Assembly (NCBI GenBank): GCA_963662655.2
Contig: CAXXTU010000002.1
Coordinates: forward strand, 3,552,001 to 3,616,000
Direction of reading: 5' to 3'
Source: Candidatus Cloacimonadales bacterium
Lineage (GTDB): Bacteria > Cloacimonadota > Cloacimonadia > Cloacimonadales > JAIOQZ01
Length of the DNA: 64,000 nt
Part shown: in pieces, positions 1-64,000 of the stretch
How the letters are laid out: each line of letters begins with the position of its first letter
How positions within the stretch are numbered: the first letter of the stretch is position 1
The notes under the pieces: model-generated
Told to the model about the DNA's origin: nothing
The model's database searches: none
Seen by the model: only the letters and a program-made list of their open reading frames with translations
Made by a program: the position numbers and the translations under genes

Positions 1-929
1 CCGCCGAGAAGCAGGAACAGGATTGCCATACGTACCGCAACGCCGTTTGCCACCTGCTCGATGATCAGGCTTTGCTGGCTGTCGGCGATTTCCGGGAGGA
101 TCTCGATACCGCGGTTCATGGGGCCGGGGTGCATGATGAGTGCGTCTTTCTTGGCCCAGCGGATCGTCTCTTTGGAGAGTACGTAATGACGGGTGTATTC
201 GTCCAGACTCGGGAAAAGTCCGTCTGCCTGGCGCTCGAACTGCATGCGTAGCCCCATCACCACATCCGCGTCTTTCAGCGCGGTCTTGAGGTCGTATTCC
301 ACCTTGCAGCCGTAAATCTCGGTAAGGTGTCCCGGGACAAGCGTTCTCGGCCCGCAGACGATCACTTCCGCGCCCAGTTTGCGCATTCCGATCAGGTTGG
401 ATCGTACCACTCTCGAATGAGCGATGTCGCCCACGATCGCGATCTTGAGTCCTTCGATGCTTCCGCGCTTCTCCCAGATGGAGAAGATGTCCAGAAGGGC
501 CTGGGTTGGGTGCGCGTGGCGACCGTCGCCGCCGTTGAGAACCGGCTTGCCCGAGTGTTTGTGCACGAGCTGGGGACTTCCCGGGCATCCGTGGCGGATG
601 ATGTAGAGGTCGATGCCCATCGCGTTGAGCGTGTATACGGTATCCTGAAGGCTTTCGCCTTTGGCCAGGGATGAGGTCTCAGCGGAGAAACTCACCACGT
701 CGGCGCTGAGGCGATTCGCCGCGAGTTCAAATGACATTCTGGTGCGTGTGCTATTTTCAAAGAAGAGCGTGCAGACCGTCTTACCGCGCAGGGTCGGGAG
801 CTTTTTATAGGCGCGAAGATTGATGGATTTCATGACTTTGGCAGCCTCGAGAATCGCGTAGATCTCTTCGGGGCTGTAATCATCCAGGTCGAACAGGTTG
901 CGTCCGACAAAATTGAGTTCGTTGTTCAT
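1..929 (-). CDS. pyrB: Aspartate carbamoyltransferase catalytic subunit (3' end runs off the window)
   Basis: Not in the ORF track; translated by hand from ATG at 929 (SD TGGAGGT at 939-933): MNNELNFVGRNLFDL...FFENSTRTRMSFELA...HPTQALLD...GDIAHSRV...MHPGPMNRG. These are the canonical ATCase motifs. Confidence 0.96.
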   Translation of the reverse strand, partial: MNNELNFVGRNLFDLDDYSPEEIYAILEAAKVMKSINLRAYKKLPTLRGKTVCTLFFENSTRTRMSFELAANRLSADVVSFSAETSSLAKGESLQDTVYTLNAMGIDLYIIRHGCPGSPQLVHKHSGKPVLNGGDGRHAHPTQALLDIFSIWEKRGSIEGLKIAIVGDIAHSRVVRSNLIGMRKLGAEVIVCGPRTLVPGHLTEIYGCKVEYDLKTALKDADVVMGLRMQFERQADGLFPSLDEYTRHYVLSKETIRWAKKDALIMHPGPMNRGIEILPEIADSQQSLIIEQVANGVAVRMAILFLLLG

Positions 930-1005
930 TGTACCTCCATAAAATGATGAAATCGATACACGGGGATGGTGGAGGTCATGGAAGTGTTTTCAGTAGCATC
1001 TTTCC

Positions 1006-1037
1006 TCCTTCTTGCCTCTCAGGACATTGTTAAAGGA
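1006..1037 (-). promoter_or_regulatory. PyrR-binding RNA stem-loop in the pyrB leader
   Basis: Minus strand reads UCCUUUAACAAUGUCCUGAGAGGCAAGAAGGA. It has the UUUAA motif, a GUCCnGnGAGGC loop and a closing UCCUU/AAGGA stem like the Bacillus PyrR binding loop, directly upstream of pyrB. Confidence 0.85.
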
Positions 1038-1230
1038 TTATTTATCGCATTCGCGACATTCAACGTTTTCGAACAATTGCTCTGATGAAATCGAGTGGGC
1101 TGAATATGTCAAGTGAATTCGCCGCAAACCGGGAAGATTTTGGAGTACTATCCGAACGTAATCTCGAAGGCCGGGAAGGATCAATGGAATTGTTTTTTTT
1201 GGGGGAACTCCAGGCAGCCAATCAGCGTAG

Positions 1231-1264
1231 AAAAAGAAAACCGCCTCCGGCATGGAGGCGGTTT
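1231..1264 (-). terminator. Rho-independent terminator after the FG-GAP protein gene
   Basis: AAACCGCCTCC-GGCAT-GGAGGCGGTTT hairpin followed on the minus strand by TTTTCTTTTT. Confidence 0.85.
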
Positions 1265-1282
1265 CGGTTCGTGTAGAAAGGT

Positions 1283-3481
1283 CTATTTCAAGATCATCAT
1301 CTTCTTCATTTCGGTTGTGTCTGTCGTTTCCATCTTGTAGAAATAGATACCGCTGGAGCAGCTCTTGCCGCTGGCGTCGGTTCCGTTCCATTCGATGGTG
1401 TGAGTCCCGGCGACCTTCACTTCGTCCACCAGGGTACGAACGAGCTGGCCGCGTGTGTTGTAAACCTTAATGCTCACGGCTGAATCGTCTGCGATCGAGT
1501 AGTTGATCGTTGTGTGAGGATTGAAGGGATTGGGCGTGTTCTGGCCGAGGGTTGTCGTGAGGAACACCGGCGGTTCTTCCGGGTCTTCTTCGTTGTACGT
1601 GATCGTAACGGTAGTTGGCCCGTACAATGAGGATATTCCGTTCATTTCAACCGCTTCCAGCCAGTAGCTGTAGGTTGCGTCTTCTTCGACATCGACGTCG
1701 TTGAAGAGGTAGTTGTTTCCGTTCGGGCTGTTGCCTGCAACGATGAGGCTGGCGTTGATCATCATGGCGTCTTCGAGGAGGCCGTTCTCCGCGCGAAGCA
1801 CGCGGTAGCCGAGCATGTCGCTCTCGGACTGGGTGGTCCAGTTGAGCATCACGGAGTTTCCTGCGGAGAGGGTCGCCGTGAAGCTGGAGAGCTCGACCGG
1901 CAGGGTCGTGCCTTCGCCGTTGTTGACCACGAAGTGCTCGCCGCCGTCGCGCAGCGCGGTATCGAATGTCCAGGTGAAGGTTGCGGTGTGTAGTACATTG
2001 TCCCATTCAACGGCTTCGACCTCAGACCATTCTCCTCCACTATTCCAGACGATCTCGGTCGGAGAGAAGGGCAGGCCGCTGAAATGCAGGACGAGCTGGA
2101 CCGGCTGGCTGGTTCCGGTGACGGTCACCCGGTAGGTGAGGGCCGCGTTTTCTGGAACGATCACGTTCTCGTTTCCGGGCACCACGACGATATCCACCGT
2201 GATGGTCGCGCCGGACTCGCTTGGGTTGACATCCACGTCCGGATCGACCACAACCGCGCCGTTGCCGTCGTAGTCATAGGCATCGAGAGGCTCGACATCC
2301 ACAGCCAACGGGTCGTCGTCTGCCGGAGTACCGGAGGCTTCGCCGGTGCCGGGGAGTGAGCAATCAAAAGCGAAAACGCATTTCTCAACTTCACCCACAA
2401 ACACTTCGTTACCGATCAATATCCTACTGCCAGAAATTGCTAATTCGGATCCAAAATTTTCGCTTGCCTGGGGTGTGTCTGAAACCAGCTTCTGCGTGTT
2501 TACCCAAGATGTCCCATCCCAATAGAAGAGGTATGCCGCTCCAGCATTAGAACAACCATCTACATAGGACGAAGATGCACTGACAAGCACATAGTCCCCA
2601 TCAATAGCCACTTCCTGGCCATAATAGGAACCAGGAAGACCTCCATCCGGTACCAGTGACGAAACCAGGTTCCACTCCGTCCCGTTTCTTTCAAAAGCAT
2701 AGGCATTACTCAGGTTCGCTCCCCCCACGACGACTCGATCTCCGGATATGGAGACTGTTGAACCGTAGTTTTTATTGGTTGCTTGTGCACCGTAGGGAAG
2801 TGTGTCCTGGAACTCCCAGTTGGTTCCATTCCAATGATAAACATACGCAAGGCCTGCATAAAGCCCGTATGTGTTATCGCCAGAAGCTCCGATAACCAGA
2901 TAATCTCCATCGATCGCGAGAGCTCGTCCGAAATAGATGGTGGAAGGAATGGTGTCCATCAAAGTATCCACGAGTACCCATGACGTGCCGTCATAGTGGT
3001 AAACATTCACACCATCGTAAATACGCGTTCCGACGAACAAGAAATCACCTTCAACACAGACGGTATAGCCAAAGTTGCTGAAAAAACTACCTGTGATTTT
3101 CTGTACCTGGGTTCCGTCCCAAGTATGGACATATACGGCTCCTGAGCCACTACCGTATGCTCCAACGAATATGAAATCGTCGTTGAAGCAGGCATCGTAG
3201 CCGTAATAGTCGTAGGCCTCTCCATCATTGGGTTGAAGAGTCATGCTCAAATCCCAGCTCGTCCCACTGTGATGGTAAACATACGCGACTCCGGTGGCAA
3301 TGTCGGAATCATCCTGCGCAGTCATGTCGCCTATGATTGCGTAATCACCTTCCATGTAGATGTTCGATGGAAAGTCGACCACCCCTTCTGGACTATCAAG
3401 TTGCTGCTTCTGGGTCCACTCGGCAGAGAGGCTAGCTGAAACAAGTAGAGTTGCAATTAGGATCAAGAATGCTTTTCTCAT
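1283..3481 (-). CDS. Secreted FG-GAP/beta-propeller repeat protein with C-terminal FlgD-Ig/T9SS-type sorting domain
   Basis: Start MRKAFL at 3481 with AAGGAG SD; signal peptide; repeats such as FGRALAIDGDYLVIGA and YGQEVAIDGDYVLVSA; TLPVELSSFTA module; C-terminal NTPNPFNPHTTI...VYNTRGQLVRTL...SGIYFYKM...KKMMILK. Confidence 0.85.
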   Translation of the reverse strand: MRKAFLILIATLLVSASLSAEWTQKQQLDSPEGVVDFPSNIYMEGDYAIIGDMTAQDDSDIATGVAYVYHHSGTSWDLSMTLQPNDGEAYDYYGYDACFNDDFIFVGAYGSGSGAVYVHTWDGTQVQKITGSFFSNFGYTVCVEGDFLFVGTRIYDGVNVYHYDGTSWVLVDTLMDTIPSTIYFGRALAIDGDYLVIGASGDNTYGLYAGLAYVYHWNGTNWEFQDTLPYGAQATNKNYGSTVSISGDRVVVGGANLSNAYAFERNGTEWNLVSSLVPDGGLPGSYYGQEVAIDGDYVLVSASSSYVDGCSNAGAAYLFYWDGTSWVNTQKLVSDTPQASENFGSELAISGSRILIGNEVFVGEVEKCVFAFDCSLPGTGEASGTPADDDPLAVDVEPLDAYDYDGNGAVVVDPDVDVNPSESGATITVDIVVVPGNENVIVPENAALTYRVTVTGTSQPVQLVLHFSGLPFSPTEIVWNSGGEWSEVEAVEWDNVLHTATFTWTFDTALRDGGEHFVVNNGEGTTLPVELSSFTATLSAGNSVMLNWTTQSESDMLGYRVLRAENGLLEDAMMINASLIVAGNSPNGNNYLFNDVDVEEDATYSYWLEAVEMNGISSLYGPTTVTITYNEEDPEEPPVFLTTTLGQNTPNPFNPHTTINYSIADDSAVSIKVYNTRGQLVRTLVDEVKVAGTHTIEWNGTDASGKSCSSGIYFYKMETTDTTEMKKMMILK

Positions 3482-3727
3482 TTTGGCGCTCCTTTTCATA
3501 TTCTGTTTCGATCATAAATACTTCCCGTTACTGCACCAAAATGTTTTCAGTACGATAATTGTACCGGCAGGAAATCAGGCAATCATTTTTTAGTAAAAAA
3601 TTTTCATAAAATGAGGCGAATTCATTGAGTTGTTGTAAGATGTCCCCATATGTAAGCTTATGATTGTGGGCTCGTCGCGTCAATTTGTCAATGCATAAAT
3701 AGTTAGCAAATCACGGAATATGTGCTG

Positions 3728-3761
3728 AAAAAAAAAGACCGAGCAGATGGCTGCCCGGTCT
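3728..3761 (-). terminator. Rho-independent terminator of the pgs operon
   Basis: AGACCGAGCAG-ATGG-CTGCCCGGTCT hairpin with a 9-nt A run on the left, which is a U-tract on the minus strand. Confidence 0.8.
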
Positions 3762-3781
3762 CTATACTATATAACGAACGA

Positions 3782-4909
3782 CTACAGGTCGTCCTCGACA
3801 TTGACTACGTTCTGTGTAAAGTGCCGGTCTTTTCGATCGAGGAACACCACCAGTATTAGCGCTAACAGAATAATCGCTAATGCAATGGCTGCTACAGTTA
3901 CGTTGCGGCGCTTCGATTCGAAAACTGAGCCGGTACCGACTTCGGGAAGCGGCTCCGGATCGACAGGCATATTGTAGCGCTCGGCCAGCTTCACGATGTC
4001 GTAAAGGTGGACGACCGGCATTGTTTCGGCGAACTTCATCATGACGCCCGGGTCGTCGAACTCGAGCTTGATGAGGGATGCGTTAGCCCCGTTGGGGACG
4101 ATCTTCGCGTTCTCGAGCGATCCGACGCTACCGTATCCGCCGCCGATGTTGATGTAGGCCGCGTATTTCTCACGAGCGGGAAGGAAACGCTGGTAAGCGC
4201 TCCATCTTTGCTGTGCTACGGTTGTTTCGCTATCCTTGAGAACCAGAAGTTCGTTGGGGTTGAGGCCATTTCTGCGGATCGCTTCACGGATCAGTTTGCG
4301 TCCGTTGGAGCCAACTCCGCCGCCACGGTCTTTGTATCCGCCAAGCGACGCGAGGCGCGAGCGGAACGAGATGAGGCCTTTTCCGTAGAGCACTCTTTCC
4401 ATGTCCAGCCAGGTGAAATCGTCGCGGTTGGCGCCAAATTCGGCTGAACCGACCGATGTAATGATCACGGGGCGGAGCTTCATGGTTTCCATCGCGGCAT
4501 AGAGCGCGAGGTTCGCGCCCGGATTCGCTCCGGTGAGTCCGACAGCAACCAGATCGAGGGAATCGACCTTCGCTTCGCGCAGGAATTCCACCATCATGGC
4601 GGCCATGTTCGGGTTGAGCGCTGTTAGGCGCTGCGAGAGCCCGCCGTAACTCGTGGTTATCGAGGAACTATCGCGCATGACGCCGATGAGGCCCGTGAGG
4701 TTGGGATCGTTGTTCTCGTCGATGGAGTACCCGAGATCGACGACTTCATCCTTGAGGACGTTCATGCATTTCTGCATGCGTTCGGCAGCAGCTATCTTTA
4801 CAGGGTCCTGCACCGTCGTGTACGTGCTCTGGCTGATGACATATAGTATCAGGGCCAGTACGGACAGTCCGATGAGCGACCAGATTGAACGAAGTGATGG
4901 ACGAAACAT
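3782..4909 (-). CDS. pgsW: Poly-gamma-glutamate system protein (PgsW-like)
   Basis: N- and C-terminal TM helices; motifs DPNLTGLIG, ITTSYG, NPNMAA, SVGSAEFGAN, YINIGGG; directly downstream of pgsB-pgsC. Confidence 0.8.
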   Translation of the reverse strand: MFRPSLRSIWSLIGLSVLALILYVISQSTYTTVQDPVKIAAAERMQKCMNVLKDEVVDLGYSIDENNDPNLTGLIGVMRDSSSITTSYGGLSQRLTALNPNMAAMMVEFLREAKVDSLDLVAVGLTGANPGANLALYAAMETMKLRPVIITSVGSAEFGANRDDFTWLDMERVLYGKGLISFRSRLASLGGYKDRGGGVGSNGRKLIREAIRRNGLNPNELLVLKDSETTVAQQRWSAYQRFLPAREKYAAYINIGGGYGSVGSLENAKIVPNGANASLIKLEFDDPGVMMKFAETMPVVHLYDIVKLAERYNMPVDPEPLPEVGTGSVFESKRRNVTVAAIALAIILLALILVVFLDRKDRHFTQNVVNVEDDL

Positions 4910-4911
4910 GA

Positions 4912-5349
4912 TTAGAACCTCCCCGGGAAGATGATCATGAGTATCAACCGTACGATGACCGCTGCGAGAAACATGCTGGAAAGCGTGCGCCAGATGCCCT
5001 GGCGTTCCATCCAGTTAGCGATCAGACCGGGGATGATGTAACCGATCGAGTGAAACTTCACATCCACGGGCATCAGATGGAAAACCACCGACGAAGCCCA
5101 TCCGAAAATGAAACCGATCAGGATACTGAGAACCATTCGACGTTTCCCGTACAACAGGGTAAAATTAGAAACCAGCTTGATGACCAGCAGCGTAGCGAAG
5201 CTGACCACTAAAGTACCGATAATAAATCCGGGCTTGTCCAGATACATGGCAATGTAACCCGGTACAACGATTCCGCCAGCGGAAGCGCCCAGCAATTCGC
5301 TGAACACCAGGCTGACGATGACGCCTAAACCAACGGCCGCTTCAACCAT
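4912..5349 (-). CDS. pgsC: Poly-gamma-glutamate biosynthesis membrane protein PgsC/CapC
   Basis: Hydrophobic 145 aa; AGGIVVPGYIA, LYGKRR and IGYIIPGLIANW are typical CapC motifs. Confidence 0.93.
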   Translation of the reverse strand: MVEAAVGLGVIVSLVFSELLGASAGGIVVPGYIAMYLDKPGFIIGTLVVSFATLLVIKLVSNFTLLYGKRRMVLSILIGFIFGWASSVVFHLMPVDVKFHSIGYIIPGLIANWMERQGIWRTLSSMFLAAVIVRLILMIIFPGRF

Positions 5350-6523
5350 TGATTCCTCCTTGGGATTTCAACTTGAAATATTTAACGATCTGAGCGCCGT
5401 ATTTGATGCGCCCAGCGATGTTACCGATTGCAAAAATATGGCATTCCTTTTTAACCAGCGAATAGATTTTGTTATAGACGATTTCCGGATCGTCCTCGGC
5501 CATTATAATCAGCTTCTGGCGCGAGATTCCCTTTTCCTTGGCGTAGGACGCGAGCTGAAAGGTTCTCTCTCCGGTCAGGACAAGGTAATCGAAATCGAGG
5601 CCCTTGCTGACATCGACAAGCTGTTTAGAGCGGAAGAAGCGATCGCTTCTCGTATTGAGGATGATGACCTTCTCGACCTTGTCCAGCGGTTTGATGATCG
5701 AGTTCCAGATCATGACGGTCGAGTCGGGATCGTTCGCCGCGAAAACGTTGTAGAAGAACAGCTTCTTGCCTTTGTCCTCGATGTAGTACCGTTTGAGCGC
5801 ACCCGGGTCGGGCCGGGAGGTCTGCATACCCTTCAGGGCTTTTTCCCTCGAGACTCCGAGCTCTTCGCAGATCGAGAGCGCCAGCGTGACGTTCTCTTTG
5901 TGCTCGATGTAGTTGAAACGGAGCAGCTCCTCATCGGTGACCGTGTGCTTGGGAACCTGGACCATCCTGGTGTGGCGTCTCTTCGCAACCTCTTGCATGA
6001 TGTAGAACTGGTCGACTTCCGAAGTGTAGCAAACGCCGTTTTTCGATAGGGTGTTGCACAAGCTCCGGGTGATGCTTTCCAGTGTGTTTCCCATCAGGTC
6101 CATGTGGTCCATGCGGGAATTTGTGATGACGCCGATGGTCGATTTGACGAACATTTTCTCGGTGATCCACTGGTAAAGCGGATTGACCGCCATGCACTCG
6201 ATGACGATCGCGTCCGGCTTTCGCTTCGCTGAATAACGGAATACGTACTTCTGTTCGATGATGTTCGCGTTGGCAAGCCGCTCGATGGAGGCTTCCGTCC
6301 CATCTTCCAGGATCATGCGAGGCATGGTTCCTGTCGTTTTGGCGATGGTTTTCACACCGCCGGCTCGTAGTCCTGACGCGATCAATCGTGTAACGCTCGA
6401 CTTTCCACGGGTACCGTTGACATGAACACGAATGGGAATTTCCGCCACATTCTTGGCGTGGCGGTAATACTCTAGCATGAAGAAGGCGATCAAAATGATT
6501 GTCGCCAGAATCAATATGAACAT
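5342..6523 (-). CDS. pgsB: Poly-gamma-glutamate synthase PgsB/CapB (Mur-ligase fold)
   Basis: IRVHVNGTRGKSSVTRL, AKTTGT, IECMAV, TNSRMDHMD, FAANDP. Confidence 0.95.
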   Translation of the reverse strand: MFILILATIILIAFFMLEYYRHAKNVAEIPIRVHVNGTRGKSSVTRLIASGLRAGGVKTIAKTTGTMPRMILEDGTEASIERLANANIIEQKYVFRYSAKRKPDAIVIECMAVNPLYQWITEKMFVKSTIGVITNSRMDHMDLMGNTLESITRSLCNTLSKNGVCYTSEVDQFYIMQEVAKRRHTRMVQVPKHTVTDEELLRFNYIEHKENVTLALSICEELGVSREKALKGMQTSRPDPGALKRYYIEDKGKKLFFYNVFAANDPDSTVMIWNSIIKPLDKVEKVIILNTRSDRFFRSKQLVDVSKGLDFDYLVLTGERTFQLASYAKEKGISRQKLIIMAEDDPEIVYNKIYSLVKKECHIFAIGNIAGRIKYGAQIVKYFKLKSQGGING

Positions 6524-6719
6524 GAATACCTCGGTCTTGATCTATACCTGAAAATCAGGTTTCCCTTTATACTGCAAAATATATTCCAGTTTCCAGCCAC
6601 GAGGGACATAAATGGCAGGTTTCGTTACGATGGATTTTCGTCAATGTTTTATCTTTACGCCATTTTTATTTGACTGTTGCATTCCGTTTTCAAATCTTGC
6701 CTGAAAGGAGTCCTGACAC

Positions 6720-8249
6720 ATGCGCATGAACGTCGCTTTGATTACGGTTGCACTGCTGATGCTCGCTTTCGTCTGCCCGGCATTTGAGCCAACGTCTTCT
6801 CATTTCACGAAATCCAGTGGCTTCGAGGCCTATCAAAGCTGGCTCCGCAACGGCGAAATGTATAACGATACTCCGGCTTCGCTCGACGCGACCTCGATCA
6901 AGATGACCTACTATTCAGGTGATGGTGCGCCCGTGCGCGTCGGATTCGTCATCGAAAGAGGATTGCTGGCGGAGAACACGGAGATATGGACGGAGTACGG
7001 TGAGAGCCATCCCAACGATCCTGTGATGAAGGCCTTGGGCGCTTTTCTTTTCAACCTCAACTGCGATAACCCCGAGTTCTTTCTGCACTACGTGTATATG
7101 AAGGAAGTTCAGATCGAGCAGGACGACCGATACATCTCCGCCGATACGCTCTACGCTCGTTTGAATGGGCGCAGAATGATTCCCCAAGTGATTTCCTTCG
7201 AGCATTCGGGTGGTACTCGGATACGCATCGAGGGAACCGTCGATTTCACAATCATGTTCGATATAAAAGCTAATTGGAGAGATGCGGAAGCCGTTATCCC
7301 GCAGCTTGACGGTCGGGAACCGGTTCAGCGAAGGCAGCCGCGCACGGTTGTCGTGAAGCCGGATCGGGTCAGGGCTCCGGCGACGGTGACGGAGGAGCAG
7401 GAGCCGGAGGATGCGATCACCGAGCCCGAGCCTCCCAAAGAGACGCCCGGGAAGAAGTGGGAGCCGAAGCCGTCGCGGGAGGTGGCGACGATGGTCCAGG
7501 CCTCGGATCTGCCCAATATTCGCACGACATCCCTGGAAGAGATGCTGGAAGCCTATTCGGATCGAATCCTGACGCGCAAGGTATTGCAAAATCAGGTGAA
7601 GGATCCGGCGCAGTTCATACGCGAAGAGTTCCCCGATTACCGCATCGACATCGAGAACAATCGCTACCGGATCAATCACGACCGTTACGACAACATGCTC
7701 TACTCGGAGATCGACGTCTATTCAACCATACTCTCCGACGGGGTTCAGATTTCATCGATGAGCGATTACGCCATCGAGGGCCGGAACATCGTTCTTCCCA
7801 GTGGGGAGAGGATTACCACCGGCAATCTGAGCGATGAGGAGATCGAAATGATCGCGCCGAACCTGGTCGCCCTGTGCAATCAGCACCGCTCGCTGGGGAA
7901 GCGACTGATACATTTCCTGCTGACGCCGGACGCCGCTTCCACGACACTGGTACTGAAGGGCAACGAGAGAAAGCTGTACGAGATGCACAGCTATCTGCAA
8001 TTGCTGTTGTTACTGAACCACTGGTGGCAGGATCGCACCGTGTTCTTCAGCATCACGGAAGTAAAGAAAGTAAACGATTACATCGAATTCCGTGGTAATC
8101 TGGTTGCCAGGAAGAACGACGACCACGGCCGGTTCGATTTTGCCGAAGTCCGGTTCCATCTCAATCAATACTACCGCATCGACCTTGCTATGATGTTTTT
8201 AACCCCCGATTCGGTGATGGTTAGTGGCGAGTCTATACTTCAGGAATGA
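6720..8249 (+). CDS. Hypothetical exported protein with Pro/Glu-rich central linker
   Basis: AAGGAG SD; signal-peptide-like N-terminus; EEQEPEDAITEPEPPKETP linker; no family recognised. Confidence 0.75.
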   Translation: MRMNVALITVALLMLAFVCPAFEPTSSHFTKSSGFEAYQSWLRNGEMYNDTPASLDATSIKMTYYSGDGAPVRVGFVIERGLLAENTEIWTEYGESHPNDPVMKALGAFLFNLNCDNPEFFLHYVYMKEVQIEQDDRYISADTLYARLNGRRMIPQVISFEHSGGTRIRIEGTVDFTIMFDIKANWRDAEAVIPQLDGREPVQRRQPRTVVVKPDRVRAPATVTEEQEPEDAITEPEPPKETPGKKWEPKPSREVATMVQASDLPNIRTTSLEEMLEAYSDRILTRKVLQNQVKDPAQFIREEFPDYRIDIENNRYRINHDRYDNMLYSEIDVYSTILSDGVQISSMSDYAIEGRNIVLPSGERITTGNLSDEEIEMIAPNLVALCNQHRSLGKRLIHFLLTPDAASTTLVLKGNERKLYEMHSYLQLLLLLNHWWQDRTVFFSITEVKKVNDYIEFRGNLVARKNDDHGRFDFAEVRFHLNQYYRIDLAMMFLTPDSVMVSGESILQE

Positions 8250-8257
8250 AATCATCG

Positions 8258-8286
8258 TTGACAGCGGGTGTATCGTTTGGTAACAT
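8258..8286 (+). promoter_or_regulatory. sigma70-type promoter for tatD
   Basis: TTGACA (8258-8263), 17-bp spacer, TAACAT (8281-8286) with an extended TGn element. Confidence 0.7.
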
Positions 8287-8319
8287 TTTTCCTGATTTCA
8301 ATGTACACTGGAGATATCA

Positions 8320-9069
8320 ATGAGAATTTTTGAAACACACGCTCATTTGGATTTTGCAGATTACGATAAAGATCGCGACCAGGTGCTCCGCAAATGCTTC
8401 GAGAGTGGCGTCGAGCGGATCATCAATATCGGGATCGACCTCGAGACTTCGAAAAACAGCATTGCGCTGGCGAAGAAGTACAAGCAAATTTACGCTACGG
8501 TTGGTTTCCATCCGAGCGACGCAGAGACTTACAACGAACAGGCGTTGTTCGAATTGCTGAAGCAACCGAAGGTTGTCGGGATCGGCGAGATCGGGCTGGA
8601 CTACTACCGCATGCGGAACACGAAGGAAGTCCAGAAGAAGGTGTTTTCACGCCAGGTTGAGATCGCCGTGGAGAAGAAGCTACCGATCGTCGTTCATAAT
8701 CGCGACGCGCACGAAGATTGCCTGGAAATCCTGGAACGCCACAAGCCGGAGAAGGTGGTTTTTCACTGCTTCTCAGGCGATGAGCTGATCGCGGAGCGGA
8801 TTCTCGGAAACGGCTGGAAGATATCTATCACCGGCGTTGTGACATTTAAAAACAGCCAGATCGACGGAGTGGTGCGTATGCTTCCGAAGGATCAGTTTTT
8901 CATCGAAACGGATTGCCCATTTTTAGCGCCGGTGCCTCACCGGGGAAAACGGAACGCGCCGTACTACTTGCAATACGTGATCGAGAAGATTGCGGAGATC
9001 AAGCGAGTATCGCCTCGGCAGGTTGCTGAAGCCTCCTACGAGAATGCAGAGAGATTTTTCGGGGTGTAA
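8320..9069 (+). CDS. tatD: TatD family deoxyribonuclease
   Basis: ETHAHLD, GFHP, IGEIGLDYY, VHNRDA, FHCFSG, ETDCPFLAP. Confidence 0.95.
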   Translation: MRIFETHAHLDFADYDKDRDQVLRKCFESGVERIINIGIDLETSKNSIALAKKYKQIYATVGFHPSDAETYNEQALFELLKQPKVVGIGEIGLDYYRMRNTKEVQKKVFSRQVEIAVEKKLPIVVHNRDAHEDCLEILERHKPEKVVFHCFSGDELIAERILGNGWKISITGVVTFKNSQIDGVVRMLPKDQFFIETDCPFLAPVPHRGKRNAPYYLQYVIEKIAEIKRVSPRQVAEASYENAERFFGV

Positions 9070-9153
9070 TGAAAACCGCAGGATTGCGTTATAACGGTGG
9101 TATATGATTATAGACACGATACAACAGATAAAGTTTGAATACGGAGGTATGGA

Positions 9154-9834
9154 ATGTTCTTCTATGATCCTACCATAATCTTGATCATACCCGTTTTGAT
9201 TCTGGCATTCTGGGCTCAGGCCAAAGTCAAGGGAACCTATAGACAGTACGCGAAAGAGCCGAACTCGTTTCAGATGACCGGCGAGCAGGTAGCCCGGAGG
9301 ATTCTTGATCGCAACGGGCTGACGGACGTTCGTGTAGCTCCGGTTGCCGGCGTTCTTACCGATCACTACGATCCGCGCACGAAGGAAGTGCGTCTCTCGC
9401 AGGATATCTTTTACGGTCGCTCGGTTTCATCCGCGAGCATCGCGGCTCACGAAGTAGGCCATGCATTGCAGCACGCGCAGGGGTATGTCCCGCTGACGAT
9501 CCGCGCCAGTATATTGCCCGTGGCGAATCTGGGCTCGACTGCTGCGTTTCCGCTTTTCCTGGCCGGGCTTTTCTTCTCGATTCCGTTTCTGATGGATCTG
9601 GGGATCCTTTTCTTCGCCGGAGCGTTCTTGTTTCATCTGGTGACGTTGCCGGTCGAGTTCAACGCGTCCAGCAGGGCGATCGCGCAGCTTTCACAAGGCT
9701 GGATGATCCGTCAGGATGAGCTAGTGCACAACCGCAAGGTGCTCAATGCGGCGGCCATGACGTACGTTGCTGCGACGCTGATGGCCCTGGTGCAGCTAAT
9801 ACGTTTGATTGTTCTTCGCGGCAGCAGAGATTAG
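9154..9834 (+). CDS. Putative neutral zinc metallopeptidase (YugP-like membrane family)
   Basis: LTDHYDP, AAHEVGHALQH, TLPVEFNASSRA, LNAAAMTYVAA. Confidence 0.92.
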   Translation: MFFYDPTIILIIPVLILAFWAQAKVKGTYRQYAKEPNSFQMTGEQVARRILDRNGLTDVRVAPVAGVLTDHYDPRTKEVRLSQDIFYGRSVSSASIAAHEVGHALQHAQGYVPLTIRASILPVANLGSTAAFPLFLAGLFFSIPFLMDLGILFFAGAFLFHLVTLPVEFNASSRAIAQLSQGWMIRQDELVHNRKVLNAAAMTYVAATLMALVQLIRLIVLRGSRD

Positions 9835-9840
9835 TGTATC

Positions 9841-10329
9841 ATGGCAGAAAAACGCGTTTCATTTCTGGTTGAAAGCCATCTGGGCAGGCTGGCGAAATGG
9901 CTCCGCTTTCTTGGGTACGACGTTGCTTCCTACAAGGGCGCGACCTTCACGAATCTCGCCCGTCTGGCAGCAAAGGAGAGGCGGGTTCTCCTCACCCGGT
10001 CCGAGAAACAAGCGCGTTCCGAGTGGAAATTCGCCCGGCGATTGATTGCCTCGGATGACTACCGCATGCAGCTTCGGGAACTCGCCGATCTGATCGAGAT
10101 CGATCCTGATATCGCCGGAAGCCGTTGCATCCACTGCAATCGGCCGCTTTACACCATCGCCCGGGAGAAAGTGAGATCGCTCGTCCCGGAATATGTATAT
10201 GAAACGCAAGCGGATTTCGTGATCTGCCGAAAGTGTGGTCACGTCTTCTGGCGCGGGACGCATTACGATAAAATGATCGAGATGCTTTATTCCCTGCTGC
10301 AAGGGGATGTAGCGGAAACAAGTCGATAA
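9841..10329 (+). CDS. Mut7-C RNase domain protein (PIN-like plus Zn ribbon)
   Basis: LGRLAKWLRFLGYD, RVLLTR, RCIHCN...CRKCGHVFWRGTH. Confidence 0.9.
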   Translation: MAEKRVSFLVESHLGRLAKWLRFLGYDVASYKGATFTNLARLAAKERRVLLTRSEKQARSEWKFARRLIASDDYRMQLRELADLIEIDPDIAGSRCIHCNRPLYTIAREKVRSLVPEYVYETQADFVICRKCGHVFWRGTHYDKMIEMLYSLLQGDVAETSR

Positions 10330-10573
10330 CCCTTCCAAAAAAAACAAAGAAACATTTTGACAAAAATCAAGAGGGCGCGGACTATCGCCTGTATGTGAAA
10401 TTCTTAACTGCATGCGTTGCAAAGAGATAACCATAACATGCTGGAATCTGGAAAGATAGCGACTACACCGTTTAGGTTGTTGATTTGCAGTAGATTATGA
10501 ATTTCGTATGAATTCACAGGATTTTCATGTGAAATCGTATCTCCTTATGGCGAAATAAGTTACTGGGGTTATC

Positions 10574-13500
10574 ATGGCTTTTGTACATTTACACAATCAC
10601 ACGCAATACAGTATGCTCGACGGCGCATGCCGCACAGATAAAATCGTCGACCTCGCAAAGCAATACAACATGCCGGCCGTGGCGATGACCGATCATGGAA
10701 ACATGTTCGGAACCATCGATTTCTTCAACAAGGCGAAGAGGGCCGGTATCAAGCCCATCATCGGCATGGAGGCTTATATCGTGAACGGTGAGCTGGAGAA
10801 TCCGGCCACCAAGAACGATCTCCGGCATCACCTTGTTTTGCTGGTTCAGAACACCGCCGGTTACAATAACCTCATGAAGCTCACCTCGAAATCCTACACG
10901 GATGGGTTCTATTACAAGCCGCGGATCAGTAAATCGCTTCTCAAGAAGCATTCCGAGGGGCTTGTGTGCCTTTCCGCCTGCCTGCACGGAGAAATCCCGC
11001 ATCTGCTTCTCGATGGCAAAAAGGAAGAAGCGCTCGAAGTGATTCAGTGGTATAAAGAAGTGTTCCCGGAACGTTTCTACATCGAACTCATGGATCACGG
11101 GCTGGAGGATGAGCGGAAAGTCAAGGGGCGATTGATCGAAATCGCTCGCGAGACTGACACCCCCATGGTGGTTACCAACGACTGCCATTACCTCCAGAAG
11201 GAAGACGCCGAAGCGCACGATGTCCTGCTTTGTATCCAGACAGGGAAATCGCTGGGCGATCCCAATCGCATGCGTTATGAGACGACACAGCTCTACTTCA
11301 AGAACGAAGAGGAGATGCGCAAGCTCTTCCCGGACGTACCCGATGCTTACGAGAACACCGTAAAGATCGCAGAGACGATCGACTTCGAGCTTCCCTACAA
11401 GAATTTCCTCTTCCCGAAAATCGATATCCCCGAGCAATACAAGGACAGCTACGAATACTTCCGCGCACTGGTCTATGAGGGTACCAAGACCCGCTATCCC
11501 GAGATGACCGACGAAGTGAAGGAACGCATCGAGTTCGAGATCGACGTGATCCATCGAATGGGTTATATCGATTATTTCCTGATTGTGAAGGACTTCATCG
11601 ACGCGGCGCGCGATCGCGGAATTCCGGTAGGCCCCGGGCGTGGTTCCGCCGCGGGAAGTATCGTCGCCTATCTGCTGGATATCACGCAGCTCGATCCACT
11701 CGAGTATGGCCTCCTCTTCGAGCGTTTCCTCGACCTCAAGCGTGTGGGAATGCCGGATATCGATATCGACTTCTGCGCCGAGGGACGCGGAGAGGTCATC
11801 AACTACGTGGTCGAGAAATACGGCCGCAACGCGGTGACGCAGATTGTCACGTTCACGACGCTGGGCGCGAAATCGGTGATCAAGGACGTGGCGAGGGTAT
11901 TGGATATCCCTGCCGCAGAGGCGAACCAGATCACCAAGAAGATGCCCGGCGGGCCAAAATCAACCATCGATTCCTCCCTTCGGGATTCCTCGGAGTTTTC
12001 CGAGCTGATGGACAGCCGCGAGGATTATCGTCAGATACTTAAATACAGCAAGGTTCTCGAGGGCCTTGTCCGTCAGATCGGCGTCCATGCCGCGGGTGTG
12101 GTGATCGGCCCCGGCGATCTTTCCGACTACGTTCCCCTGGCCGTAAGCAGCCAGAAGGATGGACCTTCCGCGCTGCTTGTGCAGTACGAGGGAAAATGGC
12201 TGGACGATCTCAAGCTTCTGAAGATGGATTTCCTGGGACTGAAGACCCTTACCATCATACGTCGCACGCTGGAATTGATCAAGACCTACAAGGGCGTGGA
12301 TGTCGATATCGAAAACGTCGATCTGGACGATCGCGCTGCGTACGAGCTTCTCTCCAGGGGGCAGACGGACGGTATCTTCCAGTTTGAATCCGCCGGGATG
12401 AAGAAATATCTGCAAGAGCTCAAGCCCAACGTCTTTGCCGACCTCGTAGCGATGGTTGCGCTTTACCGCCCGGGTCCGATGCAGTTCATCGATACGTTCA
12501 TCAACCGCAAGCACGGTAGGGAGAAGGTCGCTTACGATCACCCGCTCGCCGAGGAGATTCTCAAGGAGACCTACGGCGTCACCGTCTATCAGGAACAGGT
12601 GATGCAGATCGCGAAGGTCATGGCCGGTTTCTCCAGCGCGGATGCGGGTGTTCTGCGAAAGGCGATCAGCAAGAAGAAACGCGACATGATGGAAGAGCTG
12701 CACATCAAGTTCCGCGAAGGATGTGTGCAGAAAGGCGTCAAGGCACAGGTTGCAGACAAGATATGGAACGACTGGGAAGGCTTCGCGGATTACGCTTTCA
12801 ACAAGAGCCACTCCGCTTGCTACGCTTTCATCGCCTTCCAGACAGCCTGGCTCAAGTCGCATTACCCGGTGGAGTTTATGACCGCGATCCTCTCAGTGGA
12901 AGACGATCCCTCGAAGATTCCCTATTTCCTCGATGAGTGCCGCAACATGGAAATCAAGGTGATTCCGCCGGACATCAACAAGAGCATCGAGGCTTTTTCG
13001 GTGGAGGACGACAAGATTCTGTTTGGGCTGAGGGGAATCAAGAACGTGGGTTCCGCCGCGATCAACGCCATCGTGAGCGAACGGCAGAAAGGTGGGGAAT
13101 TCAAGTCGATCTTCGAATTCTGCACACGCGTGGACACCATGGCCGTGAACCGCTCGGTGATCGAGAGCCTCATCTGCGCCGGAGCTATGGATTGTCTGGA
13201 GGGGAAGCGCTCTCAGAAGTGTGCGGTTATCGAAGATGCGCTCAACCACGGTAACATTGTTCAGCAGGAGCGGAACAGCGCTCAGATCAGCCTGTTCGAC
13301 GTGATGTCCGACACGATGAAAGCCGAGGAGCACGAACCGCAGTTGCCGGAGATCGAGAAGGACTGGGCGCTCAACTACAAGCTGGAGCAGGAGAAGAAGT
13401 ATCTCGGTTTCTACATCTCCGGCCATCCGCTGATGCAGCACAAGCCGATTCTGGAGCTCTACACGAACATCAACACAAAAACATACGCGACCAAAGACAT

Positions 13501-14026
13501 GCCCGGTTTCATCAAGATCGCCGGCATTGTCAGCGATATCTCGGTGAAAAGCGACCGGCAGGGGAAGCCATATTCCTACATCACGTTCGAGGACCTCTAC
13601 GGCAAGTTCGAAATGGGACTCTTCTCGGACGATTACGTGCAGTTCCATCACATGCTCGAGATGGGCAAGGAGTTCCTGATCATCGGGCGGAAACGGAACG
13701 GAACGAACGGAGACGACTCGAAGCTGAGAATTTACCCCAAGAGAATTATTCCTTTGCAAAAACTGCCGCAAGAGGCTGGTGAATTGGAAATAGCGCTCAA
13801 ACAGGAAGGTGCCGGGCCGGACTTGGCAAAAATATTACTTGAACAAAATCGAAAGAATCCCGGAAATGTAAAGTTACGCTTTCGCGTATCGACAAAACGT
13901 TTCAAGGAGCTGATTTTAATCCCGGATACGCTGAGTTTATACCCTGGTGGAGAGTTTATGAAAACAGTTGAGCCGTTCCTGGCCAGAAAGCCTTTTGTGG
14001 TTCTCGATTGTGAGAAGAATCGGTAG
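10574..14026 (+). CDS. dnaE: DNA polymerase III alpha subunit
   Basis: PHP domain (HLHNHTQYSMLDG, TDHGNMFG), GPGRGSAAGS, MPDIDIDF, YAFNKSH, C-terminal OB fold; 1150 aa. Confidence 0.98.
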   Translation: MAFVHLHNHTQYSMLDGACRTDKIVDLAKQYNMPAVAMTDHGNMFGTIDFFNKAKRAGIKPIIGMEAYIVNGELENPATKNDLRHHLVLLVQNTAGYNNLMKLTSKSYTDGFYYKPRISKSLLKKHSEGLVCLSACLHGEIPHLLLDGKKEEALEVIQWYKEVFPERFYIELMDHGLEDERKVKGRLIEIARETDTPMVVTNDCHYLQKEDAEAHDVLLCIQTGKSLGDPNRMRYETTQLYFKNEEEMRKLFPDVPDAYENTVKIAETIDFELPYKNFLFPKIDIPEQYKDSYEYFRALVYEGTKTRYPEMTDEVKERIEFEIDVIHRMGYIDYFLIVKDFIDAARDRGIPVGPGRGSAAGSIVAYLLDITQLDPLEYGLLFERFLDLKRVGMPDIDIDFCAEGRGEVINYVVEKYGRNAVTQIVTFTTLGAKSVIKDVARVLDIPAAEANQITKKMPGGPKSTIDSSLRDSSEFSELMDSREDYRQILKYSKVLEGLVRQIGVHAAGVVIGPGDLSDYVPLAVSSQKDGPSALLVQYEGKWLDDLKLLKMDFLGLKTLTIIRRTLELIKTYKGVDVDIENVDLDDRAAYELLSRGQTDGIFQFESAGMKKYLQELKPNVFADLVAMVALYRPGPMQFIDTFINRKHGREKVAYDHPLAEEILKETYGVTVYQEQVMQIAKVMAGFSSADAGVLRKAISKKKRDMMEELHIKFREGCVQKGVKAQVADKIWNDWEGFADYAFNKSHSACYAFIAFQTAWLKSHYPVEFMTAILSVEDDPSKIPYFLDECRNMEIKVIPPDINKSIEAFSVEDDKILFGLRGIKNVGSAAINAIVSERQKGGEFKSIFEFCTRVDTMAVNRSVIESLICAGAMDCLEGKRSQKCAVIEDALNHGNIVQQERNSAQISLFDVMSDTMKAEEHEPQLPEIEKDWALNYKLEQEKKYLGFYISGHPLMQHKPILELYTNINTKTYATKDMPGFIKIAGIVSDISVKSDRQGKPYSYITFEDLYGKFEMGLFSDDYVQFHHMLEMGKEFLIIGRKRNGTNGDDSKLRIYPKRIIPLQKLPQEAGELEIALKQEGAGPDLAKILLEQNRKNPGNVKLRFRVSTKRFKELILIPDTLSLYPGGEFMKTVEPFLARKPFVVLDCEKNR

Positions 14027-15152
14027 AAACGCATTCTCATGGGTATTGCTTGTTGCAATATTGCAGGCGATTTCATCGCTGGGCGCATTTACGATTCAGC
14101 ATGAGAAGGTTGGGGAGACCAGCTTCTTCACGCTTTTCATCCCATTCGAAAGCCTCCACTTCCAGTTGCAGGATTCAATATATGTCAGCAAGACGGAAGT
14201 AACGCTGAACCTCGTGAACGAGGCGGAGAAGAATTTCTACCACGAGCTTTCGACCTTTGAAATCACTTCGGACGATCTGAACCGGATACACTCGCGATCC
14301 CTCCAAATGCACTTTTCCACCAAGGCGATATCGGGGAACATCTCAGCCTTCCTCAAGGTAAAAAATGTGCTGCAAGGGACCCTCCAGCAGGAATTATTCA
14401 CATTCGAGCCGCCGTACGAGAACCGCATGCAGACTTCGCCGCTCATCTTGTTCCGCAAGAGCGGATACGAGTTTGTCACGCAGTTTCCGTTCGACGGAGC
14501 CCTGGCGGATTCCGTGTCCATCACGCAGCATTTCAATCTCCCGCCGGATAGTTTGCAGGTAGTCGTGAACGACCGTGTCTTATGGAAATGGGATACTCCG
14601 GGGCCGAATCTCGATGTGACGCTTCCCATGGAGAATTGCGTCTATCATGGGATCAACGTCCGGACGTTCTTCGGCAATCGGACGATCAGCGTCGATGAGC
14701 AACGGCCTTATTCATCGCCATACGAAGAGCGATATCCGCCGAAGATTCAGATACGGCAAATGGAGATCATCATGCTGAGCGCCGATATTCAGCAGGCGCG
14801 GATGATCAGGAAGGGAGAGCTTGCGGAATACATCGAACAATACTGGAAGCGAAACGACCCCACTCCGGAAACCGAGTACAACGAGAATCGCGAGTATTTC
14901 ATTCATCGTGTCATGGAAGCCGACAGGCGTTTCGGTCTGAAAGGCTTCATGGACGGCTGGAGAACGGATCAAGGGAAAATATTGATTAAATATGGCGAAC
15001 CGGAAGAGGTGTACAAGGAGAGCTTCCCGATAGGGACATATCCGTACATCATCTGGTATTATTACTCGATTGATAAGCAATTTATTTTCTACGACAAGAA
15101 AGGGTTTGGGTATTATGAGCTTGAAGAAAAATGGTACATTGACCGCTACTAA
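14010..15152 (+). CDS. GWxTD domain-containing exported protein
   Basis: Likely GTG start at 14010 overlapping the dnaE end; signal-like stretch; YWKRNDPTPETEYNE...GWRTDQGKILIKYGEP. Confidence 0.85.
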   Translation: MRRIGRNAFSWVLLVAILQAISSLGAFTIQHEKVGETSFFTLFIPFESLHFQLQDSIYVSKTEVTLNLVNEAEKNFYHELSTFEITSDDLNRIHSRSLQMHFSTKAISGNISAFLKVKNVLQGTLQQELFTFEPPYENRMQTSPLILFRKSGYEFVTQFPFDGALADSVSITQHFNLPPDSLQVVVNDRVLWKWDTPGPNLDVTLPMENCVYHGINVRTFFGNRTISVDEQRPYSSPYEERYPPKIQIRQMEIIMLSADIQQARMIRKGELAEYIEQYWKRNDPTPETEYNENREYFIHRVMEADRRFGLKGFMDGWRTDQGKILIKYGEPEEVYKESFPIGTYPYIIWYYYSIDKQFIFYDKKGFGYYELEEKWYIDRY

Positions 15153-16482
15153 GACCATCCTGTTGCTGGTAGCGCTTTTCACGGTTATAACCGCATCAGC
15201 CGAAGAACTGAATTTTTACGCGAAAACAACACGCTTCCTCGCTGCCGAAGGAAACACCTCGTTTGAGATTGTGTACAAAGTTCCCTACAAAGAGCTGGCG
15301 TTCGAGCAGAAAGAGGATCGCTTCGAGGCGAACTTGCGGGTCGCGATTGTCATCGAGCAAGGCGAAAAGAGATCGGTGGTGAAACAGTTCGATAATCCGA
15401 TCATCACGTTAGATCAGCAGAAGACAGTTTCGAACACAGAGTTCTACATGGATAAAATCTCCCTCACGCTCAGCAAGGGGATGATGATGGAGCTTGATTT
15501 CATCGATACGAATTCCCTGAACGAGGGCATATATCGCAAGGATCTGGTGTTGCTTACGCCGGATGAGGTTCTGAGCGACATCGAGATATGCACGAACGTT
15601 TTCATCGATACGACAAGGCGCTATGTGAAATTCAGCCGTGGCGACACGCTTTATATATCGTCCCCGGATCGAGTATTCAACTTGCAGAACAATAAAAAGC
15701 TCTATATGAATTACCAGGTCATCAATCTGGAGCAAACCGGGCAGGGATCCGCCCAATACGAAGAGATCATGACGATCACCAAGGGTGATGTGATCGTATC
15801 GCAAACAAACGATTCGGGATATCTGGATCGCAAAAACAAGTTCATGCTGAAGACGTTTGATTTAACGAATTATCAATCGGGTAAATACAATGTCCAGCTC
15901 ACGTTGAAGGATGTCCAATCGGGTAAAGAGACCATGCGTGAAGGTATGTTCATCGTCAGGGCTGGCGAAAAGACAAGATATCGTATGTTCACGGATATCA
16001 ACGACGATCTTCAGCTGGTCAAGACCTTTCTCCCGATCAAGGAGCAGAATGTTCTGGAAACCCTGAGTGAAGATGCGATAGACAACTATATCGATCACTT
16101 CTGGCGCGTGAACGATATCGATCCCAGTACGGAGAAAAACGAGTTTTTCGAGTTGATCCAGGAGCGAGTGAATCATGTGAATGGCAAGTTCTCGAGATTC
16201 GATAATGGCTGGAAAACAGATCAGGGACGCATTTACCTCCGCTACGGCGAACCGGCCGAGATCACGTCCGACTTCACGGATCCTTCACAAACACGTTTCG
16301 CGACGAAAGAGTATCAGATATGGAAATACGAAACGCCCGAACGGCGGGTCTACTTATTCATCGACAACATGATGAATGGCAATTTCCAGCTCGTGTATGT
16401 TACCAACGACGACAAAGAGCAAACGCTCCCGAGTTGGCAGCGTTATTTCGGGGACGATTTCGACGAATCAGCCCTCCAATAA
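15115..16482 (+). CDS. GWxTD domain-containing exported protein (second paralog)
   Basis: Signal peptide; FWRVNDIDPSTEKNE...GWKTDQGRIYLRYGEP; start approximate (15115). Confidence 0.87.
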   Translation: MSLKKNGTLTATKTILLLVALFTVITASAEELNFYAKTTRFLAAEGNTSFEIVYKVPYKELAFEQKEDRFEANLRVAIVIEQGEKRSVVKQFDNPIITLDQQKTVSNTEFYMDKISLTLSKGMMMELDFIDTNSLNEGIYRKDLVLLTPDEVLSDIEICTNVFIDTTRRYVKFSRGDTLYISSPDRVFNLQNNKKLYMNYQVINLEQTGQGSAQYEEIMTITKGDVIVSQTNDSGYLDRKNKFMLKTFDLTNYQSGKYNVQLTLKDVQSGKETMREGMFIVRAGEKTRYRMFTDINDDLQLVKTFLPIKEQNVLETLSEDAIDNYIDHFWRVNDIDPSTEKNEFFELIQERVNHVNGKFSRFDNGWKTDQGRIYLRYGEPAEITSDFTDPSQTRFATKEYQIWKYETPERRVYLFIDNMMNGNFQLVYVTNDDKEQTLPSWQRYFGDDFDESALQ

Positions 16483-16842
16483 ATCGCCCCTGAATGCGTC
16501 TTCGAGATGCTCGATCCTGAAGCAATTATTTTTTTCTGGAATGATGCCGACAACATCGAATCGAATGAGGTTGTCGGCAACTTCTGGATGCGATTGAAGA
16601 TACAGTGTTGCCGTCTTCAATATCTTTCGTTGTTTAGCAGTTGTAACGCTCGAAAAGGCGTTTTCCAAAAGGTTTTTTCTTGCTTTTACTTCAACGAATA
16701 TGATAGTATGGTCTCGGGATTCGGCGATGATATCGACCTCACCGTATTTACACCGATAGTTCCTCTCGATAATCGAGAATCCTTTCTTTTGCAGAAAAGA
16801 TGCGGCAACCTGCTCCATTGCGAGTCCTGATATTTTGTGCAT
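16468..16842 (-). CDS. yraN: YraN family (UPF0102) putative nuclease
   Basis: IIERNYRCKYGEVDIIA, FVEVKAR, RFDVVGI. Confidence 0.92.
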   Translation of the reverse strand: MHKISGLAMEQVAASFLQKKGFSIIERNYRCKYGEVDIIAESRDHTIIFVEVKARKNLLENAFSSVTTAKQRKILKTATLYLQSHPEVADNLIRFDVVGIIPEKNNCFRIEHLEDAFRGDLLEG

Positions 16843-16979
16843 GGAGTAAAAAAATAACTTGACTATCCGCTGTCAAATTTTAAATGTTATATTGGTTTAA
16901 TGGGAAAAACTTGCAGGTTTATGGTCTGCAATGACTTAGACAAAAAAGAATTGAATAAATGAATCCAGGAGGTTATGGA

Positions 16980-18023
16980 ATGAAAGCAAGAAATCTGTTT
17001 TTCTTGACTGTGTTGGTTTTAATTTTTGCCGGCAGCTTAAATGCTGTGCCTTTTACATGCCTCGGCTATATGAAGGTGCCAACTGGCTACGTACTCCCTC
17101 ATCTGATGGGAGAGGTGTCTGTTGTTGGTTACTCGGGGCCGGGTGTTCAAGAGATCGATACCTACATCGGAAGTGACGGCACGGAGAAACTCGTCGATTC
17201 AGATGATATCGATAACCAGATAACCTATGCAGCTGTTGTGAATTTCGGGTTCTACGATCGAGTTGATTTAGGGCTTGTATACAATGGCGTTGGCCTTTTC
17301 TATGCCAACATGAAGGCTCAGATTGTTTTTGAATCTGAAACAATGCCTGCAATCGCGGTCGGTTTGGATAACATGTTCTCAGAGTATAAAGACAGTTACC
17401 GCGACAGCGATGCCGAGGGTCGTGACAAGACTGTCGAGTACAATTTTGCCGACAGAGACGACTATACTGCGTGGTCACCCTACATCGTGCTTTCCAAGGC
17501 AACGGTTTTACGCGGTCTTGCCTTTTTTGAACAACTCGAAACCGTGGTGACTGTCGGCTGGGGCCAGAACCGCTTCGAAGGAAACCGGCACATATCCAAG
17601 AGACTCGGCGGTTTGTTTGGGGCGATTGAGTTCAAGCCGTTACCTTATATGTCTGTGGTAGGCGAGATGGATGGTTACAACTTCAACGCTGCCGTGAATT
17701 TCTTCTATACCAATTACGAAGCCCGTTTGGGTCTGTATCGTGTCGAGGAGATGGGAAGAGACGGTCGCGAAGACCCCAAGATCGCTTTGAATCTCAAATA
17801 CACCTTCGACTCCATATCCGAAGTCAAGGCTGCAGGAAAAACCAAGCGTTACAGCCCCACAGCGGAAGTTGTTCCTGAACGTCGTGGAACGCGTGTCCTC
17901 AGAAAGAGCACCGAAAGTACGACTGATAACCCGCTTCTTGAAGAATTGGAAGCAATCAGAGCAAAACGTCGCCAAGCGGAGAAAGAACTGGAAGAAATCA
18001 GAAAAGTACTTGAAGAAGAGTAA
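16980..18023 (+). CDS. Putative outer-membrane beta-barrel (YjbH-like) with C-terminal coiled coil
   Basis: AGGAGG SD; signal peptide; G-x-M-x-VPTG start, PAIAVG, amphipathic strands, LFGAIE; tail LLEELEAIRAKRRQAEKELEEIRKVLEEE. Confidence 0.65.
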   Translation: MKARNLFFLTVLVLIFAGSLNAVPFTCLGYMKVPTGYVLPHLMGEVSVVGYSGPGVQEIDTYIGSDGTEKLVDSDDIDNQITYAAVVNFGFYDRVDLGLVYNGVGLFYANMKAQIVFESETMPAIAVGLDNMFSEYKDSYRDSDAEGRDKTVEYNFADRDDYTAWSPYIVLSKATVLRGLAFFEQLETVVTVGWGQNRFEGNRHISKRLGGLFGAIEFKPLPYMSVVGEMDGYNFNAAVNFFYTNYEARLGLYRVEEMGRDGREDPKIALNLKYTFDSISEVKAAGKTKRYSPTAEVVPERRGTRVLRKSTESTTDNPLLEELEAIRAKRRQAEKELEEIRKVLEEE

Positions 18024-18025
18024 TT

Positions 18026-20053
18026 ATGAAAAAACGAATACTCCCGGTAGGGATACTTCTTGCATTGCTTTTATGCATGATTCCTCTGAGTGCTCAGTAT
18101 GAAGAAGAGGAAGTGCCGGTAGAGGTTCTCATTCAGGAAGAGCAAGATGCCCTGGATGACCTGTACAACGAAATAGGTCATCTTCGGGAGCTTGCGTTAC
18201 AAAAGAAAGCTCTCCTCAAGCTGGACAACGCTGGTGATAAGAGTGGGTTGCGCTCTTCCTTCGTGAAGGACAGGCAGTCATTGACGACCTTCCTGGATGA
18301 AGGTGATTACGCTGCCGCTCTTAATGCTTACATTGATCTTACATTGGTTTATCAGGGATTCGTTTCCCTGGAAGACCAGATGCTCTACTACGAGGGAGCG
18401 ATCTATTACGGGTATGGACGCAAGGTGAAGGCTCAACAGCTGTTCGAGCGACTCATAGGGAAATATCCGGATTCGATTTACTTCTCCGATGCCGTCAGGT
18501 ATCTCGAAGATATTTATATTCATGCGGGAATGGACGAGGAATTTCTTGCAATCGCGCAAAGAAACCCGAACCAGAACGATCCCCAGCATGTTTACTGGAT
18601 GGGGCAGGCCAACTATAATCTTGGAAACCTCGAAGAGGCCGAGAATATTTTTACCGGCTTGGGAAACGACGCGGATTACGGTTTTCGTAGTAGCTGCATG
18701 CTCAGCATGATCGGTTATTTCAGCTATGGTCTCGATTATGGCATCGAGAGCTTCCTGAATCTTGTTGTCGATTACCCTTCCGATGCACCGTATTTCTACT
18801 TCGTGTATCTGTCTCTTGCGAGACTGTATCAGGAACGTCAGGATTACGATAAGGCATTGTATTGCTACAATCAGTATCTGGCAATGTCCGATGCTCCGAT
18901 TGACGACGAATTCCGCTACGAACTCGTTGTAATGCTTCTCAAGATGGGGGATTTTAATCAGGCGAATGTCTATCTGAAAGAAATCATCGATAACCCCACC
19001 TCGTCAGCCTATTTCACGTCTGCAAGTTATCTTCTTGCAATCGTGAATATGGAGACGGGTGATCTCGATGGCGCTCGCGATAACATCAATGAAGCGCTCG
19101 CTACGACATCTCAAATTCTCGAGGCAATCAATCTCAAGAATGAACTGATGCAAAGACACGAATCTTTGATTCGCCAGTACGATCAGGCGATTTCGCTTGA
19201 AATGAAGAATAATCTCCTCAATCAGATACGAGGTATCGACGAGCAGATTATTGCCACGAGCAAAGCGCTGGAAACCCTCGGGACAGGCCTGACGGAAGAA
19301 GATTATATCCGTCTTCAGATATACGAAGAGGAACTCGCGTACTACAGCGAAACATTTGATAAAGTCAACTTGTTGACTCAAGTTGCCAATACAAAACCAA
19401 ACAAGAAGATACCCAAGCGAATCGACCAAAAGCTCGAAATCCTGGATGAATATGCGGTTCGAATCAACACACTGCAGCTTTTATCTAACCTCCAAGAGCT
19501 GAATCCGGGAGAATACGAGATGGCTTACGTGATATCGAGCGAGATGTACATTTCCCAGAAGACACTGGAGAAGTGGGAAGCCGTCAAGCTTGACGCACAG
19601 CGGAAAGGAAAGACGGAACTGGTTGGGAAGGCGGATCAGGCGATCAGACTTTTACAGGAAAACATCAGCTCCCTTTCAACGGTATCCATGTATACATTTG
19701 GTGAGCTTCGCACCAGCTCCGACATGCAACAGGAATTGGCCAGCGAAGTGGAAAATATCGAGAATTTGAGAAAAGAATTCGCATCGATTCGTCAACGCAC
19801 GGTTGATGAATACAACAAAAAACTCGCGAATCGGTTGAAACGCCTGGATGACCTTCTGGTGGAAGAAAACCTGGCAATGAAGGACCGCTATAACAAGTTC
19901 CTTTCGAAGCTTGAAAACACGGTGGAAGACACATCCGCGAAATACCGGTATACGCTTGTCGATATCCTTTACCGGGAATCGATGCTACTTGATCAGGAGT
20001 ATCAATCAAGACAAGCCGAGTATAAACAAAGTCTGAATAATTCTGGGGAATAA
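18026..20053 (+). CDS. Exported tetratricopeptide-repeat/coiled-coil protein (GltC-like position)
   Basis: Signal peptide; TPR helices (YWMGQANYNLGNLEEAENIF; YLSLARLYQERQDYDKALYCY); helical C-terminal half. Confidence 0.8.
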   Translation: MKKRILPVGILLALLLCMIPLSAQYEEEEVPVEVLIQEEQDALDDLYNEIGHLRELALQKKALLKLDNAGDKSGLRSSFVKDRQSLTTFLDEGDYAAALNAYIDLTLVYQGFVSLEDQMLYYEGAIYYGYGRKVKAQQLFERLIGKYPDSIYFSDAVRYLEDIYIHAGMDEEFLAIAQRNPNQNDPQHVYWMGQANYNLGNLEEAENIFTGLGNDADYGFRSSCMLSMIGYFSYGLDYGIESFLNLVVDYPSDAPYFYFVYLSLARLYQERQDYDKALYCYNQYLAMSDAPIDDEFRYELVVMLLKMGDFNQANVYLKEIIDNPTSSAYFTSASYLLAIVNMETGDLDGARDNINEALATTSQILEAINLKNELMQRHESLIRQYDQAISLEMKNNLLNQIRGIDEQIIATSKALETLGTGLTEEDYIRLQIYEEELAYYSETFDKVNLLTQVANTKPNKKIPKRIDQKLEILDEYAVRINTLQLLSNLQELNPGEYEMAYVISSEMYISQKTLEKWEAVKLDAQRKGKTELVGKADQAIRLLQENISSLSTVSMYTFGELRTSSDMQQELASEVENIENLRKEFASIRQRTVDEYNKKLANRLKRLDDLLVEENLAMKDRYNKFLSKLENTVEDTSAKYRYTLVDILYRESMLLDQEYQSRQAEYKQSLNNSGE

Positions 20054-20057
20054 CTAC

Positions 20058-23000
20058 ATGAGAACCATGAAACCACGCGTTATATGGATGTTGGGTCTCC
20101 TTTTCATTTTTACGGTATCCTCTTTATGGAGTGTGTCGCTGGATGAACTGGAAAGGGAACACCAGAAGTTGCAGGAATCAAAACGGGAAGTTTATAATCT
20201 AATCCAGAAAGATATACGGGATAATCCGAATTCACCCGATGTGCCTTTCTTGTATTTCAAGCTGGCGCAATTGAGTTCGGAGCTCGAAAGTATCGATGAT
20301 CCTGGGAAGACTGCTGGATTTTACAAAAAAGTCTTGGAACTTGATCCAACATTCCCAGATAAAGACGTGGTACTGTACAATCTCGCGTATTTCTCTTACG
20401 AAGCCGCAAGAATGGCAAGGGATGAAAAGAGAGAGCGGAACATCGACCAGGCAATGAACTGGCCGGACAGCTATCGCTTGTCGGAAGATCAGCCGTTGGT
20501 GAAAACCGCTATCGATTCCTACACGGAAATCTATATCAAGTATCTCAATTCTCCCTACAACTCGGAAGCCTTGTTCAGGCTTGGCAACATTTACTACGAT
20601 CTCGGATTCGATGCAAGAAGAGGCGAGAAGTACTACACCGTAGCTTCTAAATTCTTCGATATCCTCGCGAGAAGAGAAGGCGATCCTTACCAGAATTTCG
20701 GTATATTCTATCGCGGTTGGGTGAACTTCACGAAGGGCGATTATCAGAATGCGATCGATGACTTCTCTCTGATACTGCACGCTATCGAAAATGGCGGCGC
20801 GATCGAATTTAAAACATATTTCGAAAGCGAAGCGATCGAAAACATTGCATACAGCTTGATAGAAGCCGACAGTACTAACTTCGAACAACGCTCTCGCGCC
20901 GCTCAGTTCGCGCGCGATTCATTTATAGAGCTTGTGAACGAAAACACCGGTAAGAAGATTCTGCGGGAAGCAATCGATCTCAAGTTGCAACTCAACGCTC
21001 CCATGCAGGCTGTCGACCTCTACAAGGCGTACGTGAATCTCTATGGAAAGAGCCTGGAAGCTCCTTCGTACATCGATTCCGTTATGACGATTTATAAAAG
21101 AAATCCGAACCGCCTTCGCGACGAGGATATCCGCCAGGCGATTACACGCGAGAATGAATACCTTGTGACCAATTACAAGTATGCTTCCGACTGGTACATT
21201 GCCAATGAGGCGAATCCCAGTTTCATGGCGCAACTTCGCGTTATTCGTGACGCATACAAGTTCCTCGCGCCGGAATATCTCATTGCGTTCCAGAATAGCA
21301 ATAGCGAATCGGATTTCAACCTGTACCAGGATTTGTTCGAGAATTACCGGAAATTCCCGCAGTTCGCCCAAATGGATACGGATGAGGGGGAAGGCGATTG
21401 GTTCTTCGAATACGAGCTTAGCTCCGCCGCAGGTTACCTTACACTCGCGGATCAATCGGATGATCCCGGCAAGTATCTCCTCGCACACGACAAGCTCACG
21501 GAGATCAATACAAAATTCCCGGAAAACGATCGATACATCGCGAACGAAACAAACGCGTTCTATTGCATCGAGCGGATTTACCAGATTCTGAATCCGACGG
21601 TTGCGGACAATCCGTATATCAATCCGGTGGATAGCCTCGTGATTGACAAAGCGGCTCTGGACTCGATCTATATCGCCGGCTCGGTGCGCTATGAGAGCAC
21701 GCTGACCTCGGAAGAATACCAGTCGGCGCAAAAAGCGGAAGACCTGAAAAAGATTATCTACCGTCGCGCGGAACTGCGTTTTGAGAACGAGGACCTCGAC
21801 CTTGCTTACCAGGACTACGAGAAGCTACTCAATCTGCAAATCACCGACGAACTCCGCAAGGTCGCTTTCAGCCGCCTGGCGAGCATCAACGAGCAGCGTG
21901 GCGATTATACGATGGCGATTGATTTCTACAATCAGGCCGCGAACTTCGCCGGAACGGCGGAGGAACGCGCAGCCATCAAGACGAACATCGCTGCCGCTTA
22001 TCAGTCGGACGCGGAGCAGCTCCGCGATACCGGCAATTTCCAGCAGGCCGCCGAGAAATACATCCGGCTTTCGGATGAGATTGCCTTCAAGGATTCGGCG
22101 CAGTCTGTCGCATTCCGCGTGAAAGCGATTGAAATGTACAACAAGATTCCTCAGTACGATATGAGCATCGCGCTCCTGAAAGAGATTGCGAGCTCGCAGA
22201 AGAACATCGATCAGGTGCTGGGATATTACGTAAAGGCCTGGAACATCGCCGATACGCTCATGATGAATCCTTCGCTCGGCGAACAGCTCCGCTGGGAATT
22301 CGTGGATATGTATCCACGTAGCAACCAGGCGTACAATATCCAGCTCGATATCATCAAGCGTTACGAGGACGATCCCGCAACGAAGGCCGCCGCCGCTCAA
22401 ATGTACCTCGATCTTCACGCCAAGGCCGGCAATATCGACCTCGGCGAAGACAAGATCGAAGACTTGATGCTCAAAGCAATTTCAATAGAAAGAGGGCTTG
22501 GAAACGAAGCGAAGCTGATTGACCTGATGCTTGCCTTCGAGAAGCAATATCCCAAACATTCAGCTGCGAACGAATTTCTTATAGAGGTCGCCAAGAAGTA
22601 CAAAGCGATGGGCGATCAAGCTCAATACAAAGAACTCGCTCGTTACATCAATAAGAAGGATCCGTCGATCGCACTTCTCGAATCAATCGCCAGCGAAGAA
22701 TTGAAAGAGCTCTTCACGAATGTGAACACATTGTTCGAAGCGAAGGCGTACGATTCAATGCGTGAAAAGATACTCCAATATAAGGAAGTCGAGAATACCT
22801 ACAAGAAGGAAGGCCTCGACCTCCACATCGCTTCGGTCTACGAAACGTTCGACTACATCGAGAACTTCATCTCCTGGGAGAGCAGTTATAACGACATGGT
22901 CGCGGAGCTTGATGCATATCTCGAGAAATCCCCCAACGACCTCTTGCTGGTGGGAGAGCCTACCAAGTGGAAAACCAAGGTTGTTCCACGTATGAAAACC

Positions 23001-24359
23001 CTTGTTAAAAACTGCGATAATGAGTACAACAAGGTGCTTGATGTGATCGCTACCGGTAAGGAATACGGAATATCCGATCCGCAGACCACGAAGATCCTTT
23101 ACCTCGCCGCTCAGGTTTACGATTACAGTCTGGAAGCCTTGATCGAACAGGTGAAAAAATACCAGGAAATAACAAGCGAAGCTCAACAGTATCGTGACGC
23201 CGGTCCTTCCGTGTATCAGCAGTTTACGAGTGCGATTGCTGCCGCCACGAACGAGGATCGCGCAACGTTGAAGAAGAAATCGCTTCAGCTCTATAATACG
23301 ATCGTTGTCAACTTCACCGATAAGACCGGTTACACGGATGAATACACCGAAAAAGCGATGGATAAACTCATCGAGTTCGGTATCCGTAAACCGAAAGAAT
23401 ACCAGGATATCGTCATGGATGGTTCCTGGAACATCAAGCTGACACCTGTCGTTCCGGATTCGATGATCTCGGATCAGTGGACAAATCTTTCTGCCTCTAA
23501 GACAGCGACTTCAGACGAACTCGGGATGATCGAGCTTGTTGAAATCGCTCCGATGGCGGACGCTCAAATCAAGAGCTCGATGAACGCCGAGATCGCGCCG
23601 GAGCTGCTGACGGTTGACTACTTCAGCAATCAGCCGGTGCAGGTCTTCGTCAACGAAGTTCTCGTCGATAAGGCTGCGACAGCGGTTGATACACTCGTTG
23701 TCGATGGATATGATGTGCCGCATTATTCACTGGTGACAAGCCAGTCGCTCGTCCAGGGAATGAATACGGTCGGGTTCCAGGTTGCTCACGGCGATTCACT
23801 CGACACAACGCTCTTCTCCGCGAGATACCAGGCTCAGTATGACCAGGGCGATCTCGAGTTCTACCGCACGACCGAGGAGATTTCGATCGATACGGATTAC
23901 TCGTGGTACACATCTCGTAATGCGGATATCGATCCTGCGACCACGGCTCCGGACTCGACATGGAAACTCGCCGCAAAAGGCAATTTCAGCTTCTACCGTG
24001 TTCAGATCCAGGAGATGCAGGATGTAAACGCGATAGAAATCTGGGCACCCGCGATTGACACAACGGGTACTTCGACTGTATATTTTATCAAGAACTTCGA
24101 TATCGATACCGAGGTTCTCGACGGAACGATGTCGTTTATAGCGGAAAAAACCGGTTCCGTGTGGATCAATGGCGTGAATATCTTCGATTCGATGGAGATC
24201 ATGATCGACCAGCAGGTGAGTCAGGTTCTGCCGTACATGATGCCTCTCGATGCATCGTATTTCGTCCAGGGGCGCAACACGATCCTCGTCAAGGTTGATG
24301 GCGGCGAAAAATATAAGGGTTTACTGTTTAACCTGAATATGTATGTCAGGAAACCGTAA
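20058..24359 (+). CDS. Very large exported TPR protein with C-terminal beta-sandwich domains (GltD-like position)
   Basis: Signal peptide; many TPRs (EALFRLGNIYYDLG; FYRGWVNFTKGDYQNAIDDF); final ~300 aa beta-rich (YFIKNFDI...VWING...GRNTILVKV). Confidence 0.8.
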   Translation: MRTMKPRVIWMLGLLFIFTVSSLWSVSLDELEREHQKLQESKREVYNLIQKDIRDNPNSPDVPFLYFKLAQLSSELESIDDPGKTAGFYKKVLELDPTFPDKDVVLYNLAYFSYEAARMARDEKRERNIDQAMNWPDSYRLSEDQPLVKTAIDSYTEIYIKYLNSPYNSEALFRLGNIYYDLGFDARRGEKYYTVASKFFDILARREGDPYQNFGIFYRGWVNFTKGDYQNAIDDFSLILHAIENGGAIEFKTYFESEAIENIAYSLIEADSTNFEQRSRAAQFARDSFIELVNENTGKKILREAIDLKLQLNAPMQAVDLYKAYVNLYGKSLEAPSYIDSVMTIYKRNPNRLRDEDIRQAITRENEYLVTNYKYASDWYIANEANPSFMAQLRVIRDAYKFLAPEYLIAFQNSNSESDFNLYQDLFENYRKFPQFAQMDTDEGEGDWFFEYELSSAAGYLTLADQSDDPGKYLLAHDKLTEINTKFPENDRYIANETNAFYCIERIYQILNPTVADNPYINPVDSLVIDKAALDSIYIAGSVRYESTLTSEEYQSAQKAEDLKKIIYRRAELRFENEDLDLAYQDYEKLLNLQITDELRKVAFSRLASINEQRGDYTMAIDFYNQAANFAGTAEERAAIKTNIAAAYQSDAEQLRDTGNFQQAAEKYIRLSDEIAFKDSAQSVAFRVKAIEMYNKIPQYDMSIALLKEIASSQKNIDQVLGYYVKAWNIADTLMMNPSLGEQLRWEFVDMYPRSNQAYNIQLDIIKRYEDDPATKAAAAQMYLDLHAKAGNIDLGEDKIEDLMLKAISIERGLGNEAKLIDLMLAFEKQYPKHSAANEFLIEVAKKYKAMGDQAQYKELARYINKKDPSIALLESIASEELKELFTNVNTLFEAKAYDSMREKILQYKEVENTYKKEGLDLHIASVYETFDYIENFISWESSYNDMVAELDAYLEKSPNDLLLVGEPTKWKTKVVPRMKTLVKNCDNEYNKVLDVIATGKEYGISDPQTTKILYLAAQVYDYSLEALIEQVKKYQEITSEAQQYRDAGPSVYQQFTSAIAAATNEDRATLKKKSLQLYNTIVVNFTDKTGYTDEYTEKAMDKLIEFGIRKPKEYQDIVMDGSWNIKLTPVVPDSMISDQWTNLSASKTATSDELGMIELVEIAPMADAQIKSSMNAEIAPELLTVDYFSNQPVQVFVNEVLVDKAATAVDTLVVDGYDVPHYSLVTSQSLVQGMNTVGFQVAHGDSLDTTLFSARYQAQYDQGDLEFYRTTEEISIDTDYSWYTSRNADIDPATTAPDSTWKLAAKGNFSFYRVQIQEMQDVNAIEIWAPAIDTTGTSTVYFIKNFDIDTEVLDGTMSFIAEKTGSVWINGVNIFDSMEIMIDQQVSQVLPYMMPLDASYFVQGRNTILVKVDGGEKYKGLLFNLNMYVRKP

Positions 24360-24375
24360 GGTAAAGAGGTCCATT

Positions 24376-24696
24376 ATGAAGAAACTTCTCATTGTAGCGC
24401 TGTTACTGGCTGGCCTGAGCTTGTTCGCCCAGCAGGCCGAAGAGAATGAGAATCAGCCGGAGGTTCAGGTTCAGGAGCAGACACAAACGCAAACGCAAGC
24501 TGGAACGACTCAGGATCTCAGAGCCCGTTTCCAGAATATCGAAGTGTACAGAGATACAGAAGAAAGCCAGATTCAGGTCGACGATCTGAAGCCAGGTCAA
24601 TCAACATTGAAAGAGCGCCAGGCATCCAAGTGGAATGCTGGAGCCAAGCGCGTTTACCTTGAAAGATTTCAGAAGTCTAATAAGTTATTATATTGA
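24376..24696 (+). CDS. Small secreted protein (GltF-like position)
   Basis: GAGG SD; MKKLLIVALLLAGLSLFA signal peptide; Gln/Glu/Thr-rich linker, then FQNIEVYRDTEESQIQV. Confidence 0.75.
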   Translation: MKKLLIVALLLAGLSLFAQQAEENENQPEVQVQEQTQTQTQAGTTQDLRARFQNIEVYRDTEESQIQVDDLKPGQSTLKERQASKWNAGAKRVYLERFQKSNKLLY

Positions 24697-24713
24697 TAAA
24701 CAGGAGGTTTAGA

Positions 24714-25472
24714 ATGTCTTCGTTCTTAAGGAAAATATGCTTCATAGGAGTGCTGTTTGTTTTAACAGTAAGTCTGGCAGCACAGGATGCAGCGGTACGT
24801 GGTGGAGAAGGTATCGACTTTGGAAAGATGTTTTCTGGTACACCGGGTATGTTCATGTACCTTATCGTGTTACTGGGTGTCGTTAGTCTTGTTCTCGCAA
24901 TCGTAAAACTTTTCCGTCTTGGAATCAAAGAGAAATTCGATGCACAGGGTTTCTATCTGAAACTGAAAGGTTACATCAAAAACGAACAGTACGATGAAGC
25001 AATCAAAGTCTGTAAGAATTTCAAGAACAAAACAATGGGCTTCATTTTCTGGAACGGCCTGGTATCGTTCAACGACGCTCGCAAGATCGGCAGGAAAGGT
25101 ATGGACCTTCGTCAGATTCTTCAGAACTCGTTCGATGAAGCCAGTATGCAGAAGATACCCGAAGTTACCGCAGGACTGCACTGGTTCGATCTGATCGCGC
25201 AGGTCGCGACGCTTCTCGGACTTCTCGGTACGATCTTCGGTCTTATCTTCGCGTTCAACGCGTTGGCAAACGCACCGGAAGCCGACCGTACGCGTCTTCT
25301 GACCGAAGGTATCGGAACCGCTATGGGAACAACGGGTCTTGGTCTGATCGTCGCGATCCCAACTCTTCTTATCAAGGGTTATCTGCAAGGTCGTGCAGAA
25401 CGCATTACCGACCAGATCGACGAATTCAGCGTAAAAACTATCAACCAGATCAATTACACAATAAAGGATTAG
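24714..25472 (+). CDS. MotA/TolQ/ExbB proton-channel protein (AglR-like)
   Basis: AGGAGG SD; ATLLGLLGTIFGLI and GIGTAMGTTGLGLIVAIP TM motifs. Confidence 0.95.
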   Translation: MSSFLRKICFIGVLFVLTVSLAAQDAAVRGGEGIDFGKMFSGTPGMFMYLIVLLGVVSLVLAIVKLFRLGIKEKFDAQGFYLKLKGYIKNEQYDEAIKVCKNFKNKTMGFIFWNGLVSFNDARKIGRKGMDLRQILQNSFDEASMQKIPEVTAGLHWFDLIAQVATLLGLLGTIFGLIFAFNALANAPEADRTRLLTEGIGTAMGTTGLGLIVAIPTLLIKGYLQGRAERITDQIDEFSVKTINQINYTIKD

Positions 25473-25476
25473 TGCC

Positions 25477-26001
25477 ATGGCATATCGTCCATCGGAATCA
25501 CGTAAAGGTGGTAACTGGGAAACCAAGGATTTGAACCTGATTCCTATCATGAATCTGTTCATCGTGGTTATCCCAATGCTTCTCACCATTATCGTGATGA
25601 CGCAAATGGCGATGATCGAAATCTCTCTGCCGACGCAAGCTGGAGCAGGGGATAATCAGAATGGGGAAGATGCAGCGGACAAACCGCAGGCTAAGCTCCT
25701 GGTGATTACTCCTGAAGGATTTGAGATTTTTACCCCTGGTGGTGAAGATGAGGATGGTATTCAGCTACCTATACTCAATCCAGAAGCTACAGAAGCTATT
25801 CAGATGTACGATTTCTATCGGCTCGATCAGGAAATCGCCAAAATCAGAGAAGATAATGAATCACTCGAAGCCATCGGCATTATGCCCGATCCACGTGTTA
25901 CGTTCGAAACGCTTCTCATGACCATCGACGTTGCCAAGAGCAATGGATTTGAAGTGGATTACAAGAAGTTCGAGCGTACAGGCTTACGCAGGGTTCAATA
26001 G
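25477..26001 (+). CDS. ExbD/TolR family protein with Asn at the channel-Asp position
   Basis: DLNLIPIMNLFIVVIPMLL TM; periplasmic IMPDPRVTFETLLMTIDVAK motif. Confidence 0.9.
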   Translation: MAYRPSESRKGGNWETKDLNLIPIMNLFIVVIPMLLTIIVMTQMAMIEISLPTQAGAGDNQNGEDAADKPQAKLLVITPEGFEIFTPGGEDEDGIQLPILNPEATEAIQMYDFYRLDQEIAKIREDNESLEAIGIMPDPRVTFETLLMTIDVAKSNGFEVDYKKFERTGLRRVQ

Positions 26002-26010
26002 GAGTTCCCA

Positions 26011-26598
26011 ATGGCGAAGAGAATATCTTACACCAAGGTGAAAAGGTCGGTACACGGAACGACCGGTCGCGAGGCAAAGAAGAAACATCCGAAGACAAAA
26101 GAGATCAACATTACATCTCTGATCGATATTCTTACGATCCTTCTGGTGTTCCTTATCAAGAACGTCTCGATGGAAGCGCAGAAGACGCAGGAACCGGAAG
26201 GAATGAAGTTACCGTCAACGGCAACCAAACAGGAACTCATCAAAAATGGTAACACCGTGATTATCAAAGTGTATCAGGATCAGATTCTTTTCGGAACATC
26301 CAGCACAAAGGTTATTCCCGATGACAAGAAAGCTGGTTTTGAAGGCCGCGAGCTGGAAGTCTATATGACGGATCAGGCAACACGAGAAGCGATGCTGGGT
26401 CTTCTTCAGGCACAGGCTGCTCAGATAAAAGGAGCAAATGCCGAGGCGATACCCGCAATTTTGATACAAGCGGACAACAATGTACAGTGCCGCTATATCA
26501 CGGACATGATCATTTTGTGTGCAAATTCGGAATTTACGCATATTTACTTTTCAAGTATGCATGATACGCAGATCAAGGAGCGTTTCATAAAATCCTAA
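26011..26598 (+). CDS. ExbD/TolR family protein (channel Asp intact)
   Basis: EINITSLIDILTILLVFLIK TM; ILIQADNNV motif. Confidence 0.92.
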   Translation: MAKRISYTKVKRSVHGTTGREAKKKHPKTKEINITSLIDILTILLVFLIKNVSMEAQKTQEPEGMKLPSTATKQELIKNGNTVIIKVYQDQILFGTSSTKVIPDDKKAGFEGRELEVYMTDQATREAMLGLLQAQAAQIKGANAEAIPAILIQADNNVQCRYITDMIILCANSEFTHIYFSSMHDTQIKERFIKS

Positions 26599-26617
26599 TT
26601 TCCCAGGAGTAGTCTGT

Positions 26618-28084
26618 ATGGGCAATAAATTATTAAATTTGAAGTTACTTTATAAAGGGAAACAAGTAAACTTCGCTTACCAGAGAACGGAAGGAAGTCC
26701 GAAGGTATGGGAATTCAAGAATTCCTTCATCCTTGGGTCCGATCCGCACCTTTTCTGGCAAATACTGGATGATCGTTTCCCGAAGAAGTTTTCGTTGATC
26801 TCCAAGAAGGGGGATAATTTCATCCTGCATCTCACAAAAGGTATGAATTTGTCCGTCATGCGAGGCGACGACAACTTGACAATGGACGACCTGAAGCAAC
26901 AGCGACTGCTCAATGGAAATAGTGTGACACTCGATGAAAGGACAAGCGGAACGATCGGCTTGAATCCTGACTATCAGATACAGTACAGTTTCCAGACTCC
27001 GCGTCCGCAGGTGCTGTCTCAGGCCGAAATCGCGATGATTCGCGAGTTCAACAGGAAACCGGCCGCTACTGCCGAAGCAACCTTTACGAAATGGTTCCTG
27101 ATTATCAGTTTGCTGGTGACGCTCATCGGTTTGACCACCTTCAATCTGACATACGAGCCGAAGAAGGTTGAACATTCCATCGTGGATCTGTACCAGCAGC
27201 GTGATCTTGCAACCCAGGTATCATTCGACGTACAGCAGCCCGAAGATGAAGGTGCTGTTACCGATTACGGCATGGGCGACAAGGTCGATAAAGATGCCGG
27301 CGTAACGGAAGAACAGGCGCAGGAGATCGTGCAGGAAGCTCAGGCAAAGACGGTTAGCGACATTGCCGCCACGCTTGGCGAGTTCAACGTATCCGGGGGA
27401 GGAACCGGTAGTCTCGACGAGACCGGTATCGGCCAGGATGCGATTTTTGAAGTGAACCAGGCTGCGGACATCGTGGCTGCGGGTCCTGCAAAAGGCGCTT
27501 CCCGTACAACGTCATCTGCCGCAATCGCTCAGTTCGACACGAAGGGAGCAAAGGCTTCCGAGATCATGAGCGGTGAGGGCGGATTGGACGCAATCCTTGC
27601 TGACGGCAACCTTAACGTTGGCGCTGCCGGCGGTAAATTCGAGGCAGTCGACCTCGATGCCGTAGGCGCGTCGGGCGGCCAGATCACCCGTGTAACGATT
27701 ACCGGCTCAGCCCAGTTCGAAAGCATCAAGGCTGCTCGCTACAGCGGCTTGAGAACTGTTCGGGCACAGGACATCGAGACATCGGATATGTCGGCTTCGG
27801 ATAAGAACGTATACGTGAATATCCGCAACTATGTGAGAGCTTTCGAGCCTCAGATCACACAGGCGTTCCGTCGTGAGTCGGCGATCGTCGAGATGTACGG
27901 TTCGCTTGAAATCATCCTCTACATCAACGAGCAGGGTATGGTCGAAGGCGCAGACCTCGCGAAAGTTGGAGATAGTTTCTTCACGGACGATTTCCTTCAG
28001 AAAGCGCATACGATTATCACGAAGTGGAAATTCCCTGTTAAGAGTCGCTTGAAATACCAATGGCGTATGAACTTCATGAAATAG
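26618..28084 (+). CDS. Single-pass membrane protein with TonB-C-like C-terminal domain (GltG/PglI/AgmX-like)
   Basis: Cytoplasmic beta-rich N-domain (possibly a degenerate FHA); one TM (WFLIISLLVTLIGL); Gly/Ala-rich linker; C-terminus IRNYVRAFEPQITQAF...GSLEIILYINEQGMV...WKFP. Confidence 0.72.
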   Translation: MGNKLLNLKLLYKGKQVNFAYQRTEGSPKVWEFKNSFILGSDPHLFWQILDDRFPKKFSLISKKGDNFILHLTKGMNLSVMRGDDNLTMDDLKQQRLLNGNSVTLDERTSGTIGLNPDYQIQYSFQTPRPQVLSQAEIAMIREFNRKPAATAEATFTKWFLIISLLVTLIGLTTFNLTYEPKKVEHSIVDLYQQRDLATQVSFDVQQPEDEGAVTDYGMGDKVDKDAGVTEEQAQEIVQEAQAKTVSDIAATLGEFNVSGGGTGSLDETGIGQDAIFEVNQAADIVAAGPAKGASRTTSSAAIAQFDTKGAKASEIMSGEGGLDAILADGNLNVGAAGGKFEAVDLDAVGASGGQITRVTITGSAQFESIKAARYSGLRTVRAQDIETSDMSASDKNVYVNIRNYVRAFEPQITQAFRRESAIVEMYGSLEIILYINEQGMVEGADLAKVGDSFFTDDFLQKAHTIITKWKFPVKSRLKYQWRMNFMK

Positions 28085-28102
28085 TAAGCCATTCAATACA
28101 TG

Positions 28103-28131
28103 AAAGCCCCTGGAAACAGGGGCTTTTTTTT
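28103..28131 (+). terminator. Rho-independent terminator of the TPR-ExbBD operon
   Basis: AAAGCCCCTG-GAAA-CAGGGGCTTT followed by a T run. Confidence 0.92.
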
Positions 28132-28138
28132 GGGGAGA

Positions 28139-28247
28139 CGAAATGCGTTTAAATAAAGGTCCCGCCTCTTTTGAAATGCGATTTGCGATGGGCAAATCCC
28201 CTTCCAAAAGAAGACGTCCCGCCCTCCCGTAATGTAAACGCATTTCG
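28139..28247. repeat. Long nested imperfect inverted repeat (~109 nt rod)
   Basis: Outer arms 28139-28154 and 28232-28247 (15/16 complementary); inner stem TCTTTTG/CAAAAGA and GATTTGC/GCAAATC. Confidence 0.7.
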
Positions 28248-28322
28248 AGGGAAAAGGGGAGTCCGTTGAAAACCGCTGGACACGAACTTATTGTGGAGCT
28301 TCACTGACCACCGAGGTATAGC

Positions 28323-30722
28323 TTGGAATACTACTACAACATTGCGTTACCAGTAAATCTGTCTCAGTTTTATACGTACAGGAGTCCTGAGCGACTTGAA
28401 CAGGGTTGCCGGGTTCTTGTAACGCTTAAGAATAACGTTTATACGGGCGTAGTGTGGGACGTATGTCCCGAAAGCGATTTGAGTAAAGGTATCAAGTATC
28501 TCCGCATTCAGCAGGTTGTCGATCGGCGCGCGATTGTCCCGGATAACCTGATGCGCCTGGCGGAGTGGATATCGCGCTATTATCGCTGTCCACTGGGCAT
28601 AGCGTTCTTCTCCATGCTTCCTCCGGGACTGAATGTCAGGCTTGCCCAGAAGGTGGTACGAAGCTGCTTGGAGGTAACATCCCTCTCAGATGAAGCGAGA
28701 TCGTTGCTTTCTCTGATTCCTGAGGATGCCGAGACAGATATCTCACAATTGATGGAGACGAGCTCTCAGGATGGATTTTACAACATCCTGGAAGAGCTCG
28801 AGGAGTCGGGCAGTGTTGAGGTTCTGCGGAACATCGACAAGAAGGTGAAGCAGAAGACGGTCAACTACGTAATCGTCGATCCTGACTACGGTGATAAACT
28901 GGATGCCGTCCGGGACGCACCGAAACAGAGGGAGGCTTTCGAGCACATCTTATCGGTTGGCAACGAGTTTCCGCTGGCCCGAATCGCGGAACAGTTCAGC
29001 TACACGATCATCAAAGAATTGCGAAACAAGGGTTTGTTGCGACTCGAGCCCAGGAAGATCATGGATGCCTATCACTTCGAGAAGCCGGAAGGCGAGCGTC
29101 CGAGATTCGAGCTGACAGCAGAACAGGCCCGGGTTTTCGAAGAGGTTTCGTCGGTGCTTGCGGAGGATCGATTTGCGCCGTTTCTCCTCTACGGTATCAC
29201 GGGTAGCGGCAAGACGGAAGTCTATATCCGGCTCATTGAAAAGGTGATTGCGAAGGGGAAAACAGCGCTTTTGCTGGTGCCTGAGATATCCCTGACGCCG
29301 CAGATGGTGCATCGTTTCTACTTGGCGTTTGGCGAGGACATCGCCGTCCTGCACAGCAACTTGAACGTGCGGGAGAAACTGGCCGAGTGGCGCAACATAC
29401 GCGCTGGGCGAGTCCGAATCGTAATCGGAGCTCGTAGCGCGATCTTCGCTCCGCTGAAGGATATCGGCATCATTATCGTGGACGAGGAGCACGAGACGAG
29501 CTACAAGCAGGAATCCGCTCCCCGCTATCATGCCCGGGATATCGCCGTTGTCCGCGCGAAGCAGGAGGGAGCGATTGCTCTTCTGGGCAGCGCGACGCCT
29601 TCGCTGGAGTCCTGGTACAACGCTCGGGAAGGCAATTACGGACTTCTGACCCTTACACTGCGCCCCGCAGGAAGCAATCTGCCGGAAGTGAAGATCATCG
29701 ATATGCGCAAGCAACCTCAGGGAGAGGTGCTCTCCCATCTGCTTCGCAGCAAGATCGAGGATCGCCTGCGCGCTAAGGAGCAGGTAATCCTTTTCCTGAA
29801 CCGGAGAGGTCACGCGTCGTTCTTGCAGTGTACCTCATGCGGGAAGCTTTTCAAGTGCAAGAACTGCGACATCAGCCTGAACTATCACAGCCGGCAGAAG
29901 GAACTGATGTGCCATTATTGCGGCTATCACATTGAGATGCCTCGCAAATGCCCCGATTGCGGAAGCTATCTCTTCGCGTACGGCGCGCCGGGGACGCAGC
30001 AGGCCGAGGAGCAGATTCAGACGATCTTCCCCGAGGCTCGTATTCTTCGCATGGACGCGGATACTACCACCGCGAAGGACAGCTACCAATCGATGTTCGA
30101 CCGAATGAAGAACGGGCATGTGGATATTCTCCTGGGGACGCAAATGATCTCCAAGGGGCTCGATTTCCCCAACGTAACACTGGTGGGCGTCCTCTCAGCC
30201 GAAGTAACGCTCAACGTGCCGGATTTTCGTTCAGCGGAGCGTTCCTTCCAGCTCATTACGCAGGTCGCCGGTCGGGCGGGTCGCAGGGAGAAGGAGGGCG
30301 AGGTGATCATCCAGACCTACAATCCCGAGCATTATTCGATCGTGCTGGCGTCCCATCAGGATTTCCGGGCGTTTTCCCGGGAAGAGCTTGGCTACAGGGA
30401 GCAGTTCCAGTATCCGCCCTATTATCGCATTGCGCGGATATTATTCCGCCACAAAGATAACAACACGCTGAATGCGAAGATGGAGCGACTGAAGATTTTT
30501 CTCCAGCAAGAAAAGAAGCGTTTGCAGGAGCTGAATGTGATTGTGTTCGGTCCGGTCCCCGCCCCGCTGACTCGCGTGGACGACATGTATCGTTATCATG
30601 TGGTGCTCAAGGGGAAGTCGGTGAAGAATCTGCAAATGTGCGTGCAGCATCTCATGAACTACACGAAAGAGATGGGCAATGTGAAGATTACGCTGGATAT
30701 CGATCCGGGATCGCTGATGTAA
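28323..30722 (+). CDS. priA: Primosomal protein N' (replication restart helicase)
   Basis: TTG start; GITGSGKTEVY, DEEHE, two CxxC pairs, GTQMISKGLDFP, QVAGRAGR, DIDP terminus. Confidence 0.97.
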   Translation: MEYYYNIALPVNLSQFYTYRSPERLEQGCRVLVTLKNNVYTGVVWDVCPESDLSKGIKYLRIQQVVDRRAIVPDNLMRLAEWISRYYRCPLGIAFFSMLPPGLNVRLAQKVVRSCLEVTSLSDEARSLLSLIPEDAETDISQLMETSSQDGFYNILEELEESGSVEVLRNIDKKVKQKTVNYVIVDPDYGDKLDAVRDAPKQREAFEHILSVGNEFPLARIAEQFSYTIIKELRNKGLLRLEPRKIMDAYHFEKPEGERPRFELTAEQARVFEEVSSVLAEDRFAPFLLYGITGSGKTEVYIRLIEKVIAKGKTALLLVPEISLTPQMVHRFYLAFGEDIAVLHSNLNVREKLAEWRNIRAGRVRIVIGARSAIFAPLKDIGIIIVDEEHETSYKQESAPRYHARDIAVVRAKQEGAIALLGSATPSLESWYNAREGNYGLLTLTLRPAGSNLPEVKIIDMRKQPQGEVLSHLLRSKIEDRLRAKEQVILFLNRRGHASFLQCTSCGKLFKCKNCDISLNYHSRQKELMCHYCGYHIEMPRKCPDCGSYLFAYGAPGTQQAEEQIQTIFPEARILRMDADTTTAKDSYQSMFDRMKNGHVDILLGTQMISKGLDFPNVTLVGVLSAEVTLNVPDFRSAERSFQLITQVAGRAGRREKEGEVIIQTYNPEHYSIVLASHQDFRAFSREELGYREQFQYPPYYRIARILFRHKDNNTLNAKMERLKIFLQQEKKRLQELNVIVFGPVPAPLTRVDDMYRYHVVLKGKSVKNLQMCVQHLMNYTKEMGNVKITLDIDPGSLM

Positions 30723-30748
30723 ACCGGTATCAAGCAAGGATAAATCGT

Positions 30749-31417
30749 TTAGAACTTGAAGGACGCCGTTAGAACCGGCGTCATGTCGTTCTCCATGTGG
30801 ACGCCCATTTCAAGCCTTCTATTGGCCTTGCGAGCGCTGATCATGGAGTTGAAGCCGCTCACGAGGTGATTCAGGACAATCGCTCCCACCATCGCTTGCG
30901 CATAGTCCTTGTTGCGCTGGATATCCTTGTAGTAGCTGGAGTACTGACTTCTCCTCTCGCGAGAATCCCAGTTCCATTTCTCGTTTTCTGTATATGCGTG
31001 TTCTTCTATATAGGTTGTACGAGCTTCGGGATCATCCGGATACCTGTTGATTGCAGTGCGACGAACGGCTTCGTTGTAGCCTCCGGCCTCGTAGCCCCAG
31101 CTATCGTATTTGGAAAGGTCCTGCTGGTACTTTCCGTCGAAGTTCCCAGGCTGGATACCGGCATACTTCATGGCGTATTCGTAGGCGTGGCGCTCGCTGA
31201 TGTCCGATTCCTCCTGAAAGTAGAACATGGAGCTCCACAAGAGCACTTCCGACACGATAAACGCATAACCAACGCTGTTTCCCTGCGAGAGCTCGCCATA
31301 CCCCGGTACAACGAGCGATTTCAGGAACATGAGTCCCGGGCTATGCTGCGCGAACGCGCTCATGAAAATCATCATGAGCACGAATAGAAGGACGATTTTT
31401 TTAGAAGTGAATTGCAT
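30749..31417 (-). CDS. Exported membrane protein, paralog 3 (DUF5683-like SxxxPGxG motif)
   Basis: Signal peptide; KSLVVPGYGEL; WNWDS; LNHLVSGF; ends VLTASFKF. Confidence 0.75.
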   Translation of the reverse strand: MQFTSKKIVLLFVLMMIFMSAFAQHSPGLMFLKSLVVPGYGELSQGNSVGYAFIVSEVLLWSSMFYFQEESDISERHAYEYAMKYAGIQPGNFDGKYQQDLSKYDSWGYEAGGYNEAVRRTAINRYPDDPEARTTYIEEHAYTENEKWNWDSRERRSQYSSYYKDIQRNKDYAQAMVGAIVLNHLVSGFNSMISARKANRRLEMGVHMENDMTPVLTASFKF

Positions 31418-32075
31418 AATTCAATCGGATCCCATTGTTTTGTAGATCGGGTTCAAAGGAGATATTCTTCAATGCACGATACGCTCGGTTGTGCTTCCGT
31501 GCGCTGGTGGCCGTTGAAATGACCGATACGATACGATTGAGGATTGCGGCTCCCATGGCGAAATTGGAGTAAAGCTCGAAATCCTGCTTTCTGCTGCGGC
31601 GTCTCTTGTACTCGCTCCAGTGGGAGCTGCTCTCCCAACGCCACGCTTCTTCTTCCACGATCAGATAGCTATCGAGATATTCCTGATATGCATCCGGGTC
31701 GTTGTTGTAGATGAGGTAGTAGTTTCTGGCGTCGCGGATCAGGTTGTCGTTGTAATCGTCGCTGCTGTAAAAATTCTGGATGCGCTGGTAGTAGGAATCG
31801 TCCTTTCCCTTGGGAACGCCGGCGTATGCGCTCGCGTAGTCCTGATAAGACTCGATGGCCCAGTCGCGCTCCTGATCCAGCTTGTAGTAAGCAAACCAGA
31901 TCAAAATCTCTGCGCTGATGAATGCCGCGCCTTTTTCATAATTGCCCATGTAGAGGTCGCCGCCGCCGGGAAGAACAGCTGAAAGAGCCATCGCCTTCAG
32001 CGTCGACACTTCCTGCGCGGAGAGTGTAATCAGCACGGTGAGAAACAGGAGAAGGATCAGTGATTTTCGCATCAT
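31401..32075 (-). CDS. Exported membrane protein, paralog 2 (DUF5683-like)
   Basis: True start MMRKSL at 32075 (TAATG overlap); SAVLPGGGDLY; WRWES; LNRIVSVI; ends IRLNYAIHF. Confidence 0.75.
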   Translation of the reverse strand: MMRKSLILLLFLTVLITLSAQEVSTLKAMALSAVLPGGGDLYMGNYEKGAAFISAEILIWFAYYKLDQERDWAIESYQDYASAYAGVPKGKDDSYYQRIQNFYSSDDYNDNLIRDARNYYLIYNNDPDAYQEYLDSYLIVEEEAWRWESSSHWSEYKRRRSRKQDFELYSNFAMGAAILNRIVSVISTATSARKHNRAYRALKNISFEPDLQNNGIRLNYAIHF

Positions 32076-33031
32076 TAGAATTTCCTGCTGAGGATCAACA
32101 TTGGCGTAACATGGTCGTTGCAGAGAATCGGCTGTACGTTGAATTCGTAACGCGGAGCTTTCGAGATGTACTCCACGTTGTAGGATTTTGTTACACGATA
32201 GGCGTCGATGATCGCCACAAGGTGGTTCAGCATGATTCCCCATGTGCAGTAGTCCGCTTTCGTGTAGTAGTCTTCAGCTTCCTGTCGCATATCGATGTAT
32301 TCGTCGCGTAGTGCGGAATCCCTGGATGGATCAGTTTCATCATTATAGTCGGGATTCGTCGGGTAATTCCCGATCCACTTGTGATTCGGATCATCGGCTG
32401 AGGTATCCCACGCCCATGAGTAATTACCCTGGTAACCGTATTTATTATGCCAGTCAGTCCAGCCGAAAACGTATTTGTTGTATTTACCGATATCTTCATA
32501 GAAGTGCTGCGTATTGGTTTCATCGAGCCGGAAATGTGTTTCATCGTAGATGTCTTGCACCTCGGCGTCTTCGCCAATGACATCCATCATATTGTCGCGA
32601 GCTTCATAATACAGCTCTCGATCATAATGCAAGTCGGCGTAATCCTCGTAGGCGTCTTCCTTATCGAGTCCTTCTTTCTGGAAGTGAATATATCCTACCC
32701 AAAGCGCGATCTCGAGAATGGGGAATACATAGCCGGTCCAGGAGCGATAGTTTGCGTAGATCGATCCAGAGCCGGGAATTAACGCGGAACATGCCATTGC
32801 GAGCGCTGCCGATTTCTTCCGGTAGTTTACGACAATGATATCGTCACCGGCAACTTCGTCGATGTCTTCGATTTCCACTTTCGGTCTTTCCTGTTCCTCA
32901 TGTTTAGCCGCTTTTGTATCTTCAAGCTTGATGGTCTCTTCGGTATCCGTGGCGTTGAATTCTTCAACTTCCTGCGCTGCGAGAATGGCGAGCATGCTCA
33001 GAACGAGCAGTACCGACAGTATTTTCTTCAT
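32075..33031 (-). CDS. Exported membrane protein, paralog 1 (DUF5683-like)
   Basis: Signal peptide; SALIPGSGSIY; WAWDT; LNHLVAII; ends MLILSRKF. Confidence 0.75.
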   Translation of the reverse strand: MKKILSVLLVLSMLAILAAQEVEEFNATDTEETIKLEDTKAAKHEEQERPKVEIEDIDEVAGDDIIVVNYRKKSAALAMACSALIPGSGSIYANYRSWTGYVFPILEIALWVGYIHFQKEGLDKEDAYEDYADLHYDRELYYEARDNMMDVIGEDAEVQDIYDETHFRLDETNTQHFYEDIGKYNKYVFGWTDWHNKYGYQGNYSWAWDTSADDPNHKWIGNYPTNPDYNDETDPSRDSALRDEYIDMRQEAEDYYTKADYCTWGIMLNHLVAIIDAYRVTKSYNVEYISKAPRYEFNVQPILCNDHVTPMLILSRKF

Positions 33032-33052
33032 TGATCGCCTCCAGGCAAAGTC

Positions 33053-36000
33053 TTAATTTTCTATACCAAACCGGATGGTTTTCTTTTGTCCGTCCGATTC
33101 AACAATTCCAAAATACAATCCCGAAGCCATATTCCGTGTATCGATGCGAATCGATTCATCCGCTTCATAGCTTCGGTCGCAGATCATATCCCCTGCGATG
33201 TTGTAGAGCTTCACATCGATTTTAGCCTGCGCTCCCTCAACTTTCAGCCGCAACTGGCCGCTTCGCACGGGATTGGGGTAAGCAATCACGCTCAAACGCT
33301 GATCTGCGGATGGGGAATAGGTGATGGCGCCGTAAAAACAGCCGTATCCACCGTTTCGATAGCCATTCCAGTCGATCGGATTTTCGTAAACCTCATCAAT
33401 GGAAGCGATGCCGATTCGGCACACTTCGCTCTGGCTGGCAGGATCCTCGTAAAAATCGTTGTAGATATAATTCAGGCGAGCGCTATCCTTCTCCCAGTGG
33501 AAGAAATCAAGTCCCGGTTTTCCGTTCCATCCGAGCGAGAAGAAGGGTTGATAATCTCCATTGGCGTTTACCGCGAAATACCCCTGTCGCTCTCCCGGCA
33601 TCAGTACAATTGATTGATCCAGCAACTCGACGATTGCGGGATAACCTCCAGGCATGATGTTCAAATCTTCCAGCCGTGCGGGAAATCCATCGGCCATGAC
33701 ACCTTCGGTGTCTATCGCGAAGATGGTGTTTCCAGCCCCGAAGAAGAGGTAGACTCGACCGTCGTCCATGGGCGCGCCGATCGAAAGATTGGTCGTCGCT
33801 GCAGTTGTATACGGATATATCTCGAATATGCGCTTTACCTGTCCATCGCGGATTCTGTACAGATCACCCTCGTCGGACAACATGAAAACGGCATTATTGG
33901 CAACGTTTGCCGTGTCGTAGAATGCGATGGGATCGTAAGAAGTTGCTTCGAACGGCATCGTGATTTCGTTCTCGATCGAGAATTCACTCTGGTAATCGAT
34001 CTTGTACAGAACGCCCTCTGAGAAAGCATACAGATAGCGATCATCCGCGGCCAGGGACGCATTTCCGATTGGGAGAGCGTCGGTATGGGGCGCGAAATCC
34101 TGCGATCCGCCCTTGAATTTGTAGATGAAATTCCCGGTGCAGACGGCAAAACTGTTTTCATTTCCTGCTACCAAAGGGAACGGTGGGGACGTAACCTCCG
34201 ATGTAAAGGTGATGGAACCGAACGACTCGGCTGTCTTCAGAACATGCAAATCTTTGCCGGCCGCAACGACCCATTCGTCGTAGCCGTCTTCATCGTAATC
34301 GAAAGCTATGGGCGTCTGCGTCGGTTTGAATGAGAGCGGGACCTGCGTGAGCATGTCGTTCCAGTCATCCAGGCTTCCGCCATCGTAGAAATGCGATATG
34401 AAATTGACTCCATGATTGGAGAAAACGGGGAATTCGGATATCGTGGAATTGGGAAGGAAATCGGAGAGACCCGCTCTTCCCATTGTTACAACAGAATCGA
34501 TCTCGACGAACGGAACATAGCTGATATTATCGAACATCTGAGCTTTGAAACGGAAGCTGACGATTTCTGGAGGTATATGAAATGGCCGGCTGTAGTGGCC
34601 CGAATCGATGTCGTAGATTTCGAACATGGAAGGCTCACCCGCGTTGGTTTGCAATGCGGGTTGCGTTGTCGATGAAATTCTGTTGTTGAACAGGTTGATA
34701 TCCCACCCGGTGAAATATCCGTTGGTGTCAAGAAGCGGTTTGTACTTGTAGAACGGCTCGTAAACGGTACCGTACCAGTATTGCGAATAGACATTCCCGA
34801 TATCCTCGAGGCCGTCCGCTTCTATGATCTTCACGCCGCGGGATTTGTATTTTGTGTTGACGGAGTTGGCAGCGAAGTTGCTGACAAACTCGCCGTCGCT
34901 TTCGTAGGTGCCTTGCTGATAGATGATCTTCTCGTCGACATGCCACATGATCAGGCCGCCGCCGTAGCTGTTGTTGTTCTCATCGTTCCAGCCGGGAAGA
35001 GCGAAGTCGTATTCGTCCGCGTCGTCGTTGTCGTAACCGGTAGGGTAGAAGATAACCTGGGAGTTGGCTCCGTTGTCTCCAACCATCGTGGTGACACCAT
35101 CCTCATCGTGGTCGGTCTGGCGATTCTCGATGAGAATGTATTCCGTATCGCTGAGAGGTATTTTTACGATGTATGCCTGGTTGGGCCCAATATCGCCGGA
35201 GAACTGCTTACCCGCCGCGATAACCTCGATCGGCTGACTAAGGTCGAACTCGGAGATGTCCTTCAGAAGTCCGTTTGCGCGGAACTCGTTGTTCCAAACG
35301 AGTTCCTTGTGGAACGCGCCGGGTAGCGCCGGGATTCCGCCTTCGATGTAGAAGTATTTTTCTCCGTCCGGAATACCGTCGCCGTCATCGTCCGGGCTCA
35401 TGGTCAGGATAGTGGAGCCACCGCTGTCCATGATGTCCCAATAGCCGACTGCCGGACGGAAATTGAAGGTATTGTAGAGGTCTACGAAGCCCAGCGTGTG
35501 GCCGAACTCATGCGCGGTTACGGAGTTCGTAACGCCGTAGCCATCATAAAATTCGATACCGCCCTCCGTGTAAGAAGAGGTGTCCTGGGTTATCATTTCG
35601 GGTACGTTGCACAAGTGCTTGATGTATTTCGCGCCGTTGTCGACAGCCACTTCCTTGCCGTCGCCGATCGTGATGAAGAACGAAGGAATGTCTCCGGGCG
35701 AGTCCCCCTGAATATCGTGCTGCCAGTCCGCCCCGGCGTGAATCACCATGTAGTGACCATAGTCGGAGAAATTGACCGTAGAGTCCGCATCGGCAGTTTG
35801 AAGGACGTCGCGGAAGTATTCTTCGAAGCGCTCGAGCATCAAGCTAGATGAGGCACCGGGCGGATTGTAGTACTTCATCTCCTGGGGAAGCTCGTAGAAT
35901 GATCCGTCCCGAGGGTAGATGTCGCAATCGAGATCGTAGAATCCCTGACTCACTTCAAGGTAGTAGTAGCGCACCGATTCCATGATTTTGGTGAAATACT

Positions 36001-36313
36001 CGTGATCATGCGGTGGCGCGCCCAACGTGATGGGATAGTCGTCGTCTTCCAGCAGGAACTTACCGTTACCCGTCGTTTGCGGGTCGTCGTCTTCCTGGAA
36101 TTCAGCCAGGATAACCAGGAGCTTGTTGTTGGCTCGAAGCGAAGGCTGCTGAACCTTAAGTCCGCCCCCCATCAATTTCTCGATCGGGTGAACGGGGACA
36201 TCTCTTTTTCGGATGGTTTTCCCGAGAATCGGAATCTTGCCGTCCTTCGCAGGAAGCATGGTGAAGCACATCATGCCTGCGACAAAAAGCAGTAAAGCTG
36301 TTGAACGACGCAT
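33053..36313 (-). CDS. M6 (immune inhibitor A-like) zinc metalloprotease with propeller-like region and T9SS-type C-terminal domain
   Basis: Signal peptide; LLVILAEF, VIHAG, AHEFGHTLGFVDLY, WDIMDSG, EYILIENRQ; C-terminal AYPNPV...LYNIAG...ASGLYF. Confidence 0.85.
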   Translation of the reverse strand: MRRSTALLLFVAGMMCFTMLPAKDGKIPILGKTIRKRDVPVHPIEKLMGGGLKVQQPSLRANNKLLVILAEFQEDDDPQTTGNGKFLLEDDDYPITLGAPPHDHEYFTKIMESVRYYYLEVSQGFYDLDCDIYPRDGSFYELPQEMKYYNPPGASSSLMLERFEEYFRDVLQTADADSTVNFSDYGHYMVIHAGADWQHDIQGDSPGDIPSFFITIGDGKEVAVDNGAKYIKHLCNVPEMITQDTSSYTEGGIEFYDGYGVTNSVTAHEFGHTLGFVDLYNTFNFRPAVGYWDIMDSGGSTILTMSPDDDGDGIPDGEKYFYIEGGIPALPGAFHKELVWNNEFRANGLLKDISEFDLSQPIEVIAAGKQFSGDIGPNQAYIVKIPLSDTEYILIENRQTDHDEDGVTTMVGDNGANSQVIFYPTGYDNDDADEYDFALPGWNDENNNSYGGGLIMWHVDEKIIYQQGTYESDGEFVSNFAANSVNTKYKSRGVKIIEADGLEDIGNVYSQYWYGTVYEPFYKYKPLLDTNGYFTGWDINLFNNRISSTTQPALQTNAGEPSMFEIYDIDSGHYSRPFHIPPEIVSFRFKAQMFDNISYVPFVEIDSVVTMGRAGLSDFLPNSTISEFPVFSNHGVNFISHFYDGGSLDDWNDMLTQVPLSFKPTQTPIAFDYDEDGYDEWVVAAGKDLHVLKTAESFGSITFTSEVTSPPFPLVAGNENSFAVCTGNFIYKFKGGSQDFAPHTDALPIGNASLAADDRYLYAFSEGVLYKIDYQSEFSIENEITMPFEATSYDPIAFYDTANVANNAVFMLSDEGDLYRIRDGQVKRIFEIYPYTTAATTNLSIGAPMDDGRVYLFFGAGNTIFAIDTEGVMADGFPARLEDLNIMPGGYPAIVELLDQSIVLMPGERQGYFAVNANGDYQPFFSLGWNGKPGLDFFHWEKDSARLNYIYNDFYEDPASQSEVCRIGIASIDEVYENPIDWNGYRNGGYGCFYGAITYSPSADQRLSVIAYPNPVRSGQLRLKVEGAQAKIDVKLYNIAGDMICDRSYEADESIRIDTRNMASGLYFGIVESDGQKKTIRFGIEN

Positions 36314-36321
36314 GGGTATCC

Positions 36322-37419
36322 TTAGAATTCGAAACGGAGGGAGAAGGTTTTCTGGTATTCCTGAAGTTCACCACCCTGTTCCATAGCGGCGTCAACGTTA
36401 ATCTTGTATCGTCCGCCCCACTCGAAGCCGAGACCGATACCGAATGAAGCTCCGGACATGGATCCGGCGGGATCGTCGTAGTAACCTGCGCGGAGTGCGA
36501 GGATATCGTAATAGATGTATTCGGCTCCGTACTTACGGATGATTTCACGAGTCTCCTGCTTCTGTGTGTCATCGCTCCATGCGGAGAACATACGGTTGAA
36601 TACACCGTCTTCGTTAGCCAGAAGCTTGTTCCATTCAGCGTTCAAGGTGAACTTGTTCACTTTGGATTCCAGCAGGCGATAGGAGAGACCGAACGCCCAG
36701 TTCATGGGAAGCGGATCCGCCTGGGATTCGTTGATGTATGTGATGTCGGGGCCGATATTTGTCATGGCCCATGCGTAGTCGAGTTTTGAAAGGTACCAGT
36801 AAAATGATTTCCATGGCGTTTCGCCTTCGCCGTAAGTTCTCAGAGAATGTTTGATACCTACGTCGAAAGCCCAGGAAGTTCCCTGACCCTTCTGCGAGGA
36901 TTCGGTTTCACCGGTTCCTTCAGGGGCCAGATCGCTGTGGATGAGCTTGATGGTTGCGCCAAGGCCTACCTGATCGAAAAGTTCGTAAGCGTAGCTTGGT
37001 CCGAGGGCAATTTCGTAGCTATGGAATTCGCCTTCAGGATTCCCTTCCTCGTCCATTCTCTGCTGCTTACCGTAGGTCATGTAAACAACGTGGAAACCGA
37101 TGTTTCCCGTGTCTTCAAAATATTGATTCCAGGCAAGATACATATGGTACATGTCATCGATGCCTTCCGTGTCGCCAAACCAGTTTGTCGCATTGACCGC
37201 AAGCTGGGTTTTTCTGTTGAAAGCCATCGCGCCAGGATTCCAGAATGGAGCGTAGGCATCATCGACCATCGCGATGTATGCGCCACCCATACCGCCAGCA
37301 CGTGAACCGGGCTGAATCATAAGGAACATTACTCCAGCTTCTGATACCGCGCTAAGCACAATCGGTACAAACAGCGCGACGAGCAGTAAACATACAGCTC
37401 CCGTCTTTCGTGTTATCAT
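36322..37419 (-). CDS. porV: PorV/PorQ family outer-membrane beta-barrel (FadL-like)
   Basis: FLMIQPGSRAGGMG, FWNPGAMAF, NIGPDITY...ADPLP, LRAGYY, terminal FEF; GGAGG SD. Confidence 0.85.
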   Translation of the reverse strand: MITRKTGAVCLLLVALFVPIVLSAVSEAGVMFLMIQPGSRAGGMGGAYIAMVDDAYAPFWNPGAMAFNRKTQLAVNATNWFGDTEGIDDMYHMYLAWNQYFEDTGNIGFHVVYMTYGKQQRMDEEGNPEGEFHSYEIALGPSYAYELFDQVGLGATIKLIHSDLAPEGTGETESSQKGQGTSWAFDVGIKHSLRTYGEGETPWKSFYWYLSKLDYAWAMTNIGPDITYINESQADPLPMNWAFGLSYRLLESKVNKFTLNAEWNKLLANEDGVFNRMFSAWSDDTQKQETREIIRKYGAEYIYYDILALRAGYYDDPAGSMSGASFGIGLGFEWGGRYKINVDAAMEQGGELQEYQKTFSLRFEF

Positions 37420-37541
37420 TCTAAACCTCCAGAAAGTTATTCAATTCAAGGAATTACCACAAAAAAACTGGCAATTTTCAATGCAGGCGGAGATAATAAG
37501 TTGTGAACAAGATTATTCTATTGAATCCTCCAAAAAAAATA

Positions 37542-37629
37542 TGGTGCCGAAGGCCGGACTCGAACCGGCACGCCGCAAAACGGCGGTGGATTTTGAGTCC
37601 ACTGCGTCTACCAGTTTCACCACTTCGGC
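37542..37629 (-). tRNA. tRNA-Leu (anticodon CAA), CCA encoded
   Basis: GCCGAAG acceptor stem; GTGGA-CTCAAAA-TCCAC anticodon arm; long variable arm; GCCGG-TTCGAGT-CCGGC T arm; ends ACCA; 88 nt. Confidence 0.97.
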
Positions 37630-38109
37630 ATGCGATAGAAACAGACTCTAAATTCGGCACTCGGTGTCAAGAATTTTCTCACCAATGTTGCCTATCAAGT
37701 AACCGTTACAAGCAAATCCGGGCGACGATCTGTTACAACCGACTAAACTTATAACGAGCATCCATTACCGATGTTACAGGAATATTGAATAATCTTGTGT
37801 GAAATATTTGCTGTTGGCGCGTTCTGTAATCGTATACATATCAATAGATAATGGGTGAAGCCTCCCGTTGCCAACGCGCTTCCATTCATGCTGTTTAATC
37901 CTCGGGAGTGGTTGGATGGCTGAAGTGAAGGTGTATTGACGACTCGAAAAAGCATTAATGAAAATTGGCGTTCATTTTTTTGCGTTTGCATCCGGCGCGC
38001 AGAAAATGATAAAAAAAAGTACATGAAACGAGCGGAGGGAATTATATTGTTGAAAATCTCTGATTCTGTCCCGAAGGGGATATCTCGAATGCTATGGAGG
38101 TTCCAATTC

Positions 38110-40368
38110 ATGTTCCGGAAAACGATGATCGTATTTTCTATTCTGATTGTGACTGCAACGTTGTTATCACAAAGCCGTGTCGATAGCCTGAGATCGAGTA
38201 TTGCAGATTACGAGCAGCGCGGAGAGAGCGGCAGCGAATACCTTAAAACGCTCAACGACCTTGCGAAGGAACTGCTATACAGCGCGCCCGACGAGTGCAT
38301 CGAACTGGGAGAGAAAGCGTTGAAAGGCGCTCGGAACATCGGCGACCGGGAGAACGAGGGCATGGCGCTGCTCATGATCGGGAACTCAAATCTGATGATG
38401 GGTCAGTTCGAAAAAGCGCGCGACGAGTATTTCTGCAAGAGCTATAAGATCGGCAAGGATGTCGATTCGAAACTACTAATTTCGAGTTCGCTGAATTCGC
38501 TGGCATCGGTCGCAATGAGTATGGGTGATTACGATCAAGCGCTCGAGACTTTTCTGCAATCGATAGAAATCGAGAAAGAGCGAGGCGACACGATACGGGT
38601 AGCGACGATCCAGTTCAACGTCGCTGGACTCCTGATGAACCGCGGTCAGTACGAGACGGCGTTGGGGTATTTCCTCAATTCCATACGCGTGTTCGAGAAC
38701 ACGGGCCAAACGGAGCTGGTGAAGCGCGGCATGAACAATGTCGCCGTCCTCTACCACGCATGGGGAAATTGGGACAAAGCGCTGGAATACTACGAGAAAT
38801 CGGCGCAAATGTACAAGGAGACCGGCGATTCCCTCGGTATGTCCATTCCGCTCAACAATATCGGCGAGATATACAAAGACCAGGGAAAATACCAGCAGGC
38901 GATCGAGTACTACTCCGAATCGCTTCGCCTCGGTAAGGAGTCGGACAACATGCACTTCCAGGGTGTGGCCAATATCGGTCTGGGCGAAGCATACCTGCGA
39001 CTGGAGAAATTCCCACAGGCGTTGAAGCACCTCAACGATGCACTTGAGATATTCGAGCAGATATCCTTCCAGGAGGGAGAAGCACGTGTTTACAAGCACC
39101 TTGCCGAGATCGATTACCACAAGAAGAATTTCCCCCGCGCTCAGAGCTATGTGGAACGAAGCCTCAAGCTGGCCGGTGAAGCCGGGATCAAGGATCTGAT
39201 TCAGGACGATTACAAATTGCTGTCCGAAATCTATGAGGGGAAATCGGATCACCAAAACGCGCTGACCTATTTCACGAAGTACTCGGCGCTGCGCGATTCG
39301 CTGTTCAACGAAGAGAAATCGAAGAAAATTGCCGAGATGAATGTCAAATACGAGACAGAGAAGAAGGATAAGGAAAATCTCCTTCTGCGCAAGAACAACG
39401 AGATCAAGGAGCTCGAACTCAAGCGAAGGAGAACGCAGCAAACCTACGCCTACGCTCTCGCGCTTCTGATTCTGCTTCTAGCGTTTGTACTGTATCGCAG
39501 GTACAGGCAGAAGCAGAAGGTCAATCTCATGCTCCAGGAGAAGAACGAGCATATTTCGCGGCAGCGGGATCAGTTATCCGCCGCACTCAACGAATTGAAG
39601 GAGACGCAGAAGCAGCTGATCGAGTCCGAGAAGATGGCGTCGCTCGGAAGCCTTGTGACGGGAGTTGCCCACGAGATCAATACACCCGTTGGCATTGGCG
39701 TCACGGCGGCTTCAGCCCTGAAGGACAAAACGGTCAACCTGGCCAGAAACTATCAGGACAACACCATGAAACGCACGGAGCTGGAAGGTTACCTGAAGAC
39801 TGCGTACGAGAGCGCGAATCTGATACTCAAGAACCTTCAGCGCACGGGCGATCTGGTGCAGAGTTTCAAGCAGGTTTCGATCGATCAATCCACCGAGCAG
39901 ATGCGGGAGTTCGGATTGAAGGCGTACCTCGAAGACCTCCTTTTCAGCGTAGGTCCACGTATGAAAGAGAAGAATGTCCAGGTTGCGATCGATATCCCGG
40001 AAGACCTGTCGATCATAAGCTATCCCGGAGCATTCGCAAGCATTTTCACCAACCTGATGGTAAATTCGGTCATCCATGGATTCAAGGACATCGACGGTGG
40101 AAAGATCGAAATGGATGCGACGAGAGAGGACGATCACGTGTTCATCCGGTATCGTGACAATGGCAGGGGGATTCCGAAAGACATTCTGCCGAAAATCTTC
40201 GATCCTTTCTTCACGACGAACAAGCAGCTCGGAACAGGTCTGGGACTTCATATTGTATACAACCAGGTTGTGCAAAAACTGCACGGTGAAATTCTTTGTG
40301 AAAGTGAACTTGACAGCGGGGTTACCTTCATGATTAAAATTCCCGTGAAAATAGGGGAGATCGAATAA
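38110..40368 (+). CDS. Sensor histidine kinase with periplasmic TPR input domain
   Basis: GGAGG SD before ATG 38110; TPRs; TM; GVAHEINTP H-box; DNGRGI, FDPFFTT, GTGLGL. Confidence 0.92.
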   Translation: MFRKTMIVFSILIVTATLLSQSRVDSLRSSIADYEQRGESGSEYLKTLNDLAKELLYSAPDECIELGEKALKGARNIGDRENEGMALLMIGNSNLMMGQFEKARDEYFCKSYKIGKDVDSKLLISSSLNSLASVAMSMGDYDQALETFLQSIEIEKERGDTIRVATIQFNVAGLLMNRGQYETALGYFLNSIRVFENTGQTELVKRGMNNVAVLYHAWGNWDKALEYYEKSAQMYKETGDSLGMSIPLNNIGEIYKDQGKYQQAIEYYSESLRLGKESDNMHFQGVANIGLGEAYLRLEKFPQALKHLNDALEIFEQISFQEGEARVYKHLAEIDYHKKNFPRAQSYVERSLKLAGEAGIKDLIQDDYKLLSEIYEGKSDHQNALTYFTKYSALRDSLFNEEKSKKIAEMNVKYETEKKDKENLLLRKNNEIKELELKRRRTQQTYAYALALLILLLAFVLYRRYRQKQKVNLMLQEKNEHISRQRDQLSAALNELKETQKQLIESEKMASLGSLVTGVAHEINTPVGIGVTAASALKDKTVNLARNYQDNTMKRTELEGYLKTAYESANLILKNLQRTGDLVQSFKQVSIDQSTEQMREFGLKAYLEDLLFSVGPRMKEKNVQVAIDIPEDLSIISYPGAFASIFTNLMVNSVIHGFKDIDGGKIEMDATREDDHVFIRYRDNGRGIPKDILPKIFDPFFTTNKQLGTGLGLHIVYNQVVQKLHGEILCESELDSGVTFMIKIPVKIGEIE

Positions 40369-41321
40369 TGAGTTCATTTGATGATATTTCAGGAAACAGC
40401 CCGTTCGACAAAGATGAGGGCGACCTTTTCCAGTTTGATAAAAAGGAAGCGGAAGCAGGTGGCGACGCGCTGACCTTTGCAGCGGAAGCGCCAATTCAGG
40501 ACGACCTTTCATCGGCGTACATCGGTAAGGAGTGGAAGGTGCTGGTCGTTGACGACGAGCGAGACGTCCACACCGTTACCAAGCTCGCTCTGGACGGTTT
40601 TGAGCTCCAGCAGCGCAACATCGAGTTTCTGGACGCCTTTTCCGCCGAGGAAGCGAAACAGATCATGAAGGCCCACCCGGATATCGCGATCGTTCTGTTG
40701 GACGTGGTGATGGAATCCAATCAGGCCGGGCTTGATCTGGTGCGCTACATCCGCGAGGATTTGGGCAATACGTTCACGCGCATCATCCTGCGTACCGGTC
40801 AGCCGGGAGAAGCGCCAGAGAAAGAGGTCGTGAAAACATACCAGATCAACGACTACAAGACGAAGACCGAATTGACTTCCGACAAGCTATATACTGCCGT
40901 GCTGGCAAGTCTGCGCACCTACGAGGCGATGGTTACGATCTACGCCTACCGGATGAATCTCGAGAAGAAGGTGAAGGAACGTACCCGCGATCTTGAAAAA
41001 TCCCTGAGGGAGTTGCAGGAAGCGCAGCAGGAGATCATCGACCTCGAACGAAAAAATACGGCGCTGGCAATGGCTGTCACCACAAGCCACGAGATCAATC
41101 AGCCGCTCATGGTTATCAAGGGTTCGATGGATTTGATCAATCTGTCGCCTGATCTGAAAACCTTCTCCGAGCAGCAGCGCAAACATCTGGTCAACATCGA
41201 GGATTCCGTTTCGAAGATCAGCACGATCATGAAGAAATTCCACGAGATGGACTCGATCAAATTCAGCGACTACACAGACGATACGCAGATGGTCGATTTC
41301 GAGAGCGAGGACGAACAGTAG
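40368..41321 (+). CDS. Response regulator receiver fused to a HisKA/DHp domain, no ATPase domain
   Basis: VLVVDDE, LLDVVME, LRTGQPG; then TTSHEINQPL; protein ends with no N/G1/F/G2 boxes. Confidence 0.85.
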   Translation: MSSFDDISGNSPFDKDEGDLFQFDKKEAEAGGDALTFAAEAPIQDDLSSAYIGKEWKVLVVDDERDVHTVTKLALDGFELQQRNIEFLDAFSAEEAKQIMKAHPDIAIVLLDVVMESNQAGLDLVRYIREDLGNTFTRIILRTGQPGEAPEKEVVKTYQINDYKTKTELTSDKLYTAVLASLRTYEAMVTIYAYRMNLEKKVKERTRDLEKSLRELQEAQQEIIDLERKNTALAMAVTTSHEINQPLMVIKGSMDLINLSPDLKTFSEQQRKHLVNIEDSVSKISTIMKKFHEMDSIKFSDYTDDTQMVDFESEDEQ

Positions 41322-41329
41322 AGCTCACA

Positions 41330-43102
41330 TCATCTGAGAAGCAATAATTTCTGCACGCTGGATTTCCCCCCGCAATGCATTCTGCAGAAATAGACGCCCG
41401 ACGCAACCTGCCTGTTGTGGCTATCCACGCCCATCCAGACAAGCGATATGTTCTGATCCGCCGGAACGCTGTCGTTCAGCAACGTGCGAACCTTCTGACC
41501 CTTTACATTGAAAATCTCCACTTCAACTTTCCCGGCTTCGGGGACTGATAGATTGATCGCGCCACCGATAGAATACGGATTTTGCATGGCCAGGAGCATC
41601 GTTGAGATGTTGTCGTCCACGTGATACTGTTCCTGATCCATATAATGGTATTCGTAGCATCCGATATCGATACGTCCATTCTCGATGCGCTCGTTACCGG
41701 CAAGGTCGTAAAACGTAACCGGAATATTGCTTGTGTTCGGTGTTCCTGCGTCGATGCATGCTGAGCCGTCCTGTAGTGTGTAGGGGAAGTTCTCCTCCAT
41801 CGTGAAGAGCGGATCGGCTTCGATGTTGTTGATGTATGAATAGCTCCCGGAATCCAATGCGGGTCCGCCGATACTTCCCTGCCCGTTTTCGATCAGACAA
41901 TAAAGGAATGTCGGAAATCCATACGAAGGGTGCTCCTGGTAGTATTGAAGATCGTCCTGGGAGTCGTTGCCCCATATAATGCAGTTGTAGAATCTGGAGA
42001 ACGCCTTCACGGAGTAGAAAGCGCCTGCCTGTTCGGCGTGATTTGCCGTAATGGTACAATTGTAGAAGTACGGATAGTTCAACGACAGGGCGTAGAACGC
42101 GCCTCCAAACTCGCCGGTGTTATTCTCGAACAGGGAATTGACGATATACGGGATATAGACGGTATTCCCGATATAACACGCGCCGCCGTCATCCGCGGTA
42201 TTTTCGGTGAACACGCACGATTCGATCAGGAAATCGCCACCAAAAGCGCTCAAAGCGCCGCCGGCGTCGGCGAAATTGTTCGAGAAATTGCATTCAACGA
42301 TATCCGAGTTACAATAATCGATGTGAAGCCCCCCGCCGTCCATGCCAGACTGATTGTTGTGAAAATCGCAGTTGTCAAAGCGGAGAAACGCATCGATGCC
42401 CAACATCCCGCCGCCCGAACTCGATGCGACGTTGCCGATGAAATCGCAGCGTTCGAATATCTGTGTTTCATCGCTGCGGTTGACGACGCAAGCAGCGCCG
42501 TAAATCGCCCGATTACCTGTGAAATCGGTTCGGGAGACCTCTATATAACTTCTTTCGGCGTAAAGACCGCCGCCTTCGAGGTCGCCGATATTCTCGTCGA
42601 AGAGGCAGCTCGCGAATGTCGCCTCGCTGTTCAGGACAGCCACGGCTCCACCGCAGGAAGCGAAATTGTCATAGAACCGGCACCTCTCGAATGAGAGCTG
42701 GCTTTGTTCACGGGCGTGGATCGCTCCACCGTAGTAGTCCTCATCGTGGTTGAAACCGTTTCCCTTTTCGAAGACGCAGTGACTGAAATCGCCCGTCGCC
42801 TGCCGAAACCGCAATCCGCCCCAACCGTTCGGAGCTTGCGAAGTGAAACGCACCGAGTCCTGATCGGTTCCGTAAACCATCATGTTGCCATTGACGAAGA
42901 AGGAATATGGCCCGGTGAACATGACGGTTGTTCCCGCTTCGATGGTGAGGTTGATAAACGGTTCGAGCGTGATATCTCTCGCGATATACATCGTGTCCGC
43001 TTGCCAGGTCGTATCTTTGGCAATTGTTCCGGGAGCATTGGAAACGTTTGCTCCAAGCGTCATTGCGATCGCGATTAGTATGAGTGTTGTTATCTGTTTC
43101 AT
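41330..43102 (-). CDS. Secreted parallel beta-helix repeat protein with FlgD/T9SS-type C-terminal domain
   Basis: Start MKQITT at 43102 (ATGA overlap); F-x-x-N-x-A-x-x-GGA repeats; SACIDAG, IDIGCYE; IFNVKGQKVRTL...SGVYF...KLLLLR. Confidence 0.85.
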   Translation of the reverse strand: MKQITTLILIAIAMTLGANVSNAPGTIAKDTTWQADTMYIARDITLEPFINLTIEAGTTVMFTGPYSFFVNGNMMVYGTDQDSVRFTSQAPNGWGGLRFRQATGDFSHCVFEKGNGFNHDEDYYGGAIHAREQSQLSFERCRFYDNFASCGGAVAVLNSEATFASCLFDENIGDLEGGGLYAERSYIEVSRTDFTGNRAIYGAACVVNRSDETQIFERCDFIGNVASSSGGGMLGIDAFLRFDNCDFHNNQSGMDGGGLHIDYCNSDIVECNFSNNFADAGGALSAFGGDFLIESCVFTENTADDGGACYIGNTVYIPYIVNSLFENNTGEFGGAFYALSLNYPYFYNCTITANHAEQAGAFYSVKAFSRFYNCIIWGNDSQDDLQYYQEHPSYGFPTFLYCLIENGQGSIGGPALDSGSYSYINNIEADPLFTMEENFPYTLQDGSACIDAGTPNTSNIPVTFYDLAGNERIENGRIDIGCYEYHYMDQEQYHVDDNISTMLLAMQNPYSIGGAINLSVPEAGKVEVEIFNVKGQKVRTLLNDSVPADQNISLVWMGVDSHNRQVASGVYFCRMHCGGKSSVQKLLLLR

Positions 43103-45069
43103 CGTACGTACACCGCCCTCATGATTTTCTGCTGGTTGTCGTGATCGATTGTCTTGATGAAGTAGACACCGTTTGCTTGCCTGTGCATATCGTAGTTCCA
43201 TTCCGATGTCTTGAGGTTCGAGTCCTCAACGATGCGCTGCCCCTTGATATTGTATATCCCGACAGATTTCAAGTTGCTGTCGCGCGTTTGTGACCGGACA
43301 TACAGCCGGGTGCCTTTGATGAATGTATAGATGTGCTTCGTCGGGCTTGTCTCGGGTGTGAAACTGCCGGTGTTGTGTTCAAATTCAAGGGTGACGCTTG
43401 TTCCGGGATAGAAACGGTTCACGGTCTCGTATTCGTTCTTGAATTGAACCTCGAAGTCTTTGATCACAGTCGAGCTCCCATTATAGTAGGTGTAGTGCAA
43501 CGTGTAATCCGTCTGCTGGATGTTCGTCACATACACCGAATCGACAGCCCGAAGCCGGTCGAACAGGACTTCCGTCGGCGTGATCCAGAGTCCCTCGTTC
43601 TGCTGGAAATCGTTCAGCATTCTGAGGCAGTATTCCGCTTCGTCGCGGATAACATAGCGATCGTTCGCCGCATCTCTTCTCAGGAATCCGTATCGAAGGG
43701 AGTTGTCCTGGATATAGAAGTGGGTGTATGGCTGAATGAAGCCGTTGTTCTTCAGGATTTCGGTGATATTCGCATAGGAAACGTTGTGGAAGAAATCGTA
43801 TTCGGGCCAGACGCTGTAGAGCCAGAATTCGCAACGTAAACGCTCGTAATACCAGATTGGTCTCGCTGTCGGCAGCGCGTAGATTCGATGCGGCAACTGA
43901 CGCGGATCGTCGAAGCTGTTGTAGTGGTACTCGAGATCAGTAAAGCCAATCCAGGCGTAATCGAAGCCGGCTTCGCTGAGGATATCCATAATGTAGTGCT
44001 CCGACTCGGGGTTGTATCCCTCGCGGCAGATATCTTCCGGATTGAGCATGCTGCTGTGGTCGATCCACATGCGTATGTTGTATTGTGTGAGGTTGTTCAG
44101 GAGCGCGTCTTCGAGCAGGTCCATGTCATCTTCAAGCGGATCGTATGTGTGAAATCCAATCGTGCTTCCGGATTCCATGATTTCTGTCCAGTAGTCGCCT
44201 ACCGATTCGTAATTGCACCCGAAAACAGTGTTGCACACCGTAATTTCGTTGGGGATCAGTCCCTTGGTGCCATAGATTTCATCGGTTGGGTCTGAAGATC
44301 CCCAATACATTGCCCGGATAAAGTCCTCGCATTCGCTGTCGGCATCGTTGGTGATGGCGAGCGCTCCCTTCTTCGTGGCGGGGTAAGGATTCACATAAGC
44401 CAGCAGTGGTTCGGACTCCGTGATTGCAAGAAGATAGTCGAACGAATCCACAGCATGAACCGGCATCCAGTTCATGTGGTGCCCGTGGTAGGTGGTCATC
44501 GGAGCCCAATGATAGTTGCAGCTGTACAGATACAGATTATCCCCTTCAACAATCTCCGCGCCGGGATTCTCGCCGAGATTCGATGCGATAATGCCGAGAA
44601 CTTGATCGTCGTAGTTGTACTGAACGCTTCTCTGTATGAATGGATAGAGATTTCGGTTCTGCTGGCGATTGCCGTTGAAAATCGCCTTGGGTCCCTGGAG
44701 GCAGTTGAATCCCGGTTGGAGGTTCATTTTCAGAACGATGTTCCGGATGTTCATTTCCTCCAGATAGGTGATGTTTATACTGGCATCATGCCATGTTGGT
44801 TGTAAAAACGCGTGCAGGTTCACGTCCACGGTAATCTCGATACGATCGGAAGCGTAGTCGAGAACAACGCGGTTGTCCTCGACATCCCAATCCCGGAGCT
44901 CGATGGGTTCTGCCTCGAATTGCGTTTGCGAGGAGTAAACCTCGATGTAAGGTTTCAGGTCGAATGAAATCAGATTCGATTGGAATCTCAAGGTTGCTGC
45001 ATTGAACGATAGCGATATAAGCGGAGTTATAGCGCTAATAATAAGAATAAAGATAATAATTGCCCTCAT
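43099..45069 (-). CDS. Secreted protein with polysaccharide-deacetylase-like domain and T9SS-type C-terminal domain
   Basis: Start MRAIII at 45069; LAITNDAD and IGFHTY resemble NodB/CE4 metal motifs; IYNIKGQ...NGVYFIK tail. Confidence 0.6.
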   Translation of the reverse strand: MRAIIIFILIISAITPLISLSFNAATLRFQSNLISFDLKPYIEVYSSQTQFEAEPIELRDWDVEDNRVVLDYASDRIEITVDVNLHAFLQPTWHDASINITYLEEMNIRNIVLKMNLQPGFNCLQGPKAIFNGNRQQNRNLYPFIQRSVQYNYDDQVLGIIASNLGENPGAEIVEGDNLYLYSCNYHWAPMTTYHGHHMNWMPVHAVDSFDYLLAITESEPLLAYVNPYPATKKGALAITNDADSECEDFIRAMYWGSSDPTDEIYGTKGLIPNEITVCNTVFGCNYESVGDYWTEIMESGSTIGFHTYDPLEDDMDLLEDALLNNLTQYNIRMWIDHSSMLNPEDICREGYNPESEHYIMDILSEAGFDYAWIGFTDLEYHYNSFDDPRQLPHRIYALPTARPIWYYERLRCEFWLYSVWPEYDFFHNVSYANITEILKNNGFIQPYTHFYIQDNSLRYGFLRRDAANDRYVIRDEAEYCLRMLNDFQQNEGLWITPTEVLFDRLRAVDSVYVTNIQQTDYTLHYTYYNGSSTVIKDFEVQFKNEYETVNRFYPGTSVTLEFEHNTGSFTPETSPTKHIYTFIKGTRLYVRSQTRDSNLKSVGIYNIKGQRIVEDSNLKTSEWNYDMHRQANGVYFIKTIDHDNQQKIMRAVYVR

Positions 45070-45346
45070 AATACCCTCTCTACATAACAATGAAATATTA
45101 ATCTCTCAAAATGCAGTGTCAAGCAAAATCTTGAAGACATCATCAGAAAAGCGCTGATTTCACATGCAAAGAGACACTGAAAATGTCAAATGGGGTCACG
45201 GATATAACTAATTGGATCACCGGAAATTTCAAACGATTAGCTTGCCGTTGGATACAAAGCGGCGGTTCACGGACAGATGCACGTAACGTGTTCAATGCCA
45301 ATGCGATGTGAGACAATGCGACGGACAGGTTTTCGCTCTTTTTTCT

Positions 45347-45568
45347 TCAATTCCTGATTGCCACCAGCCGGTACTTGAGAGCTGTCACCGCACCCTTTGA
45401 ACTAAGTCCCACCGTTACCTTGACCACCCCATGAGCCAGCGAGACCTCGCCGATGAGGAGGCCGCTCTGCCAGGCGCTTCAGGGGCGAAGCAGGCGCAAA
45501 TCCAGTCCTGAGACTGGCAAGCGCTTTTCGCCCTCCAGTTTGTAGTAGCTCGTGCCGTATTTGTACAT
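45347..45568 (-). pseudogene. Short ORF remnant interrupted by an in-frame TGA
   Basis: Hand translation: MYKYGTSYYKLEGEKRLPVSGLDLRLLRP*SAWQSGLLIGEVSLAHGVVKVTVGLSSKGAVTALKYRLVAIRN*; AGGA upstream; stop at 45481-45479. Confidence 0.5.
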
Positions 45569-45602
45569 AATTCTATCCTGTGGTGATAATGGTGTCTTCG
45601 TC

Positions 45603-45836
45603 TCAACAGCGGGTGATCCATATCCGGTTGAAAGGCTCGGCTGCAGCTAGAGCGGATTGCAGAGATGTGTAGGCGTTTGCCCAACTGCTGCCGTTGTTAC
45701 TTCCTGTGGCCGCTATATCCACGTACAGGATGGAACGGGTATCGGTTCTATCGATGGCGGGTAAAATCGAAAATATAAATGCAAGTATGATAAGCAAGAT
45801 CGGCACTTTGCGCGAGCCATTCCGATTCTTCGTCAT
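45603..45836 (-). pseudogene. N-terminal fragment of a secreted beta-helix protein
   Basis: GAGG SD; signal peptide; then ILYVDIAATGSNNGSSWANAYTSLQSAL, a typical opening of pectin-lyase-fold proteins; stops after 77 aa. Confidence 0.7.
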
Positions 45837-45938
45837 ATAATCCTCTCTTCCTGATAATATCCAGTTCGTTAAATTCATTCAATGAGATACCTCCCTCAAG
45901 TACCCTGTTTCAGGTTCTTCAGGCAGACAAAGTCATGT

Positions 45939-46382
45939 GTCAATACGATGGAAATCCATCTTCCACCCCTTCGGGAACGTAAATCTGATATTCCTTTGCT
46001 GATCAATTATTTTACATCGAGCCTTTCCGGGGAAATGAACATCAAAGTTCCGGCTCTCAGCCAAAAAGCGCTCAACAAGTTATATAACTATGACTACCCC
46101 GGGAATATCCGGGAACTGAAGAATATCATCCAACGCCTGTTGCTTTTCTGCCAGAAGGGCACAATTGACGAAGAAGATATCCTCATTGAAGCAGACTACG
46201 GTTCGCTCAGCAACCTGGATAACCTGAATCTCGATCTTGAGGAACATGAAAAGATACTGATCCACACGGCCTTGAAACGATCGGACAATGTCATTTCAAA
46301 TGCTGCGAAATTGCTGGGGATTTCACCTTTCGCCCTTGCCAGAAGGTTGAAGAAGTACAACATGCACCCTGCGAACGAGTAA
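45939..46382 (+). pseudogene. C-terminal fragment of an NtrC/Fis-family AAA+ activator
   Basis: NTMEIHLPPLRERKSDI, YPGNIRELKN and a Fis HTH are present; REC, Walker A, GAFTGA loop and Walker B are absent. Confidence 0.8.
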
Positions 46383-46429
46383 GACCATCTGAAACGAAAA
46401 AACGGGAGTATGCGTTAGACAGAATGATA

Positions 46430-46459
46430 TTGACAAACAAGGTATATACTTTATAAAAT
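46430..46459 (+). promoter_or_regulatory. sigma70-type promoter
   Basis: TTGACA at 46430-46435 with TATAAA (16-bp spacer) or TAAAAT (18-bp spacer). Confidence 0.6.
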
Positions 46460-46506
46460 CTGATCAGATCATGTATAAACTGCGTGCGATGCAAAGGAGA
46501 AAAAAA

Positions 46507-49500
46507 ATGAAAACAGCCGTGATCATCATTTTCATTTTTCTCATGTTTTTTACTCTCAACTTGTATGGTAATAACGCATTGGATTTTAACGGGATAACCG
46601 ATTATGCCAGCATTCCCGACGATGGCCTGTTTGATGTAGCTGCCGTTACGATAGAATTGTGGTTTTATTGGGACGGTAGCGGCACCGATGTAGATTTTCT
46701 GACGGCAAAAAGTACGGAAGAATTAGAAATCCATTTAGGTGGCAGCACCTCTAATGGTATCCGCTTCATTCCCACCAGCAGCGTGTGGATCGATACTCCC
46801 GCCGAAGCCTTTACTCCCGGCGCATGGGTACATGTGGCTTGTGTATATGATCCCGGTCAATCCCTTGGCAAAATTTATGTTAACGGCAACGATATGGGGG
46901 CAGTAAATAATGGCTCAAACCCATTGACGACTGCGATCGTCCACTCTGACAGCGATTTCCGTTTAGGCTTAAGAGGTAATGGAAGTTTTCCCCATAATGG
47001 TAAAATAGATGAAGTACGCATCTGGAATTATGCCCGTTCTCAGGTGGAAATCCAATCTGCCATCTGGGATCCATTAACCGGTTCAGAGAATGGTCTGATT
47101 GGTTATTGGCGATTGGATGTCCTGGAAGATTTGGGCATTAACGGCGACGGCGCTGACGATATCCGGGATTACACCGCCAATAACCTTCATGGCGATACGG
47201 ATGGTACCGTCTTGACGGGCGGCGCACCCTTGCATCCGTTTACCGAAATTGCCGACAATTTAGTGGATGTTTCTTCGGGTAACGATGTTGTCTGGGGCGA
47301 CTACGACAACGACGGCGACCTGGATATTCTATTGACGGGAGGGAGTATTCCCGGCGGCCGACTCAGCGAAGTCTATCGCAATGACGGCGATGATACCTTT
47401 ACCGCCATTAATGCCGGATTACCCGTCTTTACTGGTAGTTCTAACGCCTGGGGTGACTATGATAACGACGGCGATCTGGATTTGCTGCTCGCAGGAGAAG
47501 AATTTCCAACGGAACTTGCTATTTCCAAAATCTGCCGCAATGACGGCAATGATACTTTTACAGACATCAATGCCGGGCTGGTTGGAGTAGAGGATAGTAA
47601 CGTCGCCTGGGGCGATTATGACAACGACGGCGACCTGGATATTCTATTAACGGGAACGAATGTTTCCTGCGACAACCTCAGCGAAATCTATCGCAATGAC
47701 GGCAATGATACTTTTACCGCCATTAATGCTGGATTGGCCGGTATTTCCGAAGGTTCTGTTGCCTGGGGTGATTATGATAATGATGGCGATCTGGATATCC
47801 TTCTTGCCGCCGGATTACCCCTCGGAGTATATATTACCAGAATCTACCGCAATGACAGCAATGATACTTTTACGGACATCGATGCCGGGCTGCAGGGTGT
47901 TGGTTTTTGCAGCGTCGCATGGGGCGATTATGACAACGACGGCGATCTGGATATTCTGTTGGCGGGAGACTACTATGATGGTTCTTGGCACACAATCAGC
48001 AAGGTCTACCGCAATGACAGCAATGATACTTTTACGGATATCAATGCCGGGCTGGTTGGAGTAAAGAATTGTAACGTCGCCTGGGGCGATTACGACAACG
48101 ATGGCGACCTGGATATTCTTCTATCGGGATATGGCTCCAGCCCCACTACCAAAATCTATAAAAACAATGGAGACGACACCTTTACAGAACAAACCGGCAT
48201 CAATTTGGCGGGTCTCGTAAATGGTTCCGTTGCCTGGGGTGATTATGATAATGATGGCGACTTGGATATTCTGTTGGCAGGGTATGATTTTACCAGTATC
48301 TATAGAAATAATGCTGCCATTGCCAATGCCGCACCAAACGCACCTGAGGGATTAGCCGCAATTGCAGATAGAAACTCCCTAACCTTCAGTTGGAATGCCG
48401 CCGCGGATGATGAAACCCCATCCTCGGGATTGACCTATAACTTACGGGTCGGTTCAACATCCGGCGGTGATGAGGTGTTCTCATCCATGGCGCAGAGCGA
48501 CGGCTGGCGGAAAGTACCCCGTTTGGGCAGTCAGAACCATAACACCGAATGGACATTTGATGTCACCTATCCGTTTCAGACATCTTCTGTGGTTTATTAT
48601 TGGAGTGTACAGGCAATAGATAATTGTTTTGCCGGTTCTCCTTTTGCCTCCGAGCAGGTATTCAATCCGGTTCTATACCCCTGTCTGATTAATGCGGATG
48701 AACAGCGACCTACCGGAACCCTGCTCTGGGAAACCAACAGCCTCGACGTGATAGACAGTTATCAAATACAGATTGATGATAACCCCGATTTCTCCAGTCC
48801 CGAAGTTGATGACAATGTTCTTCCTCCCAATTCCCGGATTACGGAACTTTACGCTGGGGTGCGATTGAATACATTGCCCGAATATGGTAATCTTGCAGAT
48901 GATACGGTTTATTACTGGCGCATGAAACCCAACTATTCGAATGGCTGGACATCGGTTTTTACCGATGGCACCGCTCATTTCTTCTTCAACAAGATCAACA
49001 CGGCTCCTGATGCGCCTATAAGCGGTTTTACACCGGCAAATGACGAGGCTGTTTCCAGCTTGACGCCGATCCTTTCCTGGGGCAATGCATCCGACCCGGA
49101 TTTAAGCGATAATTCCGATTGCTTGAAGTATTACATTGAACTGGATACGACCGACACGTTTGTCGCCCCTGTTTATTCGGTCATGACTGCATTTGGACAG
49201 CCGTATGTTCAGATTGAAAGCAACCTCCTTGCAGGATATCGATATTACTACAGGGTGAAAACGGTCGATGATGAACTCACTGAGTCCGATTGGTCTGCGA
49301 TTCAGCAGTTTATTACGTTGATGCCGCCACAGAATGTAACGATTACCCGCAATGATGCATGTGTAATGATCTCCTGGGATTCAGTACCGTATAAATACAG
49401 AGGCATCATTTATTCCGTATATAGTTCTAACGATCCTAATGCCGTATTCCCTGATGGTTGGGCAGTGGAAGCCGTGAATTTGAACACGACATCCTGGAGT

Positions 49501-49605
49501 GATTTGAGTACTTCTTCTTGTTCCAAGTTTTACAGAGTGACCGCAGGCAGCCCGTTCCTCGAATCCTTACTCATCAAAACAGGAAGTGAACCGGCTTGTC
49601 ATTGA
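46507..49605 (+). CDS. Secreted LamG + seven FG-GAP/VCBS repeats + Fn3-like domain protein
   Basis: AAGGAG SD; signal peptide; LamG (WVHVACVYD, GKIDEVRIWN); 7x WGDYDNDGDLD(I/L)LL; YYWSVQAID and YYYRVKTVD Fn3-like motifs. Confidence 0.88.
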   Translation: MKTAVIIIFIFLMFFTLNLYGNNALDFNGITDYASIPDDGLFDVAAVTIELWFYWDGSGTDVDFLTAKSTEELEIHLGGSTSNGIRFIPTSSVWIDTPAEAFTPGAWVHVACVYDPGQSLGKIYVNGNDMGAVNNGSNPLTTAIVHSDSDFRLGLRGNGSFPHNGKIDEVRIWNYARSQVEIQSAIWDPLTGSENGLIGYWRLDVLEDLGINGDGADDIRDYTANNLHGDTDGTVLTGGAPLHPFTEIADNLVDVSSGNDVVWGDYDNDGDLDILLTGGSIPGGRLSEVYRNDGDDTFTAINAGLPVFTGSSNAWGDYDNDGDLDLLLAGEEFPTELAISKICRNDGNDTFTDINAGLVGVEDSNVAWGDYDNDGDLDILLTGTNVSCDNLSEIYRNDGNDTFTAINAGLAGISEGSVAWGDYDNDGDLDILLAAGLPLGVYITRIYRNDSNDTFTDIDAGLQGVGFCSVAWGDYDNDGDLDILLAGDYYDGSWHTISKVYRNDSNDTFTDINAGLVGVKNCNVAWGDYDNDGDLDILLSGYGSSPTTKIYKNNGDDTFTEQTGINLAGLVNGSVAWGDYDNDGDLDILLAGYDFTSIYRNNAAIANAAPNAPEGLAAIADRNSLTFSWNAAADDETPSSGLTYNLRVGSTSGGDEVFSSMAQSDGWRKVPRLGSQNHNTEWTFDVTYPFQTSSVVYYWSVQAIDNCFAGSPFASEQVFNPVLYPCLINADEQRPTGTLLWETNSLDVIDSYQIQIDDNPDFSSPEVDDNVLPPNSRITELYAGVRLNTLPEYGNLADDTVYYWRMKPNYSNGWTSVFTDGTAHFFFNKINTAPDAPISGFTPANDEAVSSLTPILSWGNASDPDLSDNSDCLKYYIELDTTDTFVAPVYSVMTAFGQPYVQIESNLLAGYRYYYRVKTVDDELTESDWSAIQQFITLMPPQNVTITRNDACVMISWDSVPYKYRGIIYSVYSSNDPNAVFPDGWAVEAVNLNTTSWSDLSTSSCSKFYRVTAGSPFLESLLIKTGSEPACH
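47290..48280 (+). repeat. Seven intragenic tandem repeats (~155-170 bp period)
   Basis: Recurring TGGGG(C/T)GA(C/T)TA(C/T)GA(C/T)AA(C/T)GA(C/T)GGCGA and CGCAATGAC(G/A)GC(A/G)ATGATAC DNA blocks. Confidence 0.9.
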
Positions 49606-49651
49606 TCACTCAAACTCCAGGCATTCTGTTTTTCACAAACTAAATCAACCG

Positions 49652-49677
49652 GCCTGCTCGTCTTGGGCAGGCTTTTT
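49652..49677 (+). terminator. Rho-independent terminator
   Basis: GCCTGCTC-GTCTT-GGGCAGGC followed by TTTTT. Confidence 0.75.
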
Positions 49678-49885
49678 CATCTGACTCGGCGTTCGATTCG
49701 TCCACTGCGCTCGTCGGTCCGATGGCGCTTCATTTCCGGCTCTATTGATTTGCGGTACAAGAAGTTGATTCGCAACCCCCCGAAACCTTCCAAACCCAGA
49801 CCAGATTTGGCATTCTTGGTGTTACTTCGCATCACAATCCTGTAGAACAATTGTCGGCGTCCATCTAGATAGAAACAGGAATCGA

Positions 49886-49914
49886 TTGACATCAAGATAG
49901 TTCCTGTGTATTCT
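49886..49914 (+). promoter_or_regulatory. sigma70-type promoter
   Basis: TTGACA, 17-bp spacer, TATTCT. Confidence 0.6.
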
Positions 49915-50064
49915 GTAAATAAGATAATGTTAGGAATGTACGAAGGATACGCTATATTTTCCATTACAAGCAGTGAAAATCGTTTCGGTTTCGTAAGGGA
50001 TGATGCCGACGATCGCATTGGGGTCATGCGGGTCTGAACAATGTATGATTTCGGGAGTTAATGT

Positions 50065-52458
50065 ATGAGGCTCAGGGCAAAACTGACTTTCTCATATATC
50101 ATGATTGTTTCCCTGTCAATTCTCGTCATGGTGATGCTTGGGATTTTTATCATCGACAACATCATGTACCAGATGACACAGGAGACATTGAAGTTGCGTC
50201 TGACACAAATTATGGACAGGCTGAGAGACTACCAGGAGATTCTGGACGAGACAGGATTGAACGAAATGGAAGGTTTCATCGAGCAGGCGAAGTCGGAAGC
50301 GATCCTGGGAATGAACAATTACCGGTTTGGCGAAACGGGCAGGCTTTTTATGGTTGCTTCAAACCTTGAGATGAAAGTGCCGATCAATTTCAAAAACCAG
50401 AACCGGTTGGACCCCGAGTTTCTCAAAAGGTTATTATCCGAGAAGTCAGGCCTGATCGAAAGTCACGCACATTTTGGGTCGGACCGTTTCACCATGTATG
50501 ATACTTTCCAGCCCTGGAAGTGGCTGATCATGATTTCCATCGAACGCGACGAGATGTTCCAACAGAAAAGGATCTACCTGATACGAGTTTTGATGATCGC
50601 CGCAATGATCCTGTTGCTCGCTTTCTTTGCCTCGCGGACTTTATCGAAGAGGATTACGCAACGTATCTACAATCTTCTTGAGACCGTCAATCAAATAGGA
50701 AAAGGTAACCTGGATGTGAAGATCGATGTGGTCCCGGACAGCGATGAGATATTCATGCTCCAGACGGGAACAGCGAAAATGCTCGACCAGATCAAGCAGA
50801 GAACAAAAGATCGCGAATTGGCCGAGATTGCGCTCAAGGAATCCGAGCGACGGCTTTCGGATATAATCAACTTCCTTCCGGATCCCACCTTTGTTATCGA
50901 CCTGGATCATCGCGTGATTGCGTGGAACCGCGCGATTGAGAGGATGACGGATATCTCGGCAAACGATATACTTGGAAAAGCCGATTACGAATATGCGTTG
51001 CCATTTTATAACAAGCGTCGTCCGTTGCTTATCGATCAGGTTCTGAAATCTCGAAAGGATTTGCTTGAAGTATATAAGAATGCCTTCTGGCAGGATAACA
51101 CCCTGAATGCCGAGATGGTTTCCGATAAGCTCTATGCCGGGAAGAAAACCTATCTGATAGGCGCTGCGTGCGCGCTCTACGATTCCACGGGAAAGCTTGT
51201 CGGCGCGATTGAATCGATTAAAGATATCACCTCCAGGAAGACGATTGAATCCGAGAAAGAGAAATTATCCATGCAACTGCAACGCTCGCAGAAGATGGAG
51301 GCAATCGGAACGCTCGCCGGGGGGCTTGCGCACGATTTCAACAACGTTCTCGGGGGGATCAAAGGCACGGTGTCGCTCCTGAAATTCAATCTCGAGAATG
51401 GCCAGGAAGATTCGGAGAAATTCAACGAATACCTCGATCTGATCGATCATGCCTCCGATAGGGCCGTTGATATGGTGGAGCAATTGCTGATGCTTTCAAA
51501 GAAGCAGAAACTTACGCTGAAACCCGTCAACCTCAATCAATCGCTCGAGAGCATCGTGAAGATATGCCACAGCACGTTCGATAAATCCATCGATATCAAT
51601 GTCGAGTACTACCCGAAACCGGCCCTGACGATGGCCGATCCGACACAGATCGAGCAGGTATTGCTCAACCTGGCTGTAAACGCCTCCCACGCGATGACAT
51701 TGATGCGTAAAAAGAAAGAAAAGTACGGCGGAGAGTTTAATGTAAATATCAACCGCCAATTCCTGGACAAATTTTTCACGTTCTCGCACCCGGATGCAGA
51801 GGAAGGAGATTACTGGATTATCCGCATCAAGGACACCGGCGTTGGAATGGGACCGGATGTTTTGGCGAAAATCTTCGATCCATTCTTCACGACAAAGGAT
51901 CAGGCATACGGAACCGGACTTGGGATGGCGATGGTCTACAATATTATCATCAATCATCGCGGTTTTGTCGATGTCTATTCGGAGCTGGGAGTCGGGACGA
52001 CCTTCCTGGTTTATCTGCCTGTTCTCAAGGAAATTGCGACCACGGAGAAGGCGATCGCCACCAAGGCCGAACTTTCGAGGGGCAACGAGACGATTCTCGT
52101 GGTGGATGACGAAGAAATTATGCGGAACATTGCAGAGAAGATGCTCGTTGAATGCGGATATGGAGTGATTGTGGCTGAAAACGGCATAAAGGCAATCGAG
52201 ATATATACGGAGAAGCACGACGAGATCGATATAGTGATTCTCGATATGGCTATGCCCAAGCTTTCGGGTAAAGAGACTTACATCGAGCTCAAGAAGATCA
52301 ATCCTGACATCATGGTGCTGCTCGCATCAGGTTTCCGACAGGATGTTCGCATCGAGGAGACCCTCGGCCTGGGAGCGAATTCCTTTATCCAGAAGCCGTA
52401 TATCCTCAACGATCTCACGCACAGCATTCGCCAGTTACTGGACGATACGACGGTGTAG
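50065..52458 (+). CDS. Hybrid sensor histidine kinase (periplasmic sensor, HAMP, PAS, HisKA, HATPase, REC)
   Basis: Two TMs; IINFLPDPTFVID PAS; GGLAHDFNN; DTGVGM, FDPFFTTK, GTGLG; ILVVDDE...ILDMAMP. Confidence 0.93.
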   Translation: MRLRAKLTFSYIMIVSLSILVMVMLGIFIIDNIMYQMTQETLKLRLTQIMDRLRDYQEILDETGLNEMEGFIEQAKSEAILGMNNYRFGETGRLFMVASNLEMKVPINFKNQNRLDPEFLKRLLSEKSGLIESHAHFGSDRFTMYDTFQPWKWLIMISIERDEMFQQKRIYLIRVLMIAAMILLLAFFASRTLSKRITQRIYNLLETVNQIGKGNLDVKIDVVPDSDEIFMLQTGTAKMLDQIKQRTKDRELAEIALKESERRLSDIINFLPDPTFVIDLDHRVIAWNRAIERMTDISANDILGKADYEYALPFYNKRRPLLIDQVLKSRKDLLEVYKNAFWQDNTLNAEMVSDKLYAGKKTYLIGAACALYDSTGKLVGAIESIKDITSRKTIESEKEKLSMQLQRSQKMEAIGTLAGGLAHDFNNVLGGIKGTVSLLKFNLENGQEDSEKFNEYLDLIDHASDRAVDMVEQLLMLSKKQKLTLKPVNLNQSLESIVKICHSTFDKSIDINVEYYPKPALTMADPTQIEQVLLNLAVNASHAMTLMRKKKEKYGGEFNVNINRQFLDKFFTFSHPDAEEGDYWIIRIKDTGVGMGPDVLAKIFDPFFTTKDQAYGTGLGMAMVYNIIINHRGFVDVYSELGVGTTFLVYLPVLKEIATTEKAIATKAELSRGNETILVVDDEEIMRNIAEKMLVECGYGVIVAENGIKAIEIYTEKHDEIDIVILDMAMPKLSGKETYIELKKINPDIMVLLASGFRQDVRIEETLGLGANSFIQKPYILNDLTHSIRQLLDDTTV

Positions 52459-52650
52459 AAAAGCGTGATTCCGACAATTTGCGTTTGATATTTCGTAATT
52501 GCTTTATACATAGATAGATGCGGCGCCACATCAAGGCGAATGCTTATAAAAACTGTACGATAGCGAACATATTGGTTGACGTCTCCCAGCCACATTGCAA
52601 TAATCTGTACCGATACATACGACAAGAAATCAATCATGAAAGGAACAAAT

Positions 52651-54024
52651 ATGTCTGAGAAAATCGGTAAGATACTGGCCGTTGACGATAACGAAGATAT
52701 TCTGATATCGTTGAAACTCTTGCTCAAGCAGCACGTAGAGCTGGTCCACACGGAGAAGGATCCTCAGAAAATCCCGGAATTGCTCAAGGATACCCACTAC
52801 GATGTAATCCTGCTCGACATGAACTTCTCGTCCGATATGATCAGCGGGAAGGAAGGCTTCTTCTGGCTTCAGCGGATACTGGAGATCGATCCGGACGCGG
52901 TGGTTATTTTCATCACGGCCTTCGGCGACGTTGAAAAAGCGGTACGGGCAGTTCATTCGGGCGCTACCGATTTTGTACTGAAGCCCTGGCAGAATGAAAA
53001 GCTGATCGCGACGGTGAATAGCGGCGTTATTCTGAGACGCTCGAAAAGCGAAGCCTTTGCTCTTCGTGAACGCCAGCAGGGACTCAGCGACGCGTATGAC
53101 CAGCCTTTCCACGATTTCATCGGCGTTTCGGAGGAGATGCAACGGGTTTTCAAGACCATCAAGAAGGTCGCCAAAACCGACGCTAGCGTCCTGATTCTGG
53201 GTGAGAACGGAACCGGGAAAGAGCTTGTCGCCCGAGCGCTGCACAGGAATTCAAACAGAAAGGGGAATTTCCTGAGCGTGGACCTCGGTTCCATCAGCGA
53301 AACGCTTTTCGAAAGCGAGCTTTTTGGTCACGTGAAGGGCGCTTACACCGACGCGAAGAAGGATCGCCCCGGGCGATTCGAGATAGCGTCGGGCGGAACG
53401 CTGTTCCTGGATGAGATCGGAAACCTCTCGTTGCCGCTTCAAGCGAAGCTTCTTACCGTGATCGAAAAGGGTGAGGTGATCCGCGTGGGCTCGAACAAGC
53501 ACATACCGGTGGATGTCAGGCTCATCTGCGCAACCAACATACCGGTGCATCAGCTCAGCAAGGAGAAGAAATTTCGTCAGGACCTCCTGTATCGCATCAA
53601 CACCATCGAGATCCATTTACCGCCGCTGAGAGAGCGTGTCGAAGACATCTCGCTACTGGCGAACCACTTCCTGCAACGGCTGGTGAAGAAATATGGCAAA
53701 TCCGTGTCCGGAATCTCGAAGAGCGCGATGAAGAAGCTGGAGATGTACAACTGGCCCGGCAATGTCCGCGAACTCCAGCACGCGATCGAACGCGCGATCA
53801 TCCTCAGCGAATCGAGCTATCTGGAGCCCGGAGATTTCCTGCTTTCCGCAAGCAGCAAGGGAACCGAGGAGTTCGTGATCGAGACCTACAATCTGGAAGA
53901 GGTCGAGAAAAAGACGATCGAAAAGGTGATCCGTAAATACAAAGGCAATATCACGCAGGCAGCCCGTGAACTGGGCCTGACCCGTACATCGCTTTATAGA
54001 AGGCTCGAGAAATACGGACTATGA
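52651..54024 (+). CDS. NtrC/Fis-family response regulator (REC-AAA+-HTH)
   Basis: LLDMNF; GENGTGKE; ESELFGHVKGAYTDA; LFLDEIG; WPGNVREL; Fis HTH. Confidence 0.93.
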   Translation: MSEKIGKILAVDDNEDILISLKLLLKQHVELVHTEKDPQKIPELLKDTHYDVILLDMNFSSDMISGKEGFFWLQRILEIDPDAVVIFITAFGDVEKAVRAVHSGATDFVLKPWQNEKLIATVNSGVILRRSKSEAFALRERQQGLSDAYDQPFHDFIGVSEEMQRVFKTIKKVAKTDASVLILGENGTGKELVARALHRNSNRKGNFLSVDLGSISETLFESELFGHVKGAYTDAKKDRPGRFEIASGGTLFLDEIGNLSLPLQAKLLTVIEKGEVIRVGSNKHIPVDVRLICATNIPVHQLSKEKKFRQDLLYRINTIEIHLPPLRERVEDISLLANHFLQRLVKKYGKSVSGISKSAMKKLEMYNWPGNVRELQHAIERAIILSESSYLEPGDFLLSASSKGTEEFVIETYNLEEVEKKTIEKVIRKYKGNITQAARELGLTRTSLYRRLEKYGL

Positions 54025-55373
54025 ACCTGAAAAGATTCCGGCTGCAGTGCATCTTCCGCGTTGTGCTGCTTACCGTGACGATATTTCTCTTTTTCTACTT
54101 CTTCGACCGGAGCATTCCCATCGGGATCAAAATCCTGATCGGAATGACCATCGTTTTGCAGACCGTTCTGTTGATCTCGTACGTCGAGCGTACCAACAGA
54201 ATGCTGACGACCTTCCTCAATTCGATCCGTTACTCGGAGTTCAGCAGCAGTTTCGAAGTCAAGGGACTCGGCTCCTCCTTCGATGTGCTCAAGAATTCGT
54301 TCAACAACGTGATCAACGACTTCCAGCGCATCAGCACCGAGCGCGAGGTGCATTACCACTACCTGAAAAACGTGGTGGAACACGTGGGCGTAGCGCTGAT
54401 CGCGTTTCGCTCCAACGGTGATGTCGAAATCTGCAACAAGGCCGCGAAGCGCCTCTTCCGGATGGACCACATCAAGAGCATCGATAGCTTGAGCGGATAC
54501 AATCCGAAACTCTACGAAAAGCTGATCACGCTTCGCTCCGGCGAAAGGGCGATGGTCAAGATCCAGCGCCATGAAGACCTCTTGCAGCTTGCGATGTACG
54601 CGACGGAGTTCAAGCTGCAAGACCGCACCATGATTCTCGTATCGATCCAGAATATCCAGAGCGAGCTCGAGGAACAGGAGCTTGAAGCATGGCAGAAGCT
54701 CATCCGGGTGCTCACGCACGAGATCATGAATTCCATTACACCCATCGCGTCGCTCTCCTCGACGATCAAGAAGATGCTGGAGGAAGTGCACGAAAGCAAT
54801 GAGGAGAATGTCCTTTGCGAGGAGACGTTCGGGGATATCAACAGCGCGGTCAACACCATCGAGCGGCGCAGCTCCGGACTGATCCGGTTTGTGGAATCCT
54901 ACCGTAACCTCACGCGCATCCCGAAGCCCAACTTCACGATTTTCCCGATCGAGAGCCTTTTCGACAACCTCCGCAACCTCTTCACGGAAGAGTTGCACGA
55001 AGCGGGGATCGAGTTCGAGATGAAAATCGTGCCGCAAGCCATCGATCTGACCGCGGACGAGAGCATGGTCGAGCAGATTCTCATCAACCTCATCCAGAAC
55101 GCCAAGCACGCATTGCGCGATAAGGATCAAGGGAAGATTGCCCTCAGCGCATTCATCGGTTCGAACGGAAAGCCGGTGATTCAGGTGTGGGACAACGGGC
55201 TCGGGATTCTCGAAGATGTCATCGACAAGATTTTCATTCCCTTCTTCACGACAAAGCCGTCCGGAACCGGTATCGGACTCGCCCTGGCCCGTCAGATGAT
55301 GCGCCTGCACGGCGGAACGATCAGCGCGCGTTCCGAGCTTGGCAAGGAAACGGCGTTTACATTACGGTTCTAA
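54021..55373 (+). CDS. PAS-domain sensor histidine kinase (NtrY-like), cognate of the upstream regulator
   Basis: ATGA overlap; LTHEIMNSITP; DNGLGI, FIPFFTTK, GTGIGL. Confidence 0.93.
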   Translation: MNLKRFRLQCIFRVVLLTVTIFLFFYFFDRSIPIGIKILIGMTIVLQTVLLISYVERTNRMLTTFLNSIRYSEFSSSFEVKGLGSSFDVLKNSFNNVINDFQRISTEREVHYHYLKNVVEHVGVALIAFRSNGDVEICNKAAKRLFRMDHIKSIDSLSGYNPKLYEKLITLRSGERAMVKIQRHEDLLQLAMYATEFKLQDRTMILVSIQNIQSELEEQELEAWQKLIRVLTHEIMNSITPIASLSSTIKKMLEEVHESNEENVLCEETFGDINSAVNTIERRSSGLIRFVESYRNLTRIPKPNFTIFPIESLFDNLRNLFTEELHEAGIEFEMKIVPQAIDLTADESMVEQILINLIQNAKHALRDKDQGKIALSAFIGSNGKPVIQVWDNGLGILEDVIDKIFIPFFTTKPSGTGIGLALARQMMRLHGGTISARSELGKETAFTLRF

Positions 55374-55606
55374 TGCATTCAAGGTAGTTTACTAACATTT
55401 ATCGTGTCTCATCATCCGTGTCGGGGATACCCATTCCTTGCTTTCAATAACAATAACTGAATAATCCTCAGTGCCGTACCTTAATGATTTATAGTAATTT
55501 ATGTGCGGAAATTCTAACATTTCTACGTATTTTTATATTGCGTAACGGAAGTATGTGCATACCTTCTCGATAAGAATCTACGATACGAACAACCATGGAG
55601 GTATTC

Positions 55607-56026
55607 ATGATAGCAAAAAACAAGGCAGCTTTAGCGCTGGTACTATTATTGTTCTCTGCTGTATTATCGGCAAAGATGGTGATAATCGTAAACAGTAACG
55701 CAGAGATAAGTCAGCTCCCCAAAAGTGTTGCGAAGGGCATCTTCACCGGTGACATCAAGACGTTGAAGGGGATGGACGATATGATCGTTTGCTTGCAGGA
55801 GGACAACGCGTCCCACGAGGCGTTTTTATCAGAATTTCTCGGTATGACCGGTTCGCAGTTCGAGCAGCTTTGGCAGAAACTGATTTTTACCGGAAAAGCC
55901 ATGGAGCCTGAGAAATTTTCGAGCGATGCAGAAGTGATCAAGTATGTCATCGACAACCCCGGAGCGATCGGTTACATCAATGTCGAATCTCTGGACAATC
56001 GCGTTAAAGCTTTACTGGTTAAGTAG
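55607..56026 (+). CDS. Small periplasmic substrate-binding-fold protein (PstS-like)
   Basis: GGAGG SD; signal peptide; WQKLIFTGK and NPGAIGYI motifs. Confidence 0.75.
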   Translation: MIAKNKAALALVLLLFSAVLSAKMVIIVNSNAEISQLPKSVAKGIFTGDIKTLKGMDDMIVCLQEDNASHEAFLSEFLGMTGSQFEQLWQKLIFTGKAMEPEKFSSDAEVIKYVIDNPGAIGYINVESLDNRVKALLVK

Positions 56027-56034
56027 GAGGAAAC

Positions 56035-57237
56035 ATGAGAACTAGAACATACATATTGTTAATCGTACTCGTTGTTGGATCGATCGCAATGCTGAATGCA
56101 TCACAGAAAGTGGATTTTCACGGATTCGCCTCCCAGGGCTACCTGTACTCTTCGGATAACAATTATCTGGCGAAGACAAGTGATGGAACCTTTGATTTTA
56201 ACGAGTTTGCACTGAATGCCTCCGCTCGCCTGACCAGAAGACTTCACCTCGGCCTCCAGTTCGCCGCCCGTGATATGGGTGATGTAGGAAACAACGCGGT
56301 TTACCTCGATTGGGCCTTCGCAGACTATCAGTATAGTCAATACATTGGGCTACGCGCCGGTAAAGCGAAAACCTCAGTCGGGTTGCTGGCCGATTACTGG
56401 GACATCGACGCGGTGCGCACGAACATCTATCTCCCGCTTGGTGTGTATCCGGAGAATTTCCGCGATGTGAACATGACCAACAGGGGTTTCGGCTTCTACG
56501 GCAGTAGCGGGTTGGATATCTTGGGTAGCGTGCAATACAACGCGATGATCGGTACAGACAACGTGAGTACGGACGGTCCGTTTGCCCGTTGGATCGCAAG
56601 CCGCAAGAACATGGAGATGGAGTCGCTGGACGCAGAGTACAAATTCAACGGTAGCCTGACTTGGGAAACGCCGTTGGATGGTCTGCTTCTCAAGGGCAGT
56701 ATTATCGATTCCAAGTTTTCGCTCGGCCTCTACAGCCCTCAGAACAACATGACAATCGATCAGGATACGCACTCGACGAGCTATATCGGTTCGGTCCAAT
56801 TTACATATAAGAATCTGGAGGTGTCCGGAGAGTACTTGATGATCGACATCCATCAGGAATACCCCGACCTGCCGCTGCCGGATTCGGATTCAAAGATCGA
56901 AGGCTATTATGGGAAAATCGATTATCGATTCAACGACTGGTTGCAGGCTGGCACCTACTACACGGTTTATTATCCCGATGCCGACGACAAGGACGGTGAA
57001 GACCTTTCCGCCGATCCCACATCTGCCGGATACCGTCCGGACTACTGGGCATGGCAGAAGGACCTTTGCCTCACGCTTCGTTTCGACCCGATGCCCGGCT
57101 GGATTGTCAAGCTGGAGGGCCACATGATGAATGGCTGCGCGAGCATGCTCGCCATGGATCAGGAGGATACCGCCGACATGACGAAAACGGAAGAAGACTG
57201 GTATCTGCTCGCCGCCAAACTCACCTACATTTTCTAG
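56035..57237 (+). CDS. Porin-like outer-membrane beta-barrel
   Basis: Signal peptide; HGFASQGY, LDWAFADY, LRAGK, LRFD, KLEGH; terminal TYIF. Confidence 0.75.
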   Translation: MRTRTYILLIVLVVGSIAMLNASQKVDFHGFASQGYLYSSDNNYLAKTSDGTFDFNEFALNASARLTRRLHLGLQFAARDMGDVGNNAVYLDWAFADYQYSQYIGLRAGKAKTSVGLLADYWDIDAVRTNIYLPLGVYPENFRDVNMTNRGFGFYGSSGLDILGSVQYNAMIGTDNVSTDGPFARWIASRKNMEMESLDAEYKFNGSLTWETPLDGLLLKGSIIDSKFSLGLYSPQNNMTIDQDTHSTSYIGSVQFTYKNLEVSGEYLMIDIHQEYPDLPLPDSDSKIEGYYGKIDYRFNDWLQAGTYYTVYYPDADDKDGEDLSADPTSAGYRPDYWAWQKDLCLTLRFDPMPGWIVKLEGHMMNGCASMLAMDQEDTADMTKTEEDWYLLAAKLTYIF

Positions 57238-57256
57238 CCGACAATCGAACTTTGAA

Positions 57257-57288
57257 AAGCCCTCGCAATTTGTGGGGGCTTCTTTTTT
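57257..57288 (+). terminator. Rho-independent terminator
   Basis: AAGCCCTCGCA-ATT-TGTGGGGGCTT followed by CTTTTTT. Confidence 0.8.
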
Positions 57289-57393
57289 CTAATCGAACAA
57301 ATACTCACTAGCTTCAGTGAATTACAAAAGAATGGACATTTTTCACAAAATACACGATACTGGAGATCAGTTATTTTTATCGAGGAGGATTTC

Positions 57394-59454
57394 GTGACAA
57401 AGGTAAATCGTTTGGTATTTTCGATAGTGTGTTTCATTGTTGTATTTCCTTTATTTTTAACGGCATATACTGATGCCGAGCTTGTACAAACATTCCAGGA
57501 TCAAGATGGCAATTCAATCGATAGGGTACTCGTCCCCGGGCGTCCACCCGCTGATTACCGTGTGCCGGCCGTCGAATTACCGGAACCGGGTTCGCGCGAG
57601 GGAATAAAAATATTATCCCATATGCCAGCATTCAACTGGTGCTATGGTTGTTCGGCAACCTCGGCGGCAATGATTGCAGGATATTATGACAACCACGGAT
57701 ATGATAACATGTATAGCGGCCCCGCCAACGGTGGCATCGTTCCGATGGACAATTCGGTCTGGGGATATGGTGAATGCCCCTTGAGTGCGACCCATCAGGG
57801 CTTTGACGGCTTGACGGCACGAGGTCATGTTGACGACTATTGGTATAATTACGATTCAACGATCGATCCGTACTACGGTCACTGGACCCAGCACGGTTAC
57901 GCCGATTGCACGGCGGATTTCATGGGTACGAATCAGTATCAAAATTACGGGAATACAGATGGTTTGACCATGTTCTACTATTATTCAAACGGTAACCGGT
58001 TATATGATTATTCAGGATGTGAGCCTTCCGATAAAGACGGCTGCCACGGCCTGAGGGAATTTTTCGAATCCAGAGGTTACTCGATGGGCAGTTATGCCAA
58101 CTACAATCAGTACATCTATGGACACAATGGGAATACCGCCGGTTTTACATTCAGTAATTTCATGGAGGAAATCGATGCAGGCCGTCCGGTTCTGATTCAT
58201 ATAACCGGGCACACCATGGTTGGCTTCGGATATAACGAGACGGAAGAGCTTGTATATATCCACGATACATGGGATCACGATAATCACACTATGACTTGGG
58301 GAGGACAGTACTGTGGGTCGCAACATATAGCGGTGTCGGCATTCATTCTCGATCCGATCCCCGGAATCGTCGAGCCGGATGTTCCCGGAAACACGATGAT
58401 CGAAACGCAGGGAGGCAACATTGTCCTCAGTTGGGACGACAGTGGCGCGGACGCGTATCATGTGTACGCCTCGGAGAGAATCGATTTCTCCTCTCCGATT
58501 CTGATGACAAATCAGGGCACATTCTCCTCAAATGGTGGCCGGATATCCTGGACGACCTCCGCGGCGATCTCCGAGCGCCTCTTTTTCCGCGTTACAGCGG
58601 AGAATCTGGAAGGAATACAAGAAGATTTTGTGTATGTTCCTGCCGGATCATTTCAGATGGGACGAACAGGAGTCGCCGTACCGGTGCATACCGTCAATCT
58701 GGACGCCTTCTATGTCGGGAAATGCGAGGTGACGCATCAACAGGTGATCGATGTGTATAATTGGGCTTACCAGCATGGTTATATCAGTTGCAGCACGAGC
58801 ACGGTGACAAACACCCAGGGTATTCAAAAGGAATTGCTAGATTTGAATGATAGCAGTTGCGCGATTGATTGGAGTGGCGGTCAATTGGTATTCAATGATA
58901 ATTCCTACGTGTCCAGTACGCAATGCCCCTGCATCAGGATTACCTGGTACGGCGCGCTTGCTTATTGCAATTTCCTGAGCTTGTACGAAGGCTTGACCCC
59001 TTGCTACAATATGTCTAATTGGAGTTGCAACTGGAATGCAAACGGCTATCGTTTGCCCACGGAAGCCGAGTGGGAGTACAGCGCACGCGGAGCGACGAAT
59101 AATCCGGATTATACCTATGCCGGGAATAACAATATCAATTATGTGGCGTGGTATTCGTCAAACTCGAGCAGCCAGACTCACCCCGTAGGACAATTACTTG
59201 AGAATGGAATAGGGACATTCGATCAAAGTGGAAATGTTTATGAATGGGTCTGGGACTGGTGGAGTAGCGATTACTATAGCAATTCCCCCACGAACAATCC
59301 CACAGGACCCTCATCTGGCACACAACGGATTGTCCGGGGTGGTTGTTGGGAATTCAACTCATCGAATTGCGATGTTGCTTATCGTAATAGTCGTGGAGAG
59401 CCAGAATATAGCGAGAGAAAAGTGGGATTCCGTATTGTGCGAAACGCGGAATAG
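57394..59454 (+). CDS. Secreted papain-fold (C10/C39-like) peptidase + Ig/Fn3-like domain + FGE-sulfatase (SUMF1) domain
   Basis: GTG start with GAGGAGG SD; WCYGCSATSAAM, GRPVLIH...GHTMVGFGY...HDTW; YRLPTEAEWEYSARG, SGNVYEW, RGGCW, GFRIVR. Confidence 0.85.
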   Translation: MTKVNRLVFSIVCFIVVFPLFLTAYTDAELVQTFQDQDGNSIDRVLVPGRPPADYRVPAVELPEPGSREGIKILSHMPAFNWCYGCSATSAAMIAGYYDNHGYDNMYSGPANGGIVPMDNSVWGYGECPLSATHQGFDGLTARGHVDDYWYNYDSTIDPYYGHWTQHGYADCTADFMGTNQYQNYGNTDGLTMFYYYSNGNRLYDYSGCEPSDKDGCHGLREFFESRGYSMGSYANYNQYIYGHNGNTAGFTFSNFMEEIDAGRPVLIHITGHTMVGFGYNETEELVYIHDTWDHDNHTMTWGGQYCGSQHIAVSAFILDPIPGIVEPDVPGNTMIETQGGNIVLSWDDSGADAYHVYASERIDFSSPILMTNQGTFSSNGGRISWTTSAAISERLFFRVTAENLEGIQEDFVYVPAGSFQMGRTGVAVPVHTVNLDAFYVGKCEVTHQQVIDVYNWAYQHGYISCSTSTVTNTQGIQKELLDLNDSSCAIDWSGGQLVFNDNSYVSSTQCPCIRITWYGALAYCNFLSLYEGLTPCYNMSNWSCNWNANGYRLPTEAEWEYSARGATNNPDYTYAGNNNINYVAWYSSNSSSQTHPVGQLLENGIGTFDQSGNVYEWVWDWWSSDYYSNSPTNNPTGPSSGTQRIVRGGCWEFNSSNCDVAYRNSRGEPEYSERKVGFRIVRNAE

Positions 59455-59475
59455 CGATTCCTGTGTATAAATCTT

Positions 59476-59510
59476 TACCCCGTGTGGAGCGCCATGCGGG
59501 GTATTTCTTT
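59476..59510 (+). terminator. Rho-independent terminator
   Basis: TACCCCGTGTGG-AGCG-CCATGCGGGGTA followed by TTTCTTT. Confidence 0.75.
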
Positions 59511-59514
59511 ATAG

Positions 59515-59545
59515 AAAAAAAAGCCGGAAACCAGGGGTCTCCGGC
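59515..59545 (-). terminator. Rho-independent terminator of the aminopeptidase operon
   Basis: GCCGGAAACC/GGTCTCCGGC hairpin (A-C becomes G-U on the minus strand) with an 8-nt A run on the left. Confidence 0.75.
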
Positions 59546-59569
59546 GTCTATGCGATATAGGATAAAACC

Positions 59570-60670
59570 TTAGATAATAAACTTCCCGTCTTTGTAGATC
59601 AGCTCGTCGTCCGCATATATCTCTCCGCCGTCCTTCATATCGCAGAGCATGTCCCAGTGGATTGCGGAATCGTTCTTGCCGAGCGAGCTCGCGATGGAGC
59701 GACCGACCGCCAGATGAACGGTACCGCCGATCTTCTCGTCGAACAGCATGTTGCGAGTAAAGCGCTGGATGTTGTAGTTGGTCCCGACAGCGATCTCGCC
59801 GACGAACCGTGCGCCGGGATCGGTATCCAGGAGCTGGAGCAGCAGGTCTTCGCCCTGAGCTGCCGTGGCCATTACCACCTTGCCTTTCTCGAAGGTGAGG
59901 CGGATGTCTTCGATGGCCCGGCCACCGAAGATGCCCGGGAAGCTGAACCGGATGTGGCCTTCCACGGTGTCCTCGATCGGTCCCGTAAAGACTTCACCGT
60001 CGGGGAAATTCACCCGACCGCTGCAATTGACCCACTTACGGCCTTCGATACGCATGCGGAGATCGGTGTCTTTCGACTTGATGTGCAGCGTCTTTTTGGT
60101 GTCCATGATCTTGCAGATGCGTTCCTGCTGGGCGTCCACCTCTTTCCACAGCGCGATCGGATCGTCCTCGAGCAGCTTGCAGGCGTTGAACACGAATTCC
60201 TCGTAGTCGGTGATCGACATGCTGGCTTCCTGCGCGTTTCCGAGCGTTGGGTAGAGCGTGCCGCACCAGCGTAGCGTGCCTTCCTGCATGCGTTTGAAGT
60301 AGATGTTAGTGAGGGGACTTCTCGCCCTGCTGGAGAGGCGCATGCGGTCTGCGGGGATGTTGCTCATGTTGCGAGTGTTGGAGGTGCCCATCACGGTGAT
60401 CATGGCATCGACGCTCTCGTAGAGTGTCTTGATGTGCGGTTGAATGAACTCGAGCTGTTCGTCGCTGGAAAGCTTCATAGCAAGCTCGCTGATGGTGCCG
60501 TCGCCGATCATCGTGGTGGGATGTCCGCCCAGTTCCAGCGCGACAGCGTAGCACTCGCGGATGAGGGGCAGGGTCGCCACTTCACCGGAGATAAGAATCG
60601 ATTCGCCCTTCTTCAGGTCGATGGAATATTTAAGTAAAACTTCAGCGTGTTTTCTCAGGATTGGATTCAT
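59570..60670 (-). CDS. Aminopeptidase, peptidase M29 (AmpS/AmpT-like)
   Basis: NFPDGEVFTGP, GEIAVG, LFDEKIGGTVHLAVG, SAIHWDM. Confidence 0.93.
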   Translation of the reverse strand: MNPILRKHAEVLLKYSIDLKKGESILISGEVATLPLIRECYAVALELGGHPTTMIGDGTISELAMKLSSDEQLEFIQPHIKTLYESVDAMITVMGTSNTRNMSNIPADRMRLSSRARSPLTNIYFKRMQEGTLRWCGTLYPTLGNAQEASMSITDYEEFVFNACKLLEDDPIALWKEVDAQQERICKIMDTKKTLHIKSKDTDLRMRIEGRKWVNCSGRVNFPDGEVFTGPIEDTVEGHIRFSFPGIFGGRAIEDIRLTFEKGKVVMATAAQGEDLLLQLLDTDPGARFVGEIAVGTNYNIQRFTRNMLFDEKIGGTVHLAVGRSIASSLGKNDSAIHWDMLCDMKDGGEIYADDELIYKDGKFII

Positions 60671-60899
60671 GTATGTCCTCCTTGTGTGTCTCTGGGGCAG
60701 GCGCTTTCGATTTCATGTATTTTTCCCAGACAGGGAACAACAGAAGATACCCCACTACAGCGCCAAATACAACGACTGACCAGACGTTCGATGTGATCGG
60801 GCAGCCACCGGTTCGGCACCCGATGAAGCGATAGTAGAGGTATCCGGCGACACCCCCGATCGCGAGCGTAATCAGGATGCCGGAAATCGTTTTCAGCAT
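60642..60899 (-). CDS. Small membrane protein with GCxxGxCPIT motif (DUF6132-like)
   Basis: GYLYYRFIGCRTGGCPITSN between two TM helices. Confidence 0.8.
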   Translation of the reverse strand: MLKTISGILITLAIGGVAGYLYYRFIGCRTGGCPITSNVWSVVVFGAVVGYLLLFPVWEKYMKSKAPAPETHKEDIHESNPEKTR

Positions 60900-60905
60900 C
60901 TTGTT

Positions 60906-61337
60906 CTATCTGATTTTCAGCAGTTTCACTTCAAACTTCAGGGTGGAGTTCGGGGGGATGACTCTTCCCGCTCCGCGGCTTCCGTAGGCGAGCTCCGGTT
61001 TGAGAATGAGTATTCGCTTTTCACCTGGTTTCATTCCGGCTACGCCTTGATCCCAGCCCTTGATCACCCGGCCTGCGCCAAGCTTGAAGGAAAAAGGTTC
61101 GTCGCGGTCGACGGAGCTGTCGAACTTGGTCCCGTCCATCAGCCATCCGGTGTAATGGACGTCCACGGTGTCGCCCGGCTTGGCTTCCGCTCCGCTTCCT
61201 TCATCTATAACCAAGTACTTGAGCCCCGTTTCGGTTGTTGTCCAATCTGGTTCCATGTTTTTTGTCTCTCCTTTCGTCGCATTCGCGGAACATGCCGCGA
61301 GAAGCGCAATTGAAATCATGATAATGATAAATCTCAT
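60906..61337 (-). CDS. FKBP-type peptidyl-prolyl isomerase (lipoprotein)
   Basis: LLAAC lipobox; VHYTGWL, FDSS, VIKGWDQG, YGSRG, IPPNSTLKFEV. Confidence 0.96.
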   Translation of the reverse strand: MRFIIIMISIALLAACSANATKGETKNMEPDWTTTETGLKYLVIDEGSGAEAKPGDTVDVHYTGWLMDGTKFDSSVDRDEPFSFKLGAGRVIKGWDQGVAGMKPGEKRILILKPELAYGSRGAGRVIPPNSTLKFEVKLLKIR

Positions 61338-61373
61338 ACTATCTCCAATATATTTTGATGTAGAATAATCAGA

Positions 61374-61781
61374 TCAAACGTGGAATACGGAATTTCCCGC
61401 TTCTTCCTCTTTTTCGTAAAGGTCAGTAAGCCACTTGGCGAAGTTGCGCTGTGACACGCCTTCGAACTCGACGACCAGCAGGCCCATTCCGTGGGGCTTG
61501 TGCCATTTCTGTATCCATTTCACCAGTGCCTTGGCGCGTACGTTTTCCGGCTCATTCGCATGGTTGGTCAGGTCGAAATCCAGTATGACGAGGCTGCCCT
61601 TGGGAAACGGTTGATCGGTTTCCACAAAAATCCCGTGCGGTCCGAAGTTCTGAGCGATGCCTTCCATGTACTCGAACGAAGGCTTATCCAAAGGCTTTCC
61701 ATGCGCAATTCCACTGAAGCGGATATTGACATTGGCTGCAACACGGCGATACTCACGCTTATTCATCTTCATGACTGTCAT
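61374..61781 (-). CDS. PilZ domain protein
   Basis: KREYRR (RxxxR) and NFGPHG (variant of D/NxSxxG); ALVKW...GMGL. Confidence 0.75.
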   Translation of the reverse strand: MTVMKMNKREYRRVAANVNIRFSGIAHGKPLDKPSFEYMEGIAQNFGPHGIFVETDQPFPKGSLVILDFDLTNHANEPENVRAKALVKWIQKWHKPHGMGLLVVEFEGVSQRNFAKWLTDLYEKEEEAGNSVFHV

Positions 61782-62619
61782 CCTCTGCTGTCTGCTCTAT
61801 GGTTATCATCTGGTCAGGCTCTCCTTCGAGGTAGTCCACGAGGAGCGGTTCTTCAATCCGATGGAGTTTCTTCATTAGCCCGGTTATCCTGACAAGCTGC
61901 TGCTCGACGATTTCGAATTTCCTCTTTTGAGCCTCGTCGCACGCGGTACGCTTGAGGAGATCGAGATTTCCGCTGATGATCATAAGCGGGTTGTTGATCT
62001 CGTGGTTCAGGCTGACAACCGTCGCCGAAATCGCTGCCTTGCGCTCGGCCAGCAGCAGTTGTTTGCGCGTTTCACGAAGCTGGCTGTTCATCTCCATGAT
62101 CTTATGGTTCTGCTTCTTCAGTTGTTCGATCATCCGGTTTCTGGAGATCAAGCCGGCGAGAAGCGAAGTAAGGACTTTCAATCTTGGGAATGTTTCAGGG
62201 GCAAAGGCGTCAATTTTATCGTCCCCGAAATTGATGACGCCAACCAGATCGTTTTCCAGTAGTAGCGGCATGGAAAGGAACGTTCGCAGCGTGTTGGGCT
62301 GGAACAGCTTCTCCTTATGCAGGTTATTGAGGTAAACCATCCTGCGTTCCTTGGCAACCCATGCAGAAAAACCTCTGCCGAATTCGAATTCGACCAGCTT
62401 GATCAGGTCGATCGCCTTGCCTTTTTGCGCAACGAGGTGGATTTTCCTTTCTTCCGAATCGAGCAGGAAGATGGTCGCGTACTGGTGGGGCATAACCTGA
62501 TTGAGCATCTCGAATATTTTCTCATAGATTTCTTCGCGTCGCTCAAACTCGAAATGCTGGACCAGTTCAACCAGATCCAGAAGGATGTCTCGATTCTCTT
62601 TCTTTACAACTTCAGTCAT
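61759..62619 (-). CDS. GAF + HisKA/DHp protein lacking an ATPase domain
   Basis: GRGFSAWVA...FLSMPLL...VGVINF GAF; SLNHEINNPL; ends about 75 aa later. Confidence 0.85.
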   Translation of the reverse strand: MTEVVKKENRDILLDLVELVQHFEFERREEIYEKIFEMLNQVMPHQYATIFLLDSEERKIHLVAQKGKAIDLIKLVEFEFGRGFSAWVAKERRMVYLNNLHKEKLFQPNTLRTFLSMPLLLENDLVGVINFGDDKIDAFAPETFPRLKVLTSLLAGLISRNRMIEQLKKQNHKIMEMNSQLRETRKQLLLAERKAAISATVVSLNHEINNPLMIISGNLDLLKRTACDEAQKRKFEIVEQQLVRITGLMKKLHRIEEPLLVDYLEGEPDQMITIEQTAEDDSHEDE

Positions 62620-62767
62620 GATATCTCGTTATCCAATCGATGGATGTATTGCCAAATACGCAATAGTATGGAAAAATCAGCAAGAGGTATTTCTTCTTTT
62701 TTTTCTTTCGAAGCGATTTGATCCGGCTGTACAATATCCTCGGAATGCTGCATGATTTAACCACCGA

Positions 62768-63787
62768 TTACAGGTAAAAGCTCCCCGAATCCTCAAGATA
62801 ACCGGGGATGCTGACCGATAGAATTTCCGTGCGAACGGATGTGATTCCGGGCAGCGATTGTTTGATAGCGCTAAGATGCTTTGTCAATTCTCCGGCAATA
62901 ATGCTGTTCGTAAATCCCAGCGAAATCGCTTTGGTATCATTAATAGAATACAAGCGAATCCGTATTCTGTCCAACATTTTTGAGCGATAATTCATTTGAA
63001 AGACGATGGAATGGTTTTCGCTGTGGAGCGCCTTCTCGATGAGAACTGCCTCAAACACCTTCCCGCTTGGGAAATTCCAGAAATAGAGATGCTTGTCCTT
63101 CACTTTGAGTGCGCGGTTCAAGCACACGAGGGCTTCTTGATACCCGGAAGTTTCCGGCGTCGTCTCTTGTTGATCTGGCATGGAGCCGATTTGCTTGAAA
63201 AGGTATATAAAATCTTCCGAGAGCGTCTGCGGTTCGTCTGACGAGCGTGGTTTGCTTTCACTCGACCGAGTTTGCTTGAGGAGATTCAGGACGATTTGGA
63301 TGTCCTGATCAGACATCTCGTTGAATGCTTCGATCCAGTCGTCGAACTCGATCAAGTCATCTCCCTGCCGTAAAGCGGTGAGTTGAAGAAGGAAGGAGAG
63401 AAGCTTCGTCGGGTCTTTCTTCCGCTTGGGATCCTTCCTGTAGAGCCGATCGAGAACGTACTGATTGAAGATGTTGAGCGGTATTCCCCAGCGCGAAGCG
63501 GAATGGACCATGAATTCCATCGATTCGCCGTCCTGGAGCGAGACGAGGCGGAGATTGATCTTGGGATGAAGGGCTTGCACCTGGATAAAGTGTCGCTTGT
63601 TTTCCAGATTCAGGTGAGACTCGGCAAGAACCTGCTGCCCTTTGATCTGAACGATGTAGCGTCCCTCGCCGAGACCTTCGACAATCTTTGCAGGGAAGAT
63701 ATCGCCCACGCGCATCATCGCCCGAAGCTTCGAAACGTTTGTCCTGGTGAGAGATGATGCTCGCGACGATGAGATGCGACGAATCAT
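62768..63787 (-). CDS. Hypothetical protein resembling flagellar hook-length control (FliK-like) proteins
   Basis: N-terminal GDIFPAKIVE...YIVQIKGQQVLAE...IQVQALHPKINLRL and C-terminal LDRIRIRL...F...L..HL..IK pattern; similarity judged by eye only. Confidence 0.45.
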   Translation of the reverse strand: MIRRISSSRASSLTRTNVSKLRAMMRVGDIFPAKIVEGLGEGRYIVQIKGQQVLAESHLNLENKRHFIQVQALHPKINLRLVSLQDGESMEFMVHSASRWGIPLNIFNQYVLDRLYRKDPKRKKDPTKLLSFLLQLTALRQGDDLIEFDDWIEAFNEMSDQDIQIVLNLLKQTRSSESKPRSSDEPQTLSEDFIYLFKQIGSMPDQQETTPETSGYQEALVCLNRALKVKDKHLYFWNFPSGKVFEAVLIEKALHSENHSIVFQMNYRSKMLDRIRIRLYSINDTKAISLGFTNSIIAGELTKHLSAIKQSLPGITSVRTEILSVSIPGYLEDSGSFYL

Positions 63788-63805
63788 GCTACCGGATGCT
63801 CGTGA

Positions 63806-64000
63806 TTATTCGGTGCCCATTTTCTGGACGAATTCAACTTCTCGGACCGATATCTTCAATTCCTTGGCGATTGCCTCGGCGTCCCAACCGTTTTTAGAAA
63901 GCTTGCGAATCATTTTCTGCATGTATTCTTCATCGCCTATACGGGGTTCGGAGCTATCGGTGTAGAGGGAGGCGTCTGACTGGAATTCGTCGTCGAGGAG
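63806..64000 (-). CDS. C-terminal part of a protein ending in an HTH-like motif (DUF2802/DUF6115-like); start outside the window
   Basis: Hand translation: ...EEYMQKMIRKLSKNGWDAEAIAKELKISVREVEFVQKMGTE*. Confidence 0.6.
   Translation of the reverse strand, partial: LLDDEFQSDASLYTDSSEPRIGDEEYMQKMIRKLSKNGWDAEAIAKELKISVREVEFVQKMGTE

Follow-up and report, generated by a model that had tools for sequence, protein, structure and literature searches.

Luciano et al. 2011 described a clustered Agl-Glt core outside the myxobacteria, designated Group B, that consists of gltC, gltD, gltE, gltG, aglR, aglQ, aglS, and one extra gene (PMC3169522). In Geobacter, the listed proteins measure 626-629, 1090-1108, and 240-272 aa, followed by the extra gene and by proteins of 211, 166, 165, and 484-505 aa. 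For the Fibrobacter succinogenes copy, that paper lists no gltE. In Myxococcus xanthus, Asp is reported in AglQ as well as in AglS (PMC9389320), and the Nfs paralogue moves spore-coat glycan (PMC3858216). A published AlphaFold model of the M. xanthus machine serves as a template for the subunit arrangement (PMC11761067).

The window, a stretch of 64,000 nucleotides from a Candidatus Cloacimonadales bacterium, contains eight open reading frames on the + strand between 16980 and 28131 (Table 1). The intergenic gaps are, in order, 2, 4, 16, -4, 4, 9, and 19 bp. The frame of the AglR-like protein is open from 24693; if translation starts at the ATG at 24714, which is preceded by an AGGAGG site, the fourth gap becomes 17 bp. 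A hairpin of 11 pairs at about 28102-28127 (-19.6 kcal/mol) leads into a T tract whose last base is 28131; it is missing from the automatic terminator scan. The Pfam matches in the operon are TPR, TPR, MotA_ExbB, ExbD, and ExbD, and neither the reading frames nor the Pfam annotation reveals a TonB-dependent receptor, tolB, or pal within it. The operon architecture proposed in the first-pass annotation, with eight genes, small gaps, a terminator, and none of these three genes, is thus confirmed and well supported. The PorV-type gene that it placed a few kb away is also present: at 5-9 kb downstream of the operon, the opposite strand carries porV (36322-37419) and a gene for a CTD protein (33053-36313).

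Table 1. Genes and terminator of the Agl-Glt-like operon, in coordinates of the window.
Feature	Position	Strand	Evidence
Outer-membrane beta-barrel, FapF/COG4313/YjbH-N-terminal type, 347 aa	16980-18023	+	AF2 model, fold search
GltC-like periplasmic TPR protein, 675 aa	18026-20053	+	Pfam TPR, hhalign
GltD-like TPR protein, lectin/CBM-like tail, 1433 aa	20058-24359	+	hhalign, domain matches
GltF-like small secreted protein, 106 aa	24376-24696	+	hhalign
AglR-like ExbB/TolQ proton-channel subunit	24714-25472 (open from 24693)	+	PF01618, tree
AglQ-like ExbD/TolR subunit, Asn26 at conserved Asp position	25477-26001	+	PF02472, alignment to solved ExbD
AglS-like ExbD/TolR subunit, Asp39 kept	26011-26598	+	PF02472
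GltG-like transducer, 488 aa	26618-28084	+	NF033768, hhalign, fold/domain evidence
Intrinsic-terminator-like hairpin and T tract	28102-28131	+	folding

On sequence grounds, the operon is best described as the Cloacimonadota version of the Agl-Glt proton-motor core complex. Homology to gltC, gltD, gltF, aglR, aglQ, aglS, and gltG is supported for seven of the eight genes, the comparison being with NCBIfam models and with Glt-core loci from metagenomes whose taxonomy is not stated. In the ExbB tree, the AglR-like protein groups with Glt-core AglR-like proteins (support 100/98) and apart from E. coli TolQ and ExbB and from the other ExbBs of Cloacimonadota. The tree compares 24 AglR-like rows with nine others, nine further rows (six from Cloacimonadota and three reference) being left out, and its references come from metagenome loci in which gltC/E/G-like genes are neighbours, rather than from M. 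xanthus. Those of its next-best matches that are named belong to Myxococcales, Deltaproteobacteria, and Bacteriovoracaceae. The presence of two ExbD genes does not by itself identify such a core, since a second two-ExbD operon in the same genome sits beside a TonB-dependent receptor. The Q and S profiles each select the matching position in Glt-core loci, revealing two distinct TolR-like genes, AglQ followed by AglS.

The two subunits differ at the proton-binding position. Alignment to a solved ExbD places Asn26 of the AglQ-like subunit at the conserved Asp position, where the AglQ membrane segment of the myxobacterial gliding machine has Asp. Asn occupies this position in 21/21 and, by alignment count, 120/120 AglQ-like proteins, and Asp39 of the AglS-like subunit is invariant (21/21). 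The asymmetry is common to many related cores. In M. xanthus, D28 of AglQ is essential and an Asp-to-Asn change paralyses the motor, whereas the AglQ-like subunit here is naturally Asn. Because Asp is kept only in the AglS-like subunit, that subunit alone would carry the proton. Neither a report of the Asn change nor a paper on the operon in Cloacimonadota appears among the literature matches listed, from a search with most subscription journals outside its scope.

The GltG-like protein is composed of an FHA-fold domain (1-130), a membrane helix (152-178), a disordered linker (201-363), and a TonB-C-like domain (393-488). NF033768 is matched in 16 of the 24 members, and one member matches gliding_GltG over residues 9-468 (E 5.5e-24, below cut-off). 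The family lies below the NF033760 equivalog cut-off, as expected for a distant relative, and its N-domain aligns with GltG-position proteins at 99.6% (hhalign). The expected similarity of 26618-28084 to GltG is therefore borne out. Searches of PDB sequences return only TonB, ExbD, and generic TPR matches, with zero Glt structures.

Among the periplasmic components, the 675-aa TPR protein aligns with GltC-position proteins at 99.0% over 517 columns, reaching the C-terminus, whereas alignments to the proteins at the GltD and GltE positions span only 252-262 columns (hhalign). In the NCBIfam scan, the 17 members of this family do not match NF033756 directly, nor any other gliding model. The 1433-aa protein aligns with GltD-position proteins at 100% (E 3e-42, 909 columns), with GltC and GltE controls far lower. 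The GltC- and GltD-position reference sets were chosen with the Cloacimonadota profile (E<1e-5) and are partly circular; the locus position of GltD agrees with the assignment. The 106-aa protein aligns with 48 GltF-position proteins at 91% (E 1e-6; controls <2%) and with a single GltF-position protein at 90.6%. It matches no NCBIfam gliding model, and neither do the reference GltF-like proteins. No gene lies between the gltD-like and gltF-like genes, in the locus itself or in 23 relative loci, where gltE would be expected. The best genome-wide match is a generic TPR protein that scores 43 bits, whereas a reference GltE-like protein scores 137 bits. The operon is nonetheless called a variant of the core, since the published Fibrobacter copy (PMC3169522) lists none either.

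At its C-terminal end, about residues 1115-1433, the GltD-like protein carries two beta-sandwich domains of lectin/CBM-like type. The last domain resembles lectin 6t0q (E 8e-5) and the rhamnosidase domain 3w5m (E 7e-4), PF02837 is weakly matched in 3 of 12 members, and one relative matches an alpha-L-rhamnosidase model (E 8e-16). An internal repeat is detected as well (E 4e-4). The lectin-like matches of the tail are weak (about E 1e-4 to 1e-3). The tail also varies, one of the two domains being absent from two of the 13 proteins aligned.

The first gene encodes a protein with a signal peptide, a conserved N-terminal segment, a barrel of 12 predicted strands, and a C-terminal helix (318-346). 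Its AF2 model (pLDDT 68.8) best matches FapF (Z 13.3, rmsd 4.2, 187 aligned) and the COG4313 channel (Z 13.0), with several 12-stranded barrels within about 1-2 Z units of each other. PF06082 gives a weak match in 5/23 members (best E 0.005), and the protein falls in the Atlas YjbH cluster (0.94). The barrel resembles the FapF-like N-terminal barrel of YjbH/GfcD; the C-terminal PgaA-like pore barrel of that exporter is absent from the 347-aa protein. Because the match is to the N-terminal barrel and not to the C-terminal pore, the resemblance to YjbH is rejected as proof that polysaccharide is exported. With 12 predicted strands, the protein is also not a 22-stranded plugged TonB-dependent receptor, which sits in another operon. 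The barrel thus differs from the Myxococcus ones, as had been anticipated.

A close orthologue of the AglR-like gene is present in 92 of 121 Cloacimonadota genomes, and 90 of these 92 have a strong barrel match, the remaining two being fragments. In 23 relative loci (20 author-chosen from AglR matches to span families and three from another search), the order gltD-like, aglR, aglQ, aglS, gltG is kept throughout, as the first-pass annotation had expected, and chance clustering is rejected. The barrel gene comes first in 22 of them, gltC and gltD are fused in seven, and priA follows directly downstream in 16. The operon is mostly single copy and is retained in genomes of ~2 Mb. At the site, genomes G098 and G043 have no motor genes but keep the barrel, gltC, gltD, gltF, and a shortened gltG; the outer module may therefore function independently of this motor. 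Flagellin occurs in 14/121 genomes and does not track the operon. Neither the AglS-like nor the GltD-like protein has a match in plasmid searches.

Our main reading, to which we assign a probability of roughly 0.4, is that the machine exerts a proton-driven pull on its own outer-membrane barrel and thereby probably moves glycans, either across the outer membrane or along it. That the genes form one unit is supported by the constant gene order, the gltC-gltD fusions, and the barrel match that accompanies the AglR orthologue in 90 of 92 genomes. By analogy with the AlphaFold model of the M. xanthus machine (PMC11761067), five AglR-like subunits would enclose a single AglQ-like and a single AglS-like subunit. 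The FHA fold and the membrane helix of the GltG-like protein would dock on this motor, its linker would cross the wall, and its TonB-C domain would grip the GltD-like scaffold. The GltF-like protein would bridge to the GltC-like protein, which would sit beneath the barrel. The substrate is the least certain element: we infer a glycan, either an imported oligosaccharide or a surface polymer, which the GltD-like protein would hold with its lectin-like tail. The lectin/rhamnosidase-type tail and the Nfs paralogue point to glycans. The earlier suggestion that the machine moves surface polymers is plausible. Fibrobacter adds a cellulose response (PMC6851124): seven proteins of the matching locus, FSU_2396-2403, rise 1.2-1.7-fold on cellulose. 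The GltC homologue and an OmpA-family protein encoded upstream are reported to share a complex with cellulases, and cellodextrin uptake is what the authors propose, having found no receptor. Against this, the tail matches are weak and variable, the changes in Fibrobacter are modest, and the upstream protein there belongs to a different family. A bolder version, which we consider rather unlikely, takes the 5:1:1 motor with its single proton-binding axle subunit as a one-sided ratchet instead of a two-site rotor. Acting via GltG-F-D-C, it would open the small plugged 12-stranded barrel and hand glycans to periplasmic lectin domains, and such energised sugar transport without a TonB-dependent receptor might be the ancestral job of the gliding motor.

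The operon may instead stand in for Tol-Pal, spending the proton-motive force on outer-membrane upkeep or remodelling, such as tethering, lipid balance, or division, rather than on a specific cargo. Its mostly single copy, fixed site beside priA, and retention in small genomes would fit such a role, as would the likening of GltG to TolA in PMC11761067. Pal exceeds the cut-off in 0/121 genomes, with two control genomes positive, and TolB is below cut-off in the genome studied. However, the 29 genomes without an AglR orthologue also lack canonical Pal, and a dedicated barrel and a lectin-like tail would be superfluous; we regard the idea as possible, if somewhat unlikely. Pal-like matches do not track operon presence across the 121 genomes. 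It is doubtful that the machine uses its energy to transport or assemble a cargo other than a glycan (peptides, lipids, or an outer-membrane protein) at the barrel or through it. The closest solved folds, namely the COG4313 channel and FapF, which transports polypeptides, are consistent with it, as is the TonB-C domain, but several 12-stranded barrels have near-equal Z-scores, a fold does not reveal a function, and a separate receptor-linked ExbB-ExbD-ExbD-TonB operon exists in the genome.

The first-pass annotation had also raised two further roles, of which energising secretion is weakened here and motility is unlikely. The motor could replace GldLM and energise the SprA/PorV type IX secretion system. 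In searches without a positive control for gld genes, sprA is found in 115/121 genomes and gldM in 0/121, and in the genome itself gldL, gldN, and Pfam GldL/GldM are not found and GldK appears only below cut-off; sprA and porV retained with gldL/M/N not found is the pattern that had been predicted. At least 150 CTD matches and porV at 8-9 kb from the operon agree with it. However, 22 of the 115 sprA genomes (counted after dropping G101) are without an AglR orthologue, which weakens the proposal; some of these are fragmented assemblies, but in G109 and G053 yraN adjoins priA with nothing in between. Operon-less genomes still have porV-like genes beside probable CTD proteins, sprA lies ~650 kb from the operon, and a different ExbB-ExbD-ExbD-TonB operon has a porV-family gene linked to it in 5/5 such loci viewed. 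This role is quite improbable, and gliding is more improbable still. The motor and periplasmic core are shared with M. xanthus, but Luciano et al. 2011 (PMC3169522) judge the core alone unlikely to drive motility, and no gltA/B/H/I/J/K-like or adhesin gene is recognised in the operon. In addition, gltE is not found, only four long GTPases and no short MglA-like Ras match were detected (a weak test), and the host carries flagellins.

The first-pass annotation considered the operon a candidate for an undescribed system. This is not supported, because Luciano et al. 2011 already describe the core outside the myxobacteria, including the gltE-less Fibrobacter copy. The core that gave rise to myxobacterial gliding has been known since then, and the copy here is not new in kind. 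Seen here are the FapF/YjbH-N-type first gene, the lectin-like GltD tail, the gltC-gltD fusions, and the AglQ Asn. The Cloacimonadota copy narrows the function of the core and does not solve it: the operon is dispensable for keeping sprA, it brings its own barrel, and its lectin-like domains could be produced and assayed by themselves. The Asn/Asp asymmetry bears on 5:2 motor models as a testable question.

With the Group B core (PMC3169522), the operon shares the single cluster, the gene order, the size range, and homologues of gltC/D/G and aglR/Q/S. It differs in the missing gltE, a small gene that is recognisably GltF-like, the leading barrel, and the lectin-like tail of GltD; Cloacimonadota are absent from the organisms in two of the three parts of Table S3. 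The Fibrobacter locus (Fisuc_1892-1897 / FSU_2396-2403), compared by gene list, is also from the FCB group and also has an outer-membrane gene first, two TPR proteins, ExbB, two ExbDs, and a TonB-family protein. Its upstream protein is annotated as OmpA family rather than FapF/YjbH-N type, and its GltG homologue is 308 aa versus 488 aa here. YjbH/GfcD, FapF, and COG4313 share the 12-stranded fold, whereas the barrel of the operon is single, without a larger polysaccharide pore, carries a C-terminal helix, and is linked to a proton motor. The M. xanthus Agl-Glt gliding and Agl-Nfs spore-coat machines have the AglR/Q/S-type motor, GltC, GltD, and GltF in common with the operon; GltA/B/H/K, GltI, GltJ, CglB, and GltE are not recognised within it by annotation and NCBIfam scans. 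M. xanthus GltG likewise combines FHA, membrane helix, linker, and TonB-C, with two FHA domains instead of one. An ordinary Tol-Pal or TonB uptake identity is rejected by the AglR-clade placement and gene content: the ExbB-ExbD-TonB and Tol-Pal systems share the motor superfamily and the TonB-C fold, but the operon, with no receptor, tolB, or pal, belongs to a separate ExbB branch and adds a large TPR scaffold and an FHA domain.

The ORF sizes and tight spacing of the re-examined sequence agree with the eight-gene operon of the first-pass annotation. A terminator-like hairpin ends at 28131 and is absent from the output of an automatic terminator scan. The host genome (3.8 Mb, 99% complete) has named relatives at 83-87% identity, all Candidatus Cloacimonadales. 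At E <1e-30, 92 of 121 Cloacimonadota genomes contain a close orthologue of the ExbB-like AglR, 92 a strong gltG-like match, and 93 a strong barrel match, which accompanies AglR in 90 of its 92 genomes; these counts come from related, non-independent genomes, many with fragmented assemblies. The remaining 29 genomes give generic ExbB matches only. The predicted conservation of gene order is borne out, since gltD-like, aglR, aglQ, aglS, and gltG genes follow one another in 23/23 relative loci. The barrel gene comes first in 22 loci, a small same-strand ORF is displayed upstream of aglR in 22, and priA lies directly downstream in 16. The gltC-like gene is separate and matched in 14 loci, fused to the gltD-like gene in seven, and unmatched in two.

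Coordinates of features in the window and in related loci (L, locus; G, genome of the Cloacimonadota sample; C2, contig)
Feature	Location	Strand	Remarks
Three capB/capC-like genes (poly-gamma-glutamate synthesis type)	window 3782-6523	-	presumed label
Two tandem GWxTD-domain genes	window 13968-16482		behind dnaE; conserved upstream of operon; retained where operon is lost
Operon	window 16980-28131	+	barrel, gltC-, gltD-, gltF-, aglR-, aglQ-, aglS-, gltG-like
gltG-like gene	window 26618-28084	+	
porV, M6-like CTD protein, three similar secreted proteins	window 30749-37419	-	one run; two of the three with weak DUF5683
Tandemly duplicated barrel gene	L160:253-2448 (G093)		at operon head
Motor-less remnant with barrel, gltC, gltD, gltF	L157:3684-12231 (G098)		~255-aa secreted protein of GltG C-terminal domain only
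Motor-less remnant with barrel, gltC, gltD, gltF	L158:5970-14520 (G043)		~255-aa protein as in G098; gltC-like gene apparently broken
Barrel alone	L159:4374-5351 (G010)		remains before priA
Second full-length gltG-like gene	L162:8551-11910 (G086)		away from operon; then vWA/YfbK lipoprotein
Stand-alone 171-aa probable lipoprotein	L068:7076-7591 (G000:C2:705075-705590)		GltG-type TonB-C domain (E 1.5e-23); akin short matches in many relatives
TonB-dependent receptor, ExbB, two ExbDs, TonB, ~1010-aa probable CTD protein, porV-family gene	G000:C2 ~1855-1864 kb (L070:2778-12403)		conserved in L070, L058, L060, L066, L067; both ExbDs Asp-bearing; ~12 kb from sprA in G055, G065, G062

In a tree, the ExbB of the window falls among the reference AglR-like proteins, while E. 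coli TolQ/ExbB and the remaining Cloacimonadota ExbBs lie across the split from it (100/98, unrooted). An ordinary Tol-Pal or TonB uptake system was rejected. In an ExbB-family profile search, the few named members following the Cloacimonadota-like matches are from Myxococcales, Deltaproteobacteria, and Bacteriovoracaceae (20 proteins looked up, three clusters with a taxon above 'bacterium'). The reference set consists of 80 metagenome loci retrieved with one ExbB-profile match; those of sufficient length carry gltC-, gltD-, and gltE-like genes, a small gene, aglR, aglQ, aglS, and a gltG-like gene. In profile-profile comparison, the first TPR protein pairs with the proteins at the GltC position (99.0%, 517 columns), the second with those at GltD (100%, 909 columns), the small protein with those at GltF (91%), and the transducer N-domain with its GltG-like counterpart (99.6%), the C, D, and G comparisons being partly circular because their reference sets were picked with our own profiles, and the F set being picked by position and motif. 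Cross-controls return short generic TPR stretches only, and <2% for the small protein.

The gltG-like protein is predicted to contain an FHA fold, a membrane helix, a disordered linker, and a TonB-C domain. In M. xanthus GltG, the part that starts with the central FHA is reported to have this layout (PMC11761067). The AgmX/PglI tail model is matched by 16 of 24 family members and the gliding_GltG model by one (E 5.5e-24), which together with the layout supports the proposed likeness to GltG/AgmX. No gltE was found in the 23 relative loci or in the host genome. The Agl-Glt homology holds for gltC, D, F, and G and aglR, Q, and S, with gltE absent.

The AglQ-like subunit has Asn at the proton-binding Asp position of ExbD in 120/120 listed homologues, and the AglS-like subunit retains Asp. 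In M. xanthus, according to PMC3858216, aglQ D28N abolishes proton conductance, gliding, and sporulation. The metagenome loci have N in 64 of 72 sequences at this position (G 6, A 1, gap 1; Asp in none), and D in 55/55 at the AglS position. Because Asn is common to most reference cores, its sequence distribution marks a broad subclade, not decay. Our literature searches returned no paper on this change.

Twelve strands are predicted for the barrel, and structure comparison of the model gives FapF and the COG4313 channel as nearest folds. Overlap with the channel begins at residue 25; taken with background knowledge of that channel, this suggests that the N-terminal segment may act as a plug. 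Likeness to YjbH is weak. YjbH comprises two barrels, the N-terminal one FapF-like (bioRxiv 2022.02.11.480155), and the likeness is to that barrel; the operon's barrel is therefore not the polysaccharide pore.

The first-pass annotation proposed that the motor could energise PorV-type secretion. In the host, sprA is accompanied by at least 150 T9SS CTD matches, sprA occurs in 115/121 genomes, and searches run without a positive control found no gldL, gldM, or gldN in the host and no gldM in the 121, the anticipated pattern of sprA kept without these genes. However, 22 genomes retain sprA and lack the AglR orthologue (G101 is excluded because its Q, S, and G genes lie at a contig end), and in two genomes yraN adjoins priA, the operon having dropped out cleanly. 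T9SS thus does not in general depend on this motor. The receptor-ExbB-ExbD-ExbD-TonB-porV operon (Table) is a further candidate for coupling a proton motor to a T9SS seemingly without GldLM. Surface motility is unlikely: no Group A gliding parts were recognised within the operon, and the published view is that the core alone is unlikely to power motility. A genome search, a weak test, gave no short MglA-like match.

The motor may instead serve envelope upkeep, since canonical Pal was not found in the 121-genome sample, but Pal is also missing from operon-less genomes. We favour a force path that would run from the motor to GltG, through GltF/D/C, to the barrel. This architecture is likely, and within it a glycan substrate is slightly favoured, giving a joint probability of about 0.42. 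The glycan reading draws on Fibrobacter data, the Nfs precedent, and the GltD-like C-terminal end, where one or two β-sandwich domains give weak, mutually consistent lectin-like and rhamnosidase sugar-binding-domain-like matches. The most far-reaching reading, in which a single-site motor drives receptor-free glycan transport, is rather unlikely.

The first-pass annotation regarded the system as its best candidate for an undescribed one. Luciano et al. 2011 (PMC3169522) already report, outside myxobacteria, a core cluster that comprises gltC, D, E, and G, aglR, Q, and S, and one extra gene; they give its function as unknown, judge it unlikely to produce motility by itself, and have a Fibrobacter entry without gltE. 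In Fibrobacter proteomics studies, PMC6851124 among them, an OmpA-family gene precedes the core locus, which is modestly up on cellulose; cellodextrin uptake is proposed, with no receptor recognised. The operon is a real, conserved, gltE-less variant of this known core complex.
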